From contig CAVPJU010000001.1 of assembly GCA_963705505.1 (NCBI GenBank), positions 160,001-224,000 on the forward strand: a stretch of 64,000 nucleotides of DNA. Reading direction: 5' to 3'. The position numbers were made by a program, and so were the translations under genes. Shown in pieces: positions 1-64,000 of the stretch. Source of the stretch: an uncultured bacterium (GTDB lineage: Bacteria > Desulfobacterota_D > UBA1144 > Nemesobacterales > UBA2774). Each line of letters opens with the position of its first letter. The first letter of the stretch is position 1. The notes under the pieces were generated by a model that saw only the letters and a list, made by a program, of their open reading frames with translations, did not search any database and was not told the origin of the DNA.

Positions 1-135
1 GAGACTTATGAAGAGGCTTTAGCCGATGTCAAATCCGCCATTCGGTTCCATATTGAAACTTTTGGAGAAGATGTTGTGGAACAAGAATCACCTGTACTGG
101 AAGTTTTTATAGCCGAAGCGGGGGTTGGTATCTGA
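1..135 (+). CDS. HicB-family antitoxin, 3' part (truncated by window edge)
   Basis: Frame 1 reads ETYEEALADVKSAIRFHIETFGEDVVEQESPVLEVFIAEAGVGI*, matching the HicB 'T.EEA...+..AI..H+E' pattern; a HicA gene lies downstream. Confidence 0.75.
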   Translation, partial: ETYEEALADVKSAIRFHIETFGEDVVEQESPVLEVFIAEAGVGI

Positions 136-387
136 TATCTGTCGTGCCGTTTCACAACTTCGAAACGAGCTTCCTTCTTCGTCGAAAAAATAATCCATTC
201 AGCTTTACTCCTAAGTTTCTAAATCTATTAAATGTCTTTAAACCGTTTTTATGCTTTCCTTGACATTCGTTTTGTTTTAAATTAATAGAAATTCCTATGG
301 GAATATTAGAAGATAAACTCAATATAGGCGAAGTTTCGATCATGACGACGTTGAATAGATTTTTCAAATATTCTATTGGAATGTCTC

Positions 388-627
388 ATGATTAAATTTC
401 CCGTTGATGCTCCTAAGACGAAAGTCATAAAGACACTTGAGCTCTTGGGGTTTCGTCTTGTTCGCGAAAGAGAGCACATTGCAATGATGAGGGAAAACCC
501 TGACGGCACGCGGACTCCATTGACCATGCCCAATCACGCCCGGATCAAGGGTTCAACCTTACGAAGCATTTGTACTCAGGCACATATCTCAAGGGATGAA
601 TTCCTGAAGGCTTACGAACAAACTTAA
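388..627 (+). CDS. HicA-family toxin (mRNA interferase)
   Basis: MIKFPVDAPK...LGFRLVREREHIAM...PLTMPNH..IKGSTLRSICTQA fits the HicA dsRBD-like pattern with the conserved His; ATG at 388 preferred over TTG at 376. Confidence 0.8.
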   Translation: MIKFPVDAPKTKVIKTLELLGFRLVREREHIAMMRENPDGTRTPLTMPNHARIKGSTLRSICTQAHISRDEFLKAYEQT

Positions 628-853
628 AATGTTGTATCAACCGATGAAAATTCTCACACCGAACAACAATAGACAACAGGACGCCGGTTAATATCCTTTT
701 ATTTCCAATTTGACTTAATCTCGACCTTTTGTTTACTATTTATTTGATTACTGTTTTCCCATACGTTTAATTTTCAGTAATATTTATAGTACGTTGTGCT
801 GGGTGTTTCATGGGTTCAAAGATTTCTTTAAGTCCATAGGGTCGGAGGTTTAG

Positions 854-2521
854 ATGTCTGTTGACGAAAATGAGCTTGAAAAGATGAAGAGAGCAAGGGA
901 GCATTGGGAGAAAGAGTACAAAAACGCCTCGAAAAGAGAAGCGGATTATACGACCGTCTCCGGGATGGAGGTGCCCCCGCTTATAACGCCGCTCGATCTA
1001 AACGGTTTTGATTATGAGAACCGCCTGGGATTCCCCGGCTCGTATCCGTTTACGAGGGGTATCCACAGCACGATGTACAGGGGGCGTCTCTGGACCATGC
1101 GCCAGTTCGCGGGGTTCGGGAGTCCCGAGGATACAAACGGGCGTTTCAAGTATTTGATGGAGCACGGGCAGACGGGTCTCAGCACCGCATTCGACATGCC
1201 TACGCTTATGGGTTACGACAGCGACCACGAACGGTCCAGGGGTGAAGTCGGAAAGGAAGGCGTATCCGTATCGTCGCTTGCCGATATGGAGGTGCTATTC
1301 GACGGCATTGACCTCGAAAAAGTGACGACCTCGATGACCATCAACTGCAGCGCGAGCGCCATATTTGCCATGTACCTCGTCATGGCTGAAAAGCAAGGGG
1401 TAAGCTGGCGTAAGCTCAGCGGGACTCTCCAGAACGATATGCTGAAGGAGTTCATCGCTCAGAGGGAATGGATATCGCCGCCCGGGCCGTCTGTGAAAAT
1501 CGTAATAGACATTATCGAATTCTGTGCAAAGGAAGTCCCCATGTGGCACCCCGTATCGATATCCGGTTACCACATACGGGAGGCGGGCTCGACGGCCGTA
1601 CAGGAGCTTGCGTTCACGCTCGCGGACGGGATCGCGTATGTCGAGGAAGCTGTAAAGCGGGGGCTCGACGTGGATGATTTTGCGCCCCGTCTCTCTTTCT
1701 TCTTCAACGTGCACAACGACTTTCTGGAGGAGATCGCGAAATTCCGCGCAGCGCGCAGGATGTGGGCGAAGATCATGCGGGAGCGGTTCGGAGCAAAGAG
1801 TCCGAAATCGCTTATGCTGAAAACCCACGCGCAAACGGCGGGGGCGAGCCTCACGGCGCAGCAGCCTATAAATAATGTGGCCAGAGTTACTATACAGGCC
1901 CTGGCGGCCGTGCTCGGCGGCACGCAGTCTCTCCACACCAATTCAATGGATGAAACCCTCGCTCTGCCTACTGAAGAGTCCGTCACGGTTGCGCTCAGGA
2001 CTCAGCAGATAATTGCCGAGGAAAGCGGCGTCGTGAACACTATCGACCCATTCGGCGGGAGCTACGTCATCGAATCTCTCACAGACAGGGTCGAGAGTGA
2101 GGCGTTCCGCTACATAAATAAGATAGATGAAATGGGTGGGATAATCAGGGCGATTGAAACAGGGTATCCTCAAAAAGAGATTGCGGACGCGGCCTATAAG
2201 TATCAGAGGGAAGTCGATACGGGGGTGAAGACGATAGTAGGGGTCAACAAATACAATACCGAGGGGGAGGTTTCCATACCGACCCTTAAAATCGAAGACA
2301 GTGTCGAGACCGACCAGATTAAAAAGCTAATGGATCTTAAAAGGAACAGGAACAACAAGGCCGTGAAGTCGAGGCTCCGTGACATTGTTACGGCCGCCAG
2401 GAACGGCGACAATTTAATGCCTTATATTATTGAGGCTGTAAGGGAGTACGCGACACTGGGGGAGATAAGCGATATATTCAGGGAAGTATACGGGGTCTAC
2501 CGCGATCCGGGTTATTATTGA
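854..2521 (+). CDS. B12-dependent acyl-CoA mutase, large (substrate-binding) subunit; isobutyryl-CoA mutase (IcmA)-like
   Basis: [27 protein letters not shown] and GGTQSLHTN motifs; no C-terminal B12 domain; GGAGG RBS. Confidence 0.92.
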
Positions 2522-2621
2522 TCGGCCGTTTGGACTGACCGCTCGGTTAGACTTTCATAGACGGGGATCAGCAGTTTCTTAAGAAGAAAACTACAGTATT
2601 TACGAGGCAGGGCTAATTGAC

Positions 2622-3032
2622 ATGGGTCAGGGTTCGAGAATAAGGATTTTAATCGGGAAGGCGGGACTCGACGGGCACGACAGGGGTGTGAAGATCGTCG
2701 CGAGAGCCTTGAGAGATGCGGGCTTCGAGGTTATTTATACGGGGCTCCATAATACGCCCGAGGCTATAGTCGAGACAGCGCTCCAGGAAGATGTCGATGC
2801 TCTCGGACTGAGCATTCTCTCGGGCGCTCATAATTATATTTTCCCCGAGGTGGTCCGTCTTCTGAGGGAGAGAGGGATGGGCGACGTAACGGTTTTCGGG
2901 GGCGGTATAATTCCCAAAGAAGATATTGAAGCCCTCAAGGAAAAGGGAGTGAAAGCCGTATTCGAGCCCGGCACCTCCACAGATGAAATTATAGACTGGG
3001 TAAAGGCGAATGTTGTCCCGAGGGCATTATAG
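2622..3032 (+). CDS. Acyl-CoA mutase small cobalamin-binding subunit (IcmB-like)
   Basis: GLDGHDRG (DxHxxG), SILSGAH and GGIIP motifs. Confidence 0.93.
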
Positions 3033-3041
3033 GATTTCACG

Positions 3042-3680
3042 ATGAAGTGCGTCAGCTGCGGGAATAGGAAAGCGAAGAGATATTGTCCTGCGCTCAGGGC
3101 GTCGATATGTCCCGTGTGCTGCGGGGAGAAAAGGGGCGTCGAGATCAATTGTCCTCTCGACTGCATGTATTATGTCGAGGGGCAGAAACATCAACAGCTT
3201 AAGGTAATGCATCAGAGAATTCGCAAGGAAGGGGCGGTCAGCTACGTGCGCCGCGCGGAGCTCTATAACCGGAACCCCGAGGTTTTCGCGAGAATAGAAA
3301 AGATTTTTGCGGATGCATTCCGCTCCGACAGGAGACTCAGGAACGAGGATACGGTTTCAGCCCTTGAGCTCGTAAAAAGCACGCTCGATACCGAGAAGAA
3401 GGGTCTTATCTACCAGCATCAGAGTGAAAACAGCTTTGCGAACGAGCTCTCGACCAGAATGCTCATAGCCTTGACCGATTTCAAAGACAGCCCGGACATA
3501 CGGGAGGACAGGGTAACGATAGATTTTGCTCTGAGCGTGGTGGAAGAGTTCCTAAAAGAAGCGAGGTTCTTCATGGAGCACGATTCGAATCCGCAGAGCT
3601 ATCTTATTCACATTTTGCGGTATCACCCGGAAGAAGAACCCAAGCCCGGGAGACAAAGCGAGCTTATCATTACTCCGTAA
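3042..3680 (+). CDS. Hypothetical protein with N-terminal 8-Cys putative metal-binding domain
   Basis: CVSC..CPA..ICPVCCG..CPLDC within the first 41 aa; starts 9 nt after the mutase small subunit. Confidence 0.8.
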   Translation: MKCVSCGNRKAKRYCPALRASICPVCCGEKRGVEINCPLDCMYYVEGQKHQQLKVMHQRIRKEGAVSYVRRAELYNRNPEVFARIEKIFADAFRSDRRLRNEDTVSALELVKSTLDTEKKGLIYQHQSENSFANELSTRMLIALTDFKDSPDIREDRVTIDFALSVVEEFLKEARFFMEHDSNPQSYLIHILRYHPEEEPKPGRQSELIITP

Positions 3681-3712
3681 ACATGGGTTGGCTGAATCGA
3701 AGGGTATTGCGG

Positions 3713-3904
3713 TTACTTGTTATTATTTCCCGCTGGCACCGTGTTGATAATGGCCGAGACAATCAAGGCGACTACGGCTACGATGGATAGAATCTTAAAA
3801 TATGACTGCCAGTCAAGCTTCAGTCCCAGATAAAATCCGGTCGCGACAAACGAAAAAACTATGAGCAATATCAGTACGGCGCCGGGTATGTTTTTTCTAA
3901 GCAT
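3713..3904 (-). CDS. Small two-TM membrane protein
   Basis: 63 aa with two hydrophobic segments; GGGAG upstream. Confidence 0.6.
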   Translation of the reverse strand: MLRKNIPGAVLILLIVFSFVATGFYLGLKLDWQSYFKILSIVAVVALIVSAIINTVPAGNNNK

Positions 3905-4038
3905 TTGGTATCAATACTCCCTAATCATTATAAATTTTTTGCGGCGGGAATAATATTATCTGAATTCGGCGCCATATTCAACTGTCCGGAGTCAAGCGTT
4001 CGTATGAAGGCCCGAGGCGGTCTCAAGTACGTCCGGGT

Positions 4039-4067
4039 TTGAACTTAAACGATAAACTATGTAACAT
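4039..4067 (+). promoter_or_regulatory. Candidate sigma70 promoter for rnr
   Basis: TTGAAC-17 nt-TAACAT. Confidence 0.3.
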
Positions 4068-4235
4068 TACAGCATATTATTTTCTCTTAACGGAACGTGA
4101 CCCTGCTTGTCCTTTATAAATATTGTCGACAAAACAACCTATCAATGGTGACCTACAATTTCCAGTAATTTATCTATAAGAATTCCCAAGCCCAAAGAGA
4201 TCCTTAAGCTGTTAAGAAATTCGGGACGCCGCCCC

Positions 4236-6089
4236 ATGAGGTCAAAGGAAATTTCGAGGCGCCTCGGCGTGCCCAAGGAAGGGAAACTGCTCCTAAAGAA
4301 GATACTGCGGAAAATGGTTAGTGATGGGGCGATCGGCAGGACGAAAGACGGATACATAGTGTCAGGGAGAAGAGAACCCGCCGAAGTAAAAAGCGAGCCG
4401 GCACAGGCAAACGCCCTTATCAAGGGGATGATCAAGGGCGGGAAGATTCTCGGAAAATTCGTCAGGACGGGTAAGACCGGCAAAATTATACCTAAGGACG
4501 ACAGGATACCGCACATCCCCCTTCAGGCGGGCGAGATAAAAAACTTAAGGAACCACAGTCTCGTCGTTTTCGAAATAAGCGGAGGGGTTACGCTGAGCCG
4601 GAAAGTCCGGGGCCATATAGTGGACGTACTCGGCAGAGCGGGGGATTTGGAAGTCGAGAAAAAAGGCTTATTGGTGGAATATGATCTGTCGGAGAAATTC
4701 TCCGCCGAGGCCATGAGGGAGCTGGCCGAGATACCTGACGAGATACCCGAGAGCGAATTGAAGAGAAGGGCGGATTTGAGGGACGATATCATTTTCACGA
4801 TCGATAACGACGACGCCAAGGATTTCGACGATGCCGTAGGCATCACGAAGACGGACTACGGCTACAGGGTTCTGGTTTCCATAGCCGACGTTTCTTACTA
4901 CGTGAATCTGGGGAGCGGGATAGATAATCAGGCGCTTGAGAGGGGGACCAGCGTTTACATGCCTCATATGGTCGTCCCCATGCTGCCCGAGAAGCTCTCA
5001 AACGACCTCTGCAGCCTCGTGCCGTATAAGGACAGGCTCACCAAAACGGCAGAGATGGATTTTAACCGTAAAGGCGAGATGGTGGATTACAAGATTTACA
5101 ACAGCGTGATCAGGAGCGCCGCCCGTCTTACGTACTCGAAGGTGGCCGAGAGTCTGGGGGGTTCGGGCTTCGTGCCGATCGAGGAAAAGCAGATAACCGA
5201 GAAGCTGCACATAATGAACGAGCTCTACAAACATATCAGGGAGAGGAGGATCGAAAAGGGGGAGCTCAATTTCGATATTCCCGAGCCCGACCTCATAAGG
5301 GACGAGCTGGGCAGGACCGTAGATGTGGTGAGGACTCAGAGGAACCCGGCCCACGGCTTGATCGAAGAGTTCATGATCGCGGCGAATACGGCTGTCGCCA
5401 GATTCACATGTCAGTCGAAAGTCCCGTCTTTATACAGGGTCCACGAGAAGCCCGATATGGAATCCATCATCGAGCTCTCGGAAGGGCTCAGGAAACTGGG
5501 CTATACCCTGCCGGTGGAGGGAAAGATAGATACGCTCGACTTTCAGCGGATCATTGATAAGAGCAGGGGCAGGCCCGATGAGATAGCCGTTAATATGCTT
5601 ATTCTCCGTTCCTTGAAAAGGGCTATTTACTCGACTCTGGAAGAGGGCCATTTCGGGCTGGCCATAAAGCACTATACTCATTTCACCTCGCCTATCAGGC
5701 GCTACCCCGATTTAATCGTCCACAGGATTATCAATTCGCTGCTGAAACACAGCGCTCATCCCTATGACAAGGAGTCTTTAGACTGGATGGCGGACCATTC
5801 GTCAAAGAGGGAGAGGCATGCGGATGAAGTCGAGAGGGAGGCCATAAACCTCGAAAGGGCTCATCTGATGAAGTCTTATATCGGACAGGAATTTGAAGGG
5901 GTTGTACTGAGCGTTCTCCCCTTCGGGATGTTCGTCGAGGTCAAGGAGGTTTTTGTGGAAGGCCTCGTGCCCAGAGACAGTGTCGTCAACTGGAGGAAGC
6001 GCTGGTTCGATATAGGTCAGACCGTCAGGGTCAAAGTCACCGCCGCAGACGTCGAGAAGAGAAGGATTACCCTTAATCTGGCGTCCTGA
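4236..6089 (+). CDS. rnr: Ribonuclease R
   Basis: RNB motifs TIDxxDAKDFDDA, IEEFMIAAN and YTHFTSPIRRYPD; N-terminal HTH and C-terminal S1. The frame is open from 4152 and encodes more HTH-like sequence (KEILKLLRNSGRRP), so the true start is probably upstream. Confidence 0.93.
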   Translation: MRSKEISRRLGVPKEGKLLLKKILRKMVSDGAIGRTKDGYIVSGRREPAEVKSEPAQANALIKGMIKGGKILGKFVRTGKTGKIIPKDDRIPHIPLQAGEIKNLRNHSLVVFEISGGVTLSRKVRGHIVDVLGRAGDLEVEKKGLLVEYDLSEKFSAEAMRELAEIPDEIPESELKRRADLRDDIIFTIDNDDAKDFDDAVGITKTDYGYRVLVSIADVSYYVNLGSGIDNQALERGTSVYMPHMVVPMLPEKLSNDLCSLVPYKDRLTKTAEMDFNRKGEMVDYKIYNSVIRSAARLTYSKVAESLGGSGFVPIEEKQITEKLHIMNELYKHIRERRIEKGELNFDIPEPDLIRDELGRTVDVVRTQRNPAHGLIEEFMIAANTAVARFTCQSKVPSLYRVHEKPDMESIIELSEGLRKLGYTLPVEGKIDTLDFQRIIDKSRGRPDEIAVNMLILRSLKRAIYSTLEEGHFGLAIKHYTHFTSPIRRYPDLIVHRIINSLLKHSAHPYDKESLDWMADHSSKRERHADEVEREAINLERAHLMKSYIGQEFEGVVLSVLPFGMFVEVKEVFVEGLVPRDSVVNWRKRWFDIGQTVRVKVTAADVEKRRITLNLAS

Positions 6090-6174
6090 GAAAACCGTAC
6101 CCGGTTATCTCCGCATCATATAATATTCCGCGCGTGTTAATATTCCCCGGTTCGTTCGGATTCAGGGGCCCCGT

Positions 6175-6999
6175 TTAAATCTCGACTCTGAACAGTCCCT
6201 TAAGGGCGAATCCGAAGACAATCGATAATACGAAAACGACGACGAGCCAGTGGACGTGCCATTTCAGTATGCCGACCGAGCCCGCGGGATAATCGATCCT
6301 TATCTGCTCCGCCAGAGAATTTTCAGGCAGGGGCTTTTGTGCGGGGTTCAGCAGTTTATCCCAGAGGCTCGATGCCGACGCCTCGGGTGAGATTTGTACG
6401 AGGCCCTTTTCGGAGACTAAGACTTTCTGCCGGATCTCCTCGCCTGACACGTTGAATGTGAGATCGTGCGCTCCCGTTTCTTTAGCCCGGATCCTCCAGT
6501 CTACTTCGTTCTGATCGGGAATTCTTAAGGGAGGAGTTTCTATCGTAATCCCCTTATCCGAAGTGAGTCTGACGTCCGGAAGCTGCTCACTGCCGCCGTG
6601 GAGCTTGAGGGACACTATCGCCGATTCGTCCGGCCTGAGGGGTCTATACCCGTACCAGCTGTCCATTTGAATCAGGATAACAGCAAGCGGTATCATCATG
6701 AACAGCATAGGCTTTACGGCATACTTGATGTATCTGAGGTTGTATATAAGGATGTTCTTCTGCGATGACAGCACTATCCCTATTTCGTCCTTGAAGAGAC
6801 TGAGCTCGAAAATATAAGCCCTGATTTTGTTCTTGGTCTCTCTAATCTTCTGCTGGTCCGATGTGTAGCGGAAAATTATGAGCATTATGATTCCGATAAT
6901 GAGAGAGAAGAGGGCCAGCGACCATAGGGGGTCGATATTTTTGAACGGTGTAATGAGAATGCCGAATAAGCCGCTCATCGCGGAATTAAATTGCCACAT
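6175..6999 (-). CDS. Membrane protein, DUF106/EMC3-TMCO1 (Oxa1 superfamily)-like, with inserted soluble beta domain
   Basis: TM1, then a basic coiled segment (SDQQKIRETKNKIR), then KPMLFMMIP TM2, a ~130-aa soluble insert, and C-terminal W-containing TM3. Family assigned by pattern only. Confidence 0.6.
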   Translation of the reverse strand: MWQFNSAMSGLFGILITPFKNIDPLWSLALFSLIIGIIMLIIFRYTSDQQKIRETKNKIRAYIFELSLFKDEIGIVLSSQKNILIYNLRYIKYAVKPMLFMMIPLAVILIQMDSWYGYRPLRPDESAIVSLKLHGGSEQLPDVRLTSDKGITIETPPLRIPDQNEVDWRIRAKETGAHDLTFNVSGEEIRQKVLVSEKGLVQISPEASASSLWDKLLNPAQKPLPENSLAEQIRIDYPAGSVGILKWHVHWLVVVFVLSIVFGFALKGLFRVEI

Positions 7000-7088
7000 C
7001 TTATCCTTTATCTGCGGTCGATTAAATTTTATGAATAGGGTCCCGGCAGCCGTTCATGCATCAGCTAAAGCTCCGTATAGCTGCCTCT

Positions 7089-7289
7089 CTATTCGATATA
7101 CCCGAGTCCCTTTAACCTTTTGGCTACCTTTTCCTCGTCTTCGGGGGACTGTTTCTGCCCCTTTTTCAATTCCCTTTCGAGCGTATATGTTATAAATTCC
7201 TCAACCGACGTATAGCCCGATTCCTCCGCATATTTTTTGCATCTGTCGAGCAAGTCCTTATCCAGTTTGATCTTAGAGCCGCCGAACAT
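7089..7289 (-). CDS. Small CopG/RHH-like protein with C-terminal EEKVAKRLKGLGYIE tail
   Basis: 66 aa with a beta-helix-helix pattern (KIKLDKDLLDRCKKYAEESGYTSVEEFITYTLE); AGGAGGA RBS. Confidence 0.8.
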   Translation of the reverse strand: MFGGSKIKLDKDLLDRCKKYAEESGYTSVEEFITYTLERELKKGQKQSPEDEEKVAKRLKGLGYIE

Positions 7290-7318
7290 GAACCTTCCTC
7301 CTTGGATATATGTGCAAT

Positions 7319-9322
7319 TTATTTTCCGGGATTATCATCCGTAAATATATTATTTCCGATCATGCCTTCCTGCTTCGGGATTCCGAATTCTGCCAGTATA
7401 GTCGGGGCCAGATCGTAGAGAGCGGGTTTCTGCGACTTTATCTCCTTATTCGAAAGGAGGATTCCCGGCACCAGGTCTGCTTCCATCAGGTGGTCTCCGC
7501 TCCACTTCTGCTTGTTGTCCCTCAGTATGTCCTTCGGGAAACTGCCGAGCACGGTCTCCCAGGAAGCGCGGTACCCCTTATTGTAACCAACGATGAGATC
7601 GGGTGCATCCTTGAGGAAAGGACCGCTGTATACTTCCTCCGCTTTATATACCCTGGAAATTACCTGCTCTCCGGTCTTCGGGTCCCTTATGGAAAGAAGC
7701 TTTGCGGATATCTCGTCCAGCAATTCCTCTCTCTTCCCGGGCTCGACGATTCCTTCGAACTCCCTCCCCTTGAGGTTTAGAAAAAGGCCGTTAAAACCTA
7801 CTCCGTAAGCGCGTGTCCTGCCCCAATCGACGTTCTGGAAGAACTCGCCTTCCGCCTCATCTGTCAGGTACGAATATCCGTTATCCTTGAGCCACGTATT
7901 CAGGTTAAAAGCCCTGTAAAACGGGGCAAATCCGTGATCCGATAAGGCGATGACCGTGGTGTGGTCGTCGATATTGTCGAGGACCTTTCCCAGCACCCTG
8001 TCCATTTCGATGTAGGCGTTCTCGATCACGAGCTTCAGTTTGCTTCCTGAATCATAAGCCGGGTGCTTGGGGTCCATCGTGCGCCAGAACATATGGGAAA
8101 GCTGATCTACCCTGCCTATGTAGAAGAAGAGGAACCCTGAATTGAACTTCTTAAGCTCGAGATCGAGCATATCCTGCTCTTCGCCGAAGGCTATGTTCGT
8201 CTGATCGAGGAACTCGCCGTCTCCGAGCACATTTTCGGATAGAGCCTTGGAGTCTTCGGGGATGCCCTGGGTATAGTAAAGACCTATCTGCTTGACTATC
8301 CTCTCCGAATAATCCTTGGGTGTGGAAATCGGAAGGGCGGGGGCAGAGGGGTCGATATTCACGGGCGTGACATACAGTTTGAAATTCGGCCTCAGCTCTT
8401 TTAGGTAAAAGCGCGCGATGCCGCTCGCACTTTCCAGATAAGGAAGCAATTCATATTTTATTTTGATCCAGTCGCTCCACTCACCTTCCTTGAGTATTAT
8501 CTCCCTGCCCTGGACGGCTATCTTTGCGACCGGGTTCTCCGGGTCTATAAAAACGGTGAAGTCGACCCTGCTTTGAGGCGCATCTTTCTCGAATGTGTTT
8601 ACGGGTCCCGGAAGTTTGGCCCGGACTTTATTCCTGAAGACTTCGACCGGAAAAACCTTGCCGCCGGATGTTTTCTCGAATTTTCCGGTGTCCTCGTCGG
8701 TATAATAGGAATAAGTCCCGTATGTCCCCTGAATGTCGGGCGTTCCCATTCCCGAGAGCTGATAGGCCTTGCCGTCCACAGTGGGGAAATTCGCCGGCAC
8801 CCGGAATATGGTCGTAGGGATTCCTCTCTCCGTCAAATATTCCCAGAACGCTTTACCCTGGCGGAGCAAGGAAACCTTGCCCGATGACAGGGGAATCACC
8901 CAATTGCCGACCGTTATGGTTTTTTTAGCGGGCTCTGTCTTCGAAGTAGACAGATAAGGCGTAATACTTTCGGGGTCCCTGTGAATGAAGTCGAAGATAC
9001 CGTGCCCCCCCGGGTTCATGCCCGTAATAAAGTTTGACCAGGCAACAGGGCTCTGGGGAGGTATGCTCGTCGCAAGCGGCTTGAAACCCCCTGTTTCGGC
9101 CAGCTTCTTGAAGTTGGGGAGCTTCCCTTCGTCCATCAGTCTCTTGAGTATGTTAGGGTCCATACCGTCAAATCCGATGACTATCACCTTCTTATCCGTC
9201 CCCTGCGCTTTGGCCTGGGGCGGTCTGCCGTCCTCTCCGCATCCGGCGGAAACGACCACGGCGGCGATAAAGACAAAAATCAGCGCCATTTTAGCTATAC
9301 CGAATCTGGATTGTCCGCTCAT
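7319..9322 (-). CDS. Alkaline-phosphatase-superfamily phosphodiesterase/nucleotide pyrophosphatase (COG3379-like), predicted lipoprotein
   Basis: IGFDGMD, PPQSPVAWS (Ser nucleophile), SDHGF and SGDH motifs; lipobox VSAG-C. Alternative ATG at 9394. Confidence 0.85.
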   Translation of the reverse strand: MSGQSRFGIAKMALIFVFIAAVVVSAGCGEDGRPPQAKAQGTDKKVIVIGFDGMDPNILKRLMDEGKLPNFKKLAETGGFKPLATSIPPQSPVAWSNFITGMNPGGHGIFDFIHRDPESITPYLSTSKTEPAKKTITVGNWVIPLSSGKVSLLRQGKAFWEYLTERGIPTTIFRVPANFPTVDGKAYQLSGMGTPDIQGTYGTYSYYTDEDTGKFEKTSGGKVFPVEVFRNKVRAKLPGPVNTFEKDAPQSRVDFTVFIDPENPVAKIAVQGREIILKEGEWSDWIKIKYELLPYLESASGIARFYLKELRPNFKLYVTPVNIDPSAPALPISTPKDYSERIVKQIGLYYTQGIPEDSKALSENVLGDGEFLDQTNIAFGEEQDMLDLELKKFNSGFLFFYIGRVDQLSHMFWRTMDPKHPAYDSGSKLKLVIENAYIEMDRVLGKVLDNIDDHTTVIALSDHGFAPFYRAFNLNTWLKDNGYSYLTDEAEGEFFQNVDWGRTRAYGVGFNGLFLNLKGREFEGIVEPGKREELLDEISAKLLSIRDPKTGEQVISRVYKAEEVYSGPFLKDAPDLIVGYNKGYRASWETVLGSFPKDILRDNKQKWSGDHLMEADLVPGILLSNKEIKSQKPALYDLAPTILAEFGIPKQEGMIGNNIFTDDNPGK

Positions 9323-9404
9323 ACTAAGATCCGTATCCGAAATAAGCAACCATTGCTCTCCCTGCGGGGACCGCATGCCATATTTATTGTTCATTACGGG
9401 GTTT

Positions 9405-11621
9405 CTATACTGCCTTGGCTCTCTTTCTTTCCTCTGCGCCTGGTTCAACCCCCGCTCCCGGCAATACACGGGATTCGTCTTCGAAAATAGGCTTACCCTT
9501 CATATAGTTCGGTATATCCAGACCGAATAATTTGAGGACCGTAGGGGCCATATCGTTCAGGTGAGGGTTTTCCTTTATGATTTTACGGTTTGTGAAAATT
9601 ACGCCTGGAACTATTTTGGGGTCAACGCAGTGATCTCCGCTCCAGTGCTTCGTATTGTCCTCGAACACGTCCTCCGTCACGCGGCCCAGGGCGCATGTCC
9701 ACGAGCTTCTGTAACCGGCGTTGTAACCGACGAGCAGGTCGGGGGCATCGTGCTTGTATGGCCCTGACGAAGCTGAGTCCGTATCTATGACCTCACGTAT
9801 CGACACTTCGCCCGCAATTTCATCCCTGAGCCCGGTGAGCTTTCTTATAAGCTCGGCTTTCAAGCTCGTGACTTCATCCCCTTCCTCGACAAAACCCCTC
9901 ATCTCCCTTCCCTTTCTGTTTATAAATATACCCGCGAGTCCGAGGGAGAACGCTTTTGTCCTGTCCCAATCTACGTTTTCGAACCAGTCGCCGCTCGTCT
10001 TCTTGCCGTCCCTGAGAGCCATGTACCCGTTTTGAAAGAGCCAGCTGTTTAAGTTGACGCCCCGTTTGAACTGCGTGAACCCGTGGTCTGATATCACCAT
10101 CAATACTGTTTTATCATCGGTTTTTTCAAGCGCTTTCCCGATCAGTCCGTCCATTCTCACGTAGAGGTCCTCTATGACGTTTTTATACTTTTCCGTCTCC
10201 TTGCCTCTGTTTGCGGGGTGATTTTGGTCGAGGCAGCGGAAGAACATGTGCTGCACCCTGTCAGTCGTATCGAATACGCACGTGCAGAGTCCGTTAGGTG
10301 TTTTTTCAAGCGCGTTGAAAAACATTTTCTCCCTTTCCTCGTAAAGGAGGTAAGCCTGCTCCAGGAACGCCTCCTCGTCTATAACGCCTTCGTTAAGCGC
10401 CCACGTGTCTTCGGCGAGTCCGAGAGTGCCGAAGGAGCCCTGGAGTTTTGCGAGATAGACGGAATATATGAAGGGGTGGGATATGGGGAGGGCGGGCTCC
10501 TCTGGGTCGATGTTGATCGGCGTCACGTACATATCGAACCCGGGCTCTAGGCTGTTTATGTAGAAGCGGCAGATACCGCGGACTTTTATGCCCAGGCCCG
10601 CCGGGAATGCGAGCCTTATCCAGGGGGAGTACGTCCTCGGGGCGAGCTCGAAACGCTGGTTCGATATTTCGATGACGGCCTTCCCGGCGGATTTATCTAT
10701 TTTTATCCTGAGGGGGATCGTTATTTCTTCACCGTTTTTGACGAGGCTGTTTTCCGGGCCGTATAAAAGGGTGTTGACGACCCCGTTCTTTATTTCCACG
10801 AACCTGCTTACTCCGCCCGTTTCCACTTCGTTCTTATTCGGATCGGTCGTATAGTGGGCGAAAGTCCCTTGAGACCCCTTGAGGTCGGGCACGCACATGC
10901 CCGAGAGGAGAACCCCGTTAAACTTCTCAGGCGGGAACGTTATGGGTACCCGCAGGACCGAGCTCCATATCCCGTGCTCGCCGAGTATCTTCCAGAAGGG
11001 ACGGCTCTTTCTGAGGAGCTTCATCTTCGGCTTGCCGAGAGGGATCATGTACTTGCCTATGGGAAGCACCTTGGATGCTTTTCCGATCTCCGCTGAAGAA
11101 AGCATCGGCTGATATGTGCAGGGGTCCCTGGTTATGAAATCGAATATGTTATGGTAAGAAGGGTCGACCCCGGTCATGAAAGACGACCACGCGACGGGCG
11201 ATATGGACGGGTAGCTAGTCGCAAGAGAAGTGAAAGTCCCCTCTTCCTTTAATTTCGCAAAGTTGGGGAGCTTCCCCTCGTTCATGAACGCCCCGGCGAG
11301 CTTCGGGTCCATCCCGTCAAGCCCGATTATTATCACCCGTTTTACGCTGCTTTTTGTCCTAGAGCCTTTCCTTAATAAAGCCCTTACCAGATAGCGCAGG
11401 GGCCAGGAAAGGAGATAGAAGATTGCGAGGGCAAAGGATATTATTAAGAACATAAATGACGAGAGGAACGCGAAGCCCGCGCCGGGCCCTATGTATCCGT
11501 AGGCGCTGTCGGTGACACCCGAGTACACGGCAAGGGAAAAAACGAGTATCGCGATGAGTTTTTTAAAGATATTCCCCGGCATTTCGGTGGGTATTTTAAA
11601 GTACTTTTTGCGTGATGTCAT
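9405..11621 (-). CDS. Alkaline-phosphatase-superfamily phosphodiesterase (COG3379-like) with N-terminal signal peptide + YIGPGAG + TM anchor
   Basis: IGLDGMD, PSISPVAWSS, SDHGF and SGDH motifs; collinear paralog of 7319..9322. Confidence 0.87.
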   Translation of the reverse strand: MTSRKKYFKIPTEMPGNIFKKLIAILVFSLAVYSGVTDSAYGYIGPGAGFAFLSSFMFLIISFALAIFYLLSWPLRYLVRALLRKGSRTKSSVKRVIIIGLDGMDPKLAGAFMNEGKLPNFAKLKEEGTFTSLATSYPSISPVAWSSFMTGVDPSYHNIFDFITRDPCTYQPMLSSAEIGKASKVLPIGKYMIPLGKPKMKLLRKSRPFWKILGEHGIWSSVLRVPITFPPEKFNGVLLSGMCVPDLKGSQGTFAHYTTDPNKNEVETGGVSRFVEIKNGVVNTLLYGPENSLVKNGEEITIPLRIKIDKSAGKAVIEISNQRFELAPRTYSPWIRLAFPAGLGIKVRGICRFYINSLEPGFDMYVTPINIDPEEPALPISHPFIYSVYLAKLQGSFGTLGLAEDTWALNEGVIDEEAFLEQAYLLYEEREKMFFNALEKTPNGLCTCVFDTTDRVQHMFFRCLDQNHPANRGKETEKYKNVIEDLYVRMDGLIGKALEKTDDKTVLMVISDHGFTQFKRGVNLNSWLFQNGYMALRDGKKTSGDWFENVDWDRTKAFSLGLAGIFINRKGREMRGFVEEGDEVTSLKAELIRKLTGLRDEIAGEVSIREVIDTDSASSGPYKHDAPDLLVGYNAGYRSSWTCALGRVTEDVFEDNTKHWSGDHCVDPKIVPGVIFTNRKIIKENPHLNDMAPTVLKLFGLDIPNYMKGKPIFEDESRVLPGAGVEPGAEERKRAKAV

Positions 11622-11673
11622 TTGGGTCTGAAATAATTGTGGAACATCGATAGACCTTTTGTTAAACGGAGGC

Positions 11674-13734
11674 TCACTGAATGTAATTCAGGGCTTTGAG
11701 TTTCTCTTTTTTTTCTTCGTCGAGCTTGACCTTCTCTGTACCCGTAACACCCAGCTGCTCGATCAGCTTCTCTGATTCCTGATCATTATTTGTCAATATG
11801 TTCTTTGCCTGGTCCGTCCTCGATATATTTGAATTCAACGGCAGCGGATTCTGCTCTCCGGGATCGTCATTCAGATCGAAGAGCACGCCGTGACCGGTCA
11901 CGACATTTCGTATGTATTTATTCCCCTCAAAAATTACCCCTTCCCTGTTTTCGTAGTAGAGGAGTCCGGAGCTTATTAACGGCAGTTCGATAAAAGAATT
12001 GGGATTATCGTTCAGTAACGGGGCCAAGGATTCGGCTGTAAGAGTTTCGTTTTCGTTTTTTATACCGGTCAGTCCGATTACCGTAGCCATGAGGCTCTGA
12101 GTAGTGACCTTTTCCTCTACTATTTTCTTTGAATGCTCGCCGGGGAGTTTAATGATAAACGGGACATGGAGAAGCTCGTTGTAAAGAGTATGGCCGTGCT
12201 CGAACCCGTCATGGTCCCAGAACTCCTCCCCGTGGTCGCTAGTCAGGATAACGAGGGAGTTTTTATAGACACTGAGCTCCTTCATCTTATCCAGAAGCCT
12301 TCCTAATTCGTCGTCAACATAACGTACCTCGGCATTATAGAGCTCTCTGATCCATTTCCTCTGCGACGCGTTCGGGGCGAAATACCCTTCCCTGATGGGG
12401 GCCGCGGTCATGAGCTCGTATCCGATGTACTCGTCGGGCACGGCGTCTTTGGATATATATTGCCTGGGAGGGGCGTAAGGTATATGGGGGTCGTAGTAAT
12501 GTACCCACAGGAAGAAATCTTTATCCCGGTTCTTCTCCAGCCAGTCTATGGACAGGTCGGTCAGCTCTGTGGTCGAGGCGTAGTATATCAATTCCTTCGG
12601 GAATGCCGCGTTGATTAACGTCGCTCCGAAGGAGTTGATCAACGTTTGGCGTTTGGGGAAAAAATTATACTCGAGGAACCCCTGATCCATATTGAATTCG
12701 GGGTGGAGGAAGAAATTGTCTCCTATCGCCGCGGTGTAATAACCCGAGTCCCTGAGATATTCCGCGAGCGTTTTGAACTTATCGGGGAGTCTCGACTCCG
12801 CGGTGAATGTTTTGTGGACCGTAGGCGAGAGCCCGGTCATCATCGAAGCGAAAGAAGGCAGCGTCCACGGCGCAGCGGAGAACGCGTTTTTGAAGAGCGT
12901 CCCGTCCCCGGCAATCGAGTCTATGTTCGGGGTGGATATGTCCTTGCTGCCGTAGCTCGATAGAGCGTCTGCCCTCAGTGTGTCGATGCTGATTAATATC
13001 ACGCGTTTGATCTTGTGGTCCGACGAGCCTTTGAAATTATTAGCGGGCGGCTCATATTTGTCTTTCGTGCTTACAAACACTACCGGGCAGACTACGAGGG
13101 CTACGAACATTAATACACAGAGGGGGATTATCGTATTGAATTTGGATTTTACGAAAGCAAAGAATAGTCCGAGCGTCAGGAGGGCTATTGAGAAAAACCC
13201 CAGGGACAGATCGTAGTCCGTATACTCGCCGTGCTTATTGAGCCAGATGAGTATCATGATCTCTGTGAGGAGGAGTGGGACCAAAAGGCTCAGCATGGAG
13301 CCCGCGAGTCCGCCCTTCTGAGACCGGCTTATTCTTTTTGCCGCGTAATATGTTACAAAGAGGGCAAGGGTCGAAATAATGAGGAAGATTAAAAGCTCCT
13401 GGAAAAAACTCTGACCGGGCGTGTTGAAATCGTAATAGTTTATCGAGATCAGCAGTATCGTCACACCGATGAATACCCCTAATGATATTGCTGCTGCGAT
13501 CTCGTCCAATCCGAACCCCTTTACCAGCCTGGCTCCGATCAAGAACCATAAAGCTAAAAAAAGAATGAAGGAAAACCCCGCTGTTACGGCGAATGGGAGT
13601 AAGACCGATCTGAACAAAAGGAATCTGGCTTCCGATGTGACCGTCCCTATCGATACGTCGAGAACGCCCGCCGAGAGACAAATGGTCAGTCCGATTATTA
13701 TTATCTGCCTGATCGAATAGCTGGATTTCTGCAT
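11674..13734 (-). CDS. Multi-TM sulfatase-like hydrolase/transferase (Thr nucleophile)
   Basis: About 6-7 N-terminal hydrophobic segments; ISIDTLRAD, PWTLPSFAS, DPHIPY, SDHGEEF and EHGH motifs; tail KEKLKALNYIQ. Confidence 0.87.
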   Translation of the reverse strand: MQKSSYSIRQIIIIGLTICLSAGVLDVSIGTVTSEARFLLFRSVLLPFAVTAGFSFILFLALWFLIGARLVKGFGLDEIAAAISLGVFIGVTILLISINYYDFNTPGQSFFQELLIFLIISTLALFVTYYAAKRISRSQKGGLAGSMLSLLVPLLLTEIMILIWLNKHGEYTDYDLSLGFFSIALLTLGLFFAFVKSKFNTIIPLCVLMFVALVVCPVVFVSTKDKYEPPANNFKGSSDHKIKRVILISIDTLRADALSSYGSKDISTPNIDSIAGDGTLFKNAFSAAPWTLPSFASMMTGLSPTVHKTFTAESRLPDKFKTLAEYLRDSGYYTAAIGDNFFLHPEFNMDQGFLEYNFFPKRQTLINSFGATLINAAFPKELIYYASTTELTDLSIDWLEKNRDKDFFLWVHYYDPHIPYAPPRQYISKDAVPDEYIGYELMTAAPIREGYFAPNASQRKWIRELYNAEVRYVDDELGRLLDKMKELSVYKNSLVILTSDHGEEFWDHDGFEHGHTLYNELLHVPFIIKLPGEHSKKIVEEKVTTQSLMATVIGLTGIKNENETLTAESLAPLLNDNPNSFIELPLISSGLLYYENREGVIFEGNKYIRNVVTGHGVLFDLNDDPGEQNPLPLNSNISRTDQAKNILTNNDQESEKLIEQLGVTGTEKVKLDEEKKEKLKALNYIQ

Positions 13735-13832
13735 GTTTTCTATATTATTCCCATCCGGTCATACCGGAGTCAATTTTAAACGAGCTAGAATTTGTCCGGG
13801 AGTTCACGAACGGTTAAATTCTAAATTCCTAT

Positions 13833-15263
13833 CTAATCCCATATCCTCTTTAATCTGCCGAATATACCCTCGTCCTTAAAGCTGGTCAGGCTCTTCCCAT
13901 TAGTTTCGCCTACTAATTTCATTCCGTAAAGGTCGAGCACAGTGGGAGCTATGTCATAAATACCGATGCCCTCCTTATAGCCCTGCTCCAGGTTCCCGGC
14001 TTTACATCCGTATTCATTCATGATGAATATTCCGTTCCAGTCGTGGTTAGCTTCATCCGAACCCGTATCGTTTTCGAACGTATGGATTCTGCCTGCGCCC
14101 ACGCTCCCGACGGAGCGCCAGCCGAGTCCCCCGAAATAGACGATAAGGTCGGGCGGGACTCCGTTCACTTCCCTGTAAATATCCTCCGGTCTGTATGCCC
14201 TCGTGCCGATGTCCTCGCCGTCGGGTCCCGGGATCGCCTCGATCTTGCGGATGAGCTCAGTGCGGATTTTTTCATAATCGCCCGGGTCTACTATACCCTC
14301 GGGCTCCCTTCCCCTGACGTTCATAAAGAGTCGCCCGTAATACCCGCCGTCCCCCCACGCGAGCGTTTTGCTCCAGTCTATCTCCACGTCGGCGATCCTG
14401 GTCTGCTCGGCAGGATATTTTTTAAGAGTCAGATACCCTTCCTTTATAAGCCATTCGTTAAAGCAGATACCGCCTTCCATCTTCCGCGCCCCGTGATCCG
14501 ATACCACGATCACGACCGTATCTTCGGGGACGAGCGATAACAGCTCTCCTACTTCACGGTCGCAGTACTTATAATATTCCTTTATAGAATTCTCGAACGG
14601 GTTCCCCGGCTCGAATTTCCTGTGCTCCGGGTCGATGAAGCTCCAGAACCCGTGATGGATGCGGTCAGTCCCCATCTCGACGAGCATGAAGAAGTCCCAG
14701 GGTTTGGTCTTTATGAGGTGCTTAGCGACCTTGAAATGCTTTTCGGTCTTTTCGTAAATTCTTCCGAGGAGCGCTTCCTTGTCGTCCGTTCGGAAATTCT
14801 CGACGTCGAGAACGTATCCGCCCGATACTTCCTCTATTTCATCTTTAAGGGGGGCGGGGTAGGTGTAGTTGCTCTCGGTCGAAGGGGCAAGGAACCCGCT
14901 CACCACGCAGCCGTTCACGGCCTTGGGCGGATAAGTCTGAGGGACGCCGAGGATAATTACCTTCCTGCCCGCGTTTGAGAGTATGTCCCACACCCTGTCG
15001 CATTTAACCGCCGTCGCGTTAGCAATTGTGTATCCGTCGTATGAGTAGTCCTTTCTATTTCTGAACCCGTAATACCCGAGCTGACCGGGGTCTTTCCCGC
15101 TCATCATTACAGCCCAGGCGGGGACTGTTATAGGGGGGTGGCACGATAAAAGAGGCCCGTAAGCCCCATTTTCCATGAGTTTTTTGAGGTTAGGAAGTTC
15201 GTCCTTCCACCCGAACACGAACCTCGGGTCGGCGCAGTCAAGCCCTATTATCAGAAGCTTCAT
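13833..15263 (-). CDS. Cytoplasmic alkaline-phosphatase-superfamily phosphodiesterase (COG3379-like)
   Basis: IGLDCA, PPITVPAW (Thr nucleophile), DRIHH, SDHG and ANH motifs; no signal peptide. Confidence 0.88.
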   Translation of the reverse strand: MKLLIIGLDCADPRFVFGWKDELPNLKKLMENGAYGPLLSCHPPITVPAWAVMMSGKDPGQLGYYGFRNRKDYSYDGYTIANATAVKCDRVWDILSNAGRKVIILGVPQTYPPKAVNGCVVSGFLAPSTESNYTYPAPLKDEIEEVSGGYVLDVENFRTDDKEALLGRIYEKTEKHFKVAKHLIKTKPWDFFMLVEMGTDRIHHGFWSFIDPEHRKFEPGNPFENSIKEYYKYCDREVGELLSLVPEDTVVIVVSDHGARKMEGGICFNEWLIKEGYLTLKKYPAEQTRIADVEIDWSKTLAWGDGGYYGRLFMNVRGREPEGIVDPGDYEKIRTELIRKIEAIPGPDGEDIGTRAYRPEDIYREVNGVPPDLIVYFGGLGWRSVGSVGAGRIHTFENDTGSDEANHDWNGIFIMNEYGCKAGNLEQGYKEGIGIYDIAPTVLDLYGMKLVGETNGKSLTSFKDEGIFGRLKRIWD

Positions 15264-17231
15264 TCACTGCTTCCTTCTTCTGAGGAAACTTAGCGCCGTT
15301 ACAAATGCCGGAATTAGCAGAATCAAACTGTTTGCAAACGCAGTCCCTCCGATATCGGCGCCGGCAGGACCGTAAATAGAGCATCCGCCTCCGCCGTCCG
15401 AGTTATTGTTTCCGGGGGGAGGAGTAGGCGTGGGTGTGGGTGCACTGCCGATTGCTTCCTCCACAGCGGCAAATGCGTTTATGCTCCCGAATCCCGATAT
15501 GTTATCGAACCCCGCTGGTGAGAGGTCCTCAGCCGTGCCGGTCAGTATATCCGTTACCTCCTGCACCTGCCTCGCGGCGACGAGGCCCGAGTCTTCGGCA
15601 TTAGAGGACGCTATGTCGGCTCCGAAACCGAGGGCCTGCAGCACGAGCGCTGCGACTCCCGCCGCGTGGGGAGCGGCGGCGGAAGTGCCGGCAAAGTTAA
15701 AGAATCCCGGAACGCTCGTGGATACCCTGTTCGGGGCAACGATGGTCGGCGTTTGCCTGTCCTCGAGAAGCGGTGCGGCTCTTTCGGACGGGACGCTTGA
15801 AACCGTCACCGTCGGGGAAAAGAAGATCGACGACGGACCTTCGGAGCTGAAAAAGTCCACAGCGCCATTGAATGTGGCTCCCACGGATATCACACCGGGG
15901 GCCGCCGGATGGCCGTAAATACTGTTTTCGGGGACGTTGAATTCTATTGGGCTTCCGTCGAGGTTAAAAAAGATTTCGAGCGTCTGAGCTTCTCCGCTGA
16001 ACTTGTTGACGACGATATCGTAGAAAAGGGTTTCTGTATCATCGGGGTTTTGCACGGCAGCGATTTCGATCGGATCGTCATCCCCATTTTGCACGTCGGT
16101 ACCGCTATCGATTATATCCGCCGTATCGGAATCGACGAGAAACAGGTCGTAATCATCAGACGCCTCTCCGAAGGGGTTTGACCACTGCAGTACGACTACG
16201 GAACTGCTGAGGGGAGGGACTTCGACGGTCATGCCGACGTCGCTCGCTTCGCCCGCCGCGAGGCCGAAGTCGTGGAGCTCGTTTTCAGTGTCTTCCGGGT
16301 CCGTGTCACGGAAGAGGGCCTGGTAATGCCTGTCGCTGTCATTGCCCGCCGCTGAAACGAATATTATTCCGTCCTCTACCGCCTGTGCCGCCGCCTGTGC
16401 GACGGAGCCGTCCTGGAAGAAAGGCTCGTCGAGAAACCCTATGTCGTCGATTATCACGTCGACGCCGTTATTTCTGAAGAAATCTATTGCGTCTATGAAG
16501 TTCAAGGTAGTAGTTCCGTTGTGAAACGCAAGGTCCGCCCCCGGAGCTATGTCGTGCACGATTTCGAGTATGGCAGTCCCCTCGTCGCCGCTCCCAGGGT
16601 CACCCACCTGTACGGAATCCGGGAGGTCTCCCGTCATTTGGGATGCAGCCATGCTGTCGACTCCGTCTGATATCACGCCTACCTTTATTCCCGAGCCGTC
16701 CACACCGAATGTGTCCCTCGCCTCATCCGAGCCCATTATCCCGTCCCCTTCGGTCGTTACGGAGCCTTCTCTCGTGTGCCCGTAGCTCGGAGGGGTGATT
16801 TTGGAAACGAAACCCAGCTCCGTTGCCTTTTCTATGCTGTCATAGGGGAGCCAGCCCTGAACGATTTTCAGGTTTTCATTAATGACCTCAGAGATTAAAC
16901 CCAGCCCGTTTAATCTCTTGAGATTCTCATCGCTGAATTCGCTCAGGTGAACGTAAACTTCTATATTCCCGGCATTGTCCACCTTTACGAGCGGGGTCGA
17001 TAAATCTTCCGCGCTCAGGCTTTGGATATTGTTTCTCGATACACCCATGTCGGCCATTTTATTAAGGACTTTGGTCAGCCTCGGGCTTATTTTGGAATTG
17101 AGGCTCAGGTTCTTTTTCTGGTCTCTGAAGCCTCTACCGTCGAGATCCTGAAGGGCCGATGTGTCGGGGGCGAGTTCGGGAATCAGGGAGGTCGTGCATA
17201 GAATTACAAGTGTGAAGAGGGCTTTTTTCAT
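15264..17231 (-). CDS. Secreted S8 (subtilisin-like) serine peptidase with C-terminal GGGGC-TM-RRR sorting signal
   Basis: Signal peptide; GVISDG, DEGTA and GTSAAAPH motifs; PTPTPTPPP linker; GGGGCS...LILLIPAFVTALSFLRRRKQ. Confidence 0.88.
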   Translation of the reverse strand: MKKALFTLVILCTTSLIPELAPDTSALQDLDGRGFRDQKKNLSLNSKISPRLTKVLNKMADMGVSRNNIQSLSAEDLSTPLVKVDNAGNIEVYVHLSEFSDENLKRLNGLGLISEVINENLKIVQGWLPYDSIEKATELGFVSKITPPSYGHTREGSVTTEGDGIMGSDEARDTFGVDGSGIKVGVISDGVDSMAASQMTGDLPDSVQVGDPGSGDEGTAILEIVHDIAPGADLAFHNGTTTLNFIDAIDFFRNNGVDVIIDDIGFLDEPFFQDGSVAQAAAQAVEDGIIFVSAAGNDSDRHYQALFRDTDPEDTENELHDFGLAAGEASDVGMTVEVPPLSSSVVVLQWSNPFGEASDDYDLFLVDSDTADIIDSGTDVQNGDDDPIEIAAVQNPDDTETLFYDIVVNKFSGEAQTLEIFFNLDGSPIEFNVPENSIYGHPAAPGVISVGATFNGAVDFFSSEGPSSIFFSPTVTVSSVPSERAAPLLEDRQTPTIVAPNRVSTSVPGFFNFAGTSAAAPHAAGVAALVLQALGFGADIASSNAEDSGLVAARQVQEVTDILTGTAEDLSPAGFDNISGFGSINAFAAVEEAIGSAPTPTPTPPPGNNNSDGGGGCSIYGPAGADIGGTAFANSLILLIPAFVTALSFLRRRKQ

Positions 17232-17403
17232 TCGGCTTGTTCTCCCGCGTCATTTTTTAATTTTAATATTATAACCAATCAAATACCGTCTATATGGATA
17301 AATTTGTGAGGGCCGGATTTATAAATTATTCCTGATTTTAATGGCTTACCAACACTTTTTATTAGTATGCATTAAAAAGTGCCTTTCAATGAGTAAATGC
17401 GTG

Positions 17404-18051
17404 TCATCCTGGATTTCCGAACCTGCTAAAGCCTTTAATCAACCCCTCCGGATCGTTAGATATATCTGTATTTATTATCGGGGCGGCGGCGTACGCTCCT
17501 TCTCCGACGTATTCTGCCGCTTCTTCGGGCGTCATATAGTCTGTCGGTATGAATTTCACACCCGGATATAAATATTTGAGTCTTTTCAGCCAGGTTACAC
17601 CTCCCACTGCGGAGCATGGGAATAGGCTTACAGCGTCCGCCCTTAATTCATAGGCGTTATTGACCTCTGTCGGAGTGAGCGCGCCGGGGGCATGAAATAA
17701 ATGTTCCCTCCTGCACTTTCTTAAAATCCCTTTGTCCATATGCGGGGAGAAGATGAATCGAGCGCCCGAGCCGACCGCAGCCCTCGCCTCTTTTAACGTC
17801 GAGACGGAAAACACACCGTAGCACCTCCCGCTTTTTCTCTTTAATGATTTCAATTTTTCTTTTACTCCCGGAATCCTGAAATCGAGTCCTGTGAGACAGC
17901 CGCTCTTCCCGCTTATGAACTCGGCAACCTCGAACACCCGTTCGTGCGAACTCCCTGTCAGGAGTATTACGACCTTTTCCTTTTCTATTTTTTCCCGCGT
18001 CTCTGTTAAGGATTTGATTGAAGACTGTTCCGGCGTTTCTCTGGCTTGCAT
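17404..18051 (-). CDS. KDPG/KHG aldolase (Eda)-like protein lacking catalytic residues
   Basis: GARFIFSP, PGALTPTEV, LFPCSAVGG and KFIPT match Eda; the ORF-track N-terminal extension overlaps tRNA-Ser, so the start is set at ATG 18051. Confidence 0.75.
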   Translation of the reverse strand: MQARETPEQSSIKSLTETREKIEKEKVVILLTGSSHERVFEVAEFISGKSGCLTGLDFRIPGVKEKLKSLKRKSGRCYGVFSVSTLKEARAAVGSGARFIFSPHMDKGILRKCRREHLFHAPGALTPTEVNNAYELRADAVSLFPCSAVGGVTWLKRLKYLYPGVKFIPTDYMTPEEAAEYVGEGAYAAAPIINTDISNDPEGLIKGFSRFGNPG

Positions 18052-18075
18052 CTGCTCTTCTGTATGATTGAATTT

Positions 18076-18162
18076 CGGAGGGGGTGGGATTCGAACCCAC
18101 GAGAGCCTTGCGACTCTACTGATTTTCGAGACCAGCGCCTTCGTCCGCTCGGCCACCCCTCC
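18076..18162 (-). tRNA. tRNA-Ser (anticodon CGA), CCA not encoded
   Basis: GGAGGGGTGGCCGAGCGG...CTGGT-CT-CGA-AA-ATCAG, long variable arm, GGTTCGAATCCC, acceptor CCCCTCC-G. Confidence 0.96.
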
Positions 18163-18264
18163 ATGTAAATCAATGAGATAACCTACCAAAACTGTTTTGT
18201 TAAGGCAATATGACGGGTATTTTCACGTCTGTGAAACTTGCTTAAATAATGTAGACTTTTCCCC

Positions 18265-20778
18265 GTGCAGAGGGATCTCCTTACAGTCCACGTAAAAAAC
18301 AGCATCAGGATCAGCATAGAAGAGGCCTCGGGAAACGAGGTCTTTTTCGTAGGCTCCTTTACGGAGGGGAGCGTCATCGATGACGTGCGGGTCGTCTCGC
18401 GCGGGAACGGATATTCCGTCCCGGCGGTGATCGATTCCGCATTGCCGGGGGAAGTCGTCATTCACAACCACCCTTCGGGGAACCTCACCCCTTCCGATCA
18501 GGATATACAGATCGCTTCCGTATTCGGCAATCAGGGAATCGGCTTTTACATAGTGGACAATAGCGCCTCCCGCGTATACGTGGTCGTCGAGCCGTTCTCT
18601 GAGAAAGAATTAGAGCCCCTCGACATGGAGAAAACGAAGGAATTCCTTCTCCCTGACGGCGGCGTTTCGGAATTGATGGGTGATAAATACGAGCTCCGGG
18701 ACGAACAGCTTCAAATGCTCGAAGCCGTCGCCGGGGCATTTAATGACAACCTGATTTCGCTCATAGAAGCCGGGACGGGTACGGGTAAGACGCTTTCTTA
18801 TCTGATACCGGCCGCCGCGTGGTCCATTCAGAACGGCGAGAGGGTCGTCATTTCGACTAATACGATCAATCTCCAGGAGCAGCTCATAGACAAAGATATA
18901 CCGCTCGTGCATAAGGCATTTAACGGGGAATTCAATTATTCCCTCGTCAAGGGTATGGGCAATTACCTCTGCCTGCTGCGCACTGAGACCGTACAGGACG
19001 GCCTCTTCGAGATCGCCGACGAGGACGAAGTGGGCACGATCTCGAATATTCTCGAATGGGCCAAGGTCACGGTGGACGGGTCATTATCCGACCTCAGCTT
19101 CAGTCCGCCCGACGACGTGTGGGACAAGGTCTCGGCAGAGAGCGACAGCTGCCTCAGGGCGAGGTGCCCTTATTACTCACGCTGTTTTTTTTATAAGTCC
19201 CGGAGGGAGATCGCTTCCTCGCAGCTGCTCGTCGTAAACCATCACCTACTATTTTCCGACCTCTCCATAAAGGGGGCGTCGGAAAAGAGCGACGCGGGCA
19301 TTCTTCCCCCGTTCAAAAGAATAATTTTCGATGAGGCGCACCATATAGTGGACGCCGCCACGTCCCACTTCGGAATGAGGGCTACGAAGTTCGGGATTAT
19401 CAGGATACTCCGGCGTATGAAAAGGAGGGGAAAAGGTGGAGAATCGAAGGGGCTCATCTATTATGCCGCGTCCCTCGCGACCAAGCTCGTGAGGATCGTC
19501 AGGAAAGGGATAGTCAACGATGTGCTCAGGAGAGTGGAGCAGAACCTTTCTCCCAGGATCGACGCCGCGGAAGAATATGCCGCCGACGCGTTCGATGCCT
19601 TATATTACTTTTCGCTCTCCCTGATGCAGGAAAAGGAGCCCGAAAGCCAGGAGGTGAGCCTCAGGATAACGGAGGGAGCATTTGCATACGAAGGGTGGGA
19701 GCAGATAGACAAGAAGTTCTCGATACTGAGGATAAGGCTTAAAGAGCTGCATGAGGAGATTAAGTCATTCACTGATTTCTTGCTCGATTACGAGACGGAG
19801 AGCGATTTCGCAAAGCTCATAGTCGAGTTCAGGGGGGTGGCCAATAAGCTCGATTATTATTCGGACGTGATCGCGACGTTCCTGAGCCGGGAAGACGATG
19901 GTTTCGTGAGGTGGGTGGAAGGGAGGATGGGCAGGGGTGCCGTCGTGTCGGGGCTCGGGCTTTCCCCGCTCGATATCTCCCAGCCGCTCAGAGAGAGGCT
20001 CTATTCGAGGTGCGACACGGTCGTAATGACTTCAGCGACGATGGCCGTAAGGAGGAGCTTCGAATTTATCAAGTCGGGGCTCGGTCTCATGGATGATGTC
20101 AGGGTAACCGAGCTGATACTCCCCTCGCCGTTTAATTACGAGGAACAGCTTCTCCTTGCCATACCGACGGATATGCCCGAGCCGGGTACGAGGGAGTACT
20201 CGGCGAATATCGCTCCTCTCATACTGGAGGCTGTAAGGGTGTCTCAGGGGAATGCCCTTATTCTATTCACCTCGTACTCGCTCCTCGAAAACGTGTACAG
20301 GAAAGTTTACGAAGAGCTCGAATCGTCAGGCATCCTCACGCTCAAGCAGGGCGCTCTCCCGAGGGGGAGGCTCCTCGATAAATTCAGGGTCGAGGACGGG
20401 TCTGTCCTTTTTGCCACAGATAGCTTCTGGGAGGGCGTGGACGTGCCAGGCAACGCGCTCAGGCTAGTCGTGATTTCGAGGCTCCCGTTCAGGGTACCCA
20501 CGGAGCCGATTATAGAAGCCCGCGTCGAGCATATGGAGAGCATGGGCCTGAATTCGTTCACCGAATACAGCGTCCCCGTTGCGGTGCTTAAATTCAAGCA
20601 GGGGTTCGGGAGGCTCATCAGGACCCGCAGCGACAAGGGGGTCGTGCTCGTGCTGGATAAGAGGATAATCAGCAAATTCTACGGGAGATACTTCCTCGAT
20701 TCCCTTCCCGAGTGCGGTCAGCTAATAGATAGTTCTCAAGAGGTGATATCCGGGCTTGAAAAGTTTTTTGCGGGATAG
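18265..20778 (+). CDS. DinG/YoaA-family Fe-S helicase with N-terminal JAB/RadC-like domain
   Basis: N-terminal NEVFF...HNHPSGNLTPSDQD; EAGTGTGKT, DEAHH, Fe-S cysteines (NYLC, CLRARCPYYSRC), FWEGVD and QGFGRLIR. Confidence 0.92.
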   Translation: MQRDLLTVHVKNSIRISIEEASGNEVFFVGSFTEGSVIDDVRVVSRGNGYSVPAVIDSALPGEVVIHNHPSGNLTPSDQDIQIASVFGNQGIGFYIVDNSASRVYVVVEPFSEKELEPLDMEKTKEFLLPDGGVSELMGDKYELRDEQLQMLEAVAGAFNDNLISLIEAGTGTGKTLSYLIPAAAWSIQNGERVVISTNTINLQEQLIDKDIPLVHKAFNGEFNYSLVKGMGNYLCLLRTETVQDGLFEIADEDEVGTISNILEWAKVTVDGSLSDLSFSPPDDVWDKVSAESDSCLRARCPYYSRCFFYKSRREIASSQLLVVNHHLLFSDLSIKGASEKSDAGILPPFKRIIFDEAHHIVDAATSHFGMRATKFGIIRILRRMKRRGKGGESKGLIYYAASLATKLVRIVRKGIVNDVLRRVEQNLSPRIDAAEEYAADAFDALYYFSLSLMQEKEPESQEVSLRITEGAFAYEGWEQIDKKFSILRIRLKELHEEIKSFTDFLLDYETESDFAKLIVEFRGVANKLDYYSDVIATFLSREDDGFVRWVEGRMGRGAVVSGLGLSPLDISQPLRERLYSRCDTVVMTSATMAVRRSFEFIKSGLGLMDDVRVTELILPSPFNYEEQLLLAIPTDMPEPGTREYSANIAPLILEAVRVSQGNALILFTSYSLLENVYRKVYEELESSGILTLKQGALPRGRLLDKFRVEDGSVLFATDSFWEGVDVPGNALRLVVISRLPFRVPTEPIIEARVEHMESMGLNSFTEYSVPVAVLKFKQGFGRLIRTRSDKGVVLVLDKRIISKFYGRYFLDSLPECGQLIDSSQEVISGLEKFFAG

Positions 20779-20843
20779 ATAACGAAAGTTACCTCTTTTC
20801 ATCAAGTCCGTTGAGATTAGACCGTGAGCTTACTGCGTTTTGA

Positions 20844-20987
20844 TTATATCTGAGTCGAGGTTTTCCCTTCGGGGACGTCTACCGAACCCGAGCACTTCAT
20901 AACCCCAGGCACGACAAAGACGACAGCGAGACTTATGAATATAAGGGAAATTCTAAGGGTTTTCTTTATTCTTTTTGACAATTTCAT
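20844..20987 (-). CDS. 47-aa putative secreted/lipo-peptide (not in ORF track)
   Basis: GGAGGAGG RBS 9 nt before ATG; MKLSKRIKKTLRISLIFISLAVVFVVPGVMKCSGSVDVPEGKTSTQI*. Confidence 0.6.
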   Translation of the reverse strand: MKLSKRIKKTLRISLIFISLAVVFVVPGVMKCSGSVDVPEGKTSTQI

Positions 20988-21027
20988 TTTCACAATCCTC
21001 CTCCGAATTGACGTTTAACACATTGCT

Positions 21028-21195
21028 TTACTTCCTATCGACCACCGAACTGCTTGCGCTGACGCCGCTGGCATTACCGGCTTTGGTTCCCACCTCTCCC
21101 TGACACTGACATCCGTAAACGAACAACAATGCCAGAAGACATATTAACGGAAGGATCGACTTCCGATTCTTTTTGAGCGTTTTTACGATTTTCAT
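21028..21195 (-). CDS. 55-aa putative small lipoprotein (not in ORF track)
   Basis: MKIVKTLKKNRKSILPLICLLALLFVYGCQCQGEVGTKAGNASGVSASSSVVDRK*; lipobox-like VYG-C; purine-rich RBS. Confidence 0.6.
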   Translation of the reverse strand: MKIVKTLKKNRKSILPLICLLALLFVYGCQCQGEVGTKAGNASGVSASSSVVDRK

Positions 21196-21331
21196 TTGTC
21201 CATCCCTACCTTGTTATAATTAATCTGTTTGTAAATAATACTCATTAATGCAGATTCTAATATTATCACAGCAACACTATGAGTGCAATCAATAAATTAA
21301 CCGCATACGATCCGGGAAAATTACCGGATAT

Positions 21332-22106
21332 TTATGCGTTAAGAGCCTTTACAATCTTTCTCACGAGGAACCGGGGAGTGAATCTCAATAGAAAAGGTAT
21401 GATTTTCTGTTTAAATCCGGGGAGCACGATGACCTTCCCCTTCCTGAACCCCTCGTAGCCGGCTTTCACGACAGGGCTCTGCGTCCATGAGGCTGAGCTT
21501 GAATAAAAGCGAGTCGTCGAGCTCCGATTTCGATCCGAACTCCGTTCTCACGGGGCCCGGAGCGAGGCACGTGATTTTTATGTCCGGGTTGTTAATTTCT
21601 TCCGAAAGCGCCTCCGTAAACGATAGGACGTACGCTTTTGTGGCGTAATAGACGGCGAGGTTGGGTCCGGGCTGGAACCCCGCGAGGGAGCCGACGTTGA
21701 GTATCCCGCCGCGTCCCCTTTCGATGATGCCCGGCAGAAAAAGTCTCGTTAAATGGGTGAGCGCAACTACGTTCACCTGAATCATGTCGATCTGCGTGTC
21801 CGCGTCGATCTCGGCTACGGCACCGCGCGTGCCGAAGCCCGCGTTATTTACCACCACGTCGATTTGTATATTTTCTTTCTGAAGCGTATCGAATATTTCT
21901 TTCGGGGCATTCTTTTCCGACAGGTCCTTGGGCAGAATGAAGACATCCACGCCGAATTCGGATTTAAGCTCGTCCGCCAGCGCTCTGAGCCTGTCTTCCC
22001 TCCGGGCGACAAGCACGAGGTTAGAATCGTCTGCAGCAAAGAGCCTCGCAAGCTCAAGGCCGATCCCCGAAGACGCCCCTGTTATAAGCACTGTCTCGTC
22101 TGCCAT
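21332..22106 (-). CDS. SDR-family oxidoreductase (DltE-like), apparent +1 frameshift at ~21475
   Basis: TGASSGIG, NNAG and YYATK motifs; removing one base of GGG at 21474-21476 restores a typical C-terminus PVVKAGYEGFRKGKVIVLPG...KALNA*. Confidence 0.88.
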
Positions 22107-22246
22107 TTTCACACCCCTTTTATTTAGTAGCGTATTATTGTTTTACACTTGCTCATTTGCCGTGTCAATCTGCAATTGGTCGGTGTGAACGGATATTTCC
22201 TGCGGTCGACGGGATGTCGATTCATGCCTGCTTAAACTCCCGGCGA

Positions 22247-22933
22247 TTATTTAATCTTCTTCAAGTAACCGATCCCCAGATTATCCATCTGCCCCATTAT
22301 CCAGCCTTGCCTCTCACGTACGTAGCTCGAGGGTTTTGCAGGGGACATCTGTCTCGGATTGGGCAGTACGGCGGCTATGAGAGCGGATTCCTCTTTATTG
22401 AGGTTCTTGGCGGATTTCCCGAAATAAATCTCCCCCGCCTTCCCCACTCCGTATATCCCCTTGCCGGTCTCGATAACGTTTAAATACACCTCCAGTATCC
22501 TCTTCTTACTCCAGGTCTTTTCGATAAGGAATGTGAAATATGCCTCCGCCCCCTTTCTCATCCAGGTCCTCGAGGGCCAGAGGAACAGGTTCTTCGCAGT
22601 CTGCTGGCTTATCGTGCTCGCTCCCCTGAGCCTGTTCCCGCTTATCTTTTCGTCTATCGCGTCTTTTATCGACTCTACGTCGAACCCGTCGTGTACGGGG
22701 AACTTCTGGTCTTCTGCGGCGATTACGGCAAGCTTCATGTAATTCGAGATGTCCTTATAATCGCTCCACTCCTTTTTTATGGTTTTCGCTTCCCCGAAAT
22801 ATCCGATAACCATGAGGGGTGTCAGAGGCGGATTTACATACCTGTAGAGCAGCACCCAGCCGACCGTTACGATAAATATGAATAAGACTGTCTTCAGAAA
22901 GAATTTAAATATGCCGCGGAATAATTTTTTCAT
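22247..22933 (-). CDS. mtgA: Monofunctional biosynthetic peptidoglycan transglycosylase
   Basis: AAEDQKF, RGASTISQQTAKNLFL, RKGAE and KKRILEVYLN motifs; N-terminal TM. Confidence 0.95.
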   Translation of the reverse strand: MKKLFRGIFKFFLKTVLFIFIVTVGWVLLYRYVNPPLTPLMVIGYFGEAKTIKKEWSDYKDISNYMKLAVIAAEDQKFPVHDGFDVESIKDAIDEKISGNRLRGASTISQQTAKNLFLWPSRTWMRKGAEAYFTFLIEKTWSKKRILEVYLNVIETGKGIYGVGKAGEIYFGKSAKNLNKEESALIAAVLPNPRQMSPAKPSSYVRERQGWIMGQMDNLGIGYLKKIK

Positions 22934-23040
22934 TTCTGGGTAGAGAGCAGTACCCGAATGGTACTTACCCCGTTAATCCGTTTTTTTACGTAATATCGTT
23001 CACTTAACGTACCTAATGGTTAATTCACGCCGCAAATCGA

Positions 23041-23069
23041 TTGACTCTTAGCGTCCTCTCATATAACCT
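23041..23069 (+). promoter_or_regulatory. Candidate sigma70 promoter for gyrA
   Basis: TTGACT-17 nt-TAACCT; AGGAGG RBS downstream. Confidence 0.3.
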
Positions 23070-23110
23070 TAATAGCCAATATTTATAGATATTTAGGAGG
23101 CACGAATTAA

Positions 23111-25544
23111 ATGACAATGCCGTCTCAAATACTGCCTGTCAACATCGAAGACGAGATGAAGGAGTCTTATCTCAGTTATTCGATGAGTGTAATCATCGGG
23201 CGCGCTCTCCCGGACGTAAGGGATGGCCTAAAGCCCGTGCACAGGCGGATCCTCTACGGGATGGAGGAGGCCGGGAATCAGTGGAACAGGCCGTATAAGA
23301 AATCGGCGAGGATAGTCGGAGACGTGATGGGTAAATACCACCCCCACGGCGACGCCGCTATCTACGACGCGCTCGTCAGGATGGCGCAGGATTTCTCGAT
23401 GCGCTATACACTCGTCGACGGTCAGGGTAATTTCGGCTCGATCGACGGCGACCCGCCTGCGGCGATGAGGTACACGGAGGTCAGGCTCGACAGGATAGCG
23501 AGTGAGATGCTCGCCGATCTTGAAAAAGAGACCGTGGATTTCGTACCCAATTATGACGGCGGCGAGAAGGAGCCGCTCGTGCTCCCGGCGAAGATACCGA
23601 ACCTGCTCTTAAACGGCTCATCGGGTATCGCCGTCGGGATGTCGACCAACATCCCCCCTCATAACCTGAGCGAGCTTATAGACGCTATAATCGCGCAGGC
23701 CGGGAATTCCGATATTACGCTCGATGAGCTGATGAAACACCTTCCGGGGCCCGATTTCCCGACGGGCGGATTCATTACGGGCAGGAGCCCGATAAGGGAG
23801 GCTTACGAGACTGGCAGGGGAATTATAAAGATAAGGGCAAAGGCCAGAATTGAGAGGCAGAAGAAGGGGGATAAGGAAATCATAATCGTGAGCGAGATAC
23901 CTTACCAGGTCAACAAGGTAAAGCTCATAGAGCGCATAGCCGAGCTCGTTAAGGACGAAAAGATAAAAGGCATTTCCGATATCAGAGACGAGTCCGACAG
24001 AGAGGGGATAAGAATAGTCATAGACATAAAACGCGGCGACAACGCCGACGTCGTACTGAACCAGCTCTACAAGCACACGCAGATGGACACCTCCTTCGGG
24101 ATTATAATGCTCGCCCTCGTCAGGAATCAGCCGCGTGTCCTTTCGCTCAAGGAAACAATAAGCCACTTCATAGAGCACAGGAAAGAGGTCGTAACCAGGC
24201 GCACGCAGTATGAATTGGGGAAGGCCGAAGAGAGACTGCACATACTGGAAGGTCTCAAGATAGCGCTCGATCATCTGGACGAGGTCATCGCGCTCATTCG
24301 TAAGTCCTCAAGCCCTCCGGAAGCAAAAGACGGGTTGATGCTCAAGCTCGGACTCTCCGAGCAGCAGGCCCAGGCAATACTCGACATGAGGCTCCAGCGC
24401 CTGACCGCACTCGAGAGGGACAAGATAATCGAGGAAAGAAAGGAGCTCATTAACACGGTAAAGCGTTTGAAGGAGATACTCGAGCAGGAGCACCTCATAC
24501 TCGGCATAGTCACCGACGAGCTGAAAGAGATAAAAGAGAAGTACGGGGACGAGAGGAGGACGGAGATACTCGAGAGCTCGGAGGAAATATCCATAGAGGA
24601 CCTCATTGCCGATGAGGACATGGTCGTCACTACGACTCACGACGGTTATATAAAGACGACCCCGTTGAGCATCTACAGGAGTCAGAGGAGGGGCGGCAAG
24701 GGCAGGACCGGGATCACGACGAAAGAGCTCGACTTCGTTGAGACCCTCTTCATAGCGTCTAAGCACAACTACGTTTTATTTTTTACCAACCTCGGCAGGT
24801 GTTACTGGATAAAGGTCCACGAGATACCCGAAGCCGGTCCCACTGCAAGAGGGAAAGCGCTCGTCAACCTCCTGAGTCTCTCCGAAGGGGAAAAAGTCGC
24901 GGCGGTGCTCCCCGTGAGGGAATTCAAGGAAAGCCAGTATATCATCATGGCCACGAAAAACGGGATCGTGAAGAAAACGAAGCTGATGGCCTATTCCAAC
25001 CCCCGCGTGGGCGGGATCATAGCGCTTAATATCAGAGAGGACGACGAGCTTATTACAGGCCAGGCTTACGAGCGGCAGCGATGAGATACTCCTCACGTCT
25101 TATTTCGGCCAGGCCATAAGGTTCGAGGAAGACGATGTGAGGGATATGGGGAGGACGGCTACGGGCGTCATAGGCATCAGGCTCGACGAAGGCGATCAGG
25201 TCGTAAGCCTTGAAGTGATAGAGAACCCCGAGGCGCAGGTCCTTACCGTGACCGAAATGGGTTACGGGAAGAGGACGCTCGTCTCTGAATACAGGGTTAC
25301 GGGGCGCGGAGGGAAGGGTGTGATCACCATTAAGACCACCGGCAGGAACGGCAGGGTCGTGGGCGCATTTCAGGTTACGAACGATACACAGATCATGATA
25401 ATTACGACGCACGGCGGGAAGGTAATAAGGATGAACGCGTCCGAGATAAGCATATTCGGTCGAGGGACTCAGGGTGTGAGGCTTATCGGACTCGAGCCCG
25501 ATGAAAAAGTGGCCGCCGTGGCAAAAGTAGTGGAAAGGGATTAG
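23111..25544 (+). CDS. gyrA: DNA gyrase subunit A (apparent +1 frameshift at ~25058)
   Basis: [26 protein letters not shown] and GyrA-box QRRGGKG; deleting one base in ACAGGCC joins ORF 23111..25084 to 25137..25544 ([14 protein letters not shown]...[13 protein letters not shown]). Confidence 0.96.
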
Positions 25545-25590
25545 TGTTGAGGCAGGGTTTGTTTTTTCTGATTCTTGACGAAGCCCTCGG

Positions 25591-26082
25591 ATGATCCGCG
25601 AGATTGAGAATATATTCCTAGATTTCCCTGGGTACGGCTGCTTCGCCTGCGACCCCCGCAATAACCACGGACTCCGTCTGAAATTCTTTGCCGATGATGA
25701 GAAGGGCGATGTCTTCACACGGATTGCGCCCGAAAAGCACCTTCAGGGGTTTCCCGGGATACTGCACGGCGGCATACAGTGCGCGCTCGTCGATGAGGTC
25801 GCGTTCTGGACCATGTTCGATAAGATAAAAAAAATCGCTTTGACCGCAAAAATCGATATGGAGTTTCTGAGACCCGTCGGCATTTCATCCGAGCTGGAGG
25901 TGAGGGGAAGAATAGCGGAAGAGGACGGGCGCAGAGTCGCCGTCGATGTGGTTATTTATGAACAAAACAAGGTTTGCACCAGGAGCAGGGTAGATTATAT
26001 TATCCCCAAGAGGGATGTTACCTTGAGAGTAATGGGGAAAGAAAGGTTCACAGAAAAATTTAAAAAATATCTGGATGACTGA
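25591..26082 (+). CDS. PaaI-family hotdog thioesterase
   Basis: CFAC..N..GLRLKF and QGFPGILHGGIQCALVDE motifs. Confidence 0.88.
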   Translation: MIREIENIFLDFPGYGCFACDPRNNHGLRLKFFADDEKGDVFTRIAPEKHLQGFPGILHGGIQCALVDEVAFWTMFDKIKKIALTAKIDMEFLRPVGISSELEVRGRIAEEDGRRVAVDVVIYEQNKVCTRSRVDYIIPKRDVTLRVMGKERFTEKFKKYLDD

Positions 26083-26084
26083 TT

Positions 26085-26690
26085 ATGCTTAAACTTTATG
26101 ATCATCCGCTTTCCGGGAACTGCTATAAAGTGAGGCTGGCCTTAAGCCATCTCGGGGTCGAATACGAGAGGGAGTACCTCGATATTTTCAAGGGCGAACA
26201 GCATACGCGCGACTATCAGTCCGTAAACCCGAATAAGAAGATTCCGGTGCTTATAGACGGCGGCTTTCATATGTGGGAGTCGAATGCCATACTACTTTAC
26301 CTCGGCAAAAAATTCTCCCCGAACCGCCTTTATCCCGAGGACCTCGAGAGTTTCGGCGCCATGGCACAGTGGCTCTTTTTCGGGAAGACTTCCGTAGATC
26401 CGAACCTCGCGGTCGCCAGGTATTTTACGAAATTCGTGAGCGCTGCTGACAGGGACGAGAAGAGGCTCCACGAGCTCCGCACACAGGGGAGCTCCGTGCT
26501 TAAGATTCTCGATAACCATCTGGAGCATAGGGATTTTCTTGCCGGGACTTATTCCATGGCCGATATCGCGTGTTACCCGTATATAAACCTGGCTCCGGAA
26601 GGTGGAATCGACCTCTCACCCTACCCGAGCGTTATATTATGGTGCGACCGCGTAAGGTCTCAGCCGGGGTATATTTCCATGGAAGAATGA
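26085..26690 (+). CDS. Glutathione S-transferase family protein
   Basis: SGNCYKVRL, NPNKKIPVL, ESNAILLYL and SMADIA motifs. Confidence 0.93.
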   Translation: MLKLYDHPLSGNCYKVRLALSHLGVEYEREYLDIFKGEQHTRDYQSVNPNKKIPVLIDGGFHMWESNAILLYLGKKFSPNRLYPEDLESFGAMAQWLFFGKTSVDPNLAVARYFTKFVSAADRDEKRLHELRTQGSSVLKILDNHLEHRDFLAGTYSMADIACYPYINLAPEGGIDLSPYPSVILWCDRVRSQPGYISMEE

Positions 26691-26695
26691 ACGGG

Positions 26696-26772
26696 TGGAG
26701 CGGGAAACGGGATTCGAACCCGCGACCTTCTCCTTGGCAAGGAGACGCTCTAGCCAGCTGAGCTATTCCCGC
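26696..26772 (-). tRNA. tRNA-Gly (anticodon GCC), CCA encoded
   Basis: GCGGGAATAGCTCAGCTGGCTAGAGCGTCTCCTT-GCC-AAGGAGAAGGTCGCGGGTTCGAATCCCGTTTCCCGCTCCA. Confidence 0.97.
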
Positions 26773-26867
26773 TTTGTAGAAGAACTAAGATAGCTAGGAG
26801 CCGGCTCGTTGTCAAGAATTAAGCTTAATGCGGGCTCAATGAAAAAAATCAATTTTGTCGGGATCAC

Positions 26868-28010
26868 ATGAAAAAATCTGACAGAAAGTCGATTATCTCC
26901 AAGGTTAAAAGGGTAATCATAAAGATCGGGAGCAGCGTGCTTACGGATAAAAAGGGTAACTTGTCCGAGAGGGTCTTCGACTTTCTTGCGGGCGAGATTT
27001 TCAAGATCAAGTCCAGGAATATCGAGGTCATAGTCGTTTCTTCGGGCGCGATAGCGTCCGGGATGAGAAAGCTCCATCTTAGCAGGAAGCCGACCGAGAT
27101 ATCGATGAAGCAGGCGATTGCGGCTTGCGGTCAGAGCACCCTCATCTGGCATTACGAGAGGGCATTTTCGTCCTTCGGGCTTATCGTTGCGCAGATACTT
27201 ATCACACACGACGGGCTTGCAGACAGGAAGAGGTTCTTGAACGCCCGTAAGACCATTACTACACTTCTCGAAATGGGGATAATCCCCGTCATAAACGAGA
27301 ACGATACCGTGGCTGTGGAAGAAATAATGCTCGGCGACAACGACAACCTCGCAGCGCTCGTTACCTCGCTCGTCGAAGCGGACCTGCTCATTCTGCTAAC
27401 CGATACCGAGGGTCTGTATAACAAGGACCCCAGAAAGAACCATGACGCGGAATTCATATCGCTCATCGACCAGATAGGGGAGGAGATCGAGTCCGTCGCG
27501 GGCGATACTCTCGGAAGGACGACGACGGGCGGGATGAAAACGAAGATACAGGCTGCCCGTACCGCGGCTGCATTCGGGGTGCCGACTATAATCGCGAACG
27601 GGAAGGCCGAGGCGACGCTTTCCGACATATTCGAGGGCAGGGATGTCGGGACAATATTCCTCCCATCGAAGAAAAGCCTCCGCGGGAGGAAGCACTGGAT
27701 CGCGTTCACGCTTAAATCGGCGGGGGTGCTGGTTATAGACGGCGGAGCGGAGAAGGCCATCACTACCCGGGGCAAGAGCCTCCTCCCTTCGGGCATAAAG
27801 GGCGTGCGGGGAAAATTCGAGGTAGGGGACTCGGTGACCTGTGTGGACGAGAACGGTGTCGAGGTCGCAAGGGGGCTCACGTCATACAACTCGGAGGACA
27901 TTCTCCGGATAATGGGCAGGAGCACGAAGGAAGTGGAGGGCATCCTCGGGTACAAATACAGCGACGAGGTAATTCATCGGGACGACCTGGCCGTCATCGA
28001 AAAGCGTTAA
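26868..28010 (+). CDS. proB: Glutamate 5-kinase
   Basis: KIGSS, VSSGAI, PVINENDTV, GDNDNL and TGGMKTKI motifs; C-terminal PUA domain. Confidence 0.96.
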   Translation: MKKSDRKSIISKVKRVIIKIGSSVLTDKKGNLSERVFDFLAGEIFKIKSRNIEVIVVSSGAIASGMRKLHLSRKPTEISMKQAIAACGQSTLIWHYERAFSSFGLIVAQILITHDGLADRKRFLNARKTITTLLEMGIIPVINENDTVAVEEIMLGDNDNLAALVTSLVEADLLILLTDTEGLYNKDPRKNHDAEFISLIDQIGEEIESVAGDTLGRTTTGGMKTKIQAARTAAAFGVPTIIANGKAEATLSDIFEGRDVGTIFLPSKKSLRGRKHWIAFTLKSAGVLVIDGGAEKAITTRGKSLLPSGIKGVRGKFEVGDSVTCVDENGVEVARGLTSYNSEDILRIMGRSTKEVEGILGYKYSDEVIHRDDLAVIEKR

Positions 28011-28033
28011 TCTGAAGGGTTTGAAGTCTTAAA

Positions 28034-29035
28034 ATGGGTTCCGGGAAATTAAAGATTATCTCTCTTGCAGTCCTCATTGCTCTCATTCTCAGCGCATCGG
28101 CTTTGTTCGGCGTTTATTACTATATCAACAATATACCTTCGGTTTCCGAGGATAAGGTCCTTGATATACCGAAGGGTAAAGGCGTCAGAAGCATATCCAC
28201 GCTCCTAGAGGATGAGGGAGCAATCAAGAACCGCAGCCTTTTTGTAATATATGTGATAGGCAAGGGCTGGCAGAACAGGCTGAAAGCCGGAGAGTATGAG
28301 TTTAAAAAGGGCAATACCATGGCCGACATTGCGCTCAAGCTTTCCAGGGGAGACGTGGTCATACACAGGGTCACTGTTCCCGAGGGGCTTACCCTGAGGG
28401 AGATCGCGGAGCTGCTAGGCAAGAGCGGAGTGCTCGACGGCGGGGAGTTCATGGCTGCGGCCGGGAACCCGAAACTCCTGGAAGGCCTGCCCGGACGTCA
28501 TATCACGGGTGTCGAAGGTTATCTTTTCCCGGACACTTACAGCTACACCAAAGGGGTCACCCCCGAGGAATTTATTCAAATGATGGTGGAGAGGTTTAAT
28601 AAGGTTTACAGGTCTCTGGGCGGATTAAAAAACAGGGTGAACCTTACCGATAACGAGATACTAACTCTCGCCTCGATGATCGAGAAGGAAACCGGCACCG
28701 CTTCCGAGAGGCCGCTCATCTCCGCTGTCTTCCATAACCGTTTGAAGCTCGGAATGAGGCTTGAGAGCGATCCGACGGTTATCTACGGCATGGGGGAGGA
28801 CTTCGACGGGAACCTTACGAAAGAGGATTTGAGTACGATGACACAATACAACACATATCTCGTAGCCGGATTGCCTCCCGGTCCGATTTGCAATCCGGGG
28901 AAGGAATCGATAATCGCCGCATTGGACCCCGCCCCCGTTGACTATCTTTACTTCGTTTCGAGGGGCGACGGCACCCACTACTTTTCAACGAATTACAAAG
29001 ACCACCAGAGAGCCGTATCCGAGTATCAGAGGTGA
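28034..29035 (+). CDS. mltG: Endolytic transglycosylase MltG
   Basis: LKAGEY, EGYLFPDTY, LASMIEKE, LESDPTV, YNTY...GLPPGPICNPG motifs. Confidence 0.94.
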   Translation: MGSGKLKIISLAVLIALILSASALFGVYYYINNIPSVSEDKVLDIPKGKGVRSISTLLEDEGAIKNRSLFVIYVIGKGWQNRLKAGEYEFKKGNTMADIALKLSRGDVVIHRVTVPEGLTLREIAELLGKSGVLDGGEFMAAAGNPKLLEGLPGRHITGVEGYLFPDTYSYTKGVTPEEFIQMMVERFNKVYRSLGGLKNRVNLTDNEILTLASMIEKETGTASERPLISAVFHNRLKLGMRLESDPTVIYGMGEDFDGNLTKEDLSTMTQYNTYLVAGLPPGPICNPGKESIIAALDPAPVDYLYFVSRGDGTHYFSTNYKDHQRAVSEYQR

Positions 29036-29042
29036 AAAACGG

Positions 29043-30226
29043 TCAGGCGAATACCTTGCCGAAAGGATCGACCCGTGTCTTATCCTCCTGCACCGGCGTG
29101 ACCAGCTTTTTATCCCTTCTCTCGATCCTTATGGTCCCGTCTTTTCTCCGCGTTGCTATAAACTGGGTTCCGCTCGTCTCACCGGATATCTTCTGTAGTA
29201 TGCGCGGATAGTTTTTGGAGCCGATGAAGATCGAGTGTATGCATACGCCTAATTTCTTCGCCCTCGTCCTTTCGTCCATTACGTCACAGTCGCCCGAAGT
29301 CGGGATCCCGTCCGTGATGAAGAGAATGTGCTTGTTCCTGAGGCCGCGCCCCCTGAACTCGGTGAGAGCGTCCTTAAGCGCGTCTTCGTAGTTAGTATTT
29401 CCCGAACATTCCGTTTTAGAGGCGAGCTCGAGCATCCACTGATAATCCCTTGTAAAGAATGCGGAGTTCCTTTTGTATTTGTACGAGCGGTGATTGAATT
29501 CCACGTAACCGACCCTCATCTTTTTCGATCTGGCGAGCTCGATAACTCCCCTCACGACCGATGAAGACCACTCGCTGTAAACTCCCATCATGGAGGTGCT
29601 GACGTCCCTCAGTATCGCGATCTCTCCCCCCATCATTTCTTTTTCGCGTTTATGGACTCTCGGGAGCGTCGGTGTGGTGTACTCCGACCAGAACATCGCC
29701 TCGTACGGATCGACGTCCTCGATCTCGTCAAAGTGGTTCATCCTCTTCCACTTCCTGGGCAGTCCGCCGGGATGGGGCGCCCTGAGGGCTATGCTCCTCT
29801 GGAAATTGCCCTCGAGGACCTTCATTATCACTTTTACGTTGTCGGCCGACTCGAGGTTCCTCTTGCCGCCGATCCAGTAATCTTCCTCGTCTCCCGGATC
29901 GGGGGATTTGCTTGCGAAGACCTTGGTCGTCTTGGGAGGCTGCTTGTCGTCCCTTCTGGTTCCGTCGTCCGAAAGCTGCCCTGTGGGGTCCGACGGAATG
30001 TTCATATCCTCGGGCGGAGCCATGGAGCTTTCCTTCTGTATGTTTTCCTTGAGTTCTTTTAAAGCCTGGAAGAAGGTTTTACGGGCTTCTGTGAGCTGCT
30101 CCTGGGACTCCTTTTTCCCCCGCTCATCAGGGGACTCCTGCTTTTGCTCGTCCGGGGCGTCCTTGTCAAATTCTGAGGACGGCTGTTCCTCTAGCTCGCT
30201 CCCACTGTCCCTGTCTTTTTTTTTTT
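29043..30226 (-). CDS. vWA (ViaA-like) domain preceded by acidic linker; likely -1-frame continuation of the upstream AAA+ gene
   Basis: MIDAS residues DVSTS, GNTNY and FITDG; E/D/Q/K-rich linker begins at the A11 run. Alternative independent ATG at 30023. Confidence 0.8.
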
Positions 30227-31153
30227 GGAGGTGAGGTCCTCGATTATCTGGTCGAGCTGCAGGTACACCTCTTCGGGGATTCGGAATGCAGTCATGTATT
30301 TCAGTGCGTTCAGGTCTTCGAGCGTACATACGTCCCTGCCGTGGAGCAGCGCGTACGCCCTCATGATCTTGAGCGACTTTACGAAAAATGTCCTGTCAGA
30401 GATAAGGGAGTTCGTTTCATTACATCCGTAATCTTCTATGAGTGTAGCTACGAAGTTTGCCAGCCCATCCTGGACTTCTAGGGGTATTTCGAGCTTGCCC
30501 AGCTTCTTGTAGTATTCGTCGAAAACTTCCCTGCTCACCCTCGGCGGCACCTGGTATTCGAGCGGTCTCTGCGTGTAGAGCTTAATGACTTCCCTCGCTT
30601 CGTCCCATTTCTTGCCGTAGGACAAGCCCTGTGCGTGTATCTGCAGGACGAACCTGTCGAGGTTAGCGGGGTCAAGCGGCTCGTTGTAGTATTCGTCGGC
30701 CGTCGGGTTGCTCGTAGCGATCGCGGTCAAGAGCGGGATGTCCTCGTCAAAGAACTTTCTTTCGTTGAGAATTCTCAAGAGTACGTTCAGTGATTCGCCC
30801 GGCGCCCTGGATATATCGTCCAGAAGGCATATCTCGGCGGTCAGTATTCCGCCCTTCACGACCTTCTGTTTAATTACTTCGCCGGTGTCTGTGACCTCTT
30901 TGGAAATAACCAGATCCCCGATAAGTTCCGAGAGTCTGGTGTCTCTGTGGAGCTGATAGAAGAAGAATTTCAGCTGCGCTGCGCCGGAAATGATTTCGGC
31001 AAGCATAGTCTTGGCAGTTCCGGGCGGTCCTTCCACATAAATGTGCTCCCTGGCTATGACACCCAGGAGGAGGGATATCTTTACCCCCTCGTGTCCTATA
31101 ACCAGTTTATCCATTTCTTCTTTCAAAGCTATAAATGGATTTTGTGATATCAT
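30191..31153 (-). CDS. MoxR-family (RavA-like) AAA+ ATPase
   Basis: EHIYVEGPPGTAKT (Walker A), LLDD (Walker B variant), LNVLLRILNER, ATSN and LDRF; ATG 31153 with GGAGG upstream. Confidence 0.9.
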   Translation of the reverse strand: MISQNPFIALKEEMDKLVIGHEGVKISLLLGVIAREHIYVEGPPGTAKTMLAEIISGAAQLKFFFYQLHRDTRLSELIGDLVISKEVTDTGEVIKQKVVKGGILTAEICLLDDISRAPGESLNVLLRILNERKFFDEDIPLLTAIATSNPTADEYYNEPLDPANLDRFVLQIHAQGLSYGKKWDEAREVIKLYTQRPLEYQVPPRVSREVFDEYYKKLGKLEIPLEVQDGLANFVATLIEDYGCNETNSLISDRTFFVKSLKIMRAYALLHGRDVCTLEDLNALKYMTAFRIPEEVYLQLDQIIEDLTSKKKKTGTVGAS

Positions 31154-31540
31154 TATTTGGTATTGCCTCCGTAAAATTCCTTGAGCTACTGGATAATTGT
31201 ACATAAGCGGGTTTTTTTTTGCAATAATTGCTCCTTACACGGGTCGGCGGGGTTTTTATAATGAAATAAGCCGGTTCCTGTTTTCGGGCATTTACCATAA
31301 TCCCTTAAATGTGATAAGGTGTTAGCCTTTATATACTCAACGCGGTAATAACTATGCAGCTATCAATAACGAATTTCCTTTCGGAGTTAAGCGGTTTCGT
31401 ATGGGGTATCCCTCTGATTGCGCTTCTTTTGGGTATGGCGGCGTTCCGTTCGATTCGTATATATAGCCTCGATTTCGGGATTTGCGGAGCTTCGTTTTAA
31501 TACTAAAAATATTGAGCTACAATATAGGCTTAAGCTGATT

Positions 31541-31972
31541 ATGAAAGTGCTCTTCTGCTGGTTCATATTAACAGGCGCATTGTTCTTCCTTATGTCCTCG
31601 GGCGCCCGCGCGGTCGTATGGCAGCCGATCGGGTTCGGCACACAGGGCGACTCTTCCAAATTCAGGGTTTTTATCGATACGGACAGTATTCAAGTTTTCG
31701 GCGGGAAGGTCAGGTTCTGGCAGGGGCACGTGTTTTATGAGGAGCAGCCTCTCCCCTCGGGGAAGTCTTTCATAAGGGTTTCGATTTCGCGGGTTGTCGA
31801 TTGCGATGCAATGAGCGATTCTAACCTCGAGGCGGTATTTTACGGGCCCTCCGGGGACATCGTCGATAATTACGGGACACAGGGGGCGATGCAGTTTCAT
31901 CCCGTAAAGCCGGATACGATAAGCAGCGCAGTTTTAAATTTCGTCTGTGATTACGCAAAAAAGAACGGGTAG
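31541..31972 (+). CDS. Secreted surface-adhesin-E-like protein
   Basis: Signal peptide ending ARA; W..IG...VFID..SI...VRFW...VDC...FVC pattern. Confidence 0.6.
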   Translation: MKVLFCWFILTGALFFLMSSGARAVVWQPIGFGTQGDSSKFRVFIDTDSIQVFGGKVRFWQGHVFYEEQPLPSGKSFIRVSISRVVDCDAMSDSNLEAVFYGPSGDIVDNYGTQGAMQFHPVKPDTISSAVLNFVCDYAKKNG

Positions 31973-31982
31973 GGAGTGATTA

Positions 31983-32411
31983 ATGTTTAGAAGATCGGGC
32001 TCAATTTTATTGATACTTTTTTCTTTACTCATTTTCATGTTCTCTTGCCGCGGGGAAAAGGGCACGGTGGACAACTGGAAATACGTGGGCACTATAAAGG
32101 ACGAAAAGGGGAATGAAGTCGGAGTTTTTATGGATATGGCGAATTTAGAGATCGACGGGAACAAGAGGAAGTTCTGGATCAGGTATATGGGGATTAAGGA
32201 CGCGAAAACAGGGGAAAAATATATCCGTCAAACGGGCTATTGGGAGATCGACTGTTATGACAGGACGCTATTCAGGCTTGGGGAGGAATACTACAGCCCT
32301 GAAGGTACGCTGCAGGGCAGGTCTGAGAAACGGGTGAGGGAGGAGTACAGCTCCTATGAATCTCTCGGGGCTAAAATGTCGGACATCGCCTGCCGTTACG
32401 GTGGGAAGTAA
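31983..32411 (+). CDS. Lipoprotein, surface-adhesin-E-like; paralog of upstream gene
   Basis: Lipobox-like MFS-C; WKYVG...VFMD...RKFW...EIDC...IAC. Confidence 0.6.
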   Translation: MFRRSGSILLILFSLLIFMFSCRGEKGTVDNWKYVGTIKDEKGNEVGVFMDMANLEIDGNKRKFWIRYMGIKDAKTGEKYIRQTGYWEIDCYDRTLFRLGEEYYSPEGTLQGRSEKRVREEYSSYESLGAKMSDIACRYGGK

Positions 32412-32506
32412 TCTTTATCTTCGATTAAACCTTCTCCAGAAGGGCAGCAACTAAATGGATAGGAATCTCCCCCTAACTCCCTTCTTATGCTCTGAAATCT
32501 TCGGCC

Positions 32507-32737
32507 TCAATGCTTCACGTCGCTCGGTAGGAGCACCATTTCCCAGATCGAGATCATAACTTCTTCTTTTTCGGTCAGCTCGGGCTTCTTTCCAGTCATT
32601 ATTTCTTTGGCGTACTTGTTGGCAAACTCGTTTAAGTCGCTGATGCTGACGTCTATCTCTTCCGGGTTGTCGTGAAGCATAACGCGGAAGCCGCTTTCCG
32701 TCTGTGTTGCTGTGAATCCGTTTAATTCCCTGTTCAT
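32507..32737 (-). CDS. Hypothetical protein
   Basis: 76-aa ORF with GGAG RBS. Confidence 0.65.
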   Translation of the reverse strand: MNRELNGFTATQTESGFRVMLHDNPEEIDVSISDLNEFANKYAKEIMTGKKPELTEKEEVMISIWEMVLLPSDVKH

Positions 32738-32874
32738 GTTTTTTGTCTCCGAATTTTTACTTTAATTTTAATATAGTCACGGGTTTTTTGTTTTAAAGGG
32801 TGGAATTTTTACGGGCCTCGAAAGGCCGCTGCCCGCCGGGATTTCCCTGACGGCGGCGCTCTTTTGAGTCGGTG

Positions 32875-33693
32875 TCAGACGAGTTTTATATTGAGATTCC
32901 CGTTGGTTGCGAGAAGATCGCATCTCCTGTTCTGCCTGAATTCCTTCCATTCGCAGGGCGTGCCGTCCAGGTGAAGCAGTGCGCCCCCGGCTTCGCTGAC
33001 GAATAAGATTCCGGCGGCGATGTCCCAGAGCGAGATCTTCGTGGTCATGTAGCTCTCGGACCTCCCCATTCCGACGAAGGCGAGCTCGAGGGCGGCTGAG
33101 CCGAGCTTCCTCGTGTCTTTAACCTGAAGGTAGTATTTACCGAGCAGCTCGAGCGACTTTTTCTTGTTTTTTACCCCTCCCTCGCAATAAACCCCGTACG
33201 CATTGCTTGCCCTGCTCACACCGGAGACCCTCGCTCGCCTCACTTTTTTCCTGAGGTTATCATGGTGATACGCGCCGTATCCCCTGACGGATACAAATCT
33301 CTCCATCATCATCGGGGCTTCTATAACCCCTAAAACGGGCTCCCCTTTGTGCCAGAGGGATATGGAGACCGCGAACAACGGGTTCTGATCGGCAAAGTTG
33401 CTCGTGCCGTCAAGCGGGTCGATTATCCAGAGCCAGGGGGACTTTTTGTCGACGAATCCCGTTTCCTCTGTGACATAAGAGTGGGCGGGAAAACGGCTTT
33501 CGATCTCTTTCCTGATGACCTTGTCGGCTACTATGTCGTATACGAGCTTTACCTCTTTGACCGTGCCGCGCTCGACGGGGTCTTCTTTTCTGAAGCTCTG
33601 CAAGAGTCTCTTTCCCGCTTTCTCTGCTATTAAAATGGCCTGATTTAGCAGCTTCCTTTCCTCTTCCGGCAATTTCCTCTCGAGTTCGTTCAT
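32875..33693 (-). CDS. Inositol monophosphatase (SuhB/FIG) family protein
   Basis: TEE, WIIDPLDGTSNF, RKLGSAAL and WDIAAG motifs. Confidence 0.92.
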   Translation of the reverse strand: MNELERKLPEEERKLLNQAILIAEKAGKRLLQSFRKEDPVERGTVKEVKLVYDIVADKVIRKEIESRFPAHSYVTEETGFVDKKSPWLWIIDPLDGTSNFADQNPLFAVSISLWHKGEPVLGVIEAPMMMERFVSVRGYGAYHHDNLRKKVRRARVSGVSRASNAYGVYCEGGVKNKKKSLELLGKYYLQVKDTRKLGSAALELAFVGMGRSESYMTTKISLWDIAAGILFVSEAGGALLHLDGTPCEWKEFRQNRRCDLLATNGNLNIKLV

Positions 33694-33771
33694 CGTTTTA
33701 ACCCCCTGAGTTTCATTCTATCCGTCTCCTGAATAATGTAGACTTAAATAATATCCGATCCCGGAGGAATT

Positions 33772-34050
33772 ATGGGCAGCCCTTACCTTGAGGGAGAAAA
33801 GGCGCTTGAGAGGTTAGGCGATCTCACCGAGCTTATCTGCAGGATAGCGGAAGGCAGCGGTCTCGATAATGAGGATAATGAGTTGATCGAGAAACTCCTT
33901 CAGGATATGAGCGCCGCTCTCAGGGAAAGGGACGTCGACAGGGCGAAGAAGCTCGTAATGCGTTTGCTTTCGGAGGTCCTCGGATACGATGAGGTCAGAG
34001 CCAGGTTCGTAATGAACAACCATCTGAATAAAAACGCGGGATGGGATTGA
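33772..34050 (+). CDS. Hypothetical helical protein
   Basis: 92-aa ORF with GGAGG RBS. Confidence 0.65.
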   Translation: MGSPYLEGEKALERLGDLTELICRIAEGSGLDNEDNELIEKLLQDMSAALRERDVDRAKKLVMRLLSEVLGYDEVRARFVMNNHLNKNAGWD

Positions 34051-34101
34051 GGAGTTTTTTTATAGCCCCCTTTGCCCGTTTACAGGCTCCGGCTATGTTT
34101 C

Positions 34102-34671
34102 TCATCCGCCGGATAAGTCATCTTCGTTCAATATCCTGTCGACCGCTTCGATGAGGTCCCTCTCGATAAAATCTGCGTATCCGGAATCGTCCTCGGTGCC
34201 GGTCTGAACCTGAATCGTTCTGAGCCCGGAGCTCTTGCCCGCGAGCATGTCGATATCCGAATCCCCGACCATCCAGGATCCGGTTTTATGAATATTGTAG
34301 GAATCGCATATCACGTCGATCATGCCGGTCTTTGGCTTCCTGCATTCGCAGACTATGTTGTAGGGGGATAATGTACCGCGGGGGTTATGGGGGCAATATT
34401 CATATTCCGTAATAAAAACCCCGTTATACTTGAGAATCAGGTCGAGGCAGTGATGGAGTTCTTCCACGTCCTTTTCGGTGAGGTGTCCCTTGGCTATCCT
34501 GCCCTGGTTCGTCACGACGAACAGGAGGAACTCGTTCTCCGCTAATTTTTTCAGCGCCGCGATATAGCTTTCAGGGATGAAGAAGTCTTCGACCCTGTAG
34601 ATATACTTCTCGCCTCCGTGAGGCAGGAGTATCGTCTTATCCCTGTCGAGAAACACCGCCTTTAAGCTCAT
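34102..34671 (-). CDS. HAD-IIIA phosphatase, GmhB/histidinol-phosphatase-like
   Basis: FLDRDKT, VTNQ, CPH...CECRKP and MVGD motifs. Confidence 0.88.
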   Translation of the reverse strand: MSLKAVFLDRDKTILLPHGGEKYIYRVEDFFIPESYIAALKKLAENEFLLFVVTNQGRIAKGHLTEKDVEELHHCLDLILKYNGVFITEYEYCPHNPRGTLSPYNIVCECRKPKTGMIDVICDSYNIHKTGSWMVGDSDIDMLAGKSSGLRTIQVQTGTEDDSGYADFIERDLIEAVDRILNEDDLSGG

Positions 34672-34734
34672 TCGTCACCCGGTGGGGAACCTCCTAAACT
34701 AAACTTTAACCGTTAAGGGAATCGAAGCCAATAA

Positions 34735-34783
34735 GCGTTATGCTGCCATGCGTTATGCAGCCATGGCTTTATGTCCTGACATG
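34735..34783. repeat. Short tandem repeat (2 x 15 bp plus a degenerate third copy)
   Basis: GCGTTATGCTGCCAT GCGTTATGCAGCCAT GGCTTTATGTCCTGACATG. Confidence 0.55.
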
Positions 34784-34854
34784 CGGACTGAATAGATCGG
34801 GCGGCCTGGAAAAACGATTTTTATCGGGGAGTTGCGGGTGTGGACTCTTCAGCT

Positions 34855-35070
34855 TTATTTGCCGGGGGCCTTGAAATACTTATCTTTGGCTTCTTTAGGG
34901 AGGTGTTTCTTCAGGTACTCCGTTACGGCTTCCCTGACGATCTGGGCAGGCCTCATCTGGAGATGCCACTGCGACTCGTTAAGCATATCGACGAATTCCT
35001 GTGAAGCCTTTACGTATATAGCCTTTTCGAGCGGCTCTTTCTTACTTTTCTCTTTCTTTTTGATAACCAT
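34855..35070 (-). CDS. Small ribbon-helix-helix-like DNA-binding protein
   Basis: Basic N-terminus; AIYVKAS strand followed by QEFVDMLNE and AQIVREAVTEYL helices. Confidence 0.6.
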   Translation of the reverse strand: MVIKKKEKSKKEPLEKAIYVKASQEFVDMLNESQWHLQMRPAQIVREAVTEYLKKHLPKEAKDKYFKAPGK

Positions 35071-35405
35071 ATTTTAAATATATAACATAGTCCGGATATA
35101 AAATGAATAGCTGTTTTTCGGGTGTCGGCTATTGAAAGCCGTTCACTGAGAATCGTGAGTAAAAATATGTAATATTCTCTGCGGATTATCTTGGGCTAAA
35201 AAAGTCTAAGCCTGCCTTATTTTTTTTCACTCCGGCCCCCGCAATTGCGCATCGAGTATTGTTTATAATGCAGCGATGAATAGAATATAGATGTATGACG
35301 TGACGAGCTGCGCCCGGTGCGGAAAATTAACGTACCGTACGGTCATAGGTTCGTTGCGGAATCGAATCGAACGATTCTGCGTCATAATAGATGGGGAGAA
35401 ATACG

Positions 35406-36497
35406 ATGAAATGGTCTTGGAAGATAGGCGAGTTCGCGGGCATAGGGGTTTATATGCACGCGACTTTTCTACTTATAATTGCCTGGGTCATATTGATTCA
35501 CTGGAGCGCGGGACACGACCTTGCGACTATAGCATCGGGAGTCGTGTTCGTCCTGGCTTTATTCCTCTGTGTGGTACTCCACGAATTCGGACACGCTCTG
35601 ACGGCCAGAAGATACGGCATAAAAACCCGAGATATAACTCTTCTGCCGATAGGAGGGGTGGCCCGTCTTGAGCGCATGCCGGATGACCCTATGCAGGAGT
35701 TCTGGGTCGCTCTCGCGGGGCCGGCCGTGACCGTAGCCATTGCGGTGCTTTTGTATGTCTGGCTTCAAATAACTGGCGGCTTTGTGCCCATAGATAAGCT
35801 TACACTCACTCAGGGTTCCTTTATCGAGCGCCTCATGTTAGTCAACGTGTTTCTGTTTGTTTTTAATATTATCCCCGCGTTCCCCATGGACGGCGGCAGG
35901 GTGCTGAGAGCGCTTCTCGCATTGCACGGCGATTACACAAAGGCGACGCAGACAGCAGCGACGATCGGACAGGCGATAGCCCTTATTTTCGGCTTTGTCG
36001 GTCTCTTTACCAACCCCTTCCTCATCTTCATAGCGCTTTTCGTCTGGATAGGCGCTGCTCAGGAAGCGAGCATGGTAAAGATAAAATCAGCCCTCGGCGG
36101 GATTCCGGTTTATAAGGCTATGCTCACGGATTATAAGACCGTAGGCCCGGGTGATATGTTGAAGCAATTAGTCGAGCTCACGATGTCGGGCTCGCAGCAG
36201 GATTTTCCCGTCGTCGATAACGGCAGGTTAGTCGGTATGGTCCCGCATGCGGACCTCATAAAGGGACTCGCGGAGAAGGGCGATTCGGCTTCTGTCGGAG
36301 AGATAATGCGGCGCGAATTTCAGGTCGTCGATCCTTCGGAAATGCTGGAGTATGCTTTTGCGCGTCTTCAGACGGGCGATTTCTACACTATGCCCGTCGT
36401 TAAAAACGGGAACCTTGTCGGCCTCCTGACCATGGATAACGTGGGGGAATTCATGAGGATACAGTCGGCCATGTCGGGCTCCCGTGCCCGGGGATAA
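35406..36497 (+). CDS. Site-2 protease (M50) with C-terminal CBS pair
   Basis: HEFGH, AGP and NIIPAFPMDGGR motifs; two CBS repeats. Confidence 0.93.
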   Translation: MKWSWKIGEFAGIGVYMHATFLLIIAWVILIHWSAGHDLATIASGVVFVLALFLCVVLHEFGHALTARRYGIKTRDITLLPIGGVARLERMPDDPMQEFWVALAGPAVTVAIAVLLYVWLQITGGFVPIDKLTLTQGSFIERLMLVNVFLFVFNIIPAFPMDGGRVLRALLALHGDYTKATQTAATIGQAIALIFGFVGLFTNPFLIFIALFVWIGAAQEASMVKIKSALGGIPVYKAMLTDYKTVGPGDMLKQLVELTMSGSQQDFPVVDNGRLVGMVPHADLIKGLAEKGDSASVGEIMRREFQVVDPSEMLEYAFARLQTGDFYTMPVVKNGNLVGLLTMDNVGEFMRIQSAMSGSRARG

Positions 36498-36616
36498 CCG
36501 GATCATATCATTATCGATCACACTCCTGCCATGGCCGGTCTCAAGATTTGCGGCTGGATGGTAGTATTATGGACATGTAGTCGGAATCTATCCCCGAAAA
36601 AAATCCGGGTGCGATC

Positions 36617-38867
36617 ATGGAAGAAAAAACCGAAATCATCAGCAGGGATCGGCAGAAAACACGTCGCCTCCACGTTACCGATATGAGCTGTGCGGGCTGT
36701 GTCGAAACTGTGGAAAAAACCCTGAAGTCCGTCCCCGGGGTGTCCGACGCGGAGGTCAATTTTGCTGAGAGGACAGCGACCGTGACGGGCGATGTTCCCT
36801 GCCGATGTGCTCGTGAAGGCCGTCGGCAAGGCCGGTTACACGGCCTCGTTACTAGAGGACGAGGACTCGGAGGCGGAGAAGGAAAATACGGAGCTTGAGC
36901 ATTACAGAAGACTCCTCCGGCAGACGGTCGTTTCAGGAGCGATAAGCGTCCTCATATTCGCCGTAAGCATGTTCGACCTGCTCCCTTCGCTCGATTCAGT
37001 AAAGGGGCAGATTTCATGGGGAGCCGTCTCCCTGCTCACCCTGTTCGTCCTCACATACGGGGGAGGCCGTTTTTTCACGGGCGCATGGAAATCCTTCAAA
37101 AATCATAATGCGAACATGGATACGCTGATAGCCATAGGGACAGGGGTCGCATGGGTCTATTCGACTTTCGTCGTGCTCTTTCCAGGCTCCGTGGCGGAGA
37201 TAGCGAGGCACCTTTATTTCGAGACCGCGGCGCTGATAATAGCGTTTATCAATCTGGGCTCTGCGCTTGAAATGAGAGCCCGCGGGAAGACCTCTCAGGC
37301 TATAAAGCGCCTCATTGGTCTTCAGCCCAGAACCGCCCGGATAGTAAGAGGTGACGAAGAGGTCGATATCCCTATAGGGCTCGTGGTTTTGGGCGATATA
37401 GTCCGTGTGCGGCCGGGCGAGAAGATACCGGTTGACGGGGAGATAACGGAGGGCTCATCATACGTCGATGAATCGATGCTTACGGGCGAGCCAATTCCGG
37501 TCGAGAAGAAGAAAGGGGACTCGGCCGTGGGCGGGACGATTAACAAATCGGGGAGCTTTCTCTTCAGGGCGACCCGCATCGGCAAAGACACGGCTCTCGC
37601 CAGGATTATCGATATGGTGCGCAGGGCTCAGAACACGAAGCCCGAGATAGGCCGGCTTGCGGATAAGGTCTCCGGGATATTCGTCCCCTCAGTGCTTATC
37701 ATAGCCGTATTTACGATGCTCGCATGGTTTAATTTCGGCCCTTCTCCGCGAATCACATATATGCTCGTTACGACTATGGCTGTACTCATAATCGCATGCC
37801 CCTGCGCGCTCGGCCTCGCAACGCCTATCTCCGTGATGGTCGGGGTGGGCAAGGCAGCCGAATACGGCGTACTCATAAGAAAAGGGGACGCGCTCCAGCA
37901 GGCGGGCCAGCTTACTACGATAGTCCTCGATAAAACGGGGACGATCACGGAGGGAAAGCCCGTACTGACCGCAATCGAGCCATCCGCGCAATTAAACAGT
38001 GACGAATTACTGACGCTCGCAGCAAGTGTGGAGAGCGGCTCCGAGCATCCACTCGCGCAGGCGATTGTAGAAGCCGCAAAAGTTAAGAATCTCGGGCTCA
38101 GGACTATCGAATCGTTTGAAGCAATATCAGGTCACGGCGTGAGGGCTCTCTACGACGGAAATACGTTTCTCCTCGGCAACCGTAAGCTGCTGGCCGATAA
38201 TAATGTAGATGCGGAATCGCTAAATTCAGCTGCGGAACGTTTATCGAAGCAGGGACAGACGGTGGTATTCGCGGCTCTAAACGGGAGCGCGGCCGGCGTG
38301 CTCGGGATATCCGATCCCGTTAAGGCTGACTCCAGGGAAGCCGTTCAAAGGCTACGCAAAGAGGGGATCAAGGTGATAATGCTTACGGGAGACAGCCGTA
38401 TCACCGCGCAGTCGGTCGCGGAGCAGGTAGGGGTGGATGAATTCATAGCGGAGGTATTGCCTGAGGAAAAGGCTAAAGAAATTTCGAAGCTTCAGGCAAG
38501 GGGCGAGAAGGTCGGAATGGTCGGTGACGGTATTAATGACGCTCCTGCCTTAGCCGGGGCCGATGTCGGCTTCGCGATAGGGACGGGGACTGACGTCGCC
38601 ATTGAGAGCGCGGATATAACTCTCATGAGGGGGTCTCTCCACGGCGTCGCCGATGCGGTGGGTATTTCGAAAGCGACTTTGAGAAACATCAAAGAGAATT
38701 TGCTGGGCGCATTCGCCTATAATACGCTCGCCATACCGATAGCAGCCGGAATATTATTCCCCTTCACGGGGCTTCTGCTCAATCCCGTCATAGCGGGCGC
38801 TGCTATGGCTCTGTCCTCCGTTACTGTCGTAACGAATGCGAACAGGCTCAGGTGGTTTAAACCGTGA
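36617..38867 (+). CDS. copA: Cu(I)-translocating P1B-type ATPase (apparent +1 frameshift at ~36798)
   Basis: HMA MSCAGC, TGE, CPCALG, DKTGT, SEHP, GDGIND, YN and MALSS motifs; deleting one C of CCC at 36797-36799 joins the HMA ORF to 36792..38867. Confidence 0.9.
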
Positions 38868-38880
38868 GCAAGGCGGATTC

Positions 38881-39255
38881 ATGAATATCGTTGTCAACTT
38901 AGCGGGAATTATTCTCGCCGGATTCATCGTCTGGTGGTTCTGGATTTCAAAAAGCGGCAAAGAAGCGCGTATAGCCGGGAATGAAATCAGTATTACGGTG
39001 GATGGGGGAGTCTACGACCCTCCCGTGATCCGCGTCCCTGCGGGCAAACCCCTCACGCTACGTTTTATCAGAAAGGACGCGAGTCCGTGCGCGGAAAAGG
39101 TGATTTTTAAAGGGCTCGATATAAGCGCCGATCTTCCTCTGGGGAAACCCTATGAACTCAGCATTACACCCGAGAAAGCCGGTGAGTACGAATTTACATG
39201 CCAGATGGCAATGTACCGCGGCAAGCTGATTGTGGAAGAGGACACGAAGTCCTGA
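38881..39255 (+). CDS. Cupredoxin-domain protein (CupA-like) with N-terminal TM
   Basis: WWFW, GVYDP, SPCAE and FTCQMAMYRG motifs; directly follows copA. Confidence 0.88.
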   Translation: MNIVVNLAGIILAGFIVWWFWISKSGKEARIAGNEISITVDGGVYDPPVIRVPAGKPLTLRFIRKDASPCAEKVIFKGLDISADLPLGKPYELSITPEKAGEYEFTCQMAMYRGKLIVEEDTKS

Positions 39256-39402
39256 AAAATCCGCCGTACTTCACGGTCGATGTGTTCAGGACGATCTCCT
39301 CACGCCCGGACTGTCTTTGCCAATCCTCGAAATTACACACGAAGCCCGTGTTCTTTTAGCAAGAAAAAAATGGGGCTTCCTGGGATGGAGCTCGAGTAAG
39401 GT

Positions 39403-39606
39403 CTACTGAGAGATCTTATTGACCTTGCTGGCTTGAAGTCCCTTGGGGCTTTCGACTACTTCAAATTCTACTTCATCACCTTCGGCCAGGGTTCTGAAAC
39501 CAGATCCTTCAATGGCACTGTAATGAACGAATACGTCTTTACCGTTGTCCTGCTCGATGAATCCGAAACCTTTGGACTCGTTGAACCATTTAACCTTACC
39601 TTTCAA
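39403..39606 (-). CDS. Cold-shock domain protein
   Basis: VKWFN, KGFGFI (RNP1) and VFVHY (RNP2); TTG start with GGAGG RBS. Confidence 0.96.
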
Positions 39607-39637
39607 ATCAATTCCTCCAAAAAATAAGATTCATGCA

Positions 39638-39665
39638 AGAGTACATACTTTTATTTTTTAGTCAA
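39638..39665 (-). promoter_or_regulatory. Candidate sigma70 promoter for csp
   Basis: TTGACT-16 nt-TACTCT. Confidence 0.35.
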
Positions 39666-39701
39666 CAGGAATGAATATTTTTTAATCTCGTCGGTTGCGA
39701 T

Positions 39702-39730
39702 TTGACATTAAAACCTAACCTATATAGCCT
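39702..39730 (+). promoter_or_regulatory. Candidate sigma70 promoter for tpx
   Basis: TTGACA-17 nt-TAGCCT. Confidence 0.35.
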
Positions 39731-39787
39731 AAATCGGGAAAATCGATTATCACGGTGAATTGAAGAAATCGAGGAGGTATCAGCACC

Positions 39788-40306
39788 ATGGCGGAAGAAA
39801 GACCGAATGTGGTTAAAATGAAAGGCAACCCCGTCACCCTTTTGGGACACGAAGTCAAAGTCGGCCAAAAAGCCCCTGATTTCACGGCACATGCGGGCCT
39901 CGGAGCGCCTGTCGGACTCGGCGATCTGAAAGACAAGGTGAAAGTATTCAACGTCGTTGTTTCGGTAGATACTCCTGTCTGCGACGTTCAGACCAAGAGG
40001 TTTAACAAAGAGGCCGCCGGTCTCGGGGACGATGTCGAGATCGTGACTATCAGCATGGACCTCCCGTTTGCTCTCAAGCGTTACTGCGCTGCCGAGGGGA
40101 TAGATAAAGTGAGGACCCTGTCCGATTATCAGAACGCATCGTTCGGTGAAGCCTACGGTGTGCTGATAAAGGAAAACAGACTCCTCGCGAGGTCTATATT
40201 CGTCGTGGATAAGAACGACAAGGTCAGGCATGTGGAATATGTGGGCGAAATAACGCATGAGCCTGACTACGAATCGGCCTTGAAAGCGGTTAGGGAATCC
40301 GTATAA
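39788..40306 (+). CDS. tpx: Thiol peroxidase (atypical 2-Cys peroxiredoxin)
   Basis: SVDTPVC, SMDLPFA..RYC, LLARS and EPDY motifs. Confidence 0.95.
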   Translation: MAEERPNVVKMKGNPVTLLGHEVKVGQKAPDFTAHAGLGAPVGLGDLKDKVKVFNVVVSVDTPVCDVQTKRFNKEAAGLGDDVEIVTISMDLPFALKRYCAAEGIDKVRTLSDYQNASFGEAYGVLIKENRLLARSIFVVDKNDKVRHVEYVGEITHEPDYESALKAVRESV

Positions 40307-40473
40307 CCGGCAGCTTGTTGAAAACCGGAAAGGAATCCGCCCTTAAGCAGGATGAAATTTTACTTCGGACGGTCCGGGATTTAAATCCATATCCCGGCAT
40401 TCTCACCTTTAAATTCTCCCTCCGGATATGTATCCTTATTAAAGAGAAGCAATTCAGTTAAGGAGGCTCTGCT

Positions 40474-41031
40474 ATGGGGCTCGGAAAAATGCTGTCAGGT
40501 CTGTTTAAAAAAGACGAGAAGGAAGAGGCTCCGGTTAATTCGAACAGTCCCGGAAATCTTTTGACCGATGGACCCGAAAAAGAGAATGTTTATCTAACCA
40601 AGACTCTCGAAGCACCAATGGGTAAGAGCGCTGCCTCAGACGGAGCCTCGGATGAAGTTTCGAAGATTAATCCCGAATCCGATAACAAATCCGGCTCACG
40701 CCAAGAAGCTTCCGCCGATTCCGGTAACGGCACGGTAACGGAGGAAAAGATCCTCGAAGTGCTGAGCAATGTGTATGACCCCGAGATTCCGATCGATATA
40801 GTCAATCTGGGTCTTATATACGGTATAGAGATAGAAGGCGGGAACGTCCGCATAAGCATGACTATGACTGCACCGGGATGTCCGGCTTCGACCCAGATAG
40901 CGGGCGAATCCAAAATCCTGGTCGAGGAGATTCCCGGCGTGGATTCCGTGGACATAGAGCTTGTCTGGGACCCGCCCTGGGATCCGAGCAAGATGAGCGA
41001 AGACGCTCAGCAGAGCCTGGGAATGTTTTGA
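40474..41031 (+). CDS. DUF59/SufT-like Fe-S cluster assembly protein with disordered N-terminal extension
   Basis: VYDPEIPIDIVNLGLIY, MTMTAPGCP and WDPPW motifs. Confidence 0.9.
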   Translation: MGLGKMLSGLFKKDEKEEAPVNSNSPGNLLTDGPEKENVYLTKTLEAPMGKSAASDGASDEVSKINPESDNKSGSRQEASADSGNGTVTEEKILEVLSNVYDPEIPIDIVNLGLIYGIEIEGGNVRISMTMTAPGCPASTQIAGESKILVEEIPGVDSVDIELVWDPPWDPSKMSEDAQQSLGMF

Positions 41032-41078
41032 CCGGGGTCTGGTCTGGCGGCATCCATCCTGAAAAGGCATAATAAATT

Positions 41079-41840
41079 ATGCCTTCCCATCCACGAAGTA
41101 TTTTCGTAACCGGCACAGACACGGGTGTAGGTAAAACGGTCATAACTGCCGCCTTGGCCTGGACAATGGTAAAGGCGGGAAAAAAAACGGCGGTGATGAA
41201 ACCGGTGCAGACAGGCACCGGCCTGCCCGGACTTACTGACATCGAGTTTGTGGAGAAGGTGCTGGGCTCGGATTATGTCCTCGATGAAGCCTGCCCTTAC
41301 CGTTTTTCCGAGCCGCTTTCCCCACTGACCGCCTCCATGATCTCAGGAAAAAAAATAGACGTTGAGAAAATTAAAAGGGCGTTCCTCAAGCTCAAATCGA
41401 TTCATGACGTCGTCATCGTGGAAGGAGCGGGCGGCCTTCTCGTCCCGATACGCGAAGATTATCTTATGTGCGATCTCGCGTCTGACCTCGGGCTCTCTTT
41501 GCTCGTAGTTACGCGTCCCGGCCTCGGGACATTAAACCATACGGCTCTTACCGTTGAATCCGCGAAGTCGAGAGGGCTCGATATCCTGGGAATTGTTATC
41601 AACTGTTTTCCCTCAGTCCCCGGAGAGGCCGAGCGTACAAACCCCGCAATCATGATGCGAATGACCGGAGTGCCTATCGCCGGAGTGTTTCCGTCCGACC
41701 CTGCGCTGTCAGTGGAAGAGGGCAGAGTCGGGAGAATAAGGGAAATCGCCGCTTCGGCGTTCATTCCGTCGCTTTCCGGTACTTTTGACTCCGGTGAGTT
41801 CCTCTCGGCGCTCGGCAAAATCGACGGCGCCTTCTCCTGA
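41079..41840 (+). CDS. bioD: Dethiobiotin synthase
   Basis: TGTDTGVGKT, KPVQTG, VEGAGG and LGTLNHT motifs. Confidence 0.95.
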   Translation: MPSHPRSIFVTGTDTGVGKTVITAALAWTMVKAGKKTAVMKPVQTGTGLPGLTDIEFVEKVLGSDYVLDEACPYRFSEPLSPLTASMISGKKIDVEKIKRAFLKLKSIHDVVIVEGAGGLLVPIREDYLMCDLASDLGLSLLVVTRPGLGTLNHTALTVESAKSRGLDILGIVINCFPSVPGEAERTNPAIMMRMTGVPIAGVFPSDPALSVEEGRVGRIREIAASAFIPSLSGTFDSGEFLSALGKIDGAFS

Positions 41841-41916
41841 ATACCTACATTAACTGTCGTAAACCGTTAGAAATATTTTGAATCCGATACTGAGCGAAAA
41901 CAGGTGTAATCGAAAC

Positions 41917-41944
41917 TTGACAGATTAACTTGGTATGATATAAA
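41917..41944 (+). promoter_or_regulatory. Candidate sigma70 promoter for act operon
   Basis: TTGACA-16 nt-TATAAA with TGn extended -10. Confidence 0.4.
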
Positions 41945-42013
41945 TACTAGGCGTTTTTGAGTACTTAGATACAAACTTTCCAATGGATACACTCCAGAGC
42001 TAAGGTAAATAGG

Positions 42014-42592
42014 ATGAGAAAACGGATAACACTGCTTTTGCTGCCTATACTGTCTCTTTTTATTTTTCTGGGTCTATATTTTTTCGACTTCAGCGCTCAA
42101 AGCAGCAGCCAGGGTCCGATTCAGCCTATAAGGTTCAGTCACAAAATCCATGCCGGCATGGACAACACTCAGCTCCCCTGTCAGTACTGCCACAGTTTCG
42201 TAGACGTATCTCCGAACCCCGGAATACCTTCGGTTAAAAAATGCATGGGGTGCCACACGCACATAGCGGGGCGCGATGTCGAATACGATTTTGACGGGAC
42301 GACTATAAATATCATGAATGAAATAGGTAAAGTCAGGGATTATTGGGCGAAGAAGGAGCCGATTCCGTGGAACAAGGTAAATTCTATGCCCGGGTATGTC
42401 CACTTTACACATAAGAGGCATATTCAGCGCGGGTTCGAATGCAAGGCGTGCCATGGGGATGTAGCAAATATGAATCAGGTCTATAAGGTCGAGAGGCTCA
42501 ACATGGGATTCTGCATAACCTGTCATACGCAGAATGCGAAGGACCATGAGCAGCTGACTCACCTTAAGGACTGTCTCACGTGTCATTATTAA
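42014..42592 (+). CDS. actA: Alternative complex III pentaheme cytochrome c subunit
   Basis: N-terminal TM, QPIRFSHKIH, five CxxCH motifs (CQYCH, CMGCH, CKACH, CITCH, CLTCH). Confidence 0.9.
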   Translation: MRKRITLLLLPILSLFIFLGLYFFDFSAQSSSQGPIQPIRFSHKIHAGMDNTQLPCQYCHSFVDVSPNPGIPSVKKCMGCHTHIAGRDVEYDFDGTTINIMNEIGKVRDYWAKKEPIPWNKVNSMPGYVHFTHKRHIQRGFECKACHGDVANMNQVYKVERLNMGFCITCHTQNAKDHEQLTHLKDCLTCHY

Positions 42593-42604
42593 TTGGAGGA
42601 GGAA

Positions 42605-45541
42605 ATGTCTCAAGATAAAAAGGGCGGTATCAAGAGAAGGGATTTCCTTAAGATCATAGGAGTTGCGAGCGGTACGGCTGCTATAGCCGGCGCCTGCTCC
42701 AATCCGGCAGAGCAGATCATCCCTTATGTCATCCCGCCTGAGGGTATCATCCCCGGTGTACCTAACTTCTACGCCAGCACATGCCGGGAGTGTCCGGCGG
42801 GCTGCGGTATAATCGTGAAGAACCGCGAAGGCCGGGCGATTAAGGTAGAGGGGAACCCTGCAAACCCAATAAATAGGGGATCGAGCTGCGCTCAGGGTCA
42901 GGCCATGCTTCAGGGGCTTTATAACCCCGACCGTATACGGTCTCCTCTCAGTAAAAACGATCTCGGGAGAATGCTGCCCGAAGGATGGGACAACGCCCAG
43001 AAAATTCTCACGGATAAAATCGAAGAGATTAGAAAGAAAGGCGGCAGCGGAAGGATCGTGTTCTTGTCCGACCACAATGAAGGGACACTCGGCAGCCTGA
43101 TAGACGACTGGATGTCTGCGATTGGCGGAAAGCGCATTTCTTATGAGGTCTATTCGTATGAGCCGTTAAAAGAAGCAAACCGTATCGTATTCGGAATAGA
43201 CAAGCTGCCTACATATAACATCGACAAAGCGAAGTACCTCCTTTCGTTCGGCGCCGACTTTATAGAAACCTGGCTTTCGCCGACCCTCTACACGAGGCAG
43301 TTCAGCGATATGCACTCCTATAAGGACAAGTCAATGGGGAAATTCGTCTACGTGGACCCGAGAGCGTCTCTTACGGGAGTAAACGCGGACGAATGGGTTT
43401 CTATAAAACCGGGTACGGAAGCGGTCCTCGCGCTCGGTATTGCAAACGTCATGGTGAGCGAAGGGTTGGCTGCTAACGGCGGAGGCGGGTTTGCGGGCCT
43501 CCTGAGCGGTTACACGCCCGACAAAGTGTCCACGGTGACGGATGTTCCCGCAGATACCATAAGAGAGATAGCAAAGGAGTTCTCTTCGATGCAGCCGAGC
43601 CTCGCTATCGGCGGTGGCGTCGCGAATACCTCCACAAACGCTACGGAGACCCTCGTTGCGATAAATATTCTAAATTACGTGGCCGGAAATGTGGGCCAGA
43701 CTATCGATTTCGGCAATACACTGACACTCTCGAACGTAAGCTCGTTTAAAGAAATATCCGCGCTCGTCGATTCCATGGCTAAGGGCCAGGTCGATCTATT
43801 ATTCATATACAACGTAAACCCCGTATTCACACTGCCCAAGCCGCTCGGATTTGAGGATGCGCTCGGCAAGGTGCCTTACGTGGTCAGCTTCTCGAGTTTC
43901 ATGGACGAGACGACCGAGAAGGCCAACCTCATTCTTCCGGATAATACGACAATAGAGAGCTGGGGGGATTTCATACCCGATGAAAGGGTCCACGGTTTGA
44001 TACAGCCGGTAATGACCCCGGTATTCAACACCAAGAACACGGGCGACGTAATACTCGCCGTCACGGCCGGGCTTGAGGGTTTGAAGGACAGATATACTCA
44101 GACTTCGTTTTATGACTACCTGAGAGATTCATGGAAGCGCGTCTGGACGAGTGTCACGGGCGGCGGGGATTTCGAGGCTTTCTGGAAAGACGCTCTCGAG
44201 AAGGGCGGAATTTACAGAGAAGTCAGCCCCGTACAGGTATCCGTGTCCGGGAATATTTCAGGAATAAGCTTTTCCGCTCCCGAATTCATGGGGGACGGCG
44301 AATACTATTTCGTAGCCTACCCGTCTTACAAATACTACGACGGGAGGGGGGCTAACAAGCCCTGGCTCCAGGAGCTGCCCGATGCCATCAGCACGGGGGT
44401 CTGGGACTCGTGGGTCGAGATACACCCCGATACCGCAAATAAGCTCGGCGTTAAGCTCGGGGATTTCGTAAAGATCGAGTCCCCTTACGGTGCGATCGAG
44501 ACGCAGGCCTATGTTTATCAGGGGATAAGACCCGATACGCTTGCCGTGATGATCGGCCAGGGGCATACGAGCTACGGAAGGTATGCAAAAGACAGAGGGG
44601 TAAACCCTATCTCCATTCTTCCCGTTTCCATCGATAAGATTACGGGGAGCTTCGCCTGGCTTACTACGAAGGTTAAGGCCGCGGGTACGGGAAAATACGC
44701 CCAGTTCGTACAGACACAGTACACCACTGATCAGCATGACAGGGACGTCGCACAGCAGGTAACGCTCACGGAGCTCGAGCAGGGCTTACAACGTGAAGAG
44801 GAGAAAGAGCCCGATTTTTATCCTCCCAAAGTATATGCGAGGTATCAGTGGGGTATGTCGATAGACCTTCAGAAATGCACCGGATGCGGCGCGTGTGTCA
44901 CGGCCTGCTACGCGGAGAACAATATCCCGTTTGTCGGCAAGGAGCTCATGGCAAAGAGGCGCGACATGGCGTGGCTCAGGATCGAGAGATATTTTGAAAA
45001 ATCCGACAATAAGTCCGGGTTCGAGACGAGATTTCTGCCGATGCTCTGCCAGCAGTGCAATAACGCTCCTTGTGAGCCGGTATGTCCGGTATTCGCGACA
45101 TACCATAACCCCGAAGGGCTTAACGCTATGGTGTACAACAGGTGTGTGGGGACGAGGTATTGCTCTAACAACTGCACGTACAGCGTGCGGAAGTTCAACT
45201 GGTTCTCGTATAAATTCCCCGAGCCCCTCAACTGGCAGCTAAACCCGGACGTCACTGTCAGGGATAAAGGCGTGATGGAGAAATGTACGTTCTGCATACA
45301 GAGGATCAATTATGCCAAGGACCAGGCCAAGGACAAGGGCAGGGACGTGCTGGACGGTGAGATCCAGGTCGCGTGCCAGCAGTCCTGTGCGTCGGGCGCT
45401 ATTGTTTTCGGGAATTTAAAGGATACAGGCTCGGAGGTTTCTAAACTTTCGAGTGACGAAAGGGGTTATAACGTGCTTCATCAGCTTAACACGCAGCCGA
45501 ATATTACGTATCTAAAAAAAGTCAAATGGGATAAGGCATAA
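42605..45541 (+). CDS. actB: Alternative complex III subunit B (molybdopterin-oxidoreductase-like + Fe-S domain), Tat substrate
   Basis: KRRDFLK Tat motif, KVEGNP, NKPWLQELPD; C-terminal CTGCGACVTAC, CQQCNNAPCEPVCP, CVGTRYCSNNC and EKCTFC. Confidence 0.9.
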   Translation: MSQDKKGGIKRRDFLKIIGVASGTAAIAGACSNPAEQIIPYVIPPEGIIPGVPNFYASTCRECPAGCGIIVKNREGRAIKVEGNPANPINRGSSCAQGQAMLQGLYNPDRIRSPLSKNDLGRMLPEGWDNAQKILTDKIEEIRKKGGSGRIVFLSDHNEGTLGSLIDDWMSAIGGKRISYEVYSYEPLKEANRIVFGIDKLPTYNIDKAKYLLSFGADFIETWLSPTLYTRQFSDMHSYKDKSMGKFVYVDPRASLTGVNADEWVSIKPGTEAVLALGIANVMVSEGLAANGGGGFAGLLSGYTPDKVSTVTDVPADTIREIAKEFSSMQPSLAIGGGVANTSTNATETLVAINILNYVAGNVGQTIDFGNTLTLSNVSSFKEISALVDSMAKGQVDLLFIYNVNPVFTLPKPLGFEDALGKVPYVVSFSSFMDETTEKANLILPDNTTIESWGDFIPDERVHGLIQPVMTPVFNTKNTGDVILAVTAGLEGLKDRYTQTSFYDYLRDSWKRVWTSVTGGGDFEAFWKDALEKGGIYREVSPVQVSVSGNISGISFSAPEFMGDGEYYFVAYPSYKYYDGRGANKPWLQELPDAISTGVWDSWVEIHPDTANKLGVKLGDFVKIESPYGAIETQAYVYQGIRPDTLAVMIGQGHTSYGRYAKDRGVNPISILPVSIDKITGSFAWLTTKVKAAGTGKYAQFVQTQYTTDQHDRDVAQQVTLTELEQGLQREEEKEPDFYPPKVYARYQWGMSIDLQKCTGCGACVTACYAENNIPFVGKELMAKRRDMAWLRIERYFEKSDNKSGFETRFLPMLCQQCNNAPCEPVCPVFATYHNPEGLNAMVYNRCVGTRYCSNNCTYSVRKFNWFSYKFPEPLNWQLNPDVTVRDKGVMEKCTFCIQRINYAKDQAKDKGRDVLDGEIQVACQQSCASGAIVFGNLKDTGSEVSKLSSDERGYNVLHQLNTQPNITYLKKVKWDKA

Positions 45542-46878
45542 TGAGTGAGCAAACATCATTAACTTATGCAAAAGTTAACGAAGATGTAATACGAATACTC
45601 GATAAGCCCACCATAAAGTGGCTTGCGCTGTTCATACCCACTCTCGGGTTCGTCGGCTTCGGTCTCTTTTGTTTTCTTTATCAGGTCTATACGGGTCTCG
45701 GTGTGGCGGGTTACAGGCACCCGGTATTCTGGGGCGTTTACATCACGGACTTCGTTTTCTGGGTCGGTATAGCGCACTCGGGAACGCTGATCTCGGCAAT
45801 ACTTTACCTCTTCAGGGCTAATTTCAGGGTTTCCATATATAGGATTGCGGAAGCGATGACGGTTTTTGCGGTTCTGACCGCGGGGCTTTTCCCGATCATA
45901 CACCTGGGAAGACCGTGGTTCTTCTACTGGCTTTTCCCATATCCCAACCAGAGAGAATTGTGGGTCAATTTCAAATCTCCGCTCCTCTGGGACGTATTTG
46001 CAGTCAGCACATACCTCACTGTGAGCTCCGTATTTTTCTTCGTCGGGATGATACCGGATATAGCCGCGGTCAGGGACAAGGTGAAAGAAGTCCCGCGCAA
46101 AATTTTATACACCGTGCTCTCGTTGGGATGGAAGGGCTCCAACTGGGAATGGCTCCATTATTCGAGGGCGTATCTCTATTTCGCCGCGTTTGCGACACCG
46201 CTCGTTTTGTCAGTGCACAGTGTCGTATCCTGGGACTTCGCTATGGCGGACCTGCCCGGGTGGCATACGACGATTTTCGCCCCCTATTTCGTAGCGGGAG
46301 CTATATTCTCGGGGCTCGGGATGGTCATATCGCTCACCATTCCCATAAGAAAAATCTTCGCGCTCGAGAACTACATAACACTCGACAATTATGACGGCAT
46401 GGCGAAGATGATATTACTCACGTCCCTTATCGTAGGGTATGCGTACGGATGTGAATTTTTTATGGCGTGGTACAGCGGAAACCCAGCGGAATGGGGACAG
46501 TTTTATTACAGGGCGACCGGGCAGTATGCGCTTTTTTACTGGATAATGGTCGTTTGCAACGTAGTCATGCCGATCCCGCTCTGGTTCAAGTCCGTAAGGA
46601 GAAATCTAAAAGTATTATTCATTATTTCCATATTCATAAACATCGGTATGTGGTTTGAAAGGTTCAACATCATCGTGATCTCTCTCTCCCAGGGTTTCGA
46701 GCCCGGCGCGTGGGGGATCTATAAAATCTCCTGGGTTGAAATGGGGATTACGGTCGGCAGCTTTGCGTGGTTCTTCATGTTCTTCCTTCTGTTTATAAAG
46801 ACGCTGCCCGCAATTTCGATTTCCGAATTAAAGGAAATATTGCCTGTTCCGAGGAAGGAGGCAAAACATCATGGATAA
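45541..46878 (+). CDS. actC: Alternative complex III NrfD/PsrC-like membrane subunit
   Basis: WGVYITDFVFWVGIAHSGT, HLGRPW, SPLLWD, SVHSVVSWDF and WHTTIF motifs. Confidence 0.93.
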   Translation: MSEQTSLTYAKVNEDVIRILDKPTIKWLALFIPTLGFVGFGLFCFLYQVYTGLGVAGYRHPVFWGVYITDFVFWVGIAHSGTLISAILYLFRANFRVSIYRIAEAMTVFAVLTAGLFPIIHLGRPWFFYWLFPYPNQRELWVNFKSPLLWDVFAVSTYLTVSSVFFFVGMIPDIAAVRDKVKEVPRKILYTVLSLGWKGSNWEWLHYSRAYLYFAAFATPLVLSVHSVVSWDFAMADLPGWHTTIFAPYFVAGAIFSGLGMVISLTIPIRKIFALENYITLDNYDGMAKMILLTSLIVGYAYGCEFFMAWYSGNPAEWGQFYYRATGQYALFYWIMVVCNVVMPIPLWFKSVRRNLKVLFIISIFINIGMWFERFNIIVISLSQGFEPGAWGIYKISWVEMGITVGSFAWFFMFFLLFIKTLPAISISELKEILPVPRKEAKHHG

Positions 46879-47380
46879 TCAGGGAGTTCTGGGAATATTC
46901 TCTTACCTCGACCTCACGGTTAATGCCGTAAAGAAACTGAAGGAAGAGGGTTTCAAAAATCTGCGTGTTTTTTCCCCCGTGCCGAACCATGAGATAGAAC
47001 ATGCCGTGGGGGCTCCTGAGAGCATCGTGCGTTTCTTTACTCTCTTCGGCGCCATGCTCGGCGCTGCCTGCGGTGTCGGTTTTACGGTCCTGACATCTAC
47101 GGATTGGCCTCTTCCGGTAAGCGCAAAACCGATCGTGTCGTTACCCCCTTACATAGTAATAATATTCGAGCTCACGATCCTCATGGGCTCGCTTTCGACC
47201 CTTCTCGGGCTGCTAATTAATTCCCGTCTCAGGCGGAACGCTCCGACGAACATGTATGACCCCAGGTTTTCCGATGATAAGTTCGGCATAATGGTTACGT
47301 GTAACAGGGATAAGGTGAAGAAGGTCGAGGAGATTCTAAATTCCCAGGGGGCTGAAGAAATAAAATTCGACGGGGTTTGA
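46871..47380 (+). CDS. actD: Alternative complex III subunit D (DUF3341)
   Basis: FSPVP, two TMs, KP..S.P....FELTIL and YDPRFSDDKF. Confidence 0.9.
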   Translation: MDNQGVLGIFSYLDLTVNAVKKLKEEGFKNLRVFSPVPNHEIEHAVGAPESIVRFFTLFGAMLGAACGVGFTVLTSTDWPLPVSAKPIVSLPPYIVIIFELTILMGSLSTLLGLLINSRLRRNAPTNMYDPRFSDDKFGIMVTCNRDKVKKVEEILNSQGAEEIKFDGV

Positions 47381-47979
47381 GCCGTCGCGGTCTCTCAGGA
47401 GGTAAAACGGGTTTGTCATTGAAGAATGCGAAATATTATACGATTTTAGTTCTGCTCTTAGGTCTTTCCGGAGCATCGAAGGCGGGCGCATTTCCGTGGA
47501 ATTTCGATATGTATATTCAGCCTTCGATCCTGCCTTATGAAGAGCCGATCCCATACCCGCAGCAGTCGGTATCGACGACCGGTCTCAGGATAGAGCCCAT
47601 GCCCCGTGAAGATTTCGAAAAGATGACGGAGAACCCCGTTGCCGCAACTGAAGAGTCTCTCAAAAAAGGTGAGAAGCTGTTTAATACGTACTGTTTTGTC
47701 TGCCACGGCAAAGAGGGCAAGGGTGACGGACCCGTAATCAAGAGGGGATTTTATCCAATGAACCTCACATCCCCGGCGGTTATTGCCAGGACCAACGGTT
47801 ACATATACGCATATATAAGATACGGCGGAAAGGTTATGATGCCGAGCTATCGGGAAAGCATAACTTCCGACGGCGCATGGAATGTTGTCAACTACGTGAG
47901 AAAGCTCCAGGGAAACCCGAAGACCGAACAACCGACTAACCCCCAGGACAAGAAAAAAGCAGAGGAGACCGCTCAGTAA
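47377..47979 (+). CDS. actE: Alternative complex III monoheme cytochrome c subunit
   Basis: DMYIQP, NPV, CFVCHG..GKGDG and MPSY motifs; start may be TTG 47413 (GGAGG upstream). Confidence 0.88.
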   Translation: MSRRGLSGGKTGLSLKNAKYYTILVLLLGLSGASKAGAFPWNFDMYIQPSILPYEEPIPYPQQSVSTTGLRIEPMPREDFEKMTENPVAATEESLKKGEKLFNTYCFVCHGKEGKGDGPVIKRGFYPMNLTSPAVIARTNGYIYAYIRYGGKVMMPSYRESITSDGAWNVVNYVRKLQGNPKTEQPTNPQDKKKAEETAQ

Positions 47980-47980
47980 T

Positions 47981-49225
47981 ATGGACCAGCTTATAAGAGA
48001 TGAAATACTTGCCAAGAGATCGCGCATACCGTCTTCGGGCATATTTATTTTTCTGATTATAGCCGTGATCGGTTTCGGCACGTTCGTATTTCAGATTTTG
48101 GGGTCCTCTCCTCAGAATGCGTGGGAGATATTCCTGATAAACTTCCTTTTCTGGACCGGCATTGCGCAGGCGGGGATAGTATTTTCGTGCATCCTTCGTA
48201 TCACCAATGCAAGGTGGGCAAGGCCGCTCCTGCGTGTAAGCGAGGGGTTAGGCTCGTTTCTGCCCATATCGCTCGTCCTGCTCCTGGTCGTATTTGCGGG
48301 AAGGGATCACCTCCTCCCTTATGCGACCGAGCCTTATCACCATCCCAAGGACGTATGGCTCAATATGAAGTTCGTATTCGGGCGCGACGTGATAGGGTTC
48401 ATAGTGCTCCTCATAGTGAGCTCGTGCTACCTTTATTATTCCCTGAGGCAGGATCTGGGCGGAGTGAGCCAGAAATTGGAAGGGCTCGCCGGCTGGGTTT
48501 CATCCGGATGGAGAGGGGAGGATGAAAGGAAGGAGATCTGGATAAAGATAGGTAAATTTGCTCCCGTCGTTATCATTTTGTACGCACTCGTTTTCAGCTT
48601 TTTCGCCTGGGATTTAATGATGTCTCTCGATCCCCACTGGTTCAGCACGCTGTTCGGCCCGTTCTACTTCATGGGGAGCTTTGTGTCGGCTATAGGCACG
48701 ACGATCATTCTTTCGATAATGCTGAGGCGGAGACTCGGCCTCGAGGATTATCTCAACGATAACCAGTACCATGACATGGGAAAGCTCCTCCAGGGTTTTT
48801 CTCTCTTCTGGGTTTATCTGTTTTTCTCGCAGCTCCTGCCTATATGGTATGCGAACATGCCGGAGGAGACGGCATTCGTTATTAAGAGGGTACAGGAAGA
48901 GCCTTTCAGGTCCCTGGCGTGGGCGGTATTGACCTGCTGCTTTATATTCCCTTTCGTTTCATTGATCCCGCGAACGAACAAGGTGGTGAAACCGATAGTC
49001 GTGTTCATAGCGTCAGTGTCGTTGACCGGGTTCCTGCTCGAAAAGTATGTGCTTATAGTGCCTTCGCTGTCTAATACTATAAATTTCGGCTTGGTGCAGA
49101 TACTTGTAACACTGGGATTCCTGGGTGCATTCGTTATGACTTTCCTTATTTTTATGAGAGCGTTTCCGTCGATTCCTGTCGGTGATCCGTTCTTCGGCGG
49201 GAAATCCGGCTCGGGAGGACATTAA
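47981..49225 (+). CDS. actF: Alternative complex III membrane subunit F
   Basis: About 10 TMs; WARP..R..E, DLMMSLDPHWFSTLFG, HDMGK and IWYANMPEE motifs. Confidence 0.9.
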   Translation: MDQLIRDEILAKRSRIPSSGIFIFLIIAVIGFGTFVFQILGSSPQNAWEIFLINFLFWTGIAQAGIVFSCILRITNARWARPLLRVSEGLGSFLPISLVLLLVVFAGRDHLLPYATEPYHHPKDVWLNMKFVFGRDVIGFIVLLIVSSCYLYYSLRQDLGGVSQKLEGLAGWVSSGWRGEDERKEIWIKIGKFAPVVIILYALVFSFFAWDLMMSLDPHWFSTLFGPFYFMGSFVSAIGTTIILSIMLRRRLGLEDYLNDNQYHDMGKLLQGFSLFWVYLFFSQLLPIWYANMPEETAFVIKRVQEEPFRSLAWAVLTCCFIFPFVSLIPRTNKVVKPIVVFIASVSLTGFLLEKYVLIVPSLSNTINFGLVQILVTLGFLGAFVMTFLIFMRAFPSIPVGDPFFGGKSGSGGH

Positions 49226-49368
49226 TGGACGAAAGAAAATTGGATATGATTTCACAGATAGTCGTGGCCGCTTTATGTCTCGGTGTGGCGGGCTTTATAT
49301 CGTTAATAGCGACCGTGGCTCTTTTCGGCCCTCATATCGCCCCTCTTATGAACAAGCTCCCCTGGTGA
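49225..49368 (+). CDS. 47-aa single-TM protein translationally coupled to actF (not in ORF track)
   Basis: TAATG stop/start overlap and GGGAGGA RBS; MDERKLDMISQIVVAALCLGVAGFISLIATVALFGPHIAPLMNKLPW*. Confidence 0.7.
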   Translation: MDERKLDMISQIVVAALCLGVAGFISLIATVALFGPHIAPLMNKLPW

Positions 49369-49527
49369 GCCGGCGTGATATAACGGGCTGCTCGGCGGGA
49401 CTTCAGCGAAGTCAGGTATCCGCAACTATAATCATCCCTCGCCATTCAAAAGCTTAATTATTTGACAGACCGCCTTATCCGATGCAACAATCTTAAGGAC
49501 AAATTCCAGAAATATCAGGAGGTCGTT

Positions 49528-50379
49528 ATGGCTAAAGAACCGTCAGCTTCGGGAGGAAAAGGAAACGGGGCAAAATCCAAGAAAAAGAAAACCGGTCTTG
49601 ATTTTACGAACATTCTCTATGAAAAGAAGAACAGGGTCGCCTACGTGACGATAAACCGCCCGGAGGTGCGTAATGCGCTTAATTCGGAAGTACGGGAAGA
49701 GCTCGCGATCGCGATCGAGGACGCGTGGCTCGACGAGGGTATAGGCGTTATTGTCCTCACGGGCGCGGGCGGAAAAGCGTTTTCAGCGGGGGGAGATTTG
49801 TCGTGGATAGTCGATCCTGAGAAAAAGGTCGATGCGAAGTACATGCTCGTTCATTACAGGCTGGCGACGGCTATGCGGTCTTGCGGGAAACCAATTATCG
49901 CCAGGGTTGACGGCTTCTGCGTAGGCGGCGGGAACGAGTTAAACATGCTCTGCGATTTGACCATAGCGTCGGATACTTCCATCTTCGCTCAGGCTGGTCC
50001 TCTCGTCGGCAGCGCGCCTATATGGTACGGGCTCCAGCAGCTCCAGCATTCGGTCGGGGACAAGAAGGCGAGGGAAATAGTTTATCTATGCAACAGATAC
50101 ACGGCACAGGAAGCGATGAATATGGGCTGGGTAAACAAAGTGGTGCCCCAGGACAAGCTCGATGAGGAAGTGGACGCCTGGTGCAAGAGCCTCTTGGAGA
50201 AGAGCCGTCAGTCGCTCCGGATCGCGAAGCTGCAGATAAATTTCATATCCGATATGGCTTACCCCCAGATCACGCACGGCCTCGAGCTCGCGCGGTATTT
50301 CCTGAAAGCCCCTGAGATGGTCGAGGGAGCGACTGCGTTCCTTGAGAAGAGAAAGCCTGATTTCTGGGGAGTGGATTAA
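49528..50379 (+). CDS. Crotonase-family enzyme (MenB/BadI-like)
   Basis: INRPEVRNA, AFSAGGD, GGGNEL, FAQAGPLVGS and FLEKRKPDF motifs; ATG 49528 with AGGAGG. Confidence 0.85.
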   Translation: MAKEPSASGGKGNGAKSKKKKTGLDFTNILYEKKNRVAYVTINRPEVRNALNSEVREELAIAIEDAWLDEGIGVIVLTGAGGKAFSAGGDLSWIVDPEKKVDAKYMLVHYRLATAMRSCGKPIIARVDGFCVGGGNELNMLCDLTIASDTSIFAQAGPLVGSAPIWYGLQQLQHSVGDKKAREIVYLCNRYTAQEAMNMGWVNKVVPQDKLDEEVDAWCKSLLEKSRQSLRIAKLQINFISDMAYPQITHGLELARYFLKAPEMVEGATAFLEKRKPDFWGVD

Positions 50380-50402
50380 ATATTCCTATTCGGGAGTGAC
50401 GG

Positions 50403-50747
50403 ATGTCTAAAGAGGCGGAAATAAAATTTCTGGTCAAGGTCGATGATAACGGTGTGCCGGATGAAATATACTGGAGCGCAAGCGATGCGGAGTTCGAGGG
50501 CTTGATGCCGTGCGACTCGCTCATGATATCCGTGTGGGACAGGGGGGAGAAGAACACAATGAGCATCGACCTCTGGACTAACGAGATGCAGGTGGGGGAA
50601 ATGAACGCTCATTTCTATTTCACTTTGATGAAAATGGCCGATACCTACAAGAGGGCGACGAATAATAGCGAGCTCTCCGATATGATAAGGAACTTCGCAA
50701 ACGAGTTCGCCAGGAAAGTGGACGAGTTTGCGAAAAAGGTAAATTAA
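50403..50747 (+). CDS. gldC: GldC-family protein
   Basis: EIKF.V..D.N.VP..I.W.A.D, S.WD, IDLWT.EM and MADT..RAT pattern of Bacteroidota GldC. Confidence 0.8.
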   Translation: MSKEAEIKFLVKVDDNGVPDEIYWSASDAEFEGLMPCDSLMISVWDRGEKNTMSIDLWTNEMQVGEMNAHFYFTLMKMADTYKRATNNSELSDMIRNFANEFARKVDEFAKKVN

Positions 50748-50760
50748 ATTCCGTACTCCG

Positions 50761-51693
50761 TCATCTGAAAGCGGACATTACCTCACCGGCAAAAAACCGG
50801 AGCGTGTCGCGGTTCATGATGTCCGAGAAAAAGACGGTATACTTCGTAATCCCTTTTTTCCGGTTCTCTTCTATCTTCCGTATGCACTGGTCGGGCGTCC
50901 CGACTATCCCTATTCTTTCTATATCCCCGAAGAACCCGTACCTCATCTGGGCCTTGGGGAGCTTTTCGGCAAGCTCTGCCTTGTCCTTTGCCAGAACGCA
51001 GACAGTCTGCTGAGATATTCTTATGTCGTCGGGGTTTCTGCCGATTGCGCGGCAGTGGCCCCTCAGCGCCTCGAGCTTCTTTCCGAATGCGTGTGTGTGA
51101 TTGGCCGGGCAGTTCCATTCATCGGCGAGCTCCGCTGCGACCCTGAGAAGGTGTTTTTCCCCCGCGCCGCCTACGATGACGGGAGGGTGCGGCTTCTGGA
51201 CAGGCTTCGGGTTGCAGTAAGCGTCCTGTATCCGGTAATAACTTCCGTTAAAACTGGGTTTCTCCTCAGTCCACATGGCCTTAATGATCCTGAGAGACTC
51301 GGATAGCTGCTTTATCCTGGTCACGGCGTCCGGGAACTCGTATCCGTAAGCACTGTACTCAGGCTCGAACCAGCCCGCTCCTATCGCGAACTCGAGCCTG
51401 CCCTTGCTTATGACATCGAGGGTCGATGCCATTTTCGCTAGCAGGGCCGGGGGTCTGAACGAGTTGCACAACACCATAGTCCCCAGCCTCACGTTGGAAG
51501 TGACTGTGGAGAGGGCGGACATGAGAGTCCAGGCTTCGTAAATGTCCAGGTCCACGCCGCCCATTCCCAGGATGTGGTCGTAGAACCAGACTGAGTGATA
51601 GCCGAGCTCGTCGCAGAGCTCTGCCGTCTCCCGAATCTCTCCGAATCCGATCTTCTGCTGGCGCAGCATAACGCCGAAGTCTATCCTGGGCAT
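50761..51693 (-). CDS. LLM-class (probably F420-dependent) oxidoreductase
   Basis: WFYDH, EAWT, RLGTMV, LDVISKGRLEFAIGAGW, PKPVQKPHPP and GGAGEK motifs. Confidence 0.88.
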   Translation of the reverse strand: MPRIDFGVMLRQQKIGFGEIRETAELCDELGYHSVWFYDHILGMGGVDLDIYEAWTLMSALSTVTSNVRLGTMVLCNSFRPPALLAKMASTLDVISKGRLEFAIGAGWFEPEYSAYGYEFPDAVTRIKQLSESLRIIKAMWTEEKPSFNGSYYRIQDAYCNPKPVQKPHPPVIVGGAGEKHLLRVAAELADEWNCPANHTHAFGKKLEALRGHCRAIGRNPDDIRISQQTVCVLAKDKAELAEKLPKAQMRYGFFGDIERIGIVGTPDQCIRKIEENRKKGITKYTVFFSDIMNRDTLRFFAGEVMSAFR

Positions 51694-51849
51694 CTTTCCT
51701 TCCTCGCGCTCTTTAAATTGTAGGACGAATCACTTTAACAGAGTGAAATCAGGGATTCAAATCCTTCTTTATAAGTACGTTTCCCGGTTTGACACCATGT
51801 GTTATATACTATAACTTTAGTGGCCGATAAAGCAGGAGGACCAGGACTT

Positions 51850-52522
51850 ATGAAAAGCGGATTTTTAACTTTTTTCTCAGGCAAGAAATCGATTCAGTTC
51901 CGATTTATGACGGGCATACTTGTTTGTCGTGATGCTCGTTCCTGCGGTTTTTCTGACGTCCGGATGCAAGCAGGACAAGTCGAAGCCGGGACAGACTGAC
52001 AATGTAAAAAGCGAAGCAGAAGGAGGTAATCCGGTGGTTATCATGTCGACATCAAAAGGGGATATAAAGATCGAGCTCTTTAAGGATAAGGCTCCGATCA
52101 CCGTCGAGAACTTTTTATCGTATGTAAACGACGGCTTTTACGACGGGACTATATTTCACCGCGTTATACCGAACTTCATGATTCAGGGCGGAGGATTTAC
52201 ACCCGACTTGGATCAGAAGCCAACGAAGCAGCCGATAAAGAACGAGGCGACGAACGGGCTCAAGAACGAAAGGGGGACTCTGGCGATGGCCCGCACGCAG
52301 GTCGTGGACAGCGCCACGTCACAGTTTTTCATAAATCTCGTAGACAACAGCTTCCTCGATAACGGAATCAGGGATTACGGGTACGCCGTATTCGGCAAGG
52401 TAATCGGCGGCATGGACGTTGTGGACGCGATAGGCGCCGTCCAGACAGGGCACAAAGGCATGTACGGTGACGTCCCGCAGGAAGATGTGGTGATTAAGTC
52501 GGTTAAAATCGTTCAGCAATAG
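51850..52522 (+). CDS. Cyclophilin-type peptidyl-prolyl isomerase, lipoprotein (probable +1 frameshift in signal region ~51912-51921)
   Basis: [28 protein letters not shown] and YAVFGKV motifs; lipobox TSG-C. The RBS-preceded ATG 51850 is one frame off the TTG-started ORF at 51920. Confidence 0.88.
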
Positions 52523-52559
52523 AGAAGACGTTTTTTTATCGCAGTTCCCGTAAATCGGG

Positions 52560-53156
52560 CTAAAGCACTCCCCTGAAGCTCCGTCTGTGGATCGGGCAGG
52601 GGCCGTATTTTCTTATCGCTTCCATGTGTTCTCTGGTCGGATACCCTTTATGTGTCCTGAAATTGTATTCGGGATAGAGCTCGTGGTATTCATCCATTAA
52701 CTCGTCCCTTCTGACTTTGGCGAGTATCGACGCAGCGGCGATGGAGCAGCACCTAGAGTCTCCCTTTATTATCGTTTCCTGGGGTATGAGGAGTGACGTC
52801 CTTTGATTGCCGTCAATGAGGAGGAAGTCCGGTTTCCTCCCGAGCTTGTTAACGGCGATCTCCATCGCAAGCAGTGACGCCCTGAGGATGTTTATCCTGT
52901 CGATTTCTTCATGCTCGACTATACCGATTGCCAGCGCGAGGGCGGTAGAGATTATCCGCTCGAGAATTTCCACTCTCTGGTTGTGAGTTAGTTTCTTCGA
53001 ATCGTCGAGGCCGTCGAGCGTAAATACTTCGGGGAGGATTACGGCGGCCGCTACAACGGGTCCCGCAAGAGGCCCTCTCCCCGCTTCATCTACGCCCGCG
53101 GGTATTTTCCCCTTTGCCCAGATTCCTTTCTCTATCATAAGATCAGGGGGACTCAT
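52560..53156 (-). CDS. rnhB: Ribonuclease HII
   Basis: GVDEAGRGPLAGPV, DSKKL, IDGN, KGD, SIAAASILAKV and HKGYPT motifs. Confidence 0.96.
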   Translation of the reverse strand: MSPPDLMIEKGIWAKGKIPAGVDEAGRGPLAGPVVAAAVILPEVFTLDGLDDSKKLTHNQRVEILERIISTALALAIGIVEHEEIDRINILRASLLAMEIAVNKLGRKPDFLLIDGNQRTSLLIPQETIIKGDSRCCSIAAASILAKVRRDELMDEYHELYPEYNFRTHKGYPTREHMEAIRKYGPCPIHRRSFRGVL

Positions 53157-53239
53157 ATGCTCCGTCGTCTGACCGCAAGCCCCGTAGTTTTAAATTAATG
53201 CGACTAAACCCAAACTCTCTTTTTATACAAACCTTCGTC

Positions 53240-54118
53240 TCAATTCAGGATACCGTAATCGGTGAGCGCAGTCCTGAGCTCTTCAAAATTCTTCTCGGAC
53301 ATCTGGCAGAGAGGAAGCCTGTATTCATAGGCGATTTTATCCATCATGCTGAGAGCGGCTTTAACCGGAATGGGGTTCGTTTCGAGAAAGAGCGCATCGT
53401 TCAACGGGAGGAGCCGGTAGTGGAGGTCCCTGGCCTTCTCGAATTCCCCTTTGGAAAAGAGGTTGTAGAGCTCGGCGACGTCCCTCGGGGCGACGTTCGC
53501 CGTAACCGTAATGAATCCCCTTGCGCCTATCGCGAGGAGCGGGAAATTAAGCGCGTCCTCGCCTGAATAGAGCAGAAAGTCCATCCCGCAGAGGTAGAGT
53601 ATCTTACTCGCCTGTGTGAGCGACCCGGAAGCCTCCTTTACCCCGATGATGTTCCTGCAATCCCTTGCCAGTCTCGCTATCGTTTCGGGATTCATGTTGA
53701 CGCCCGCCCGTCCGGGGATATTGTAGAGGATGAGCGGAATATGGACCTGGGATGCGATCTGTTTGAAGTGCAGGTAAAGCCCTTCCTGCGTAGGCTTGTT
53801 ATAATAGGGAACGACGAGGAGCGCCGCATCTGCCCCTATCTGCTCTGCGAACCTCGTGAGCCTGATCGCTTCCTTCGTGCTGTTTGAGCCCGTCCCCGCG
53901 ACTACCGGGACGCGTTTTTTGACCGCCTTGACCGTGAGCTCGATAACGTATTCATGCTCTTCGTGCGATAGAGTGGGGGATTCCCCTGTCGTGCCGCAGG
54001 GCACGATGCCGTGAGTGCCGTTTTCGATCTGGAATTCGATAAGCTGCTTAAGCGCGTCTTCGTCGATTTTCCCGTTTCTAAAGGGTGTCACTATGGCGAC
54101 TAGAGATCCGTAAATCAT
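53240..54118 (-). CDS. dapA: 4-hydroxy-tetrahydrodipicolinate synthase
   Basis: GTTGES, PYYNKP, LYNIPGR, GVKEA and ETNPIPVK motifs. Confidence 0.96.
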   Translation of the reverse strand: MIYGSLVAIVTPFRNGKIDEDALKQLIEFQIENGTHGIVPCGTTGESPTLSHEEHEYVIELTVKAVKKRVPVVAGTGSNSTKEAIRLTRFAEQIGADAALLVVPYYNKPTQEGLYLHFKQIASQVHIPLILYNIPGRAGVNMNPETIARLARDCRNIIGVKEASGSLTQASKILYLCGMDFLLYSGEDALNFPLLAIGARGFITVTANVAPRDVAELYNLFSKGEFEKARDLHYRLLPLNDALFLETNPIPVKAALSMMDKIAYEYRLPLCQMSEKNFEELRTALTDYGILN

Positions 54119-54242
54119 TTAAAACCTCCTTCGACTGGCTGCATTTCATTATATTGAAGCCGTGTTGTAAATCAAGAAAACCCAATACAAAGACTAAGAG
54201 GAGCGGAGAGACCCGGATTTAGCTTTCCGCGGGAATTGAATT

Positions 54243-54794
54243 TTATTCCGGGTTGTGGAGGTTGGCGCCGCAGTCCGAGCAAAAATGACTCCCACGGAGA
54301 ATCCTGCTCCCGCATTTACCGCAGTACATAAACTCGTCATCTATCATATTTTTTAACACGTCCCTCGCGTTCCCTATAGCTTCATTGATGGTTTCTTCGA
54401 GCTTCGCGCAGTGGTTTGAAGCATGTCTCGGGAATTCTATAATATCTTCGTGTCCGGGAGAGTTAATGGTGAGCTTAGGCTCGGAATTGTCGAGCTCAAA
54501 ATAGATTTGTGTAATGCCCGCGAGAGGAATGTCCCTGAACCTCTTAAACCCGGATGAATTTCTGGCGATTATTATCCTATGGCTCGTGAGAATGAACCAC
54601 GAGTTAAAGTACGTGTTGCTGTCCACAAATCTGGGGGCTTTGTATATGGCCCTCCAATCGAGGAGCGTGACGAGGATGCTCTCTTCCTCTTTGAGGTATT
54701 TCTCGACCCCTCTCCTGATCCCCTGAGGGAGCTCGGAGTAGTTCCTCGTCTCGAACATGCTCATGAGGCTTTTCACCGCGTCGGCTATTGCCAT
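54243..54794 (-). CDS. Bacterial PH-like domain protein with C-terminal zinc ribbon
   Basis: ILTSHRII pattern; CGKCG...FCSDCG; start overlaps asd stop (TAATG). Confidence 0.7.
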   Translation of the reverse strand: MAIADAVKSLMSMFETRNYSELPQGIRRGVEKYLKEEESILVTLLDWRAIYKAPRFVDSNTYFNSWFILTSHRIIIARNSSGFKRFRDIPLAGITQIYFELDNSEPKLTINSPGHEDIIEFPRHASNHCAKLEETINEAIGNARDVLKNMIDDEFMYCGKCGSRILRGSHFCSDCGANLHNPE

Positions 54795-55816
54795 TACATG
54801 TAGTCCCTTATGAGGAGCTCCGCGATCTGAATAGCGTTGAGCGCGGCTCCTTTTCTCAGCTGGTCTCCCACGACCCAGAAGCTTAGACCTGCGGGTACAG
54901 TATAATCCTCCCTTATCCTCCCCACAAGGCATTCGTCCCTCCCAGCGGCATCGATCGGCATCGGGTACTTCAGATTCTGCGGCTCGTCGACCACCTTCAC
55001 ACCGGGGAATTTGCCTAGGGCTTCCCTCGCCTCTTTGATCGTTATCCTCTTTTCGGTCTCTATGTTGACCGAAACCGAATGTGCCCTGAATACGGGTACC
55101 CTCACCGTCGTTGCGGTCACCGCTATAATGTCGTCTTCCAGGATTTTGCGGGTTTCGTTATGGAGCTTCATTTCCTCCTTCGTGTAGCCGTTCTCGAGGA
55201 AGCTGTCGATGTGGGGGAGGAGATTGAATGCGATCTGGTGCGGGAATGTCTTCGGATGAATCTCTTCCGAATTCGCCCACGCGAGCGTCTGTCTGCGAAG
55301 CTCCTCGATCGCCTGAGCACCCGCCCCCGAGACGGCCTGGTAGCTCGATGCGACTACCCTCTTAATCCTGGCCAGATCGTGCAGCGGCTTCAAGGCCATG
55401 ACCGTGACTGCAGTAGTGCAGTTGGGGTTCGCGATGATACCCCTTTTTTTGTATCCAGCGATTGCATGGGGGTTTATTTCGGGCACCACGAGCGGTACGT
55501 CCTCTTCCATACGGAAAGCGGAGCTGTTATCGATGACGACGGCCCCCGCGTCCACCGCAGCAGGGGCGAATTCCTTGCTCCTCGACCCTCCCGCGGAGAA
55601 GAGAGCTATATCTATCCCGCCGAAGGAGTTTTCGTCGAGTTTTTTTATTTCTATCCTGCTCCCGTTATGTTCAAGTTCCTTTCCTGCGGACCTTTCGGAC
55701 GCAAGCAGCGTGAGCTCTTTGAGGGGGAAGTTCCTTTCCCTGAGTATATCCATCATTTCCTGTCCCACTGCTCCCGTCGCGCCCACTATTGCGACGTTAT
55801 AACCGTCACTTTTCAT
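54794..55816 (-). CDS. asd: Aspartate-semialdehyde dehydrogenase
   Basis: GATGAVG, DNSSAFRM, ANPNCTT, YQAVSGAG and DQLRKGAALNA motifs. Confidence 0.96.
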   Translation of the reverse strand: MKSDGYNVAIVGATGAVGQEMMDILRERNFPLKELTLLASERSAGKELEHNGSRIEIKKLDENSFGGIDIALFSAGGSRSKEFAPAAVDAGAVVIDNSSAFRMEEDVPLVVPEINPHAIAGYKKRGIIANPNCTTAVTVMALKPLHDLARIKRVVASSYQAVSGAGAQAIEELRRQTLAWANSEEIHPKTFPHQIAFNLLPHIDSFLENGYTKEEMKLHNETRKILEDDIIAVTATTVRVPVFRAHSVSVNIETEKRITIKEAREALGKFPGVKVVDEPQNLKYPMPIDAAGRDECLVGRIREDYTVPAGLSFWVVGDQLRKGAALNAIQIAELLIRDYM

Positions 55817-55859
55817 TTCTTCTCTTCCTCCGGATTGAATTGCGCAGTACCGGCGTGCA

Positions 55860-56303
55860 TTACCGGCAATATTTTTTTTCGATCTTGCTTACCTTCTCAA
55901 TGTTCGGCTTCTCGTTCTCTTCCGGGGCGGCGCTCAGCCAGGCGTCGAGCATTTCCTTCGCCACCACAGGGGAAGTCGTCCTGAGACTCATGGCCAGTAC
56001 GTTGGCGTCGTTCCATTTCCTCGCCCCTTCCGCGGTCTTGGCGTCCCAGCATAGGGCGGCTCTGATTCCGGGCACCTTGTTTGCGGCTATGCTTACCCCC
56101 GTCCCTGTCCAGCAGAAGAGTATGCCCTGATCGCAGGCTCCTTCCCTCACCCTCTCGGAAACCTTTTCGGCCACATCCGTCCACTCGAGCTTCTCGCCCT
56201 TAAGCGGTCCGTGGAGCTCGACGTCGATCCCCTTTTTCCTGAGCTCTTCAACTACGAAATCCGTTAAGTGCGTACGCTCATCGCTTCCGACGGCTATCTT
56301 CAT
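55860..56303 (-). CDS. RpiB/LacA/LacB-family sugar-phosphate isomerase
   Basis: GSD, CWTGTGVSIAANKVPGIRAA and WNDANVL motifs. Confidence 0.88.
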   Translation of the reverse strand: MKIAVGSDERTHLTDFVVEELRKKGIDVELHGPLKGEKLEWTDVAEKVSERVREGACDQGILFCWTGTGVSIAANKVPGIRAALCWDAKTAEGARKWNDANVLAMSLRTTSPVVAKEMLDAWLSAAPEENEKPNIEKVSKIEKKYCR

Positions 56304-56418
56304 TTGACCGGCCTTCTACCTTTCTTTCTCAAGTATTTTAAATGTGTTGCGGCCGGGCTTCAAGCTCAGGATGGTAAATACTCAATCATTGCCGGTGAGA
56401 AAGCCTCTTTCTTCGGTT

Positions 56419-56748
56419 TCAGCTCCGATACTTTATTACCTTGACCTTCTCCATCGTGACGATGCCGTTCGTTACGCTTTCGTCGAGATAGGGGAGGAGC
56501 TTCTTGATATTCTCTTCGTCGTCCACTATTTCTATTATTATAGGCAGGTCCTCGGACAGGCGGAGGATCTTTGCCGTGTGTATTTTACTGTTTGCGCCGT
56601 ACCCCATGATACCCCTTAAAACCGTTGTGCCGGCTATATGGAGCTCCCTCGCCGTGTATACGATATGTTCATATAGGGCCTTACCCTTGTAGCTGTCGCT
56701 CTCTCCGATAAAGATCCTGAGGAGCACCTCCTCTTTAAAAATGTTCAT
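56419..56748 (-). CDS. DUF190 (PII-like) protein
   Basis: LRIFIGESD, GTTVLRGIMGYG and LSEDLPIIIEIVD; adjacent to crcB. Confidence 0.92.
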   Translation of the reverse strand: MNIFKEEVLLRIFIGESDSYKGKALYEHIVYTARELHIAGTTVLRGIMGYGANSKIHTAKILRLSEDLPIIIEIVDDEENIKKLLPYLDESVTNGIVTMEKVKVIKYRS

Positions 56749-56757
56749 CTGTATCTC

Positions 56758-57144
56758 TTACCTCCCAATGCTGAACAGCAACCTTGCCGCGATAAATCCC
56801 AGAAATACCATACCCAGGCCGAGTATGTTGCTTCCGAGAATATTTAAGAGCGCGTAGCCTAGCTCCTTCTCTCTCAGGAGATTGAAGGTCTCGAGACCAT
56901 ATGTGGAGAAAGTCGTATAAGCTCCTATTATCCCAATGAATATAAACGACCTCATATGCGGCGAAAAGGAAAGGTTTTCGAACATCTGCCAGAGAAAGCC
57001 TATCGCCAGGCAGCCGCTGAGATTTACGACCAGGGTTCCCCAGGGAAAAGCTCCGCTGGCATAGTTATGAACAAAGCCGGATACCGAATACCTCAGCAGG
57101 GCTCCGGCTGCGCCTCCTATGGCAATGAATATTAGATTCGACAT
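56758..57144 (-). CDS. crcB: Fluoride efflux channel Fluc/CrcB
   Basis: GGAAGALLRY, FPWGTLVVN and GAYTTFST motifs. Confidence 0.94.
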   Translation of the reverse strand: MSNLIFIAIGGAAGALLRYSVSGFVHNYASGAFPWGTLVVNLSGCLAIGFLWQMFENLSFSPHMRSFIFIGIIGAYTTFSTYGLETFNLLREKELGYALLNILGSNILGLGMVFLGFIAARLLFSIGR

Positions 57145-57279
57145 TGTAGCTCCCGGATTTGAATATATCAGAATCGTATGGAGGAAAATGATAACATACA
57201 AATTTTATTTGTACCTTTATGGAATTTAGCCGTTAATTAAAGTAATTTTAAGTTCCTGGAGGGATTTGACCATTTAATC

Positions 57280-58050
57280 ATGTCCTGGGACCCCGAGCTT
57301 TATCATAAGTTTCAAGCCGAGAGATTCGCGCCGTTCGAGGACCTGCTGAATTTGGTCGTTGCCGGTGAAGGGCTCAGGGTGATCGATCTGGGGTGCGGTA
57401 CGGGCGAGCTGACCTCCATGCTGGCCGACCGTCTGCCCGGGAGCGACGTTCTGGGGATCGATTCCTCTCCCGAGATGCTCGAGCAGGCGAAATCGAAAGA
57501 GAGGCCCGGACTCAGATTCGAGCTGAGGGCGATAGAAGACATAACCGGCGAGTGGGACCTTGTATTTTCAAACGCTGCGATACATTGGGTGGAAAACCAC
57601 AATCAATTGATACCGAGGCTGTTTTCCGCGGTAAGTCCGGGCGGACAGCTCGCGGTCCAGCTTCCGTCTAACCATAACCACGAATCCCAGATATTGATAC
57701 ATGAAATAGTGAAGGAAGCCCCGTTTGAAACCGCGCTAAAGGGGTGGTCCAGAAAATCTCCCGTACTATCGATAAATGTGTACGCCGAACTTCTATATAT
57801 ATGCGGCGGTATGAACATAAATGTCTTTGAGAAGGTGTTCCCTCACGTATTGAGGGATACGGATGCCGTTACGGACTGGCTTTCAGGTACCGTGCTGCGG
57901 CCTTATTTTGAACGTCTTTCCGGGAAGCTCCGCAAGCAGTTCATGGACAGATACAGGAAAAGGTTGAGGGAGATATACCCTTCCGATCCCGTTTTCTATC
58001 CTTTCAGGCGTATATTCTTTTCAGCGATGAAAACAAATTTACAGGGTTAG
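57280..58050 (+). CDS. Trans-aconitate 2-methyltransferase-like SAM methyltransferase
   Basis: MSWDP..Y, DLGCGTG, SNAAIHW, LAVQLP and YPFRRIF motifs. Confidence 0.85.
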   Translation: MSWDPELYHKFQAERFAPFEDLLNLVVAGEGLRVIDLGCGTGELTSMLADRLPGSDVLGIDSSPEMLEQAKSKERPGLRFELRAIEDITGEWDLVFSNAAIHWVENHNQLIPRLFSAVSPGGQLAVQLPSNHNHESQILIHEIVKEAPFETALKGWSRKSPVLSINVYAELLYICGGMNINVFEKVFPHVLRDTDAVTDWLSGTVLRPYFERLSGKLRKQFMDRYRKRLREIYPSDPVFYPFRRIFFSAMKTNLQG

Positions 58051-58135
58051 AAATTATCAATCTGGGACTATTAGAGTATTGAATTGCGGAGTCTTAATAT
58101 AATTTACGACAGAGGATGTAAGAAAGGAGATACCG

Positions 58136-58804
58136 ATGCCGGTGAAGAGATTTTCTAAAAGAGAGGCGATAGAGTTCGGGTGGCGGACAATGAGAGCCAA
58201 TCTCGGTTTGTTCATCGTATTTATGCTGATCTCGTTATTGGCCGGCTCCTTTTTCAGCGGGTTCGCCGGTTTATTTGAAAAACGATTGCCTTTGTTCTCG
58301 ACTATTTTCAACCTGGGTTATATCTTTCTGACTATCGCGATAAATATAGTCGGCATAAAAATAGCCTTGAAGTTCTGCGATAACGACGAAAGAGAAATTG
58401 CGCAAGTTATATCCTTTACCCCTTCGCTGTTTTTGAGGTTTGCGGGCGGCTATATCTTATATAGTCTCCTGGTTGCGGCGGGTTTCATATTATTGATAGT
58501 CCCGGGAGTTATCTGGATGGTCAAGTATCAGTACGTAATCTATTTCATCACGGACAGGGATATGGAGATAGGCGAGGCGTTTAAGAGGAGCTCCGAAATT
58601 ACAAACGGAGTGAAGTGGGAGCTTTTCGCTTTTTTAATATTATTATCATTGATTAACCTGGCCGGCGTTATCTGTTTCTTCGTGGGCTTATTGGTTACCA
58701 TTCCCGTTACTATGGTCGCAATGGCATACGTTTATAGAAAGTTGTCAGGCACGTCGGCGGCCGATACGGTGAACCCCTTTCAAGCGCCCGGGCATGCAGG
58801 CTGA
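58136..58804 (+). CDS. Integral membrane protein (DUF975-like)
   Basis: Multiple TMs; LLIVPGV, A.KRS...T.G.KW and GLLVTIP. Confidence 0.75.
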   Translation: MPVKRFSKREAIEFGWRTMRANLGLFIVFMLISLLAGSFFSGFAGLFEKRLPLFSTIFNLGYIFLTIAINIVGIKIALKFCDNDEREIAQVISFTPSLFLRFAGGYILYSLLVAAGFILLIVPGVIWMVKYQYVIYFITDRDMEIGEAFKRSSEITNGVKWELFAFLILLSLINLAGVICFFVGLLVTIPVTMVAMAYVYRKLSGTSAADTVNPFQAPGHAG

Positions 58805-58833
58805 ATATGACCGGAAAGGAGTAAATTCGGGTA

Positions 58834-59280
58834 ATGGGTAAGGTTTACAGACACACGCAAATAGGGTACTTGATGATTTTTGTCGTCGGTAGCGGCCTCT
58901 ATCTATTATTGAACTTTTTCTATCTTCACGGGTTCAATATCTTTTTTGTCGCCGTTTTTGCATTACTGGCGGTTTGCCTGTTATTGTTCGCCGCTTTGAC
59001 TGTCACAGTCGACGGTCAAAATCTTTCCATTCGTTTCGGCATAGGGATCATCCGCAAGAAGTTCCCGGTGAGAGAGATCGACTCGACCGAGGTAGTCAGG
59101 AATCCCTGGTACTACGGGTGGGGGATTAGGAAGACGCCCGACGGCTGGCTCTATAACGTGTCCGGGTTGCTCGCGGTCGAGCTCCGGATGAAGAACGGAG
59201 AAAAATACCGGGTCGGCACAAACGATCCCCTTGGTTTGAGAGAGGCTCTCGAGGGGGTTATGGCCGAGAAACGGGGCTGA
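58834..59280 (+). CDS. Membrane protein with two TMs and PH-like soluble domain
   Basis: YRHTQ, WYYGWGIR and YNVSG motifs. Confidence 0.75.
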   Translation: MGKVYRHTQIGYLMIFVVGSGLYLLLNFFYLHGFNIFFVAVFALLAVCLLLFAALTVTVDGQNLSIRFGIGIIRKKFPVREIDSTEVVRNPWYYGWGIRKTPDGWLYNVSGLLAVELRMKNGEKYRVGTNDPLGLREALEGVMAEKRG

Positions 59281-59293
59281 GGCGGAATCTATT

Positions 59294-59854
59294 ATGAACG
59301 ACCAATTCAAACTCAGGGTGACAAGCGATCTCGAGCTTGAGCTCCTTTGCGACGACCACGCGCAGGAGTTATTCGATTTGACGGCCGACAACCGGGAGCA
59401 TCTCCGTAAATGGCTCCCGTGGCTCGACAGCAACAAGTATCTTCAGAATACCGTCGATTTCATAACATACAGCAGGAAACAGTATGAAGAGAATAACGGA
59501 TTACAGTTATGTATCCGTTATAGGGGGAAATTGAGCGGGATGATCGGTTTTCACAGGGTCGACTGGCTCAATCATTCGACCGGTATCGGATACTGGCTCG
59601 CTGAAAATTATCAGGGAAAGGGGATTATCACCCGGTCATGCGTTTGCATTCTGGAATACGCTTTCGGCAATCTTGGCTTAAACCGTGTGGAGATCAGGTG
59701 CGCGACTGAAAATATGAAGAGCAGGGCTATCCCGGAGAGGCTCGGTTTTAAGGAAGAGGGCATCATACGGCAGGCCGAATGGCTCTACGACCACTACGTC
59801 GACCATGTCGTTTACGGAATGCTGAGGGAAGAATGGGCAGCCCGGGGACTATGA
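59294..59854 (+). CDS. GNAT acetyltransferase (RimJ/RimL/YdaF-like)
   Basis: NREHL..WLPW, IGYWL...QGKG and N.KSRAIPERLGF..EG motifs. Confidence 0.92.
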   Translation: MNDQFKLRVTSDLELELLCDDHAQELFDLTADNREHLRKWLPWLDSNKYLQNTVDFITYSRKQYEENNGLQLCIRYRGKLSGMIGFHRVDWLNHSTGIGYWLAENYQGKGIITRSCVCILEYAFGNLGLNRVEIRCATENMKSRAIPERLGFKEEGIIRQAEWLYDHYVDHVVYGMLREEWAARGL

Positions 59855-59894
59855 ATTTCAATACTTTAACTTACTGGAATCCCGGTATATATAA

Positions 59895-59932
59895 AAACCC
59901 TCCTAAATCCTGTGAAGGAAGTAGGAGGGTTT
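59895..59932 (-). terminator. Intrinsic terminator hairpin (possibly bidirectional)
   Basis: AAACCCTCCTA...TAGGAGGGTTT inverted repeat with a T-tract on the minus strand. Confidence 0.7.
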
Positions 59933-59962
59933 AAGAGAAGCAAAAGGCAAGATGTAGTTAAG

Positions 59963-60043
59963 CTATGCGAACAATGCTAAGAATAATCCGGCAAATAAAA
60001 CCGAATATAAAGCCAAATCTGCAAATCCGTATTTTTTATTCAT
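59963..60043 (-). CDS. 26-aa hydrophobic peptide (not in ORF track)
   Basis: GGAGG RBS 8 nt upstream; MNKKYGFADLALYSVLFAGLFLALFA*; followed by a terminator. Confidence 0.55.
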   Translation of the reverse strand: MNKKYGFADLALYSVLFAGLFLALFA

Positions 60044-60256
60044 ATATCCATCCTCCACAAACATGATATTCTATTAACGCATAGCCCATCAAGTCTTAAT
60101 TTCTTATAGAATAAAAGGTTTATTGATCGGATTGCTATCCTACAATGGTCTTAATACTAAAGTATTGGATTCTCCACGCAATTCCAAATAATCGTTCAGA
60201 ACCGGAATGAGTCGTACTAAGCAATGCCGTTAAGAATATGAGATACCCGCTTGGGG

Positions 60257-61072
60257 TTATTCGGGTTTTTTCGATATGATCAGGTGATTGGCCGCTCTTC
60301 CTTCGTCTATCAGGCGTAGATAGGTGTCGAAGTATTGAATGTGATAATCGGTGTTCTCCTTACCCTGCTCCTTAACTATTTCCTCGTAATGTTTCTTATA
60401 TGCGTCGCCCCATTTCTTGTTCTGAACCCTGAAGTCGGAAACGTATTCCGTAATCTCCTCTATTTCAAAGCCCGCTTTTTTTAGTTTGTCGCGGTAGTTG
60501 GGAAGCGAATCGTAGTACTGGGGGATGAGGTATCCGCGCGCCATTTTCCTTTTCACTTCCGGATCACCGGGCATATCGAAAGTGCCGCTTAGGAACGCCC
60601 ATATGCCGCCCCGCTTCAATACCCTGCGCACTTCCTTGAAGAGTCCTATTTTGTCCTCGAACACATTCATGACATTGAGGCTGATCGCAATGTCGAAGGT
60701 GTCATCGTCAAAGGGCGTCTTCATAGCATCCCCCAAATGGAACTCGGTTTTATCCTCGAGTCCGGATCTTTTCGCTAATTTCCTTGACATCTCCACCCCA
60801 ACATCGGAGATGTCGATCCCGGCGATTCTGCACCCCGTTTTGCTTGCTATGTATACGGCCGGGCCGCCCACGCCGCTTCCCACGTCGAGGATATAACTGC
60901 CCTCATTGATATTGAGCCTGTGGACGATTTCGTCAAGGTATCCGGGTGTGATGAATGACTGCTGCCCGATATCGTTCTCCTTTCCCCAGATCGACTCTCT
61001 CAAAAGCCTGTTAGCCGGGCTGTCTATCTGGTGGAGAATGGAATAATCTACTCCTATTTTTTTCTCGCTCAT
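60257..61072 (-). CDS. Class I SAM-dependent methyltransferase (N-methyltransferase-like)
   Basis: LDVGSGVGG, GIDIS, PFDDDTFD and RVLKRGG motifs. Confidence 0.88.
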   Translation of the reverse strand: MSEKKIGVDYSILHQIDSPANRLLRESIWGKENDIGQQSFITPGYLDEIVHRLNINEGSYILDVGSGVGGPAVYIASKTGCRIAGIDISDVGVEMSRKLAKRSGLEDKTEFHLGDAMKTPFDDDTFDIAISLNVMNVFEDKIGLFKEVRRVLKRGGIWAFLSGTFDMPGDPEVKRKMARGYLIPQYYDSLPNYRDKLKKAGFEIEEITEYVSDFRVQNKKWGDAYKKHYEEIVKEQGKENTDYHIQYFDTYLRLIDEGRAANHLIISKKPE

Positions 61073-61191
61073 TTTACCGTTTCTCTGTGATGGGATTCTG
61101 AATCCGGTTTTGAGTTGCCGGTTCCCGCCATATTAATATGTGATTATATCTTATGGAGTATCCGCGAAGAAGACCTAATTTTAGTAACATT

Positions 61192-61956
61192 CTACTTTGC
61201 GCTCATTCCGCCGTCCACCGAAAGCATTGCGCCTGTGGTGAATTTGATATTATCGTCGCACAGGAATAAAACCGCATAGGCGATCTCCTCGGGTTGAGCC
61301 AGCCGCCCGATGGGGTGAACCGATATATATCGCTTTTCGCCAATTTCCCTCTCTCCCCATTCTTCGAACAATACATCCATCATAGGTGTATAAATCGTGC
61401 CCGGGCATACGGCGTTCACACGGATCCCTTTATCCGCGTATTCGAGAGCCATGCTCCTCGTAAGCTGGTTTACAGCGCCTTTGGACGCGCTGTATGCGGC
61501 GAAGCCTGCGGGAGAAGCCTTGAGCCCCAATATAGACGAGTTATTCACGATCGAGCCGCCGCCGTTTTTGATCATGTGGGGAAGGGTATGCTTGGACATC
61601 AGGTATACGCCTTTAACGTTGATATCGAACGTCTCATCCCACATTACCGTAGCGGTCTCGTGCGTGTTCGACTTGTAGCAAACCCCGGCGTTGTTGAAAA
61701 GTATGTCTATGCGGCTGAATTTACTTACTGTAAAATCGACTGCTTTTTTGCAGTCGGTTTCATTGGATACATCCCCCACAAGGTAGCTGATTTCCAACCC
61801 TTCGTTCCCAAGCTCGAGGGAAGTACCGTTAAGTGAATTTTCAGTGCGCCCCGTAATAACGACATTCGCTCCCTCCCTCGCGAAAAGACGCGCCGTTGCC
61901 TTTCCGATCCCTGTACCGCCCCCCGTGATTATGGCCGTCTTGTCTTTGAGTTTCAT
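61192..61956 (-). CDS. SDR-family oxidoreductase (FabG/glucose-1-DH-like)
   Basis: TGGGTGIG, NNAG, YSASK, IRVNAVCPG and VDGG motifs. Confidence 0.93.
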   Translation of the reverse strand: MKLKDKTAIITGGGTGIGKATARLFAREGANVVITGRTENSLNGTSLELGNEGLEISYLVGDVSNETDCKKAVDFTVSKFSRIDILFNNAGVCYKSNTHETATVMWDETFDINVKGVYLMSKHTLPHMIKNGGGSIVNNSSILGLKASPAGFAAYSASKGAVNQLTRSMALEYADKGIRVNAVCPGTIYTPMMDVLFEEWGEREIGEKRYISVHPIGRLAQPEEIAYAVLFLCDDNIKFTTGAMLSVDGGMSAK

Positions 61957-62021
61957 GTCGTCAGCTTTTTCCGGCTGGCAATAATTATGGAGGAGATTAA
62001 TGTTTAATCAATAAGAGAATG

Positions 62022-63449
62022 TTACCGTATATCGCCGGGATTTATTTCGTCGAGGGACCTTCCGGTAGTGTTTATCTTGAAAATTGCTGTTACTACGAGC
62101 CCCAGTATCGCTGCAATAGCGACTAAGACAAGGGTAGACGGTATACCTACGGAAGATTTAAGTATCGGCAATAAGAAAATACCGAACGCGGCGCCTAATT
62201 TTGCGGCCGATGTGGCGATCCCGTGTGCGGATGCGCGCATAGAGGTGGGGAATAATTCAGCCGGCAGGATAAAGGTAGTTGCATTCGGCCCCATATTCAT
62301 CATAAGGTTGAACAAAATAAAGCCGGGTATTACCAGGTAGGGGCTTGCATTACCCTGGGTTCCTGTATCCGAGGCCACTGCCAATATGCAGAGTCCAAGC
62401 GCCATACCCCCGAAACCCAGAATCTGGAGCCTGATTCGTCCCCACTTGTCCACGAGCCAGATGTTTAGAAGGAAGCCTGCGATCAGGAATGAGTCGAGAT
62501 ATGCGGCCCCCTCCGTGGCGGCCAAATCTTTCAAGATGAAATTCGTCTCTTTATCGTAAGTTATTATTGCAAGGATTGTCGGGGTGAATAGTCCGATACC
62601 ATAAGTAGCAATATCCATACAGAACCAGGGTACGACGGCGAGGATGGTACGCTTTATATATTGCCTTGTCAGCAGATGTCCGTACCCCATTCTCTTTCTT
62701 GCGGCATGCTTTGCATGGGTCGCCGTGTCAGCCACTAAATCTTTAACCCGGTCTTTTAAATCCGGTACGATCCTGGCTATGATATCGCCCGCTTTTTCAA
62801 AATATCCCTTGTCTATAAGCCAGCGCGGACTTTCGGGTACTGTAGTACGCAATACCAGGACAATTACTGCGGGCACAACACCCAGTCCCAGCATCCACCG
62901 CCATGCCTCGAATTCAGGAAAGATTTTAAGAACAATGACTCCTACCAGTGCGCCGCTTAACATTCCTGCGGCCTGGAAGCTGAATGCGCCTATTAACATT
63001 CTGCCTCTGATACGGGTCGGCATAAATTCGGAAACGTAGGAGGCGCAAATGGGATAGTCGACCCCGACCCCGATGCCCAGCAAGAATCGGAACACGATGA
63101 GCGACCCGACATCCCATGAGAATGCCGTCAGCAATCCGAAGATTATAAAGAAAGCCAGGTCAACAATGTATAAAGCTTTTCTTCCATAACGATCTGTAAA
63201 CCTTCCTCCCAGGAATCCTCCCAATACCGAACCCAGAACGGCCGCAGCCCCTATGAGTCCCGTCATAAAGGGAGAGGGAGAAAATTCTCGGGCAATCAGA
63301 GGCAGTGCGACGCCTATAATAAAAAGGTCGAAACCGTCGAGGAAAACACCCATTGAGGACAGAAACCACACCCTCCAATGGAGACCCATGAGTTTTGTTT
63401 CTTCCAGGGCTTGATTCAATGAGGTTATTTCATATTGTTTCTCAGGCAT
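62022..63449 (-). CDS. MFS transporter (sugar porter/phosphate-like family)
   Basis: 12-TM pattern; DGFDLF, DRYGRK, GVDYP, PESPRWL and PAELFPT motifs. Confidence 0.92.
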   Translation of the reverse strand: MPEKQYEITSLNQALEETKLMGLHWRVWFLSSMGVFLDGFDLFIIGVALPLIAREFSPSPFMTGLIGAAAVLGSVLGGFLGGRFTDRYGRKALYIVDLAFFIIFGLLTAFSWDVGSLIVFRFLLGIGVGVDYPICASYVSEFMPTRIRGRMLIGAFSFQAAGMLSGALVGVIVLKIFPEFEAWRWMLGLGVVPAVIVLVLRTTVPESPRWLIDKGYFEKAGDIIARIVPDLKDRVKDLVADTATHAKHAARKRMGYGHLLTRQYIKRTILAVVPWFCMDIATYGIGLFTPTILAIITYDKETNFILKDLAATEGAAYLDSFLIAGFLLNIWLVDKWGRIRLQILGFGGMALGLCILAVASDTGTQGNASPYLVIPGFILFNLMMNMGPNATTFILPAELFPTSMRASAHGIATSAAKLGAAFGIFLLPILKSSVGIPSTLVLVAIAAILGLVVTAIFKINTTGRSLDEINPGDIR

Positions 63450-63615
63450 GACCCTCCCCCATTCATTCTAGGAAACTACCTTCCTATTCCTTCTCGACGT
63501 ATTAAGGGGGTATGAAATTTCGATTAAGGTGATTTATAATCTCTTAACGGATTTTCAACGAAAAGGGCGATATAATAAGTGACTAACTTTGTTCAAATAC
63601 GGAGAGGATGATAAT

Positions 63616-64000
63616 ATGGGAAATTCTTCTGATAATAAGCCCCGGTTTAACGACCCGAAAAATATAGCTATTGCGCTCCTTGTGCTGATAGCCCTCATAA
63701 TGGGGTTTTTGCTTGTCAAGAACAACCTCCCCATTTCGGGCATGAAAAAGACACTGTCCGCTGCAAAGGGGGGAAGCGTATCGGTGGTCGAGGTCAAATT
63801 CGACGACCAGGACAACAGTTTTGTCGATATTATTTTTAATAAACCCGTAGGAAAAAACGAAGAGGGAGAGATACTAGGCCGGGACCCGGCAACGATTGTC
63901 CCTCCCGTAAACGGCTCATGGACGTGGAAGACCCCGAACGTGTTGAGCTTTCAGGCGTCTTATAAGTTCAACATGGCTACGGACTACAAGATTACACTCA
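63616..64000 (+). CDS. Membrane-anchored protein with Ig-like domain, possibly alpha-2-macroglobulin family (5' part; runs off window)
   Basis: GGAGAGG RBS; TM IAIALLVLIALIMGFLLV; IIFNKPV...IVPPVNGSWTWKTPNVLSF...ATDYKITL. Confidence 0.6.
   Translation, partial: MGNSSDNKPRFNDPKNIAIALLVLIALIMGFLLVKNNLPISGMKKTLSAAKGGSVSVVEVKFDDQDNSFVDIIFNKPVGKNEEGEILGRDPATIVPPVNGSWTWKTPNVLSFQASYKFNMATDYKITL

Follow-up and report, generated by a model that had tools for sequence, protein, structure and literature searches.

A conserved four-gene core with an Oxa1-superfamily protein, and a proposed sulfuryl relay across the inner membrane of uncultured bacteria

The conserved unit of the cassette described here is a core of four genes in the fixed order tm738, lp667, s66 and m274. 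In three sets of informative loci from several phyla this core was complete and in the same order in 60/60, 27/29 and 3/3 cases, and m274 was single copy per genome in 40/40 Planctomycetota matches, the counted genomes being related to one another and not independent. The cassette looks like an apparently undescribed machine common to uncultured bacteria of several phyla; no description of it was found in the literature searched, which did not reach most subscription journals. The cargo is probably sulfate, because of the sulfate-activation genes beside the core and the likeness to Agl30/Agl31. Regarding the mechanism, we lean by a little towards an outward relay, fed by PAPS, that carries sulfuryl groups across the inner membrane for the sulfation of cell-envelope molecules.

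PAPS is not produced outside the cytoplasm, and how bacteria sulfate polymers there has little explanation so far. If the relay is real, it is a dedicated and testable route, and it suggests a donor path for the Agl30/31-type enzymes. A single cassette would in that case serve several exported 'sulfatases' in each genome that are in fact sulfotransferases, many annotated sulfatases in Planctomycetota, Acidobacteriota and Dadabacteria would build sulfated glycans and not degrade them, and genome-based readings of sulfur cycling would change.

The gene set and its conserved core

The first-pass annotation of the window (the whole stretch of 64,000 nucleotides that was analysed) had proposed seven co-oriented genes with short gaps, and the ORF check of the window bore this out. 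All seven ORFs are on the minus strand at the coordinates first proposed (Table 1), with intergenic gaps between 0 and 98 nt (0, 98, 52, 82, 29 and 89 nt in the order S8-cyt476-sulf686-tm738-lp667-s66-m274). Pfam assigned Phosphodiest to cyt476, tm738 and lp667, Sulfatase to sulf686 and Peptidase_S8 to the protease; s66 had no Pfam family match and m274 just one, to FAM209 and below the cut-off.

Table 1. Features of the cassette, with protein locations as predicted from hydropathy and charge
Feature	Coordinates	Strand	Description
S8 protease	15264..17231	-	GGGGC-TM-basic tail; adjacent to cassette, outside conserved core
cyt476	13833..15263	-	Input module; soluble NPP-like AlkP enzyme, nucleophile T46
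sulf686	11674..13734	-	Output module; 7-TM plus outside sulfatase-fold domain, Thr291 at formylglycine position
sulf686 C-terminal LGY-type tail	11674..11706	-	L-x-x-L-N-Y, Tyr684
tm738	9405..11621	-	Core; cytoplasmic NPP-like AlkP domain (S141) behind a signal peptide, YIGPGAG, a single TM and a basic stretch
YIGPGAG motif of tm738	11475..11495	-	Residues 43-49
lp667	7319..9322	-	Core; exported lipoprotein paralog of tm738, nucleophile S91
s66	7089..7289	-	Core; soluble ribbon-helix-helix-like protein, acidic helix then LGY tail, Tyr64
m274	6175..6999	-	Core; DUF106/Oxa1-superfamily 3-TM protein, cytoplasmic coiled coil, added outside Ig-like domain

The seven genes had been taken as one unit, and this did not hold. 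Only the four core genes are conserved together, whereas cyt476 and sulf686 are movable modules across loci and the S8 protease is rare (8/58, 0/25 and 0/3 loci of the same three sets). We therefore rejected the protease as a member of the system, and in the host genome it is probably co-transcribed with the cassette. It had been described as sorted; the tail with GGGGC, TM and RRRKQ is present, but no sorting-family model matched it. The co-occurrence of homologs in other genomes, a test set beforehand, was found in fixed order and across phyla.

Predicted placement of the proteins on the two sides of the membrane

The four AlkP proteins had been assigned to different locations, and hydropathy and charge agree with this: cyt476 and tm738 are predicted inside, sulf686 and lp667 outside. 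cyt476 has no hydrophobic segment and is soluble, and no solved relative was found for it at E<=0.001. tm738 and lp667 are 41.5% identical paralogs. In tm738 a signal-like segment, one TM and a basic stretch would leave the catalytic domain, whose metal-ligand motifs are intact, in the cytoplasm, whereas the lipobox of lp667 places it outside. The homologs follow the same pattern: those of tm738 have the TM and basic stretch in every case, and those of lp667 have a lipobox, twin-arginine, Sec or anchor signal in 85 N-termini judged by eye, with export by a Tat or Sec signal in other phyla. Thus, the topology check predicts that the two families face opposite sides of the membrane. The nucleophile of lp667 was Ser in 25/26 sampled rows and Thr in 1/26.

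cyt476, tm738 and lp667 score above the cut-off for the NPP family PF01663 (presumably also labelled COG3379), with the Ser/Thr nucleophile intact as well as the two-metal ligands, which we assigned from known NPP motifs. They share family and motifs with the NPPs; cyt476 is shorter than tm738 and lp667 by about 200 residues. A nucleotide phosphodiesterase activity of the three proteins is putative.

The YIGPGAG motif of tm738 was present in 93/96 high-scoring homologs (one locus being counted twice), and the other 3 end at contig edges. We rely on this count, because the invariance of YIGPG in one of the alignments is circular, its rows having been chosen by the motif. Tyr43 comes after an AxA/AxG signal-peptidase-like site, and we propose it as a candidate trans-membrane shuttle residue. 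When residues 43-90 of tm738 were offered as partner to lp667, m274 and 2 Zn in a complex prediction without folded controls, the score was 0.01 and the mark 0.32, a result that weighs neither for nor against an interaction.

m274 is a member of the DUF106/Oxa1 superfamily, which at the sequence level is visible only by way of its relatives. PF01956 was matched by 6/109 members (best E 1.4e-6), the profile matched the archaeal MJ0480 at E 1.6e-8, and the predicted model of m274 (pLDDT 97) has three TMs at its core and a coiled coil on the cytoplasmic side, as have archaeal DUF106 (MJ0480, 5c8j), TMCO1/EMC3 and YidC. Foldseek gave Ig-like matches only and missed the Oxa1 core, which a wide structural search recovered. 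Its top match was 7tut_8 (Z 11.5, rmsd 3.6, 136 aligned, the next row having Z 8.1), a chain that is presumably TMCO1, judging also by its length; against YidC the Z was 7.5. The differences from this group are that m274 is bacterial, carries an outside Ig-like insert and goes with a single enzyme cassette and not with general insertion. An insertase or scramblase role is putative; if the relay is real, a large bacterial branch of the superfamily (2418 clusters at 50% identity, E<=1e-10) gains a role in group transport.

In sulf686, 7 hydrophobic segments and basic loops put the catalytic domain outside, judging from hydropathy and charge. The Thr nucleophile proposed for it was confirmed as T291, which is invariant, together with the tail Tyr, in 101 alignment rows; as a correction, its own tail is LNY and not LGY. 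The domain matched 5628/8000 scored candidates and the tail was looked at in the best 120, where the tail Tyr was found in 120/120, the preceding residue varying among G, N and D, and TxPx(F/V/L/I/M/T) in 113/120, with 7 unparsed by the pattern. In the AlphaFold model the tail has a pLDDT of 75, dropping to 60, and the model does not show it docked.

By fold and sequence the nearest relatives of this domain are formylglycine-dependent S1 sulfatases and phosphonate monoester hydrolases (TM-score about 0.73). The sulfatase fold is present, but the S1 sulfatases have Cys or Ser in (C/S)xPxR, whereas sulf686 has Thr in TxPx(F/V/L/I), so without formylglycine, and the 7-TM anchor and LGY-type tail also set it apart. 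Since this Thr cannot become formylglycine, the enzyme should transfer and not hydrolyse. LtaS and EptA, whose donors are lipid phosphodiesters, share the multi-TM anchor, outside AlkP domain and Thr nucleophile with sulf686. Membership in either family was rejected: the NCBIfam matches are weak and partial (23.7 bits vs 970 for LtaS, 29.2 vs 561 for EptA), and neither is among the best fold matches listed for sulf686.

Sulfate genes, LGY tails and a known sulfation system

The association with sulfate-activation genes was borne out in Planctomycetota, where families confirmed as Sat and/or CysC lie in the region of the core in 17/25 loci, or 20/25 when sulfotransferase and CysQ-like genes are included. 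Orthologs of cyt476 (53% for the protein of L067, 47% for that of L241, and also in L139 and L140) are flanked by the genes of ATP sulfurylase and APS kinase. Loci L067, L139 and L140 have the full run of RHH-LGY, Sat, cyt476, CysC-LGY, a second soluble AlkP and the core, the same input run is a stand-alone operon in two Aminicenantes chromosomes, and in L045 and L061 CysD and CysN precede a soluble AlkP gene and the core. CysQ-like PAP phosphatase genes adjoin several loci. In only 4/58 loci of the first set do sulfate genes lie downstream of the core or at most about 5.5 kb upstream. A Sulfotransfer gene lies beside the core in 1/58 and 3/25 loci and three lie elsewhere in the host genome; Pfam found no P-loop sulfotransferase domain (Sulfotransfer_1/3) in the seven proteins. 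ATP sulfurylase was not found in the host genome or in its family (Sat 0/25, CysD 0/41); CysC is present in 39/41 relatives, and the host lineage retains a CysH-like gene as well, although no ATP sulfurylase is recognisable in it. In G352, a single-chromosome assembly with the core and 11 LGY matches, CysC, Sat and CysD all gave no match.

s66 has no hydrophobic segment, and a GY tail ends 120/120 of its homologs listed. No RHH family matched it in Pfam or NCBIfam; the RHH lead comes from source names and an atlas neighbour at 0.89, 27% of whose members carry PF01402. The tyrosines of LGY and YIGPG are both conserved as strongly as catalytic residues. Tallied by hand, LGY-stop matches numbered 116 in 37 core-positive genomes (79 without one s66 per genome) vs 99 in 264 others, and the reversed control gave 123 in 301 genomes. 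Among the tails sampled, 34 of 40 in core-positive genomes were sulf686-like and 0 soluble NPP-type, against 15 and 13 of 38 in core-negative ones. Eight core-negative genomes have sulf686-like tails; 6 of them have another lp667-like gene (E<=1e-90), 1 is borderline and 1 has none. Some lp667-like genes of core-negative genomes adjoin UbiA genes. LGY-like ends are also found on CysC and CysD.

Agl30 (VNG1056C) and Agl31 (VNG1057C) are AlkP-superfamily proteins required and sufficient in vivo for N-glycan sulfation in Halobacterium salinarum (PMC11980604). Their C-termini, read by hand from the primers of that paper, are LEDLGYL and LEELGYT. They thus share the LGY-type tail with sulf686 and s66, and with sulf686 also the AlkP/sulfatase-like fold, a likeness of fold and tail, and sulf686 is a candidate glycan-sulfating enzyme. 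The paper names no sulfate donor (the words PAPS, donor and phosphosulfate gave 0 matches), nor does it describe a membrane relay, a pair of paralogs or a partner of the Oxa1 family (PMC11980604).

The proposed relay and the other readings

An earlier proposal of a phospho- or sulfo-group relay is narrowed to sulfo by this evidence, whereas the relay itself, with its covalent intermediate, interface and acceptor steps, is something we infer. Gene order, folds, conserved residues and the links with sulfate genes were observed; the topology (by hydropathy), the direction, the donor, every transfer step and the acceptor are our reading of them. PAPS or APS would give up its sulfuryl group to a soluble AlkP enzyme, which is cyt476 here and another soluble enzyme in other genomes. 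The small LGY-tailed protein would bring the group to Ser141 of tm738, the cytoplasmic enzyme anchored in the membrane. Helped by m274, it would cross the inner membrane to Ser91 of the exported lp667, which would charge many exported LGY-tailed sulfatase-fold enzymes, e.g. sulf686, and these may then sulfate glycans or glycoproteins. Two-metal NPP-type sites, as in cyt476, tm738 and lp667, normally attack phosphorus, and this counts against a sulfate relay. So do the lack of a recognisable ATP sulfurylase in the host family, the absence of sulfate-activation matches in G352, the low count of 4/58 loci with sulfate genes in the first set and the sulf686-like tails of core-negative genomes. No paper on a trapped sulfo-serine intermediate was found in the literature searched.

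The chemistry that we prefer, more tentatively than the relay, would use tyrosine-O-sulfate shuttles, with an LGY Tyr on each side. The LGY tails would be portable carriers on both sides, and the Oxa1-family protein, repurposed from protein insertion, would flip the sulfated YIGPG N-terminus of mature tm738, its Tyr moving through the m274 groove like the Tyr motifs that carry acyl groups in DltX and PatA. In the DltB/DltX/DltD and PatA/PatB relays a cytoplasmic donor, a terminal Tyr motif as shuttle (microprotein or fused) and an outside Ser enzyme modify an envelope polymer (PMC12148441). This is analogy and not homology, since those relays have MBOAT and SGNH proteins, an FxYxxF motif and an acyl group, whereas the cassette works with AlkP folds and a protein of the Oxa1 family, its cargo being probably sulfate; Pfam found no MBOAT or SGNH family among the seven proteins.

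It is rather unlikely that the same outward sulfate relay runs on a prenyl or prenyl-aryl lipid carrier, which tm738 would load, m274 scramble and lp667 unload, LGY and YIGPG being docking or assembly motifs. Insertases are reported to scramble lipids through their groove (bioRxiv 10.1101/2023.09.01.555937), in core-negative genomes the genes of UbiA prenyltransferase, DUF92 and an epimerase are followed by a relative of lp667 (37% identical) with a Tat or Sec export signal, and on CysC and CysD an LGY-like end is easier to picture as a tag than as a carrier. However, no prenyltransferase gene was conspicuous among those that recur around the core in the first 80 loci (60 largest clusters, by eye), and an invariant Tyr amid variable residues is a better fit for chemistry than for docking on its own. 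Slightly less likely still, only the sulfatase-fold enzymes would move sulfate, the NPP-like enzymes clearing PAP, APS or PAPS on both sides or moving phospho or nucleotidyl groups, and m274 serving as tm738 insertase. NPPs hydrolyse nucleotide anhydrides, the two-metal motifs are intact in the three proteins, and lp667 matches solved sequences only weakly (best E 0.004), the nearest being those of NPPs and phosphonoacetate hydrolase. But this leaves the supply of activated sulfate to exported transferases unexplained, CysQ-like PAP phosphatases already lie beside several loci, and neither the fixed four-gene order nor the two invariant tyrosines is accounted for.

An inward relay, in which outside sulfatase-fold enzymes strip environmental sulfate esters for APS/PAPS or assimilation, is improbable. 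The CysC and CysH-like genes of the host lineage without a recognisable ATP sulfurylase would suit it, but many loci carry their own ATP sulfurylase, Agl30/31 work in the synthetic direction, and the transfer potential of sugar sulfates is much lower than that of PAPS. Moreover, among 22 relatives without an m274 match 16 also lack a Sat match and 0 have CysD, therefore the core cannot be a general substitute and the inward relay was rejected as the answer to the missing ATP sulfurylase. Least probable by far is a chance cluster of redundant hydrolases, which the generic database names (sulfatase, phosphodiesterase) would allow; it is already largely refuted by the fixed order across phyla, the single copy of m274 (40/40 in Planctomycetota) and the link with sulfate activation.

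Conservation and predicted locations of the core

As the first-pass annotation had it, the seven genes at positions 6175 to 17231 are co-oriented, all on the minus strand with gaps of 0-98 nt, in a source genome of 2.88 Mb (93.6% complete). They encode a Peptidase_S8 protease, three proteins of the Pfam family Phosphodiest (cyt476, tm738 and lp667), the Sulfatase member sulf686, the small protein s66, which ends in a C-terminal Tyr motif (LGY tail), and m274. Scanning GTDB contigs with m274 confirmed 135 relatives, mostly from Dadabacteria and Aminicenantes among the best 80 of the 135, and the order tm738-lp667-s66-m274 (the core) was found in all 60 loci of this first set, drawn from those 80, that had at least 5.2 kb upstream; a few first-set loci carry extra sulf686 paralogs inserted in the core. 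Of 301 genomes in the phylum to which a Planctomycetota-labelled record belongs, 40 had an m274 match, one copy each and 37 of them at E<=1e-30; 35 of these 37 genomes were fetched, and the complete core was present in 27 of the 29 informative regions. A third, small phylum gave an m274 match in 5/5 genomes, and the source genome and its relatives in 19/41. Thus, homologs do co-occur elsewhere, with the core order kept across phyla.

The S8 protease, which had been counted as part of the system, was ruled out as a component and is regarded as a local neighbour, because only 8/58, 0/25 and 0/3 loci of the three locus sets carry it.

Regarding m274, this protein is a DUF106/Oxa1 superfamily member with an additional outside Ig-like domain. 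Its family comprises 2418 clusters at E<=1e-10; PF01956 was matched by 6 of 109 members, and the profile matched MJ0480 at E 1.6e-8. In structure the model (pLDDT 97) was closest to the multipass translocon 7tut, chain 8, which we take to be TMCO1 (Z 11.5, 136 residues), and YidC gave a Z of 7.5.

Locations were derived from hydropathy and charge, and these predictions agree with the claim that the alkaline-phosphatase-superfamily (AlkP) enzymes occupy different places. Like s66, cyt476 is predicted to be soluble; sulf686 has an outside domain and seven TM segments; lp667, which carries a lipobox, is placed outside; and in tm738 a signal-like segment is followed by the YIGPGAG motif, a single TM segment, a basic stretch and then a domain placed inside, so that the predicted catalytic domains are not all on the same side. 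By eye, 85 N-termini of lp667 homologs show a lipobox, twin-arginine, Sec or anchor signal. Since tm738 and lp667 are 41.5% identical and predicted on opposite sides, they look like a mirrored pair, and the catalytic Ser and the metal motifs are conserved in both. YIGPGAG was found in 93 of the 96 tm738 homologs above 500 bits (one locus counted twice; the remaining three end at contig edges), nearly always directly after an AxA-like site. Following the signal-peptidase cleavage and positive-inside rules, mature tm738 would therefore start with a Tyr outside the membrane.

The sulf686 protein has a sulfatase fold, and the position occupied by formylglycine in sulfatases is a Thr that is invariant among the aligned homologs, in agreement with the Thr nucleophile first read there. 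Its tail Tyr is also invariant (120/120 listed homologs, the preceding residue being variable), and GY ends 120/120 listed s66 homologs. In the AlphaFold model of sulf686 the pLDDT of the tail drops from 75 to 60, which gives no evidence of docking.

Sulfate-activation genes and tailed proteins

ATP sulfurylase (Sat) and/or APS kinase (CysC) genes lie within the fetched region at 17 of the 25 Planctomycetota loci with room, 16 times directly upstream on the same strand; the chance rate of ~1-2% is a rough estimate from 1-4 APS-kinase matches per genome, not a measured control. The count rises to 20/25 if P-loop sulfotransferase and CysQ-like genes are included, the CysQ-like protein scoring under the CysQ cut-off. 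At three loci (L067, L139, L140) one run is formed by another RHH-LGY protein, Sat, a cyt476 ortholog, an LGY-tailed CysC, a further soluble AlkP and the core; at two others (L045, L061), CysD and CysN take that place. In the first set, sulfate genes were found at just 4/58 loci. Two Aminicenantes chromosomes have a separate operon of Sat, a cyt476 ortholog and CysC with an LGY match before it; at L241 the ortholog is 47% identical and the preceding match was read as a 71-aa RHH-LGY ORF. The soluble enzyme upstream of the core differs among loci, being of the cyt476 type, a 431-aa AlkP (46/58), STM4013-like (10/25) or a P-loop sulfotransferase, which suggests that these enzymes are interchangeable or serial loaders.

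The first-pass annotation had proposed a phospho- or sulfo-relay. Genes beside the core favour the sulfate side of this proposal, but neither Sat nor CysD was found in the source genome, where CysC, a CysH-like gene and three P-loop sulfotransferases are present. Sat was found in 0/25 genomes of the family and only 6/41 of the order, CysD in 0/41, and CysC in 39/41, including genomes of 1.2-1.4 Mb. Because this gap is lineage-wide and includes core-less genomes, it weakens the sulfate reading without singling it out; the lineage may have an unrecognised APS source. Another single-chromosome assembly with the core and 11 tails (G352) gave no CysC, Sat or CysD match.

An LGY-tail-before-stop DNA pattern was counted by hand, with the reversed pattern as control (123 matches in 301 genomes). 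The 37 core-positive genomes gave 116 matches, or 79 without one s66 each, and 24 of them have two or more; the 264 other genomes gave 99, with 64 having any. Tails were sampled from 150 listed of the 215 matches: the 40 core-positive ones comprised 34 sulf686-like, 0 soluble NPP-type and 6 other or unmatched, and the 38 core-negative ones 15 sulf686-like, 13 soluble NPP-type, 1 Sat-CysC and 9 unmatched. In two core-negative genomes the soluble tailed enzymes are encoded within flippase/glycan gene clusters. Exported tailed enzymes thus go with the core, and soluble tailed ones do without it. There are important exceptions, since sulf686-like tails occur in 8 core-negative genomes; a different lp667-like gene is present in 6 of these (E<=1e-90), 1 is borderline and 1 has none.

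Coordinates of features in the window, the source genome (G000) and loci of other genomes (L)
Feature	Location	Remarks
212-aa protein	window 3042-3680 (+)	N-terminal Cys-rich motif; no Pfam or NCBIfam family
DinG/YoaA-like helicase	window 18265-20778 (+)	N-terminal short RadC-like JAB match
GyrA ORF	window 23111-25084 (+)	
Gene run resembling alternative complex III	window 42014-49225 (+)	
CysC	G000:C10:57532-58134	
CysH-like gene	G000:C6:799101-799880	
Second soluble cyt476-like protein	G000:C10:410843-412366	24% identical; no LGY tail; glycosyltransferase/flippase cluster by eye
Sulfatase in pieces	G000:C10:497466-499312	
LGY-type tails on APS kinase and CysD themselves	L067:3651-4250, L045:1699-2499, L061	
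315-aa soluble STM4013/SEN3800-like AlkP	L126:7615-8571	also 9 other Planctomycetota loci; directly before CysC, usually after Sat; under family cut-off
~165-aa signal-peptide protein, LGY tail	L126:5269-5763, L129:5359-5853, L133:12140-12628, L118:10639-11166	no Pfam family; divergent from sulfate genes upstream of core; candidate outside counterpart of s66
Exported lp667 relative after UbiA prenyltransferase	L230:3261-8741, L231:2169-8303, L232:6695-10005	core-less genomes; L230 and L231 also have DUF92, an NAD epimerase and an unnamed TM protein

The proposed relay and its alternatives

We lean slightly towards an outward sulfuryl relay from a soluble loader to envelope transferases, every transfer step of which we infer. 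Sulfate from PAPS/APS would pass through the loader and s66 to Ser141 of tm738, then across the membrane with m274 to Ser91 of lp667, and finally to exported transferases that bear a tail, sulf686 (Thr291) among them, which would deliver it to envelope glycans or proteins. A tentative idea of the chemistry, which we think doubtful, is that tm738 and lp667 are ping-pong enzymes of the same kind, each exchanging sulfate between an LGY Tyr and the YIGPG Tyr; if true, it would account for the presence of paralogs on the two sides of the membrane. Sulfatases with a Ser/Thr substitution trap a sulfo-enzyme, and aryl sulfates are good sulfate donors.

One point against the sulfate relay is that it requires attack on sulfur by NPP-type sites. 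Phosphorus housekeeping by NPP-type enzymes is judged unlikely. That a lipid carrier moves the sulfate across the membrane we also consider rather unlikely, and on its side are lp667 relatives of core-less genomes: of 11 regions fetched 4 were read, and 3 of these place the exported relative beside a UbiA prenyltransferase, in 2 cases together with DUF92 and an epimerase, which hints that the relay may also exist in a form with a lipid carrier. Insertases have a groove through which they scramble lipids (bioRxiv 10.1101/2023.09.01.555937). Inward scavenging of sulfate is quite improbable, and, set beside the conserved gene order, a chance cluster is very improbable.

For the outward relay, precedents come from two papers. 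In Halobacterium salinarum, N-glycan sulfation is lost on deletion of Agl30 and Agl31, which are sulfatase-like AlkP-superfamily proteins, and Haloferax gains it when they are expressed there; their cloning primers, read by hand from Table 1, encode the C-termini LEDLGYL and LEELGYT, and no sulfate donor is named in the paper (PMC11980604). They are a precedent for the final transfer step only. In DltX and PatA a terminal Tyr motif serves as the shuttle by which acyl groups pass from an enzyme in the membrane to a Ser enzyme on the outside (PMC12148441). In the open-access literature searched, we found the cassette described nowhere, and we rate it as new as a system, its folds being already known.

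Other features of the window

The GyrA ORF ends at 657 aa, compared with ~800 model positions, possibly by a frameshift or assembly error, and a sulfatase elsewhere in the source genome is also in pieces. The 212-aa protein with the Cys-rich motif keeps its place in 11 related loci, with methylmalonyl-CoA mutase genes on one side and RNase R on the other.

Follow-up and report, generated by a model that had tools for sequence, protein, structure and literature searches.

The window analysed here, the whole stretch of 64,000 nucleotides, carries on its minus strand a gene whose first part encodes a RavA-like MoxR AAA+ domain. At the end of this domain the frame runs into eleven A's (A11) and is soon closed by a stop codon, and the -1 frame continues towards a vWA domain. 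The junction reads GAG GAC CTC ACC TCC AAA AAA AAA AAG ACA GGG ACA GTG GGA GCG AGC TAG. A first-pass annotation of these letters had proposed a probable programmed -1 recoding event, and its particulars were recovered when we re-read the sequence: the A11 on the minus strand at 30216-30226 is followed by a 0-frame TAG seven sense codons on; the predicted products are 320 aa (unshifted, from ATG 31153) and 703 aa (with one extra A, ending at 29043); a GAGG ends 11 nt before the A11 and 16 nt before the A_AAA_AAG heptamer; and an AAGGA lies 7 nt before an internal ATG at 30023. The features are as follows.

31204: alternative in-frame ATG, upstream of ATG 31153, where the ortholog alignments begin
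31166-31170: GGAGG upstream of the start of the short product
30191..31153, minus strand: 0-frame open reading frame of the short product, 320 aa, RavA-like MoxR AAA+ domain, C-terminus KKKKTGTVGAS
31007..31030, minus strand: Walker A, GPPGTAKT, exact in 67 of the 71 recoded rows
30815..30829, minus strand: Walker B, CLLDD, with Asp-Asp where RavA-like relatives have Asp-Glu
30238..30241, minus strand: SD-like GAGG, not conserved across families
30216..30226, minus strand: A11, putative slip site, where the folded AAA+ domain ends
30191..30193, minus strand: TAG closing the short product; its counterpart in in-frame orthologs is a +1-frame stop at NTA|R
29043..30215, minus strand: -1 frame, 390 aa plus stop, with acidic linker, conserved helix and vWA domain
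30039..30095, minus strand: predicted conserved helix, LTEARKTFFQALKELKENI, downstream of the 0-frame stop and upstream of ATG 30023
Upstream of Met 30023, -1 frame: predicted tryptic peptides DSGSELEEQPSSEFDK and TFFQALK
30021..30023, minus strand: internal ATG, possible additional start
29589..29606, minus strand: MIDAS DxSxS (DVSTSM)
29388-29405, minus strand: MIDAS-type Thr in SGNTNY
29307-29318, minus strand: MIDAS-type Asp in ITDG

The MoxR-type motifs (Walker A and B, arginine finger, lid) and the MIDAS pattern are given here under their usual names. The D, S, S, T and D columns of the MIDAS show no variation in alignment A2. A promoter and terminator scan gave matches at chance level only.

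Upstream of the run, the protein matches the Pfam families bpMoxR, AAA_5, AAA_3 and AAA_lid_8, and the -1 frame matches VWA families. The model of a natural in-frame ortholog has an AAA+ fold that ends near residue 311 and a confidence that drops from residue 312, at the KKK, past which the model shows a linker of low confidence, a single helix and then the vWA domain. A MoxR-type AAA+ module is present, with Walker A and B, arginine-finger region and lid, and is linked to a vWA domain with an intact MIDAS; its nearest solved structures, by sequence and by fold, are the MoxR protein 2r44 and RavA. Judged by its sequence, the gene is a member of a RavA-like MoxR subfamily, for which ATPase activity, a hexamer and client remodelling are predicted, and the vWA domain is predicted to be the client-gripping part. 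The earlier label of a MoxR/RavA-ViaA-type chaperone holds for the pairing of a MoxR-type AAA+ domain with a vWA domain, but with RavA itself there is resemblance only: the RavA model NF010054 gives 64 bits against a cut-off of 681 and a separate downstream ViaA gene is missing, so that membership of RavA-ViaA was rejected. The Walker B motif is LLDD throughout the family, with more degenerate motifs in some fused paralogs of two-gene loci. A complex prediction with two AAA+ copies and the vWA part scored 0.00. Gene neighbours are guaB upstream and convergent mltG/proB in the Dadabacteria-like loci and unrelated genes in other clades, and this neighbourhood, which differs between clades, gave no clue to the client. 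No close relative was found on plasmids, where the best listed identity is 30% over part of the AAA+ domain. Fused AAA-vWA homologs that lack the KKK are found both in other bacteria and among proteins that look eukaryotic by their N-termini, from which their origin is inferred; P0047-P0074 and others bear N-terminal extensions resembling organelle targeting peptides, and some shorter AAA-only entries may be fragments.

The AAA+ gene has one match each in 117 of the 120 genomes of this Dadabacteria-like phylum (threshold 1e-40; three genomes without a match), genomes of about 1 Mb included. Three of the 117 were left out of the classification: G005 and G116, whose contigs stop before the junction, and G084, which has an A9 and a broken long frame. 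When the orthologs were aligned for the run and the frame break, all 114 classifiable genomes proved to have A9-A12 at the boundary between AAA+ domain and linker (A9 in 14, A10 in 68, A11 in 31 and A12 in one), and neither these nor the readable G084 have a run shorter than nine. The vWA half is encoded in the -1 frame in 94 of the 114 genomes; 17 have it in frame, and three in the +1 frame. The 94 support the proposed -1 recoding, but the direction is not universal, the short form of an in-frame ortholog calling for a shift the other way. All 17 of these retain A9-A12; in-frame fusions with mixed AAA and AAG codons, which the first-pass annotation had named as evidence against its own reading, were not found. 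Outside the run, AAA makes up 51% of the lysine codons, as counted over the first 57 orthologs, and a second run of at least nine A's does not occur in 355,760 nt of ortholog genes.

The state of the run is characteristic of each family: A11 with the vWA half in -1 in 27 of the 31 genomes of f1, the source family, A10 with -1 in all 36 of f8 and in 17 of the 18 of f9. Metagenomes showed the same pattern in the 60 of 80 loci that could be classified, of which 20 belong to clades further away (49-61% identity); the others have no run (16), no junction (two) or a run but a cut locus (two). Both short frames terminate within 28 codons in 174 of 174 classified loci. On a tree of 84 of the 114 rows, with f8g14 reduced to five, the in-frame state requires five changes, four of them forced by well-supported branches; two of the five are one-base differences in single genomes and may be assembly errors. 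These changes indicate that either frame state is workable, in keeping with slippage that can go both ways. Close f7-like relatives (L064, L200 and L224 versus L115, L117 and L118) differ in frame state through changes of one base inside the run or immediately behind it.

Relatives that lack the run provide a different view of the two products. Among the 16 run-less metagenome loci, 13 have two genes in tandem, first AAA-vWA and then an AAA-only paralog, and in the eight pairs compared the two share 43-50% identity; the remaining three are cut, two of them with a vWA gene upstream on the cut contig. Since these relatives carry AAA-vWA and AAA-only genes side by side, both products appear to be needed. 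The codons after the run point the same way. In the distant in-frame clade this codon is NTA (Val, Leu or Ile) in 17 of 17 rows, against a background of 42 in 1323, and creates a +1-frame stop; in f7 the corresponding figures are 13 of 13 rows against a background of 0.33, the rows in both cases being kin whose counts are not independent. In most groups, the third-frame stop was no closer than under synonymous shuffling, with median P values of 0.4-0.9 and, for the distant in-frame clade, of 0.17; selection on a third class of mRNA is therefore unsupported, which speaks against a simple three-class mRNA picture. Taken from the sequences, the short and the long product both look selected, and that the site is programmed and yields two products is, in our estimate, very probable.

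Other explanations of the frame break must be weighed against this reading. The simplest would be a homopolymer under-call, the truth being A12 and one fused open reading frame. Other genes of this assembly do seem to contain frame errors, gyrA looking split, and an in-frame A12 was read in two relatives, L028 and L191. However, a contig from the public run X1 covers 29319-30636, the run included, with nine substitutions and no gaps, although it is the only spanning piece among the 32 listed and a link between X1 and the source sample is possible. Moreover, A11 with the same frame state recurs in all eight same-genus genomes with a readable junction (the contig of the ninth, G005, ends too early), the same break at A11 occurs in the 27 own-family genomes and in 13 metagenome contigs, and other families are broken at A9-A10. 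The orthologs contradict the A12 reading, to which we give practically no weight; the A11 frame break is confirmed as real and is no assembly error. Alternatively, an AAA+ ATPase and a vWA protein could be encoded by two separate genes, the second beginning at ATG 30023, and the A-run would then serve another role. A Met is indeed retained at this column in 86 of the 114 orthologs, the AAGGA precedes it in the source genome, and in f8 an ATG, GTG or TTG comes earlier in 29 of the 36 genomes. Yet the Met is absent from f5 (2/2) and f9 (18/18), the in-frame fusions keep the run, and a helix between the 0-frame stop and the Met, in the -1 frame, is common to split and fused orthologs. Before this helix, 52 of 91 assessable genomes have no ATG, GTG or TTG in the -1 frame; the source window has no start between run and helix, its sole earlier -1-frame start sitting inside the AAA+ gene. 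The 52 codons upstream of the Met are free of stops in the -1 frame in 78 of 78 genomes tested and are under purifying selection: between stop and Met, dN/dS is 0.05 in 36 f8 genomes and 0.11 in 15 f9 genomes, with a pN of 0.16 against a saturated pS of 0.76 in 27 f1 genomes, and the other frames of the segment give values above 1. Because selection maintains the -1 frame before ATG 30023, a separate start there cannot explain the frame break, and the two-gene arrangement, which the first-pass annotation had itself raised, is most improbable. It may hold as an addition, a vWA-only product from Met 30023 being possible. We also consider it very unlikely that the run is a phase-variation switch, by which replication slippage would make the cells of a population differ in the protein they produce. 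Frame states vary among relatives and L018, L028, L064, L104 and L191 differ from their kin by one A, but length and frame are nearly fixed within f1, f8 and f9, and two-gene relatives encode both products in every cell.

Some features of the assembly deserve mention in their own right. The A11 is the sole A/T run of at least 11 in the 2.88 Mb genome, which also has one A10 and 17 A9. The single other A-run of at least ten, at G000:C8:149082-149091, is immediately 5' of an ATG, and an A9 on the minus strand at 31212-31220 lies in the leader of the AAA+ gene, where one X1 contig has one A fewer. AAA AAA AAA accounts for four of 181 KKK triplets in long open reading frames of the source genome. 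A gene that we take to be gyrA-like from its translation (window 23111-25544) is apparently split into open reading frames of 657 and 135 aa, and a presumably SDR-like gene (21411-22112) has an odd end; both are likely assembly frame errors.

If the site yields two products, either the RNA polymerase or the ribosome could produce them, and a pure A-run does not by itself separate the two. Published work reports that bacterial RNA polymerase slips efficiently from nine A's (PMC5009743), that the A11 of tssM1 gives mRNAs with 10-15 A's (PMC4256274), and that ribosomes slide robustly on A11 in vitro and slightly on A9-A10 (PMC4363877); the frameshift of frameshifted chlD (fs-chlD) is described as ribosomal (PMC9227772). 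The first-pass annotation had seen a dnaX/IS-type signal. Its elements, A_AAA_AAG and GAGG, are present in the source species, but in the family it is the run length that is conserved instead. The heptamer ends the run in 45 of the 94 genomes of the -1 type, among them the source genome and f9, and is missing in 49 (one unreadable), whose runs hold an in-frame A_AAA_AAA. SD-like pairing exceeds the 28% of background windows in f1 (17/28) and f8 (29/36); it is confined to f1, f5, f7 and f8, being common in f1, f7 and f8, and is nearly absent from f2, f6, f9 and the distant clades. No conserved 3' RNA structure was found when pseudoknot-free folding was compared with shuffles: across 54 loci the median z was 0.0, with 11 loci reaching -2 or lower, and the source gave 0.3. 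A hairpin in the nascent RNA 5' of the run was not conserved either, seven of the 54 loci having a z of -2 or less. As neither the heptamer nor the SD-like site nor a 3' hairpin is conserved, slippage by RNA polymerase is favoured over dnaX-type frameshifting. The same two products could nevertheless be ribosomal, through -1 shifting on A_AAA_AAG or A_AAA_AAA or through sliding on AAA codons, with +1 shifting in in-frame orthologs. The in-frame heptamer here and in f9, the pairing above background in f1 and f8, the 0-frame stop a few codons after the run, the sliding on A11 and the fs-chlD precedent all fit this alternative. It has to contend, however, with the absent stimulator, with the 82 of 114 runs that are A9-A10, lengths at which there is little sliding in vitro, with a shortest run of nine where a heptamer takes seven nucleotides, and with the opposite direction that in-frame orthologs require. 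We regard a ribosomal route as rather unlikely, and lean modestly towards recoding with two products by transcriptional slippage. The public runs listed number 21, all contigs, with a single RNA run at 0.09 of words.

We propose that the two reading frames are one gene and that RNA polymerase likely slips on the conserved A-run with which the AAA+ domain closes. An mRNA of the same length as the DNA would give the 320-aa ATPase, and an mRNA with one extra A the 703-aa ATPase-linker-vWA protein; in the source species, -1 ribosomal shifting on A_AAA_AAG may contribute. Short and long subunits would then enter one hexameric ring, as the MoxR/vWA precedent and the two-gene relatives lead us to infer. 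The slip rate would set the number of tethered vWA adaptors per ring, for which the NorQ hexamer with its one NorD is a precedent, and the mixed ring would remodel a housekeeping client.

Several known systems resemble this one in part. Like the gene described here, fs-chlD is one gene with an AAA+ domain, an acidic linker, a vWA domain and an A-rich slip site after the AAA+ domain, and ESM Atlas features place a fused ortholog nearest ChlD-like clusters. The chlD gene makes small and medium subunits, with -1 and +1 cases (PMC3711429; PMC9227772), some lineages have adjacent chlI plus chlD instead, and reporter cassettes with A11, A9 and A7 gave 63, 40 and 10% shifting (PMC3711429). In contrast, the AAA+ domain here is not of the ChlI/ChlD type and matches neither PF01078 nor PF17863; TIGR02442 gives 28 bits (cut-off 779) versus about 300 for chlD-like genes of f6, from which the MoxR-type ATPase is separated by BLAST E values of 1.8 or worse and by clade; and a 3' stimulatory structure is unconserved here. 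Membership of fs-chlD is ruled out by the AAA+ type, the TIGR02442 score and the separate clade. A cobN/chlH gene was not found in the source genome (G000, 94% complete) or in 32 genomes of its family, and scored above cut-off in six of 61, all f6. This large subunit is usual, but not universal, with fs-chlD. Some fs-chlD genomes are likewise described as being without it (PMC9227772). As an aside, f6 genomes have beside cbiD a separate chlD/cobaltochelatase-like gene, split at A9-A10 in four of five (L237, L239, L240 and L241; L238 is in frame), and the vWA half falls in -1 in all three for which the frames are available; this gene is probably the known fs-chlD. Family f6, the sole cobN-bearing one, carries both chlD-like and MoxR-type slip genes.

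The realignment sites of Thermus thermophilus dnaX (A9) and Citrobacter rodentium tssM1 (A11) are likewise pure runs of at least nine A's (PMC5009743; PMC4256274), which yield short and long subunits of one machine and do not need ribosomal stimulators; for tssM1, both forms and their ratio matter (PMC4256274). In 114 of 114 genomes here, the run counts at least nine A's and stops lie close by in the frames other than the long one. The proteins, however, are unrelated, and the present site spans a phylum and other clades and has opposite frame states. RavA-ViaA, NorQ-NorD and CbbQ-CbbO also join a MoxR AAA+ protein to a MIDAS vWA partner, and a NorQ hexamer binds one NorD (PMC9976466). Their vWA protein is a separate gene, whereas here it is attached to the AAA+ gene by frame or fusion, and the Walker B is DD with none of RavA's further domains. 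Finally, A_AAA_AAG with an upstream GAGG in the source species recalls the -1 frameshifting of Escherichia coli dnaX and IS elements (PMC3711429), but heptamer, SD-like site and hairpin are unconserved across the family.

Recoding in the MoxR-vWA family was not described in the largely open-access literature searched, and the words MoxR, RavA and Willebrand are absent from two supplementary files of PMC3711429. The sequences suggest that the slip strategy is likely that of frameshifted chlD, in a different protein family. It is tempting to speculate further, and we do so tentatively, that a RavA-like MoxR branch evolved, independently of chlD, a polymerase-slippage dial for a mixed hexamer. 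This dial would set the number of tethered vWA arms and so make a midasin-like machine from one short gene; its polarity would have flipped several times, gene duplication would replace it in other bacteria, and the core function it serves would persist even in genomes of 1 Mb and among eukaryote-like relatives.

To our knowledge, few chromosomal recoding sites span a phylum. One practical consequence is that gene callers wrongly split or fuse this gene across the whole phylum. More broadly, the strategy of chlD would extend beyond chelatases. The family also offers a natural series, in which a shift would give the long form, a shift would give the short form, or two separate genes encode the products. 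This series lets one ask whether polymerase or ribosome reads out pure A-runs, and how the ratio of AAA+ motor to vWA adaptor is set.
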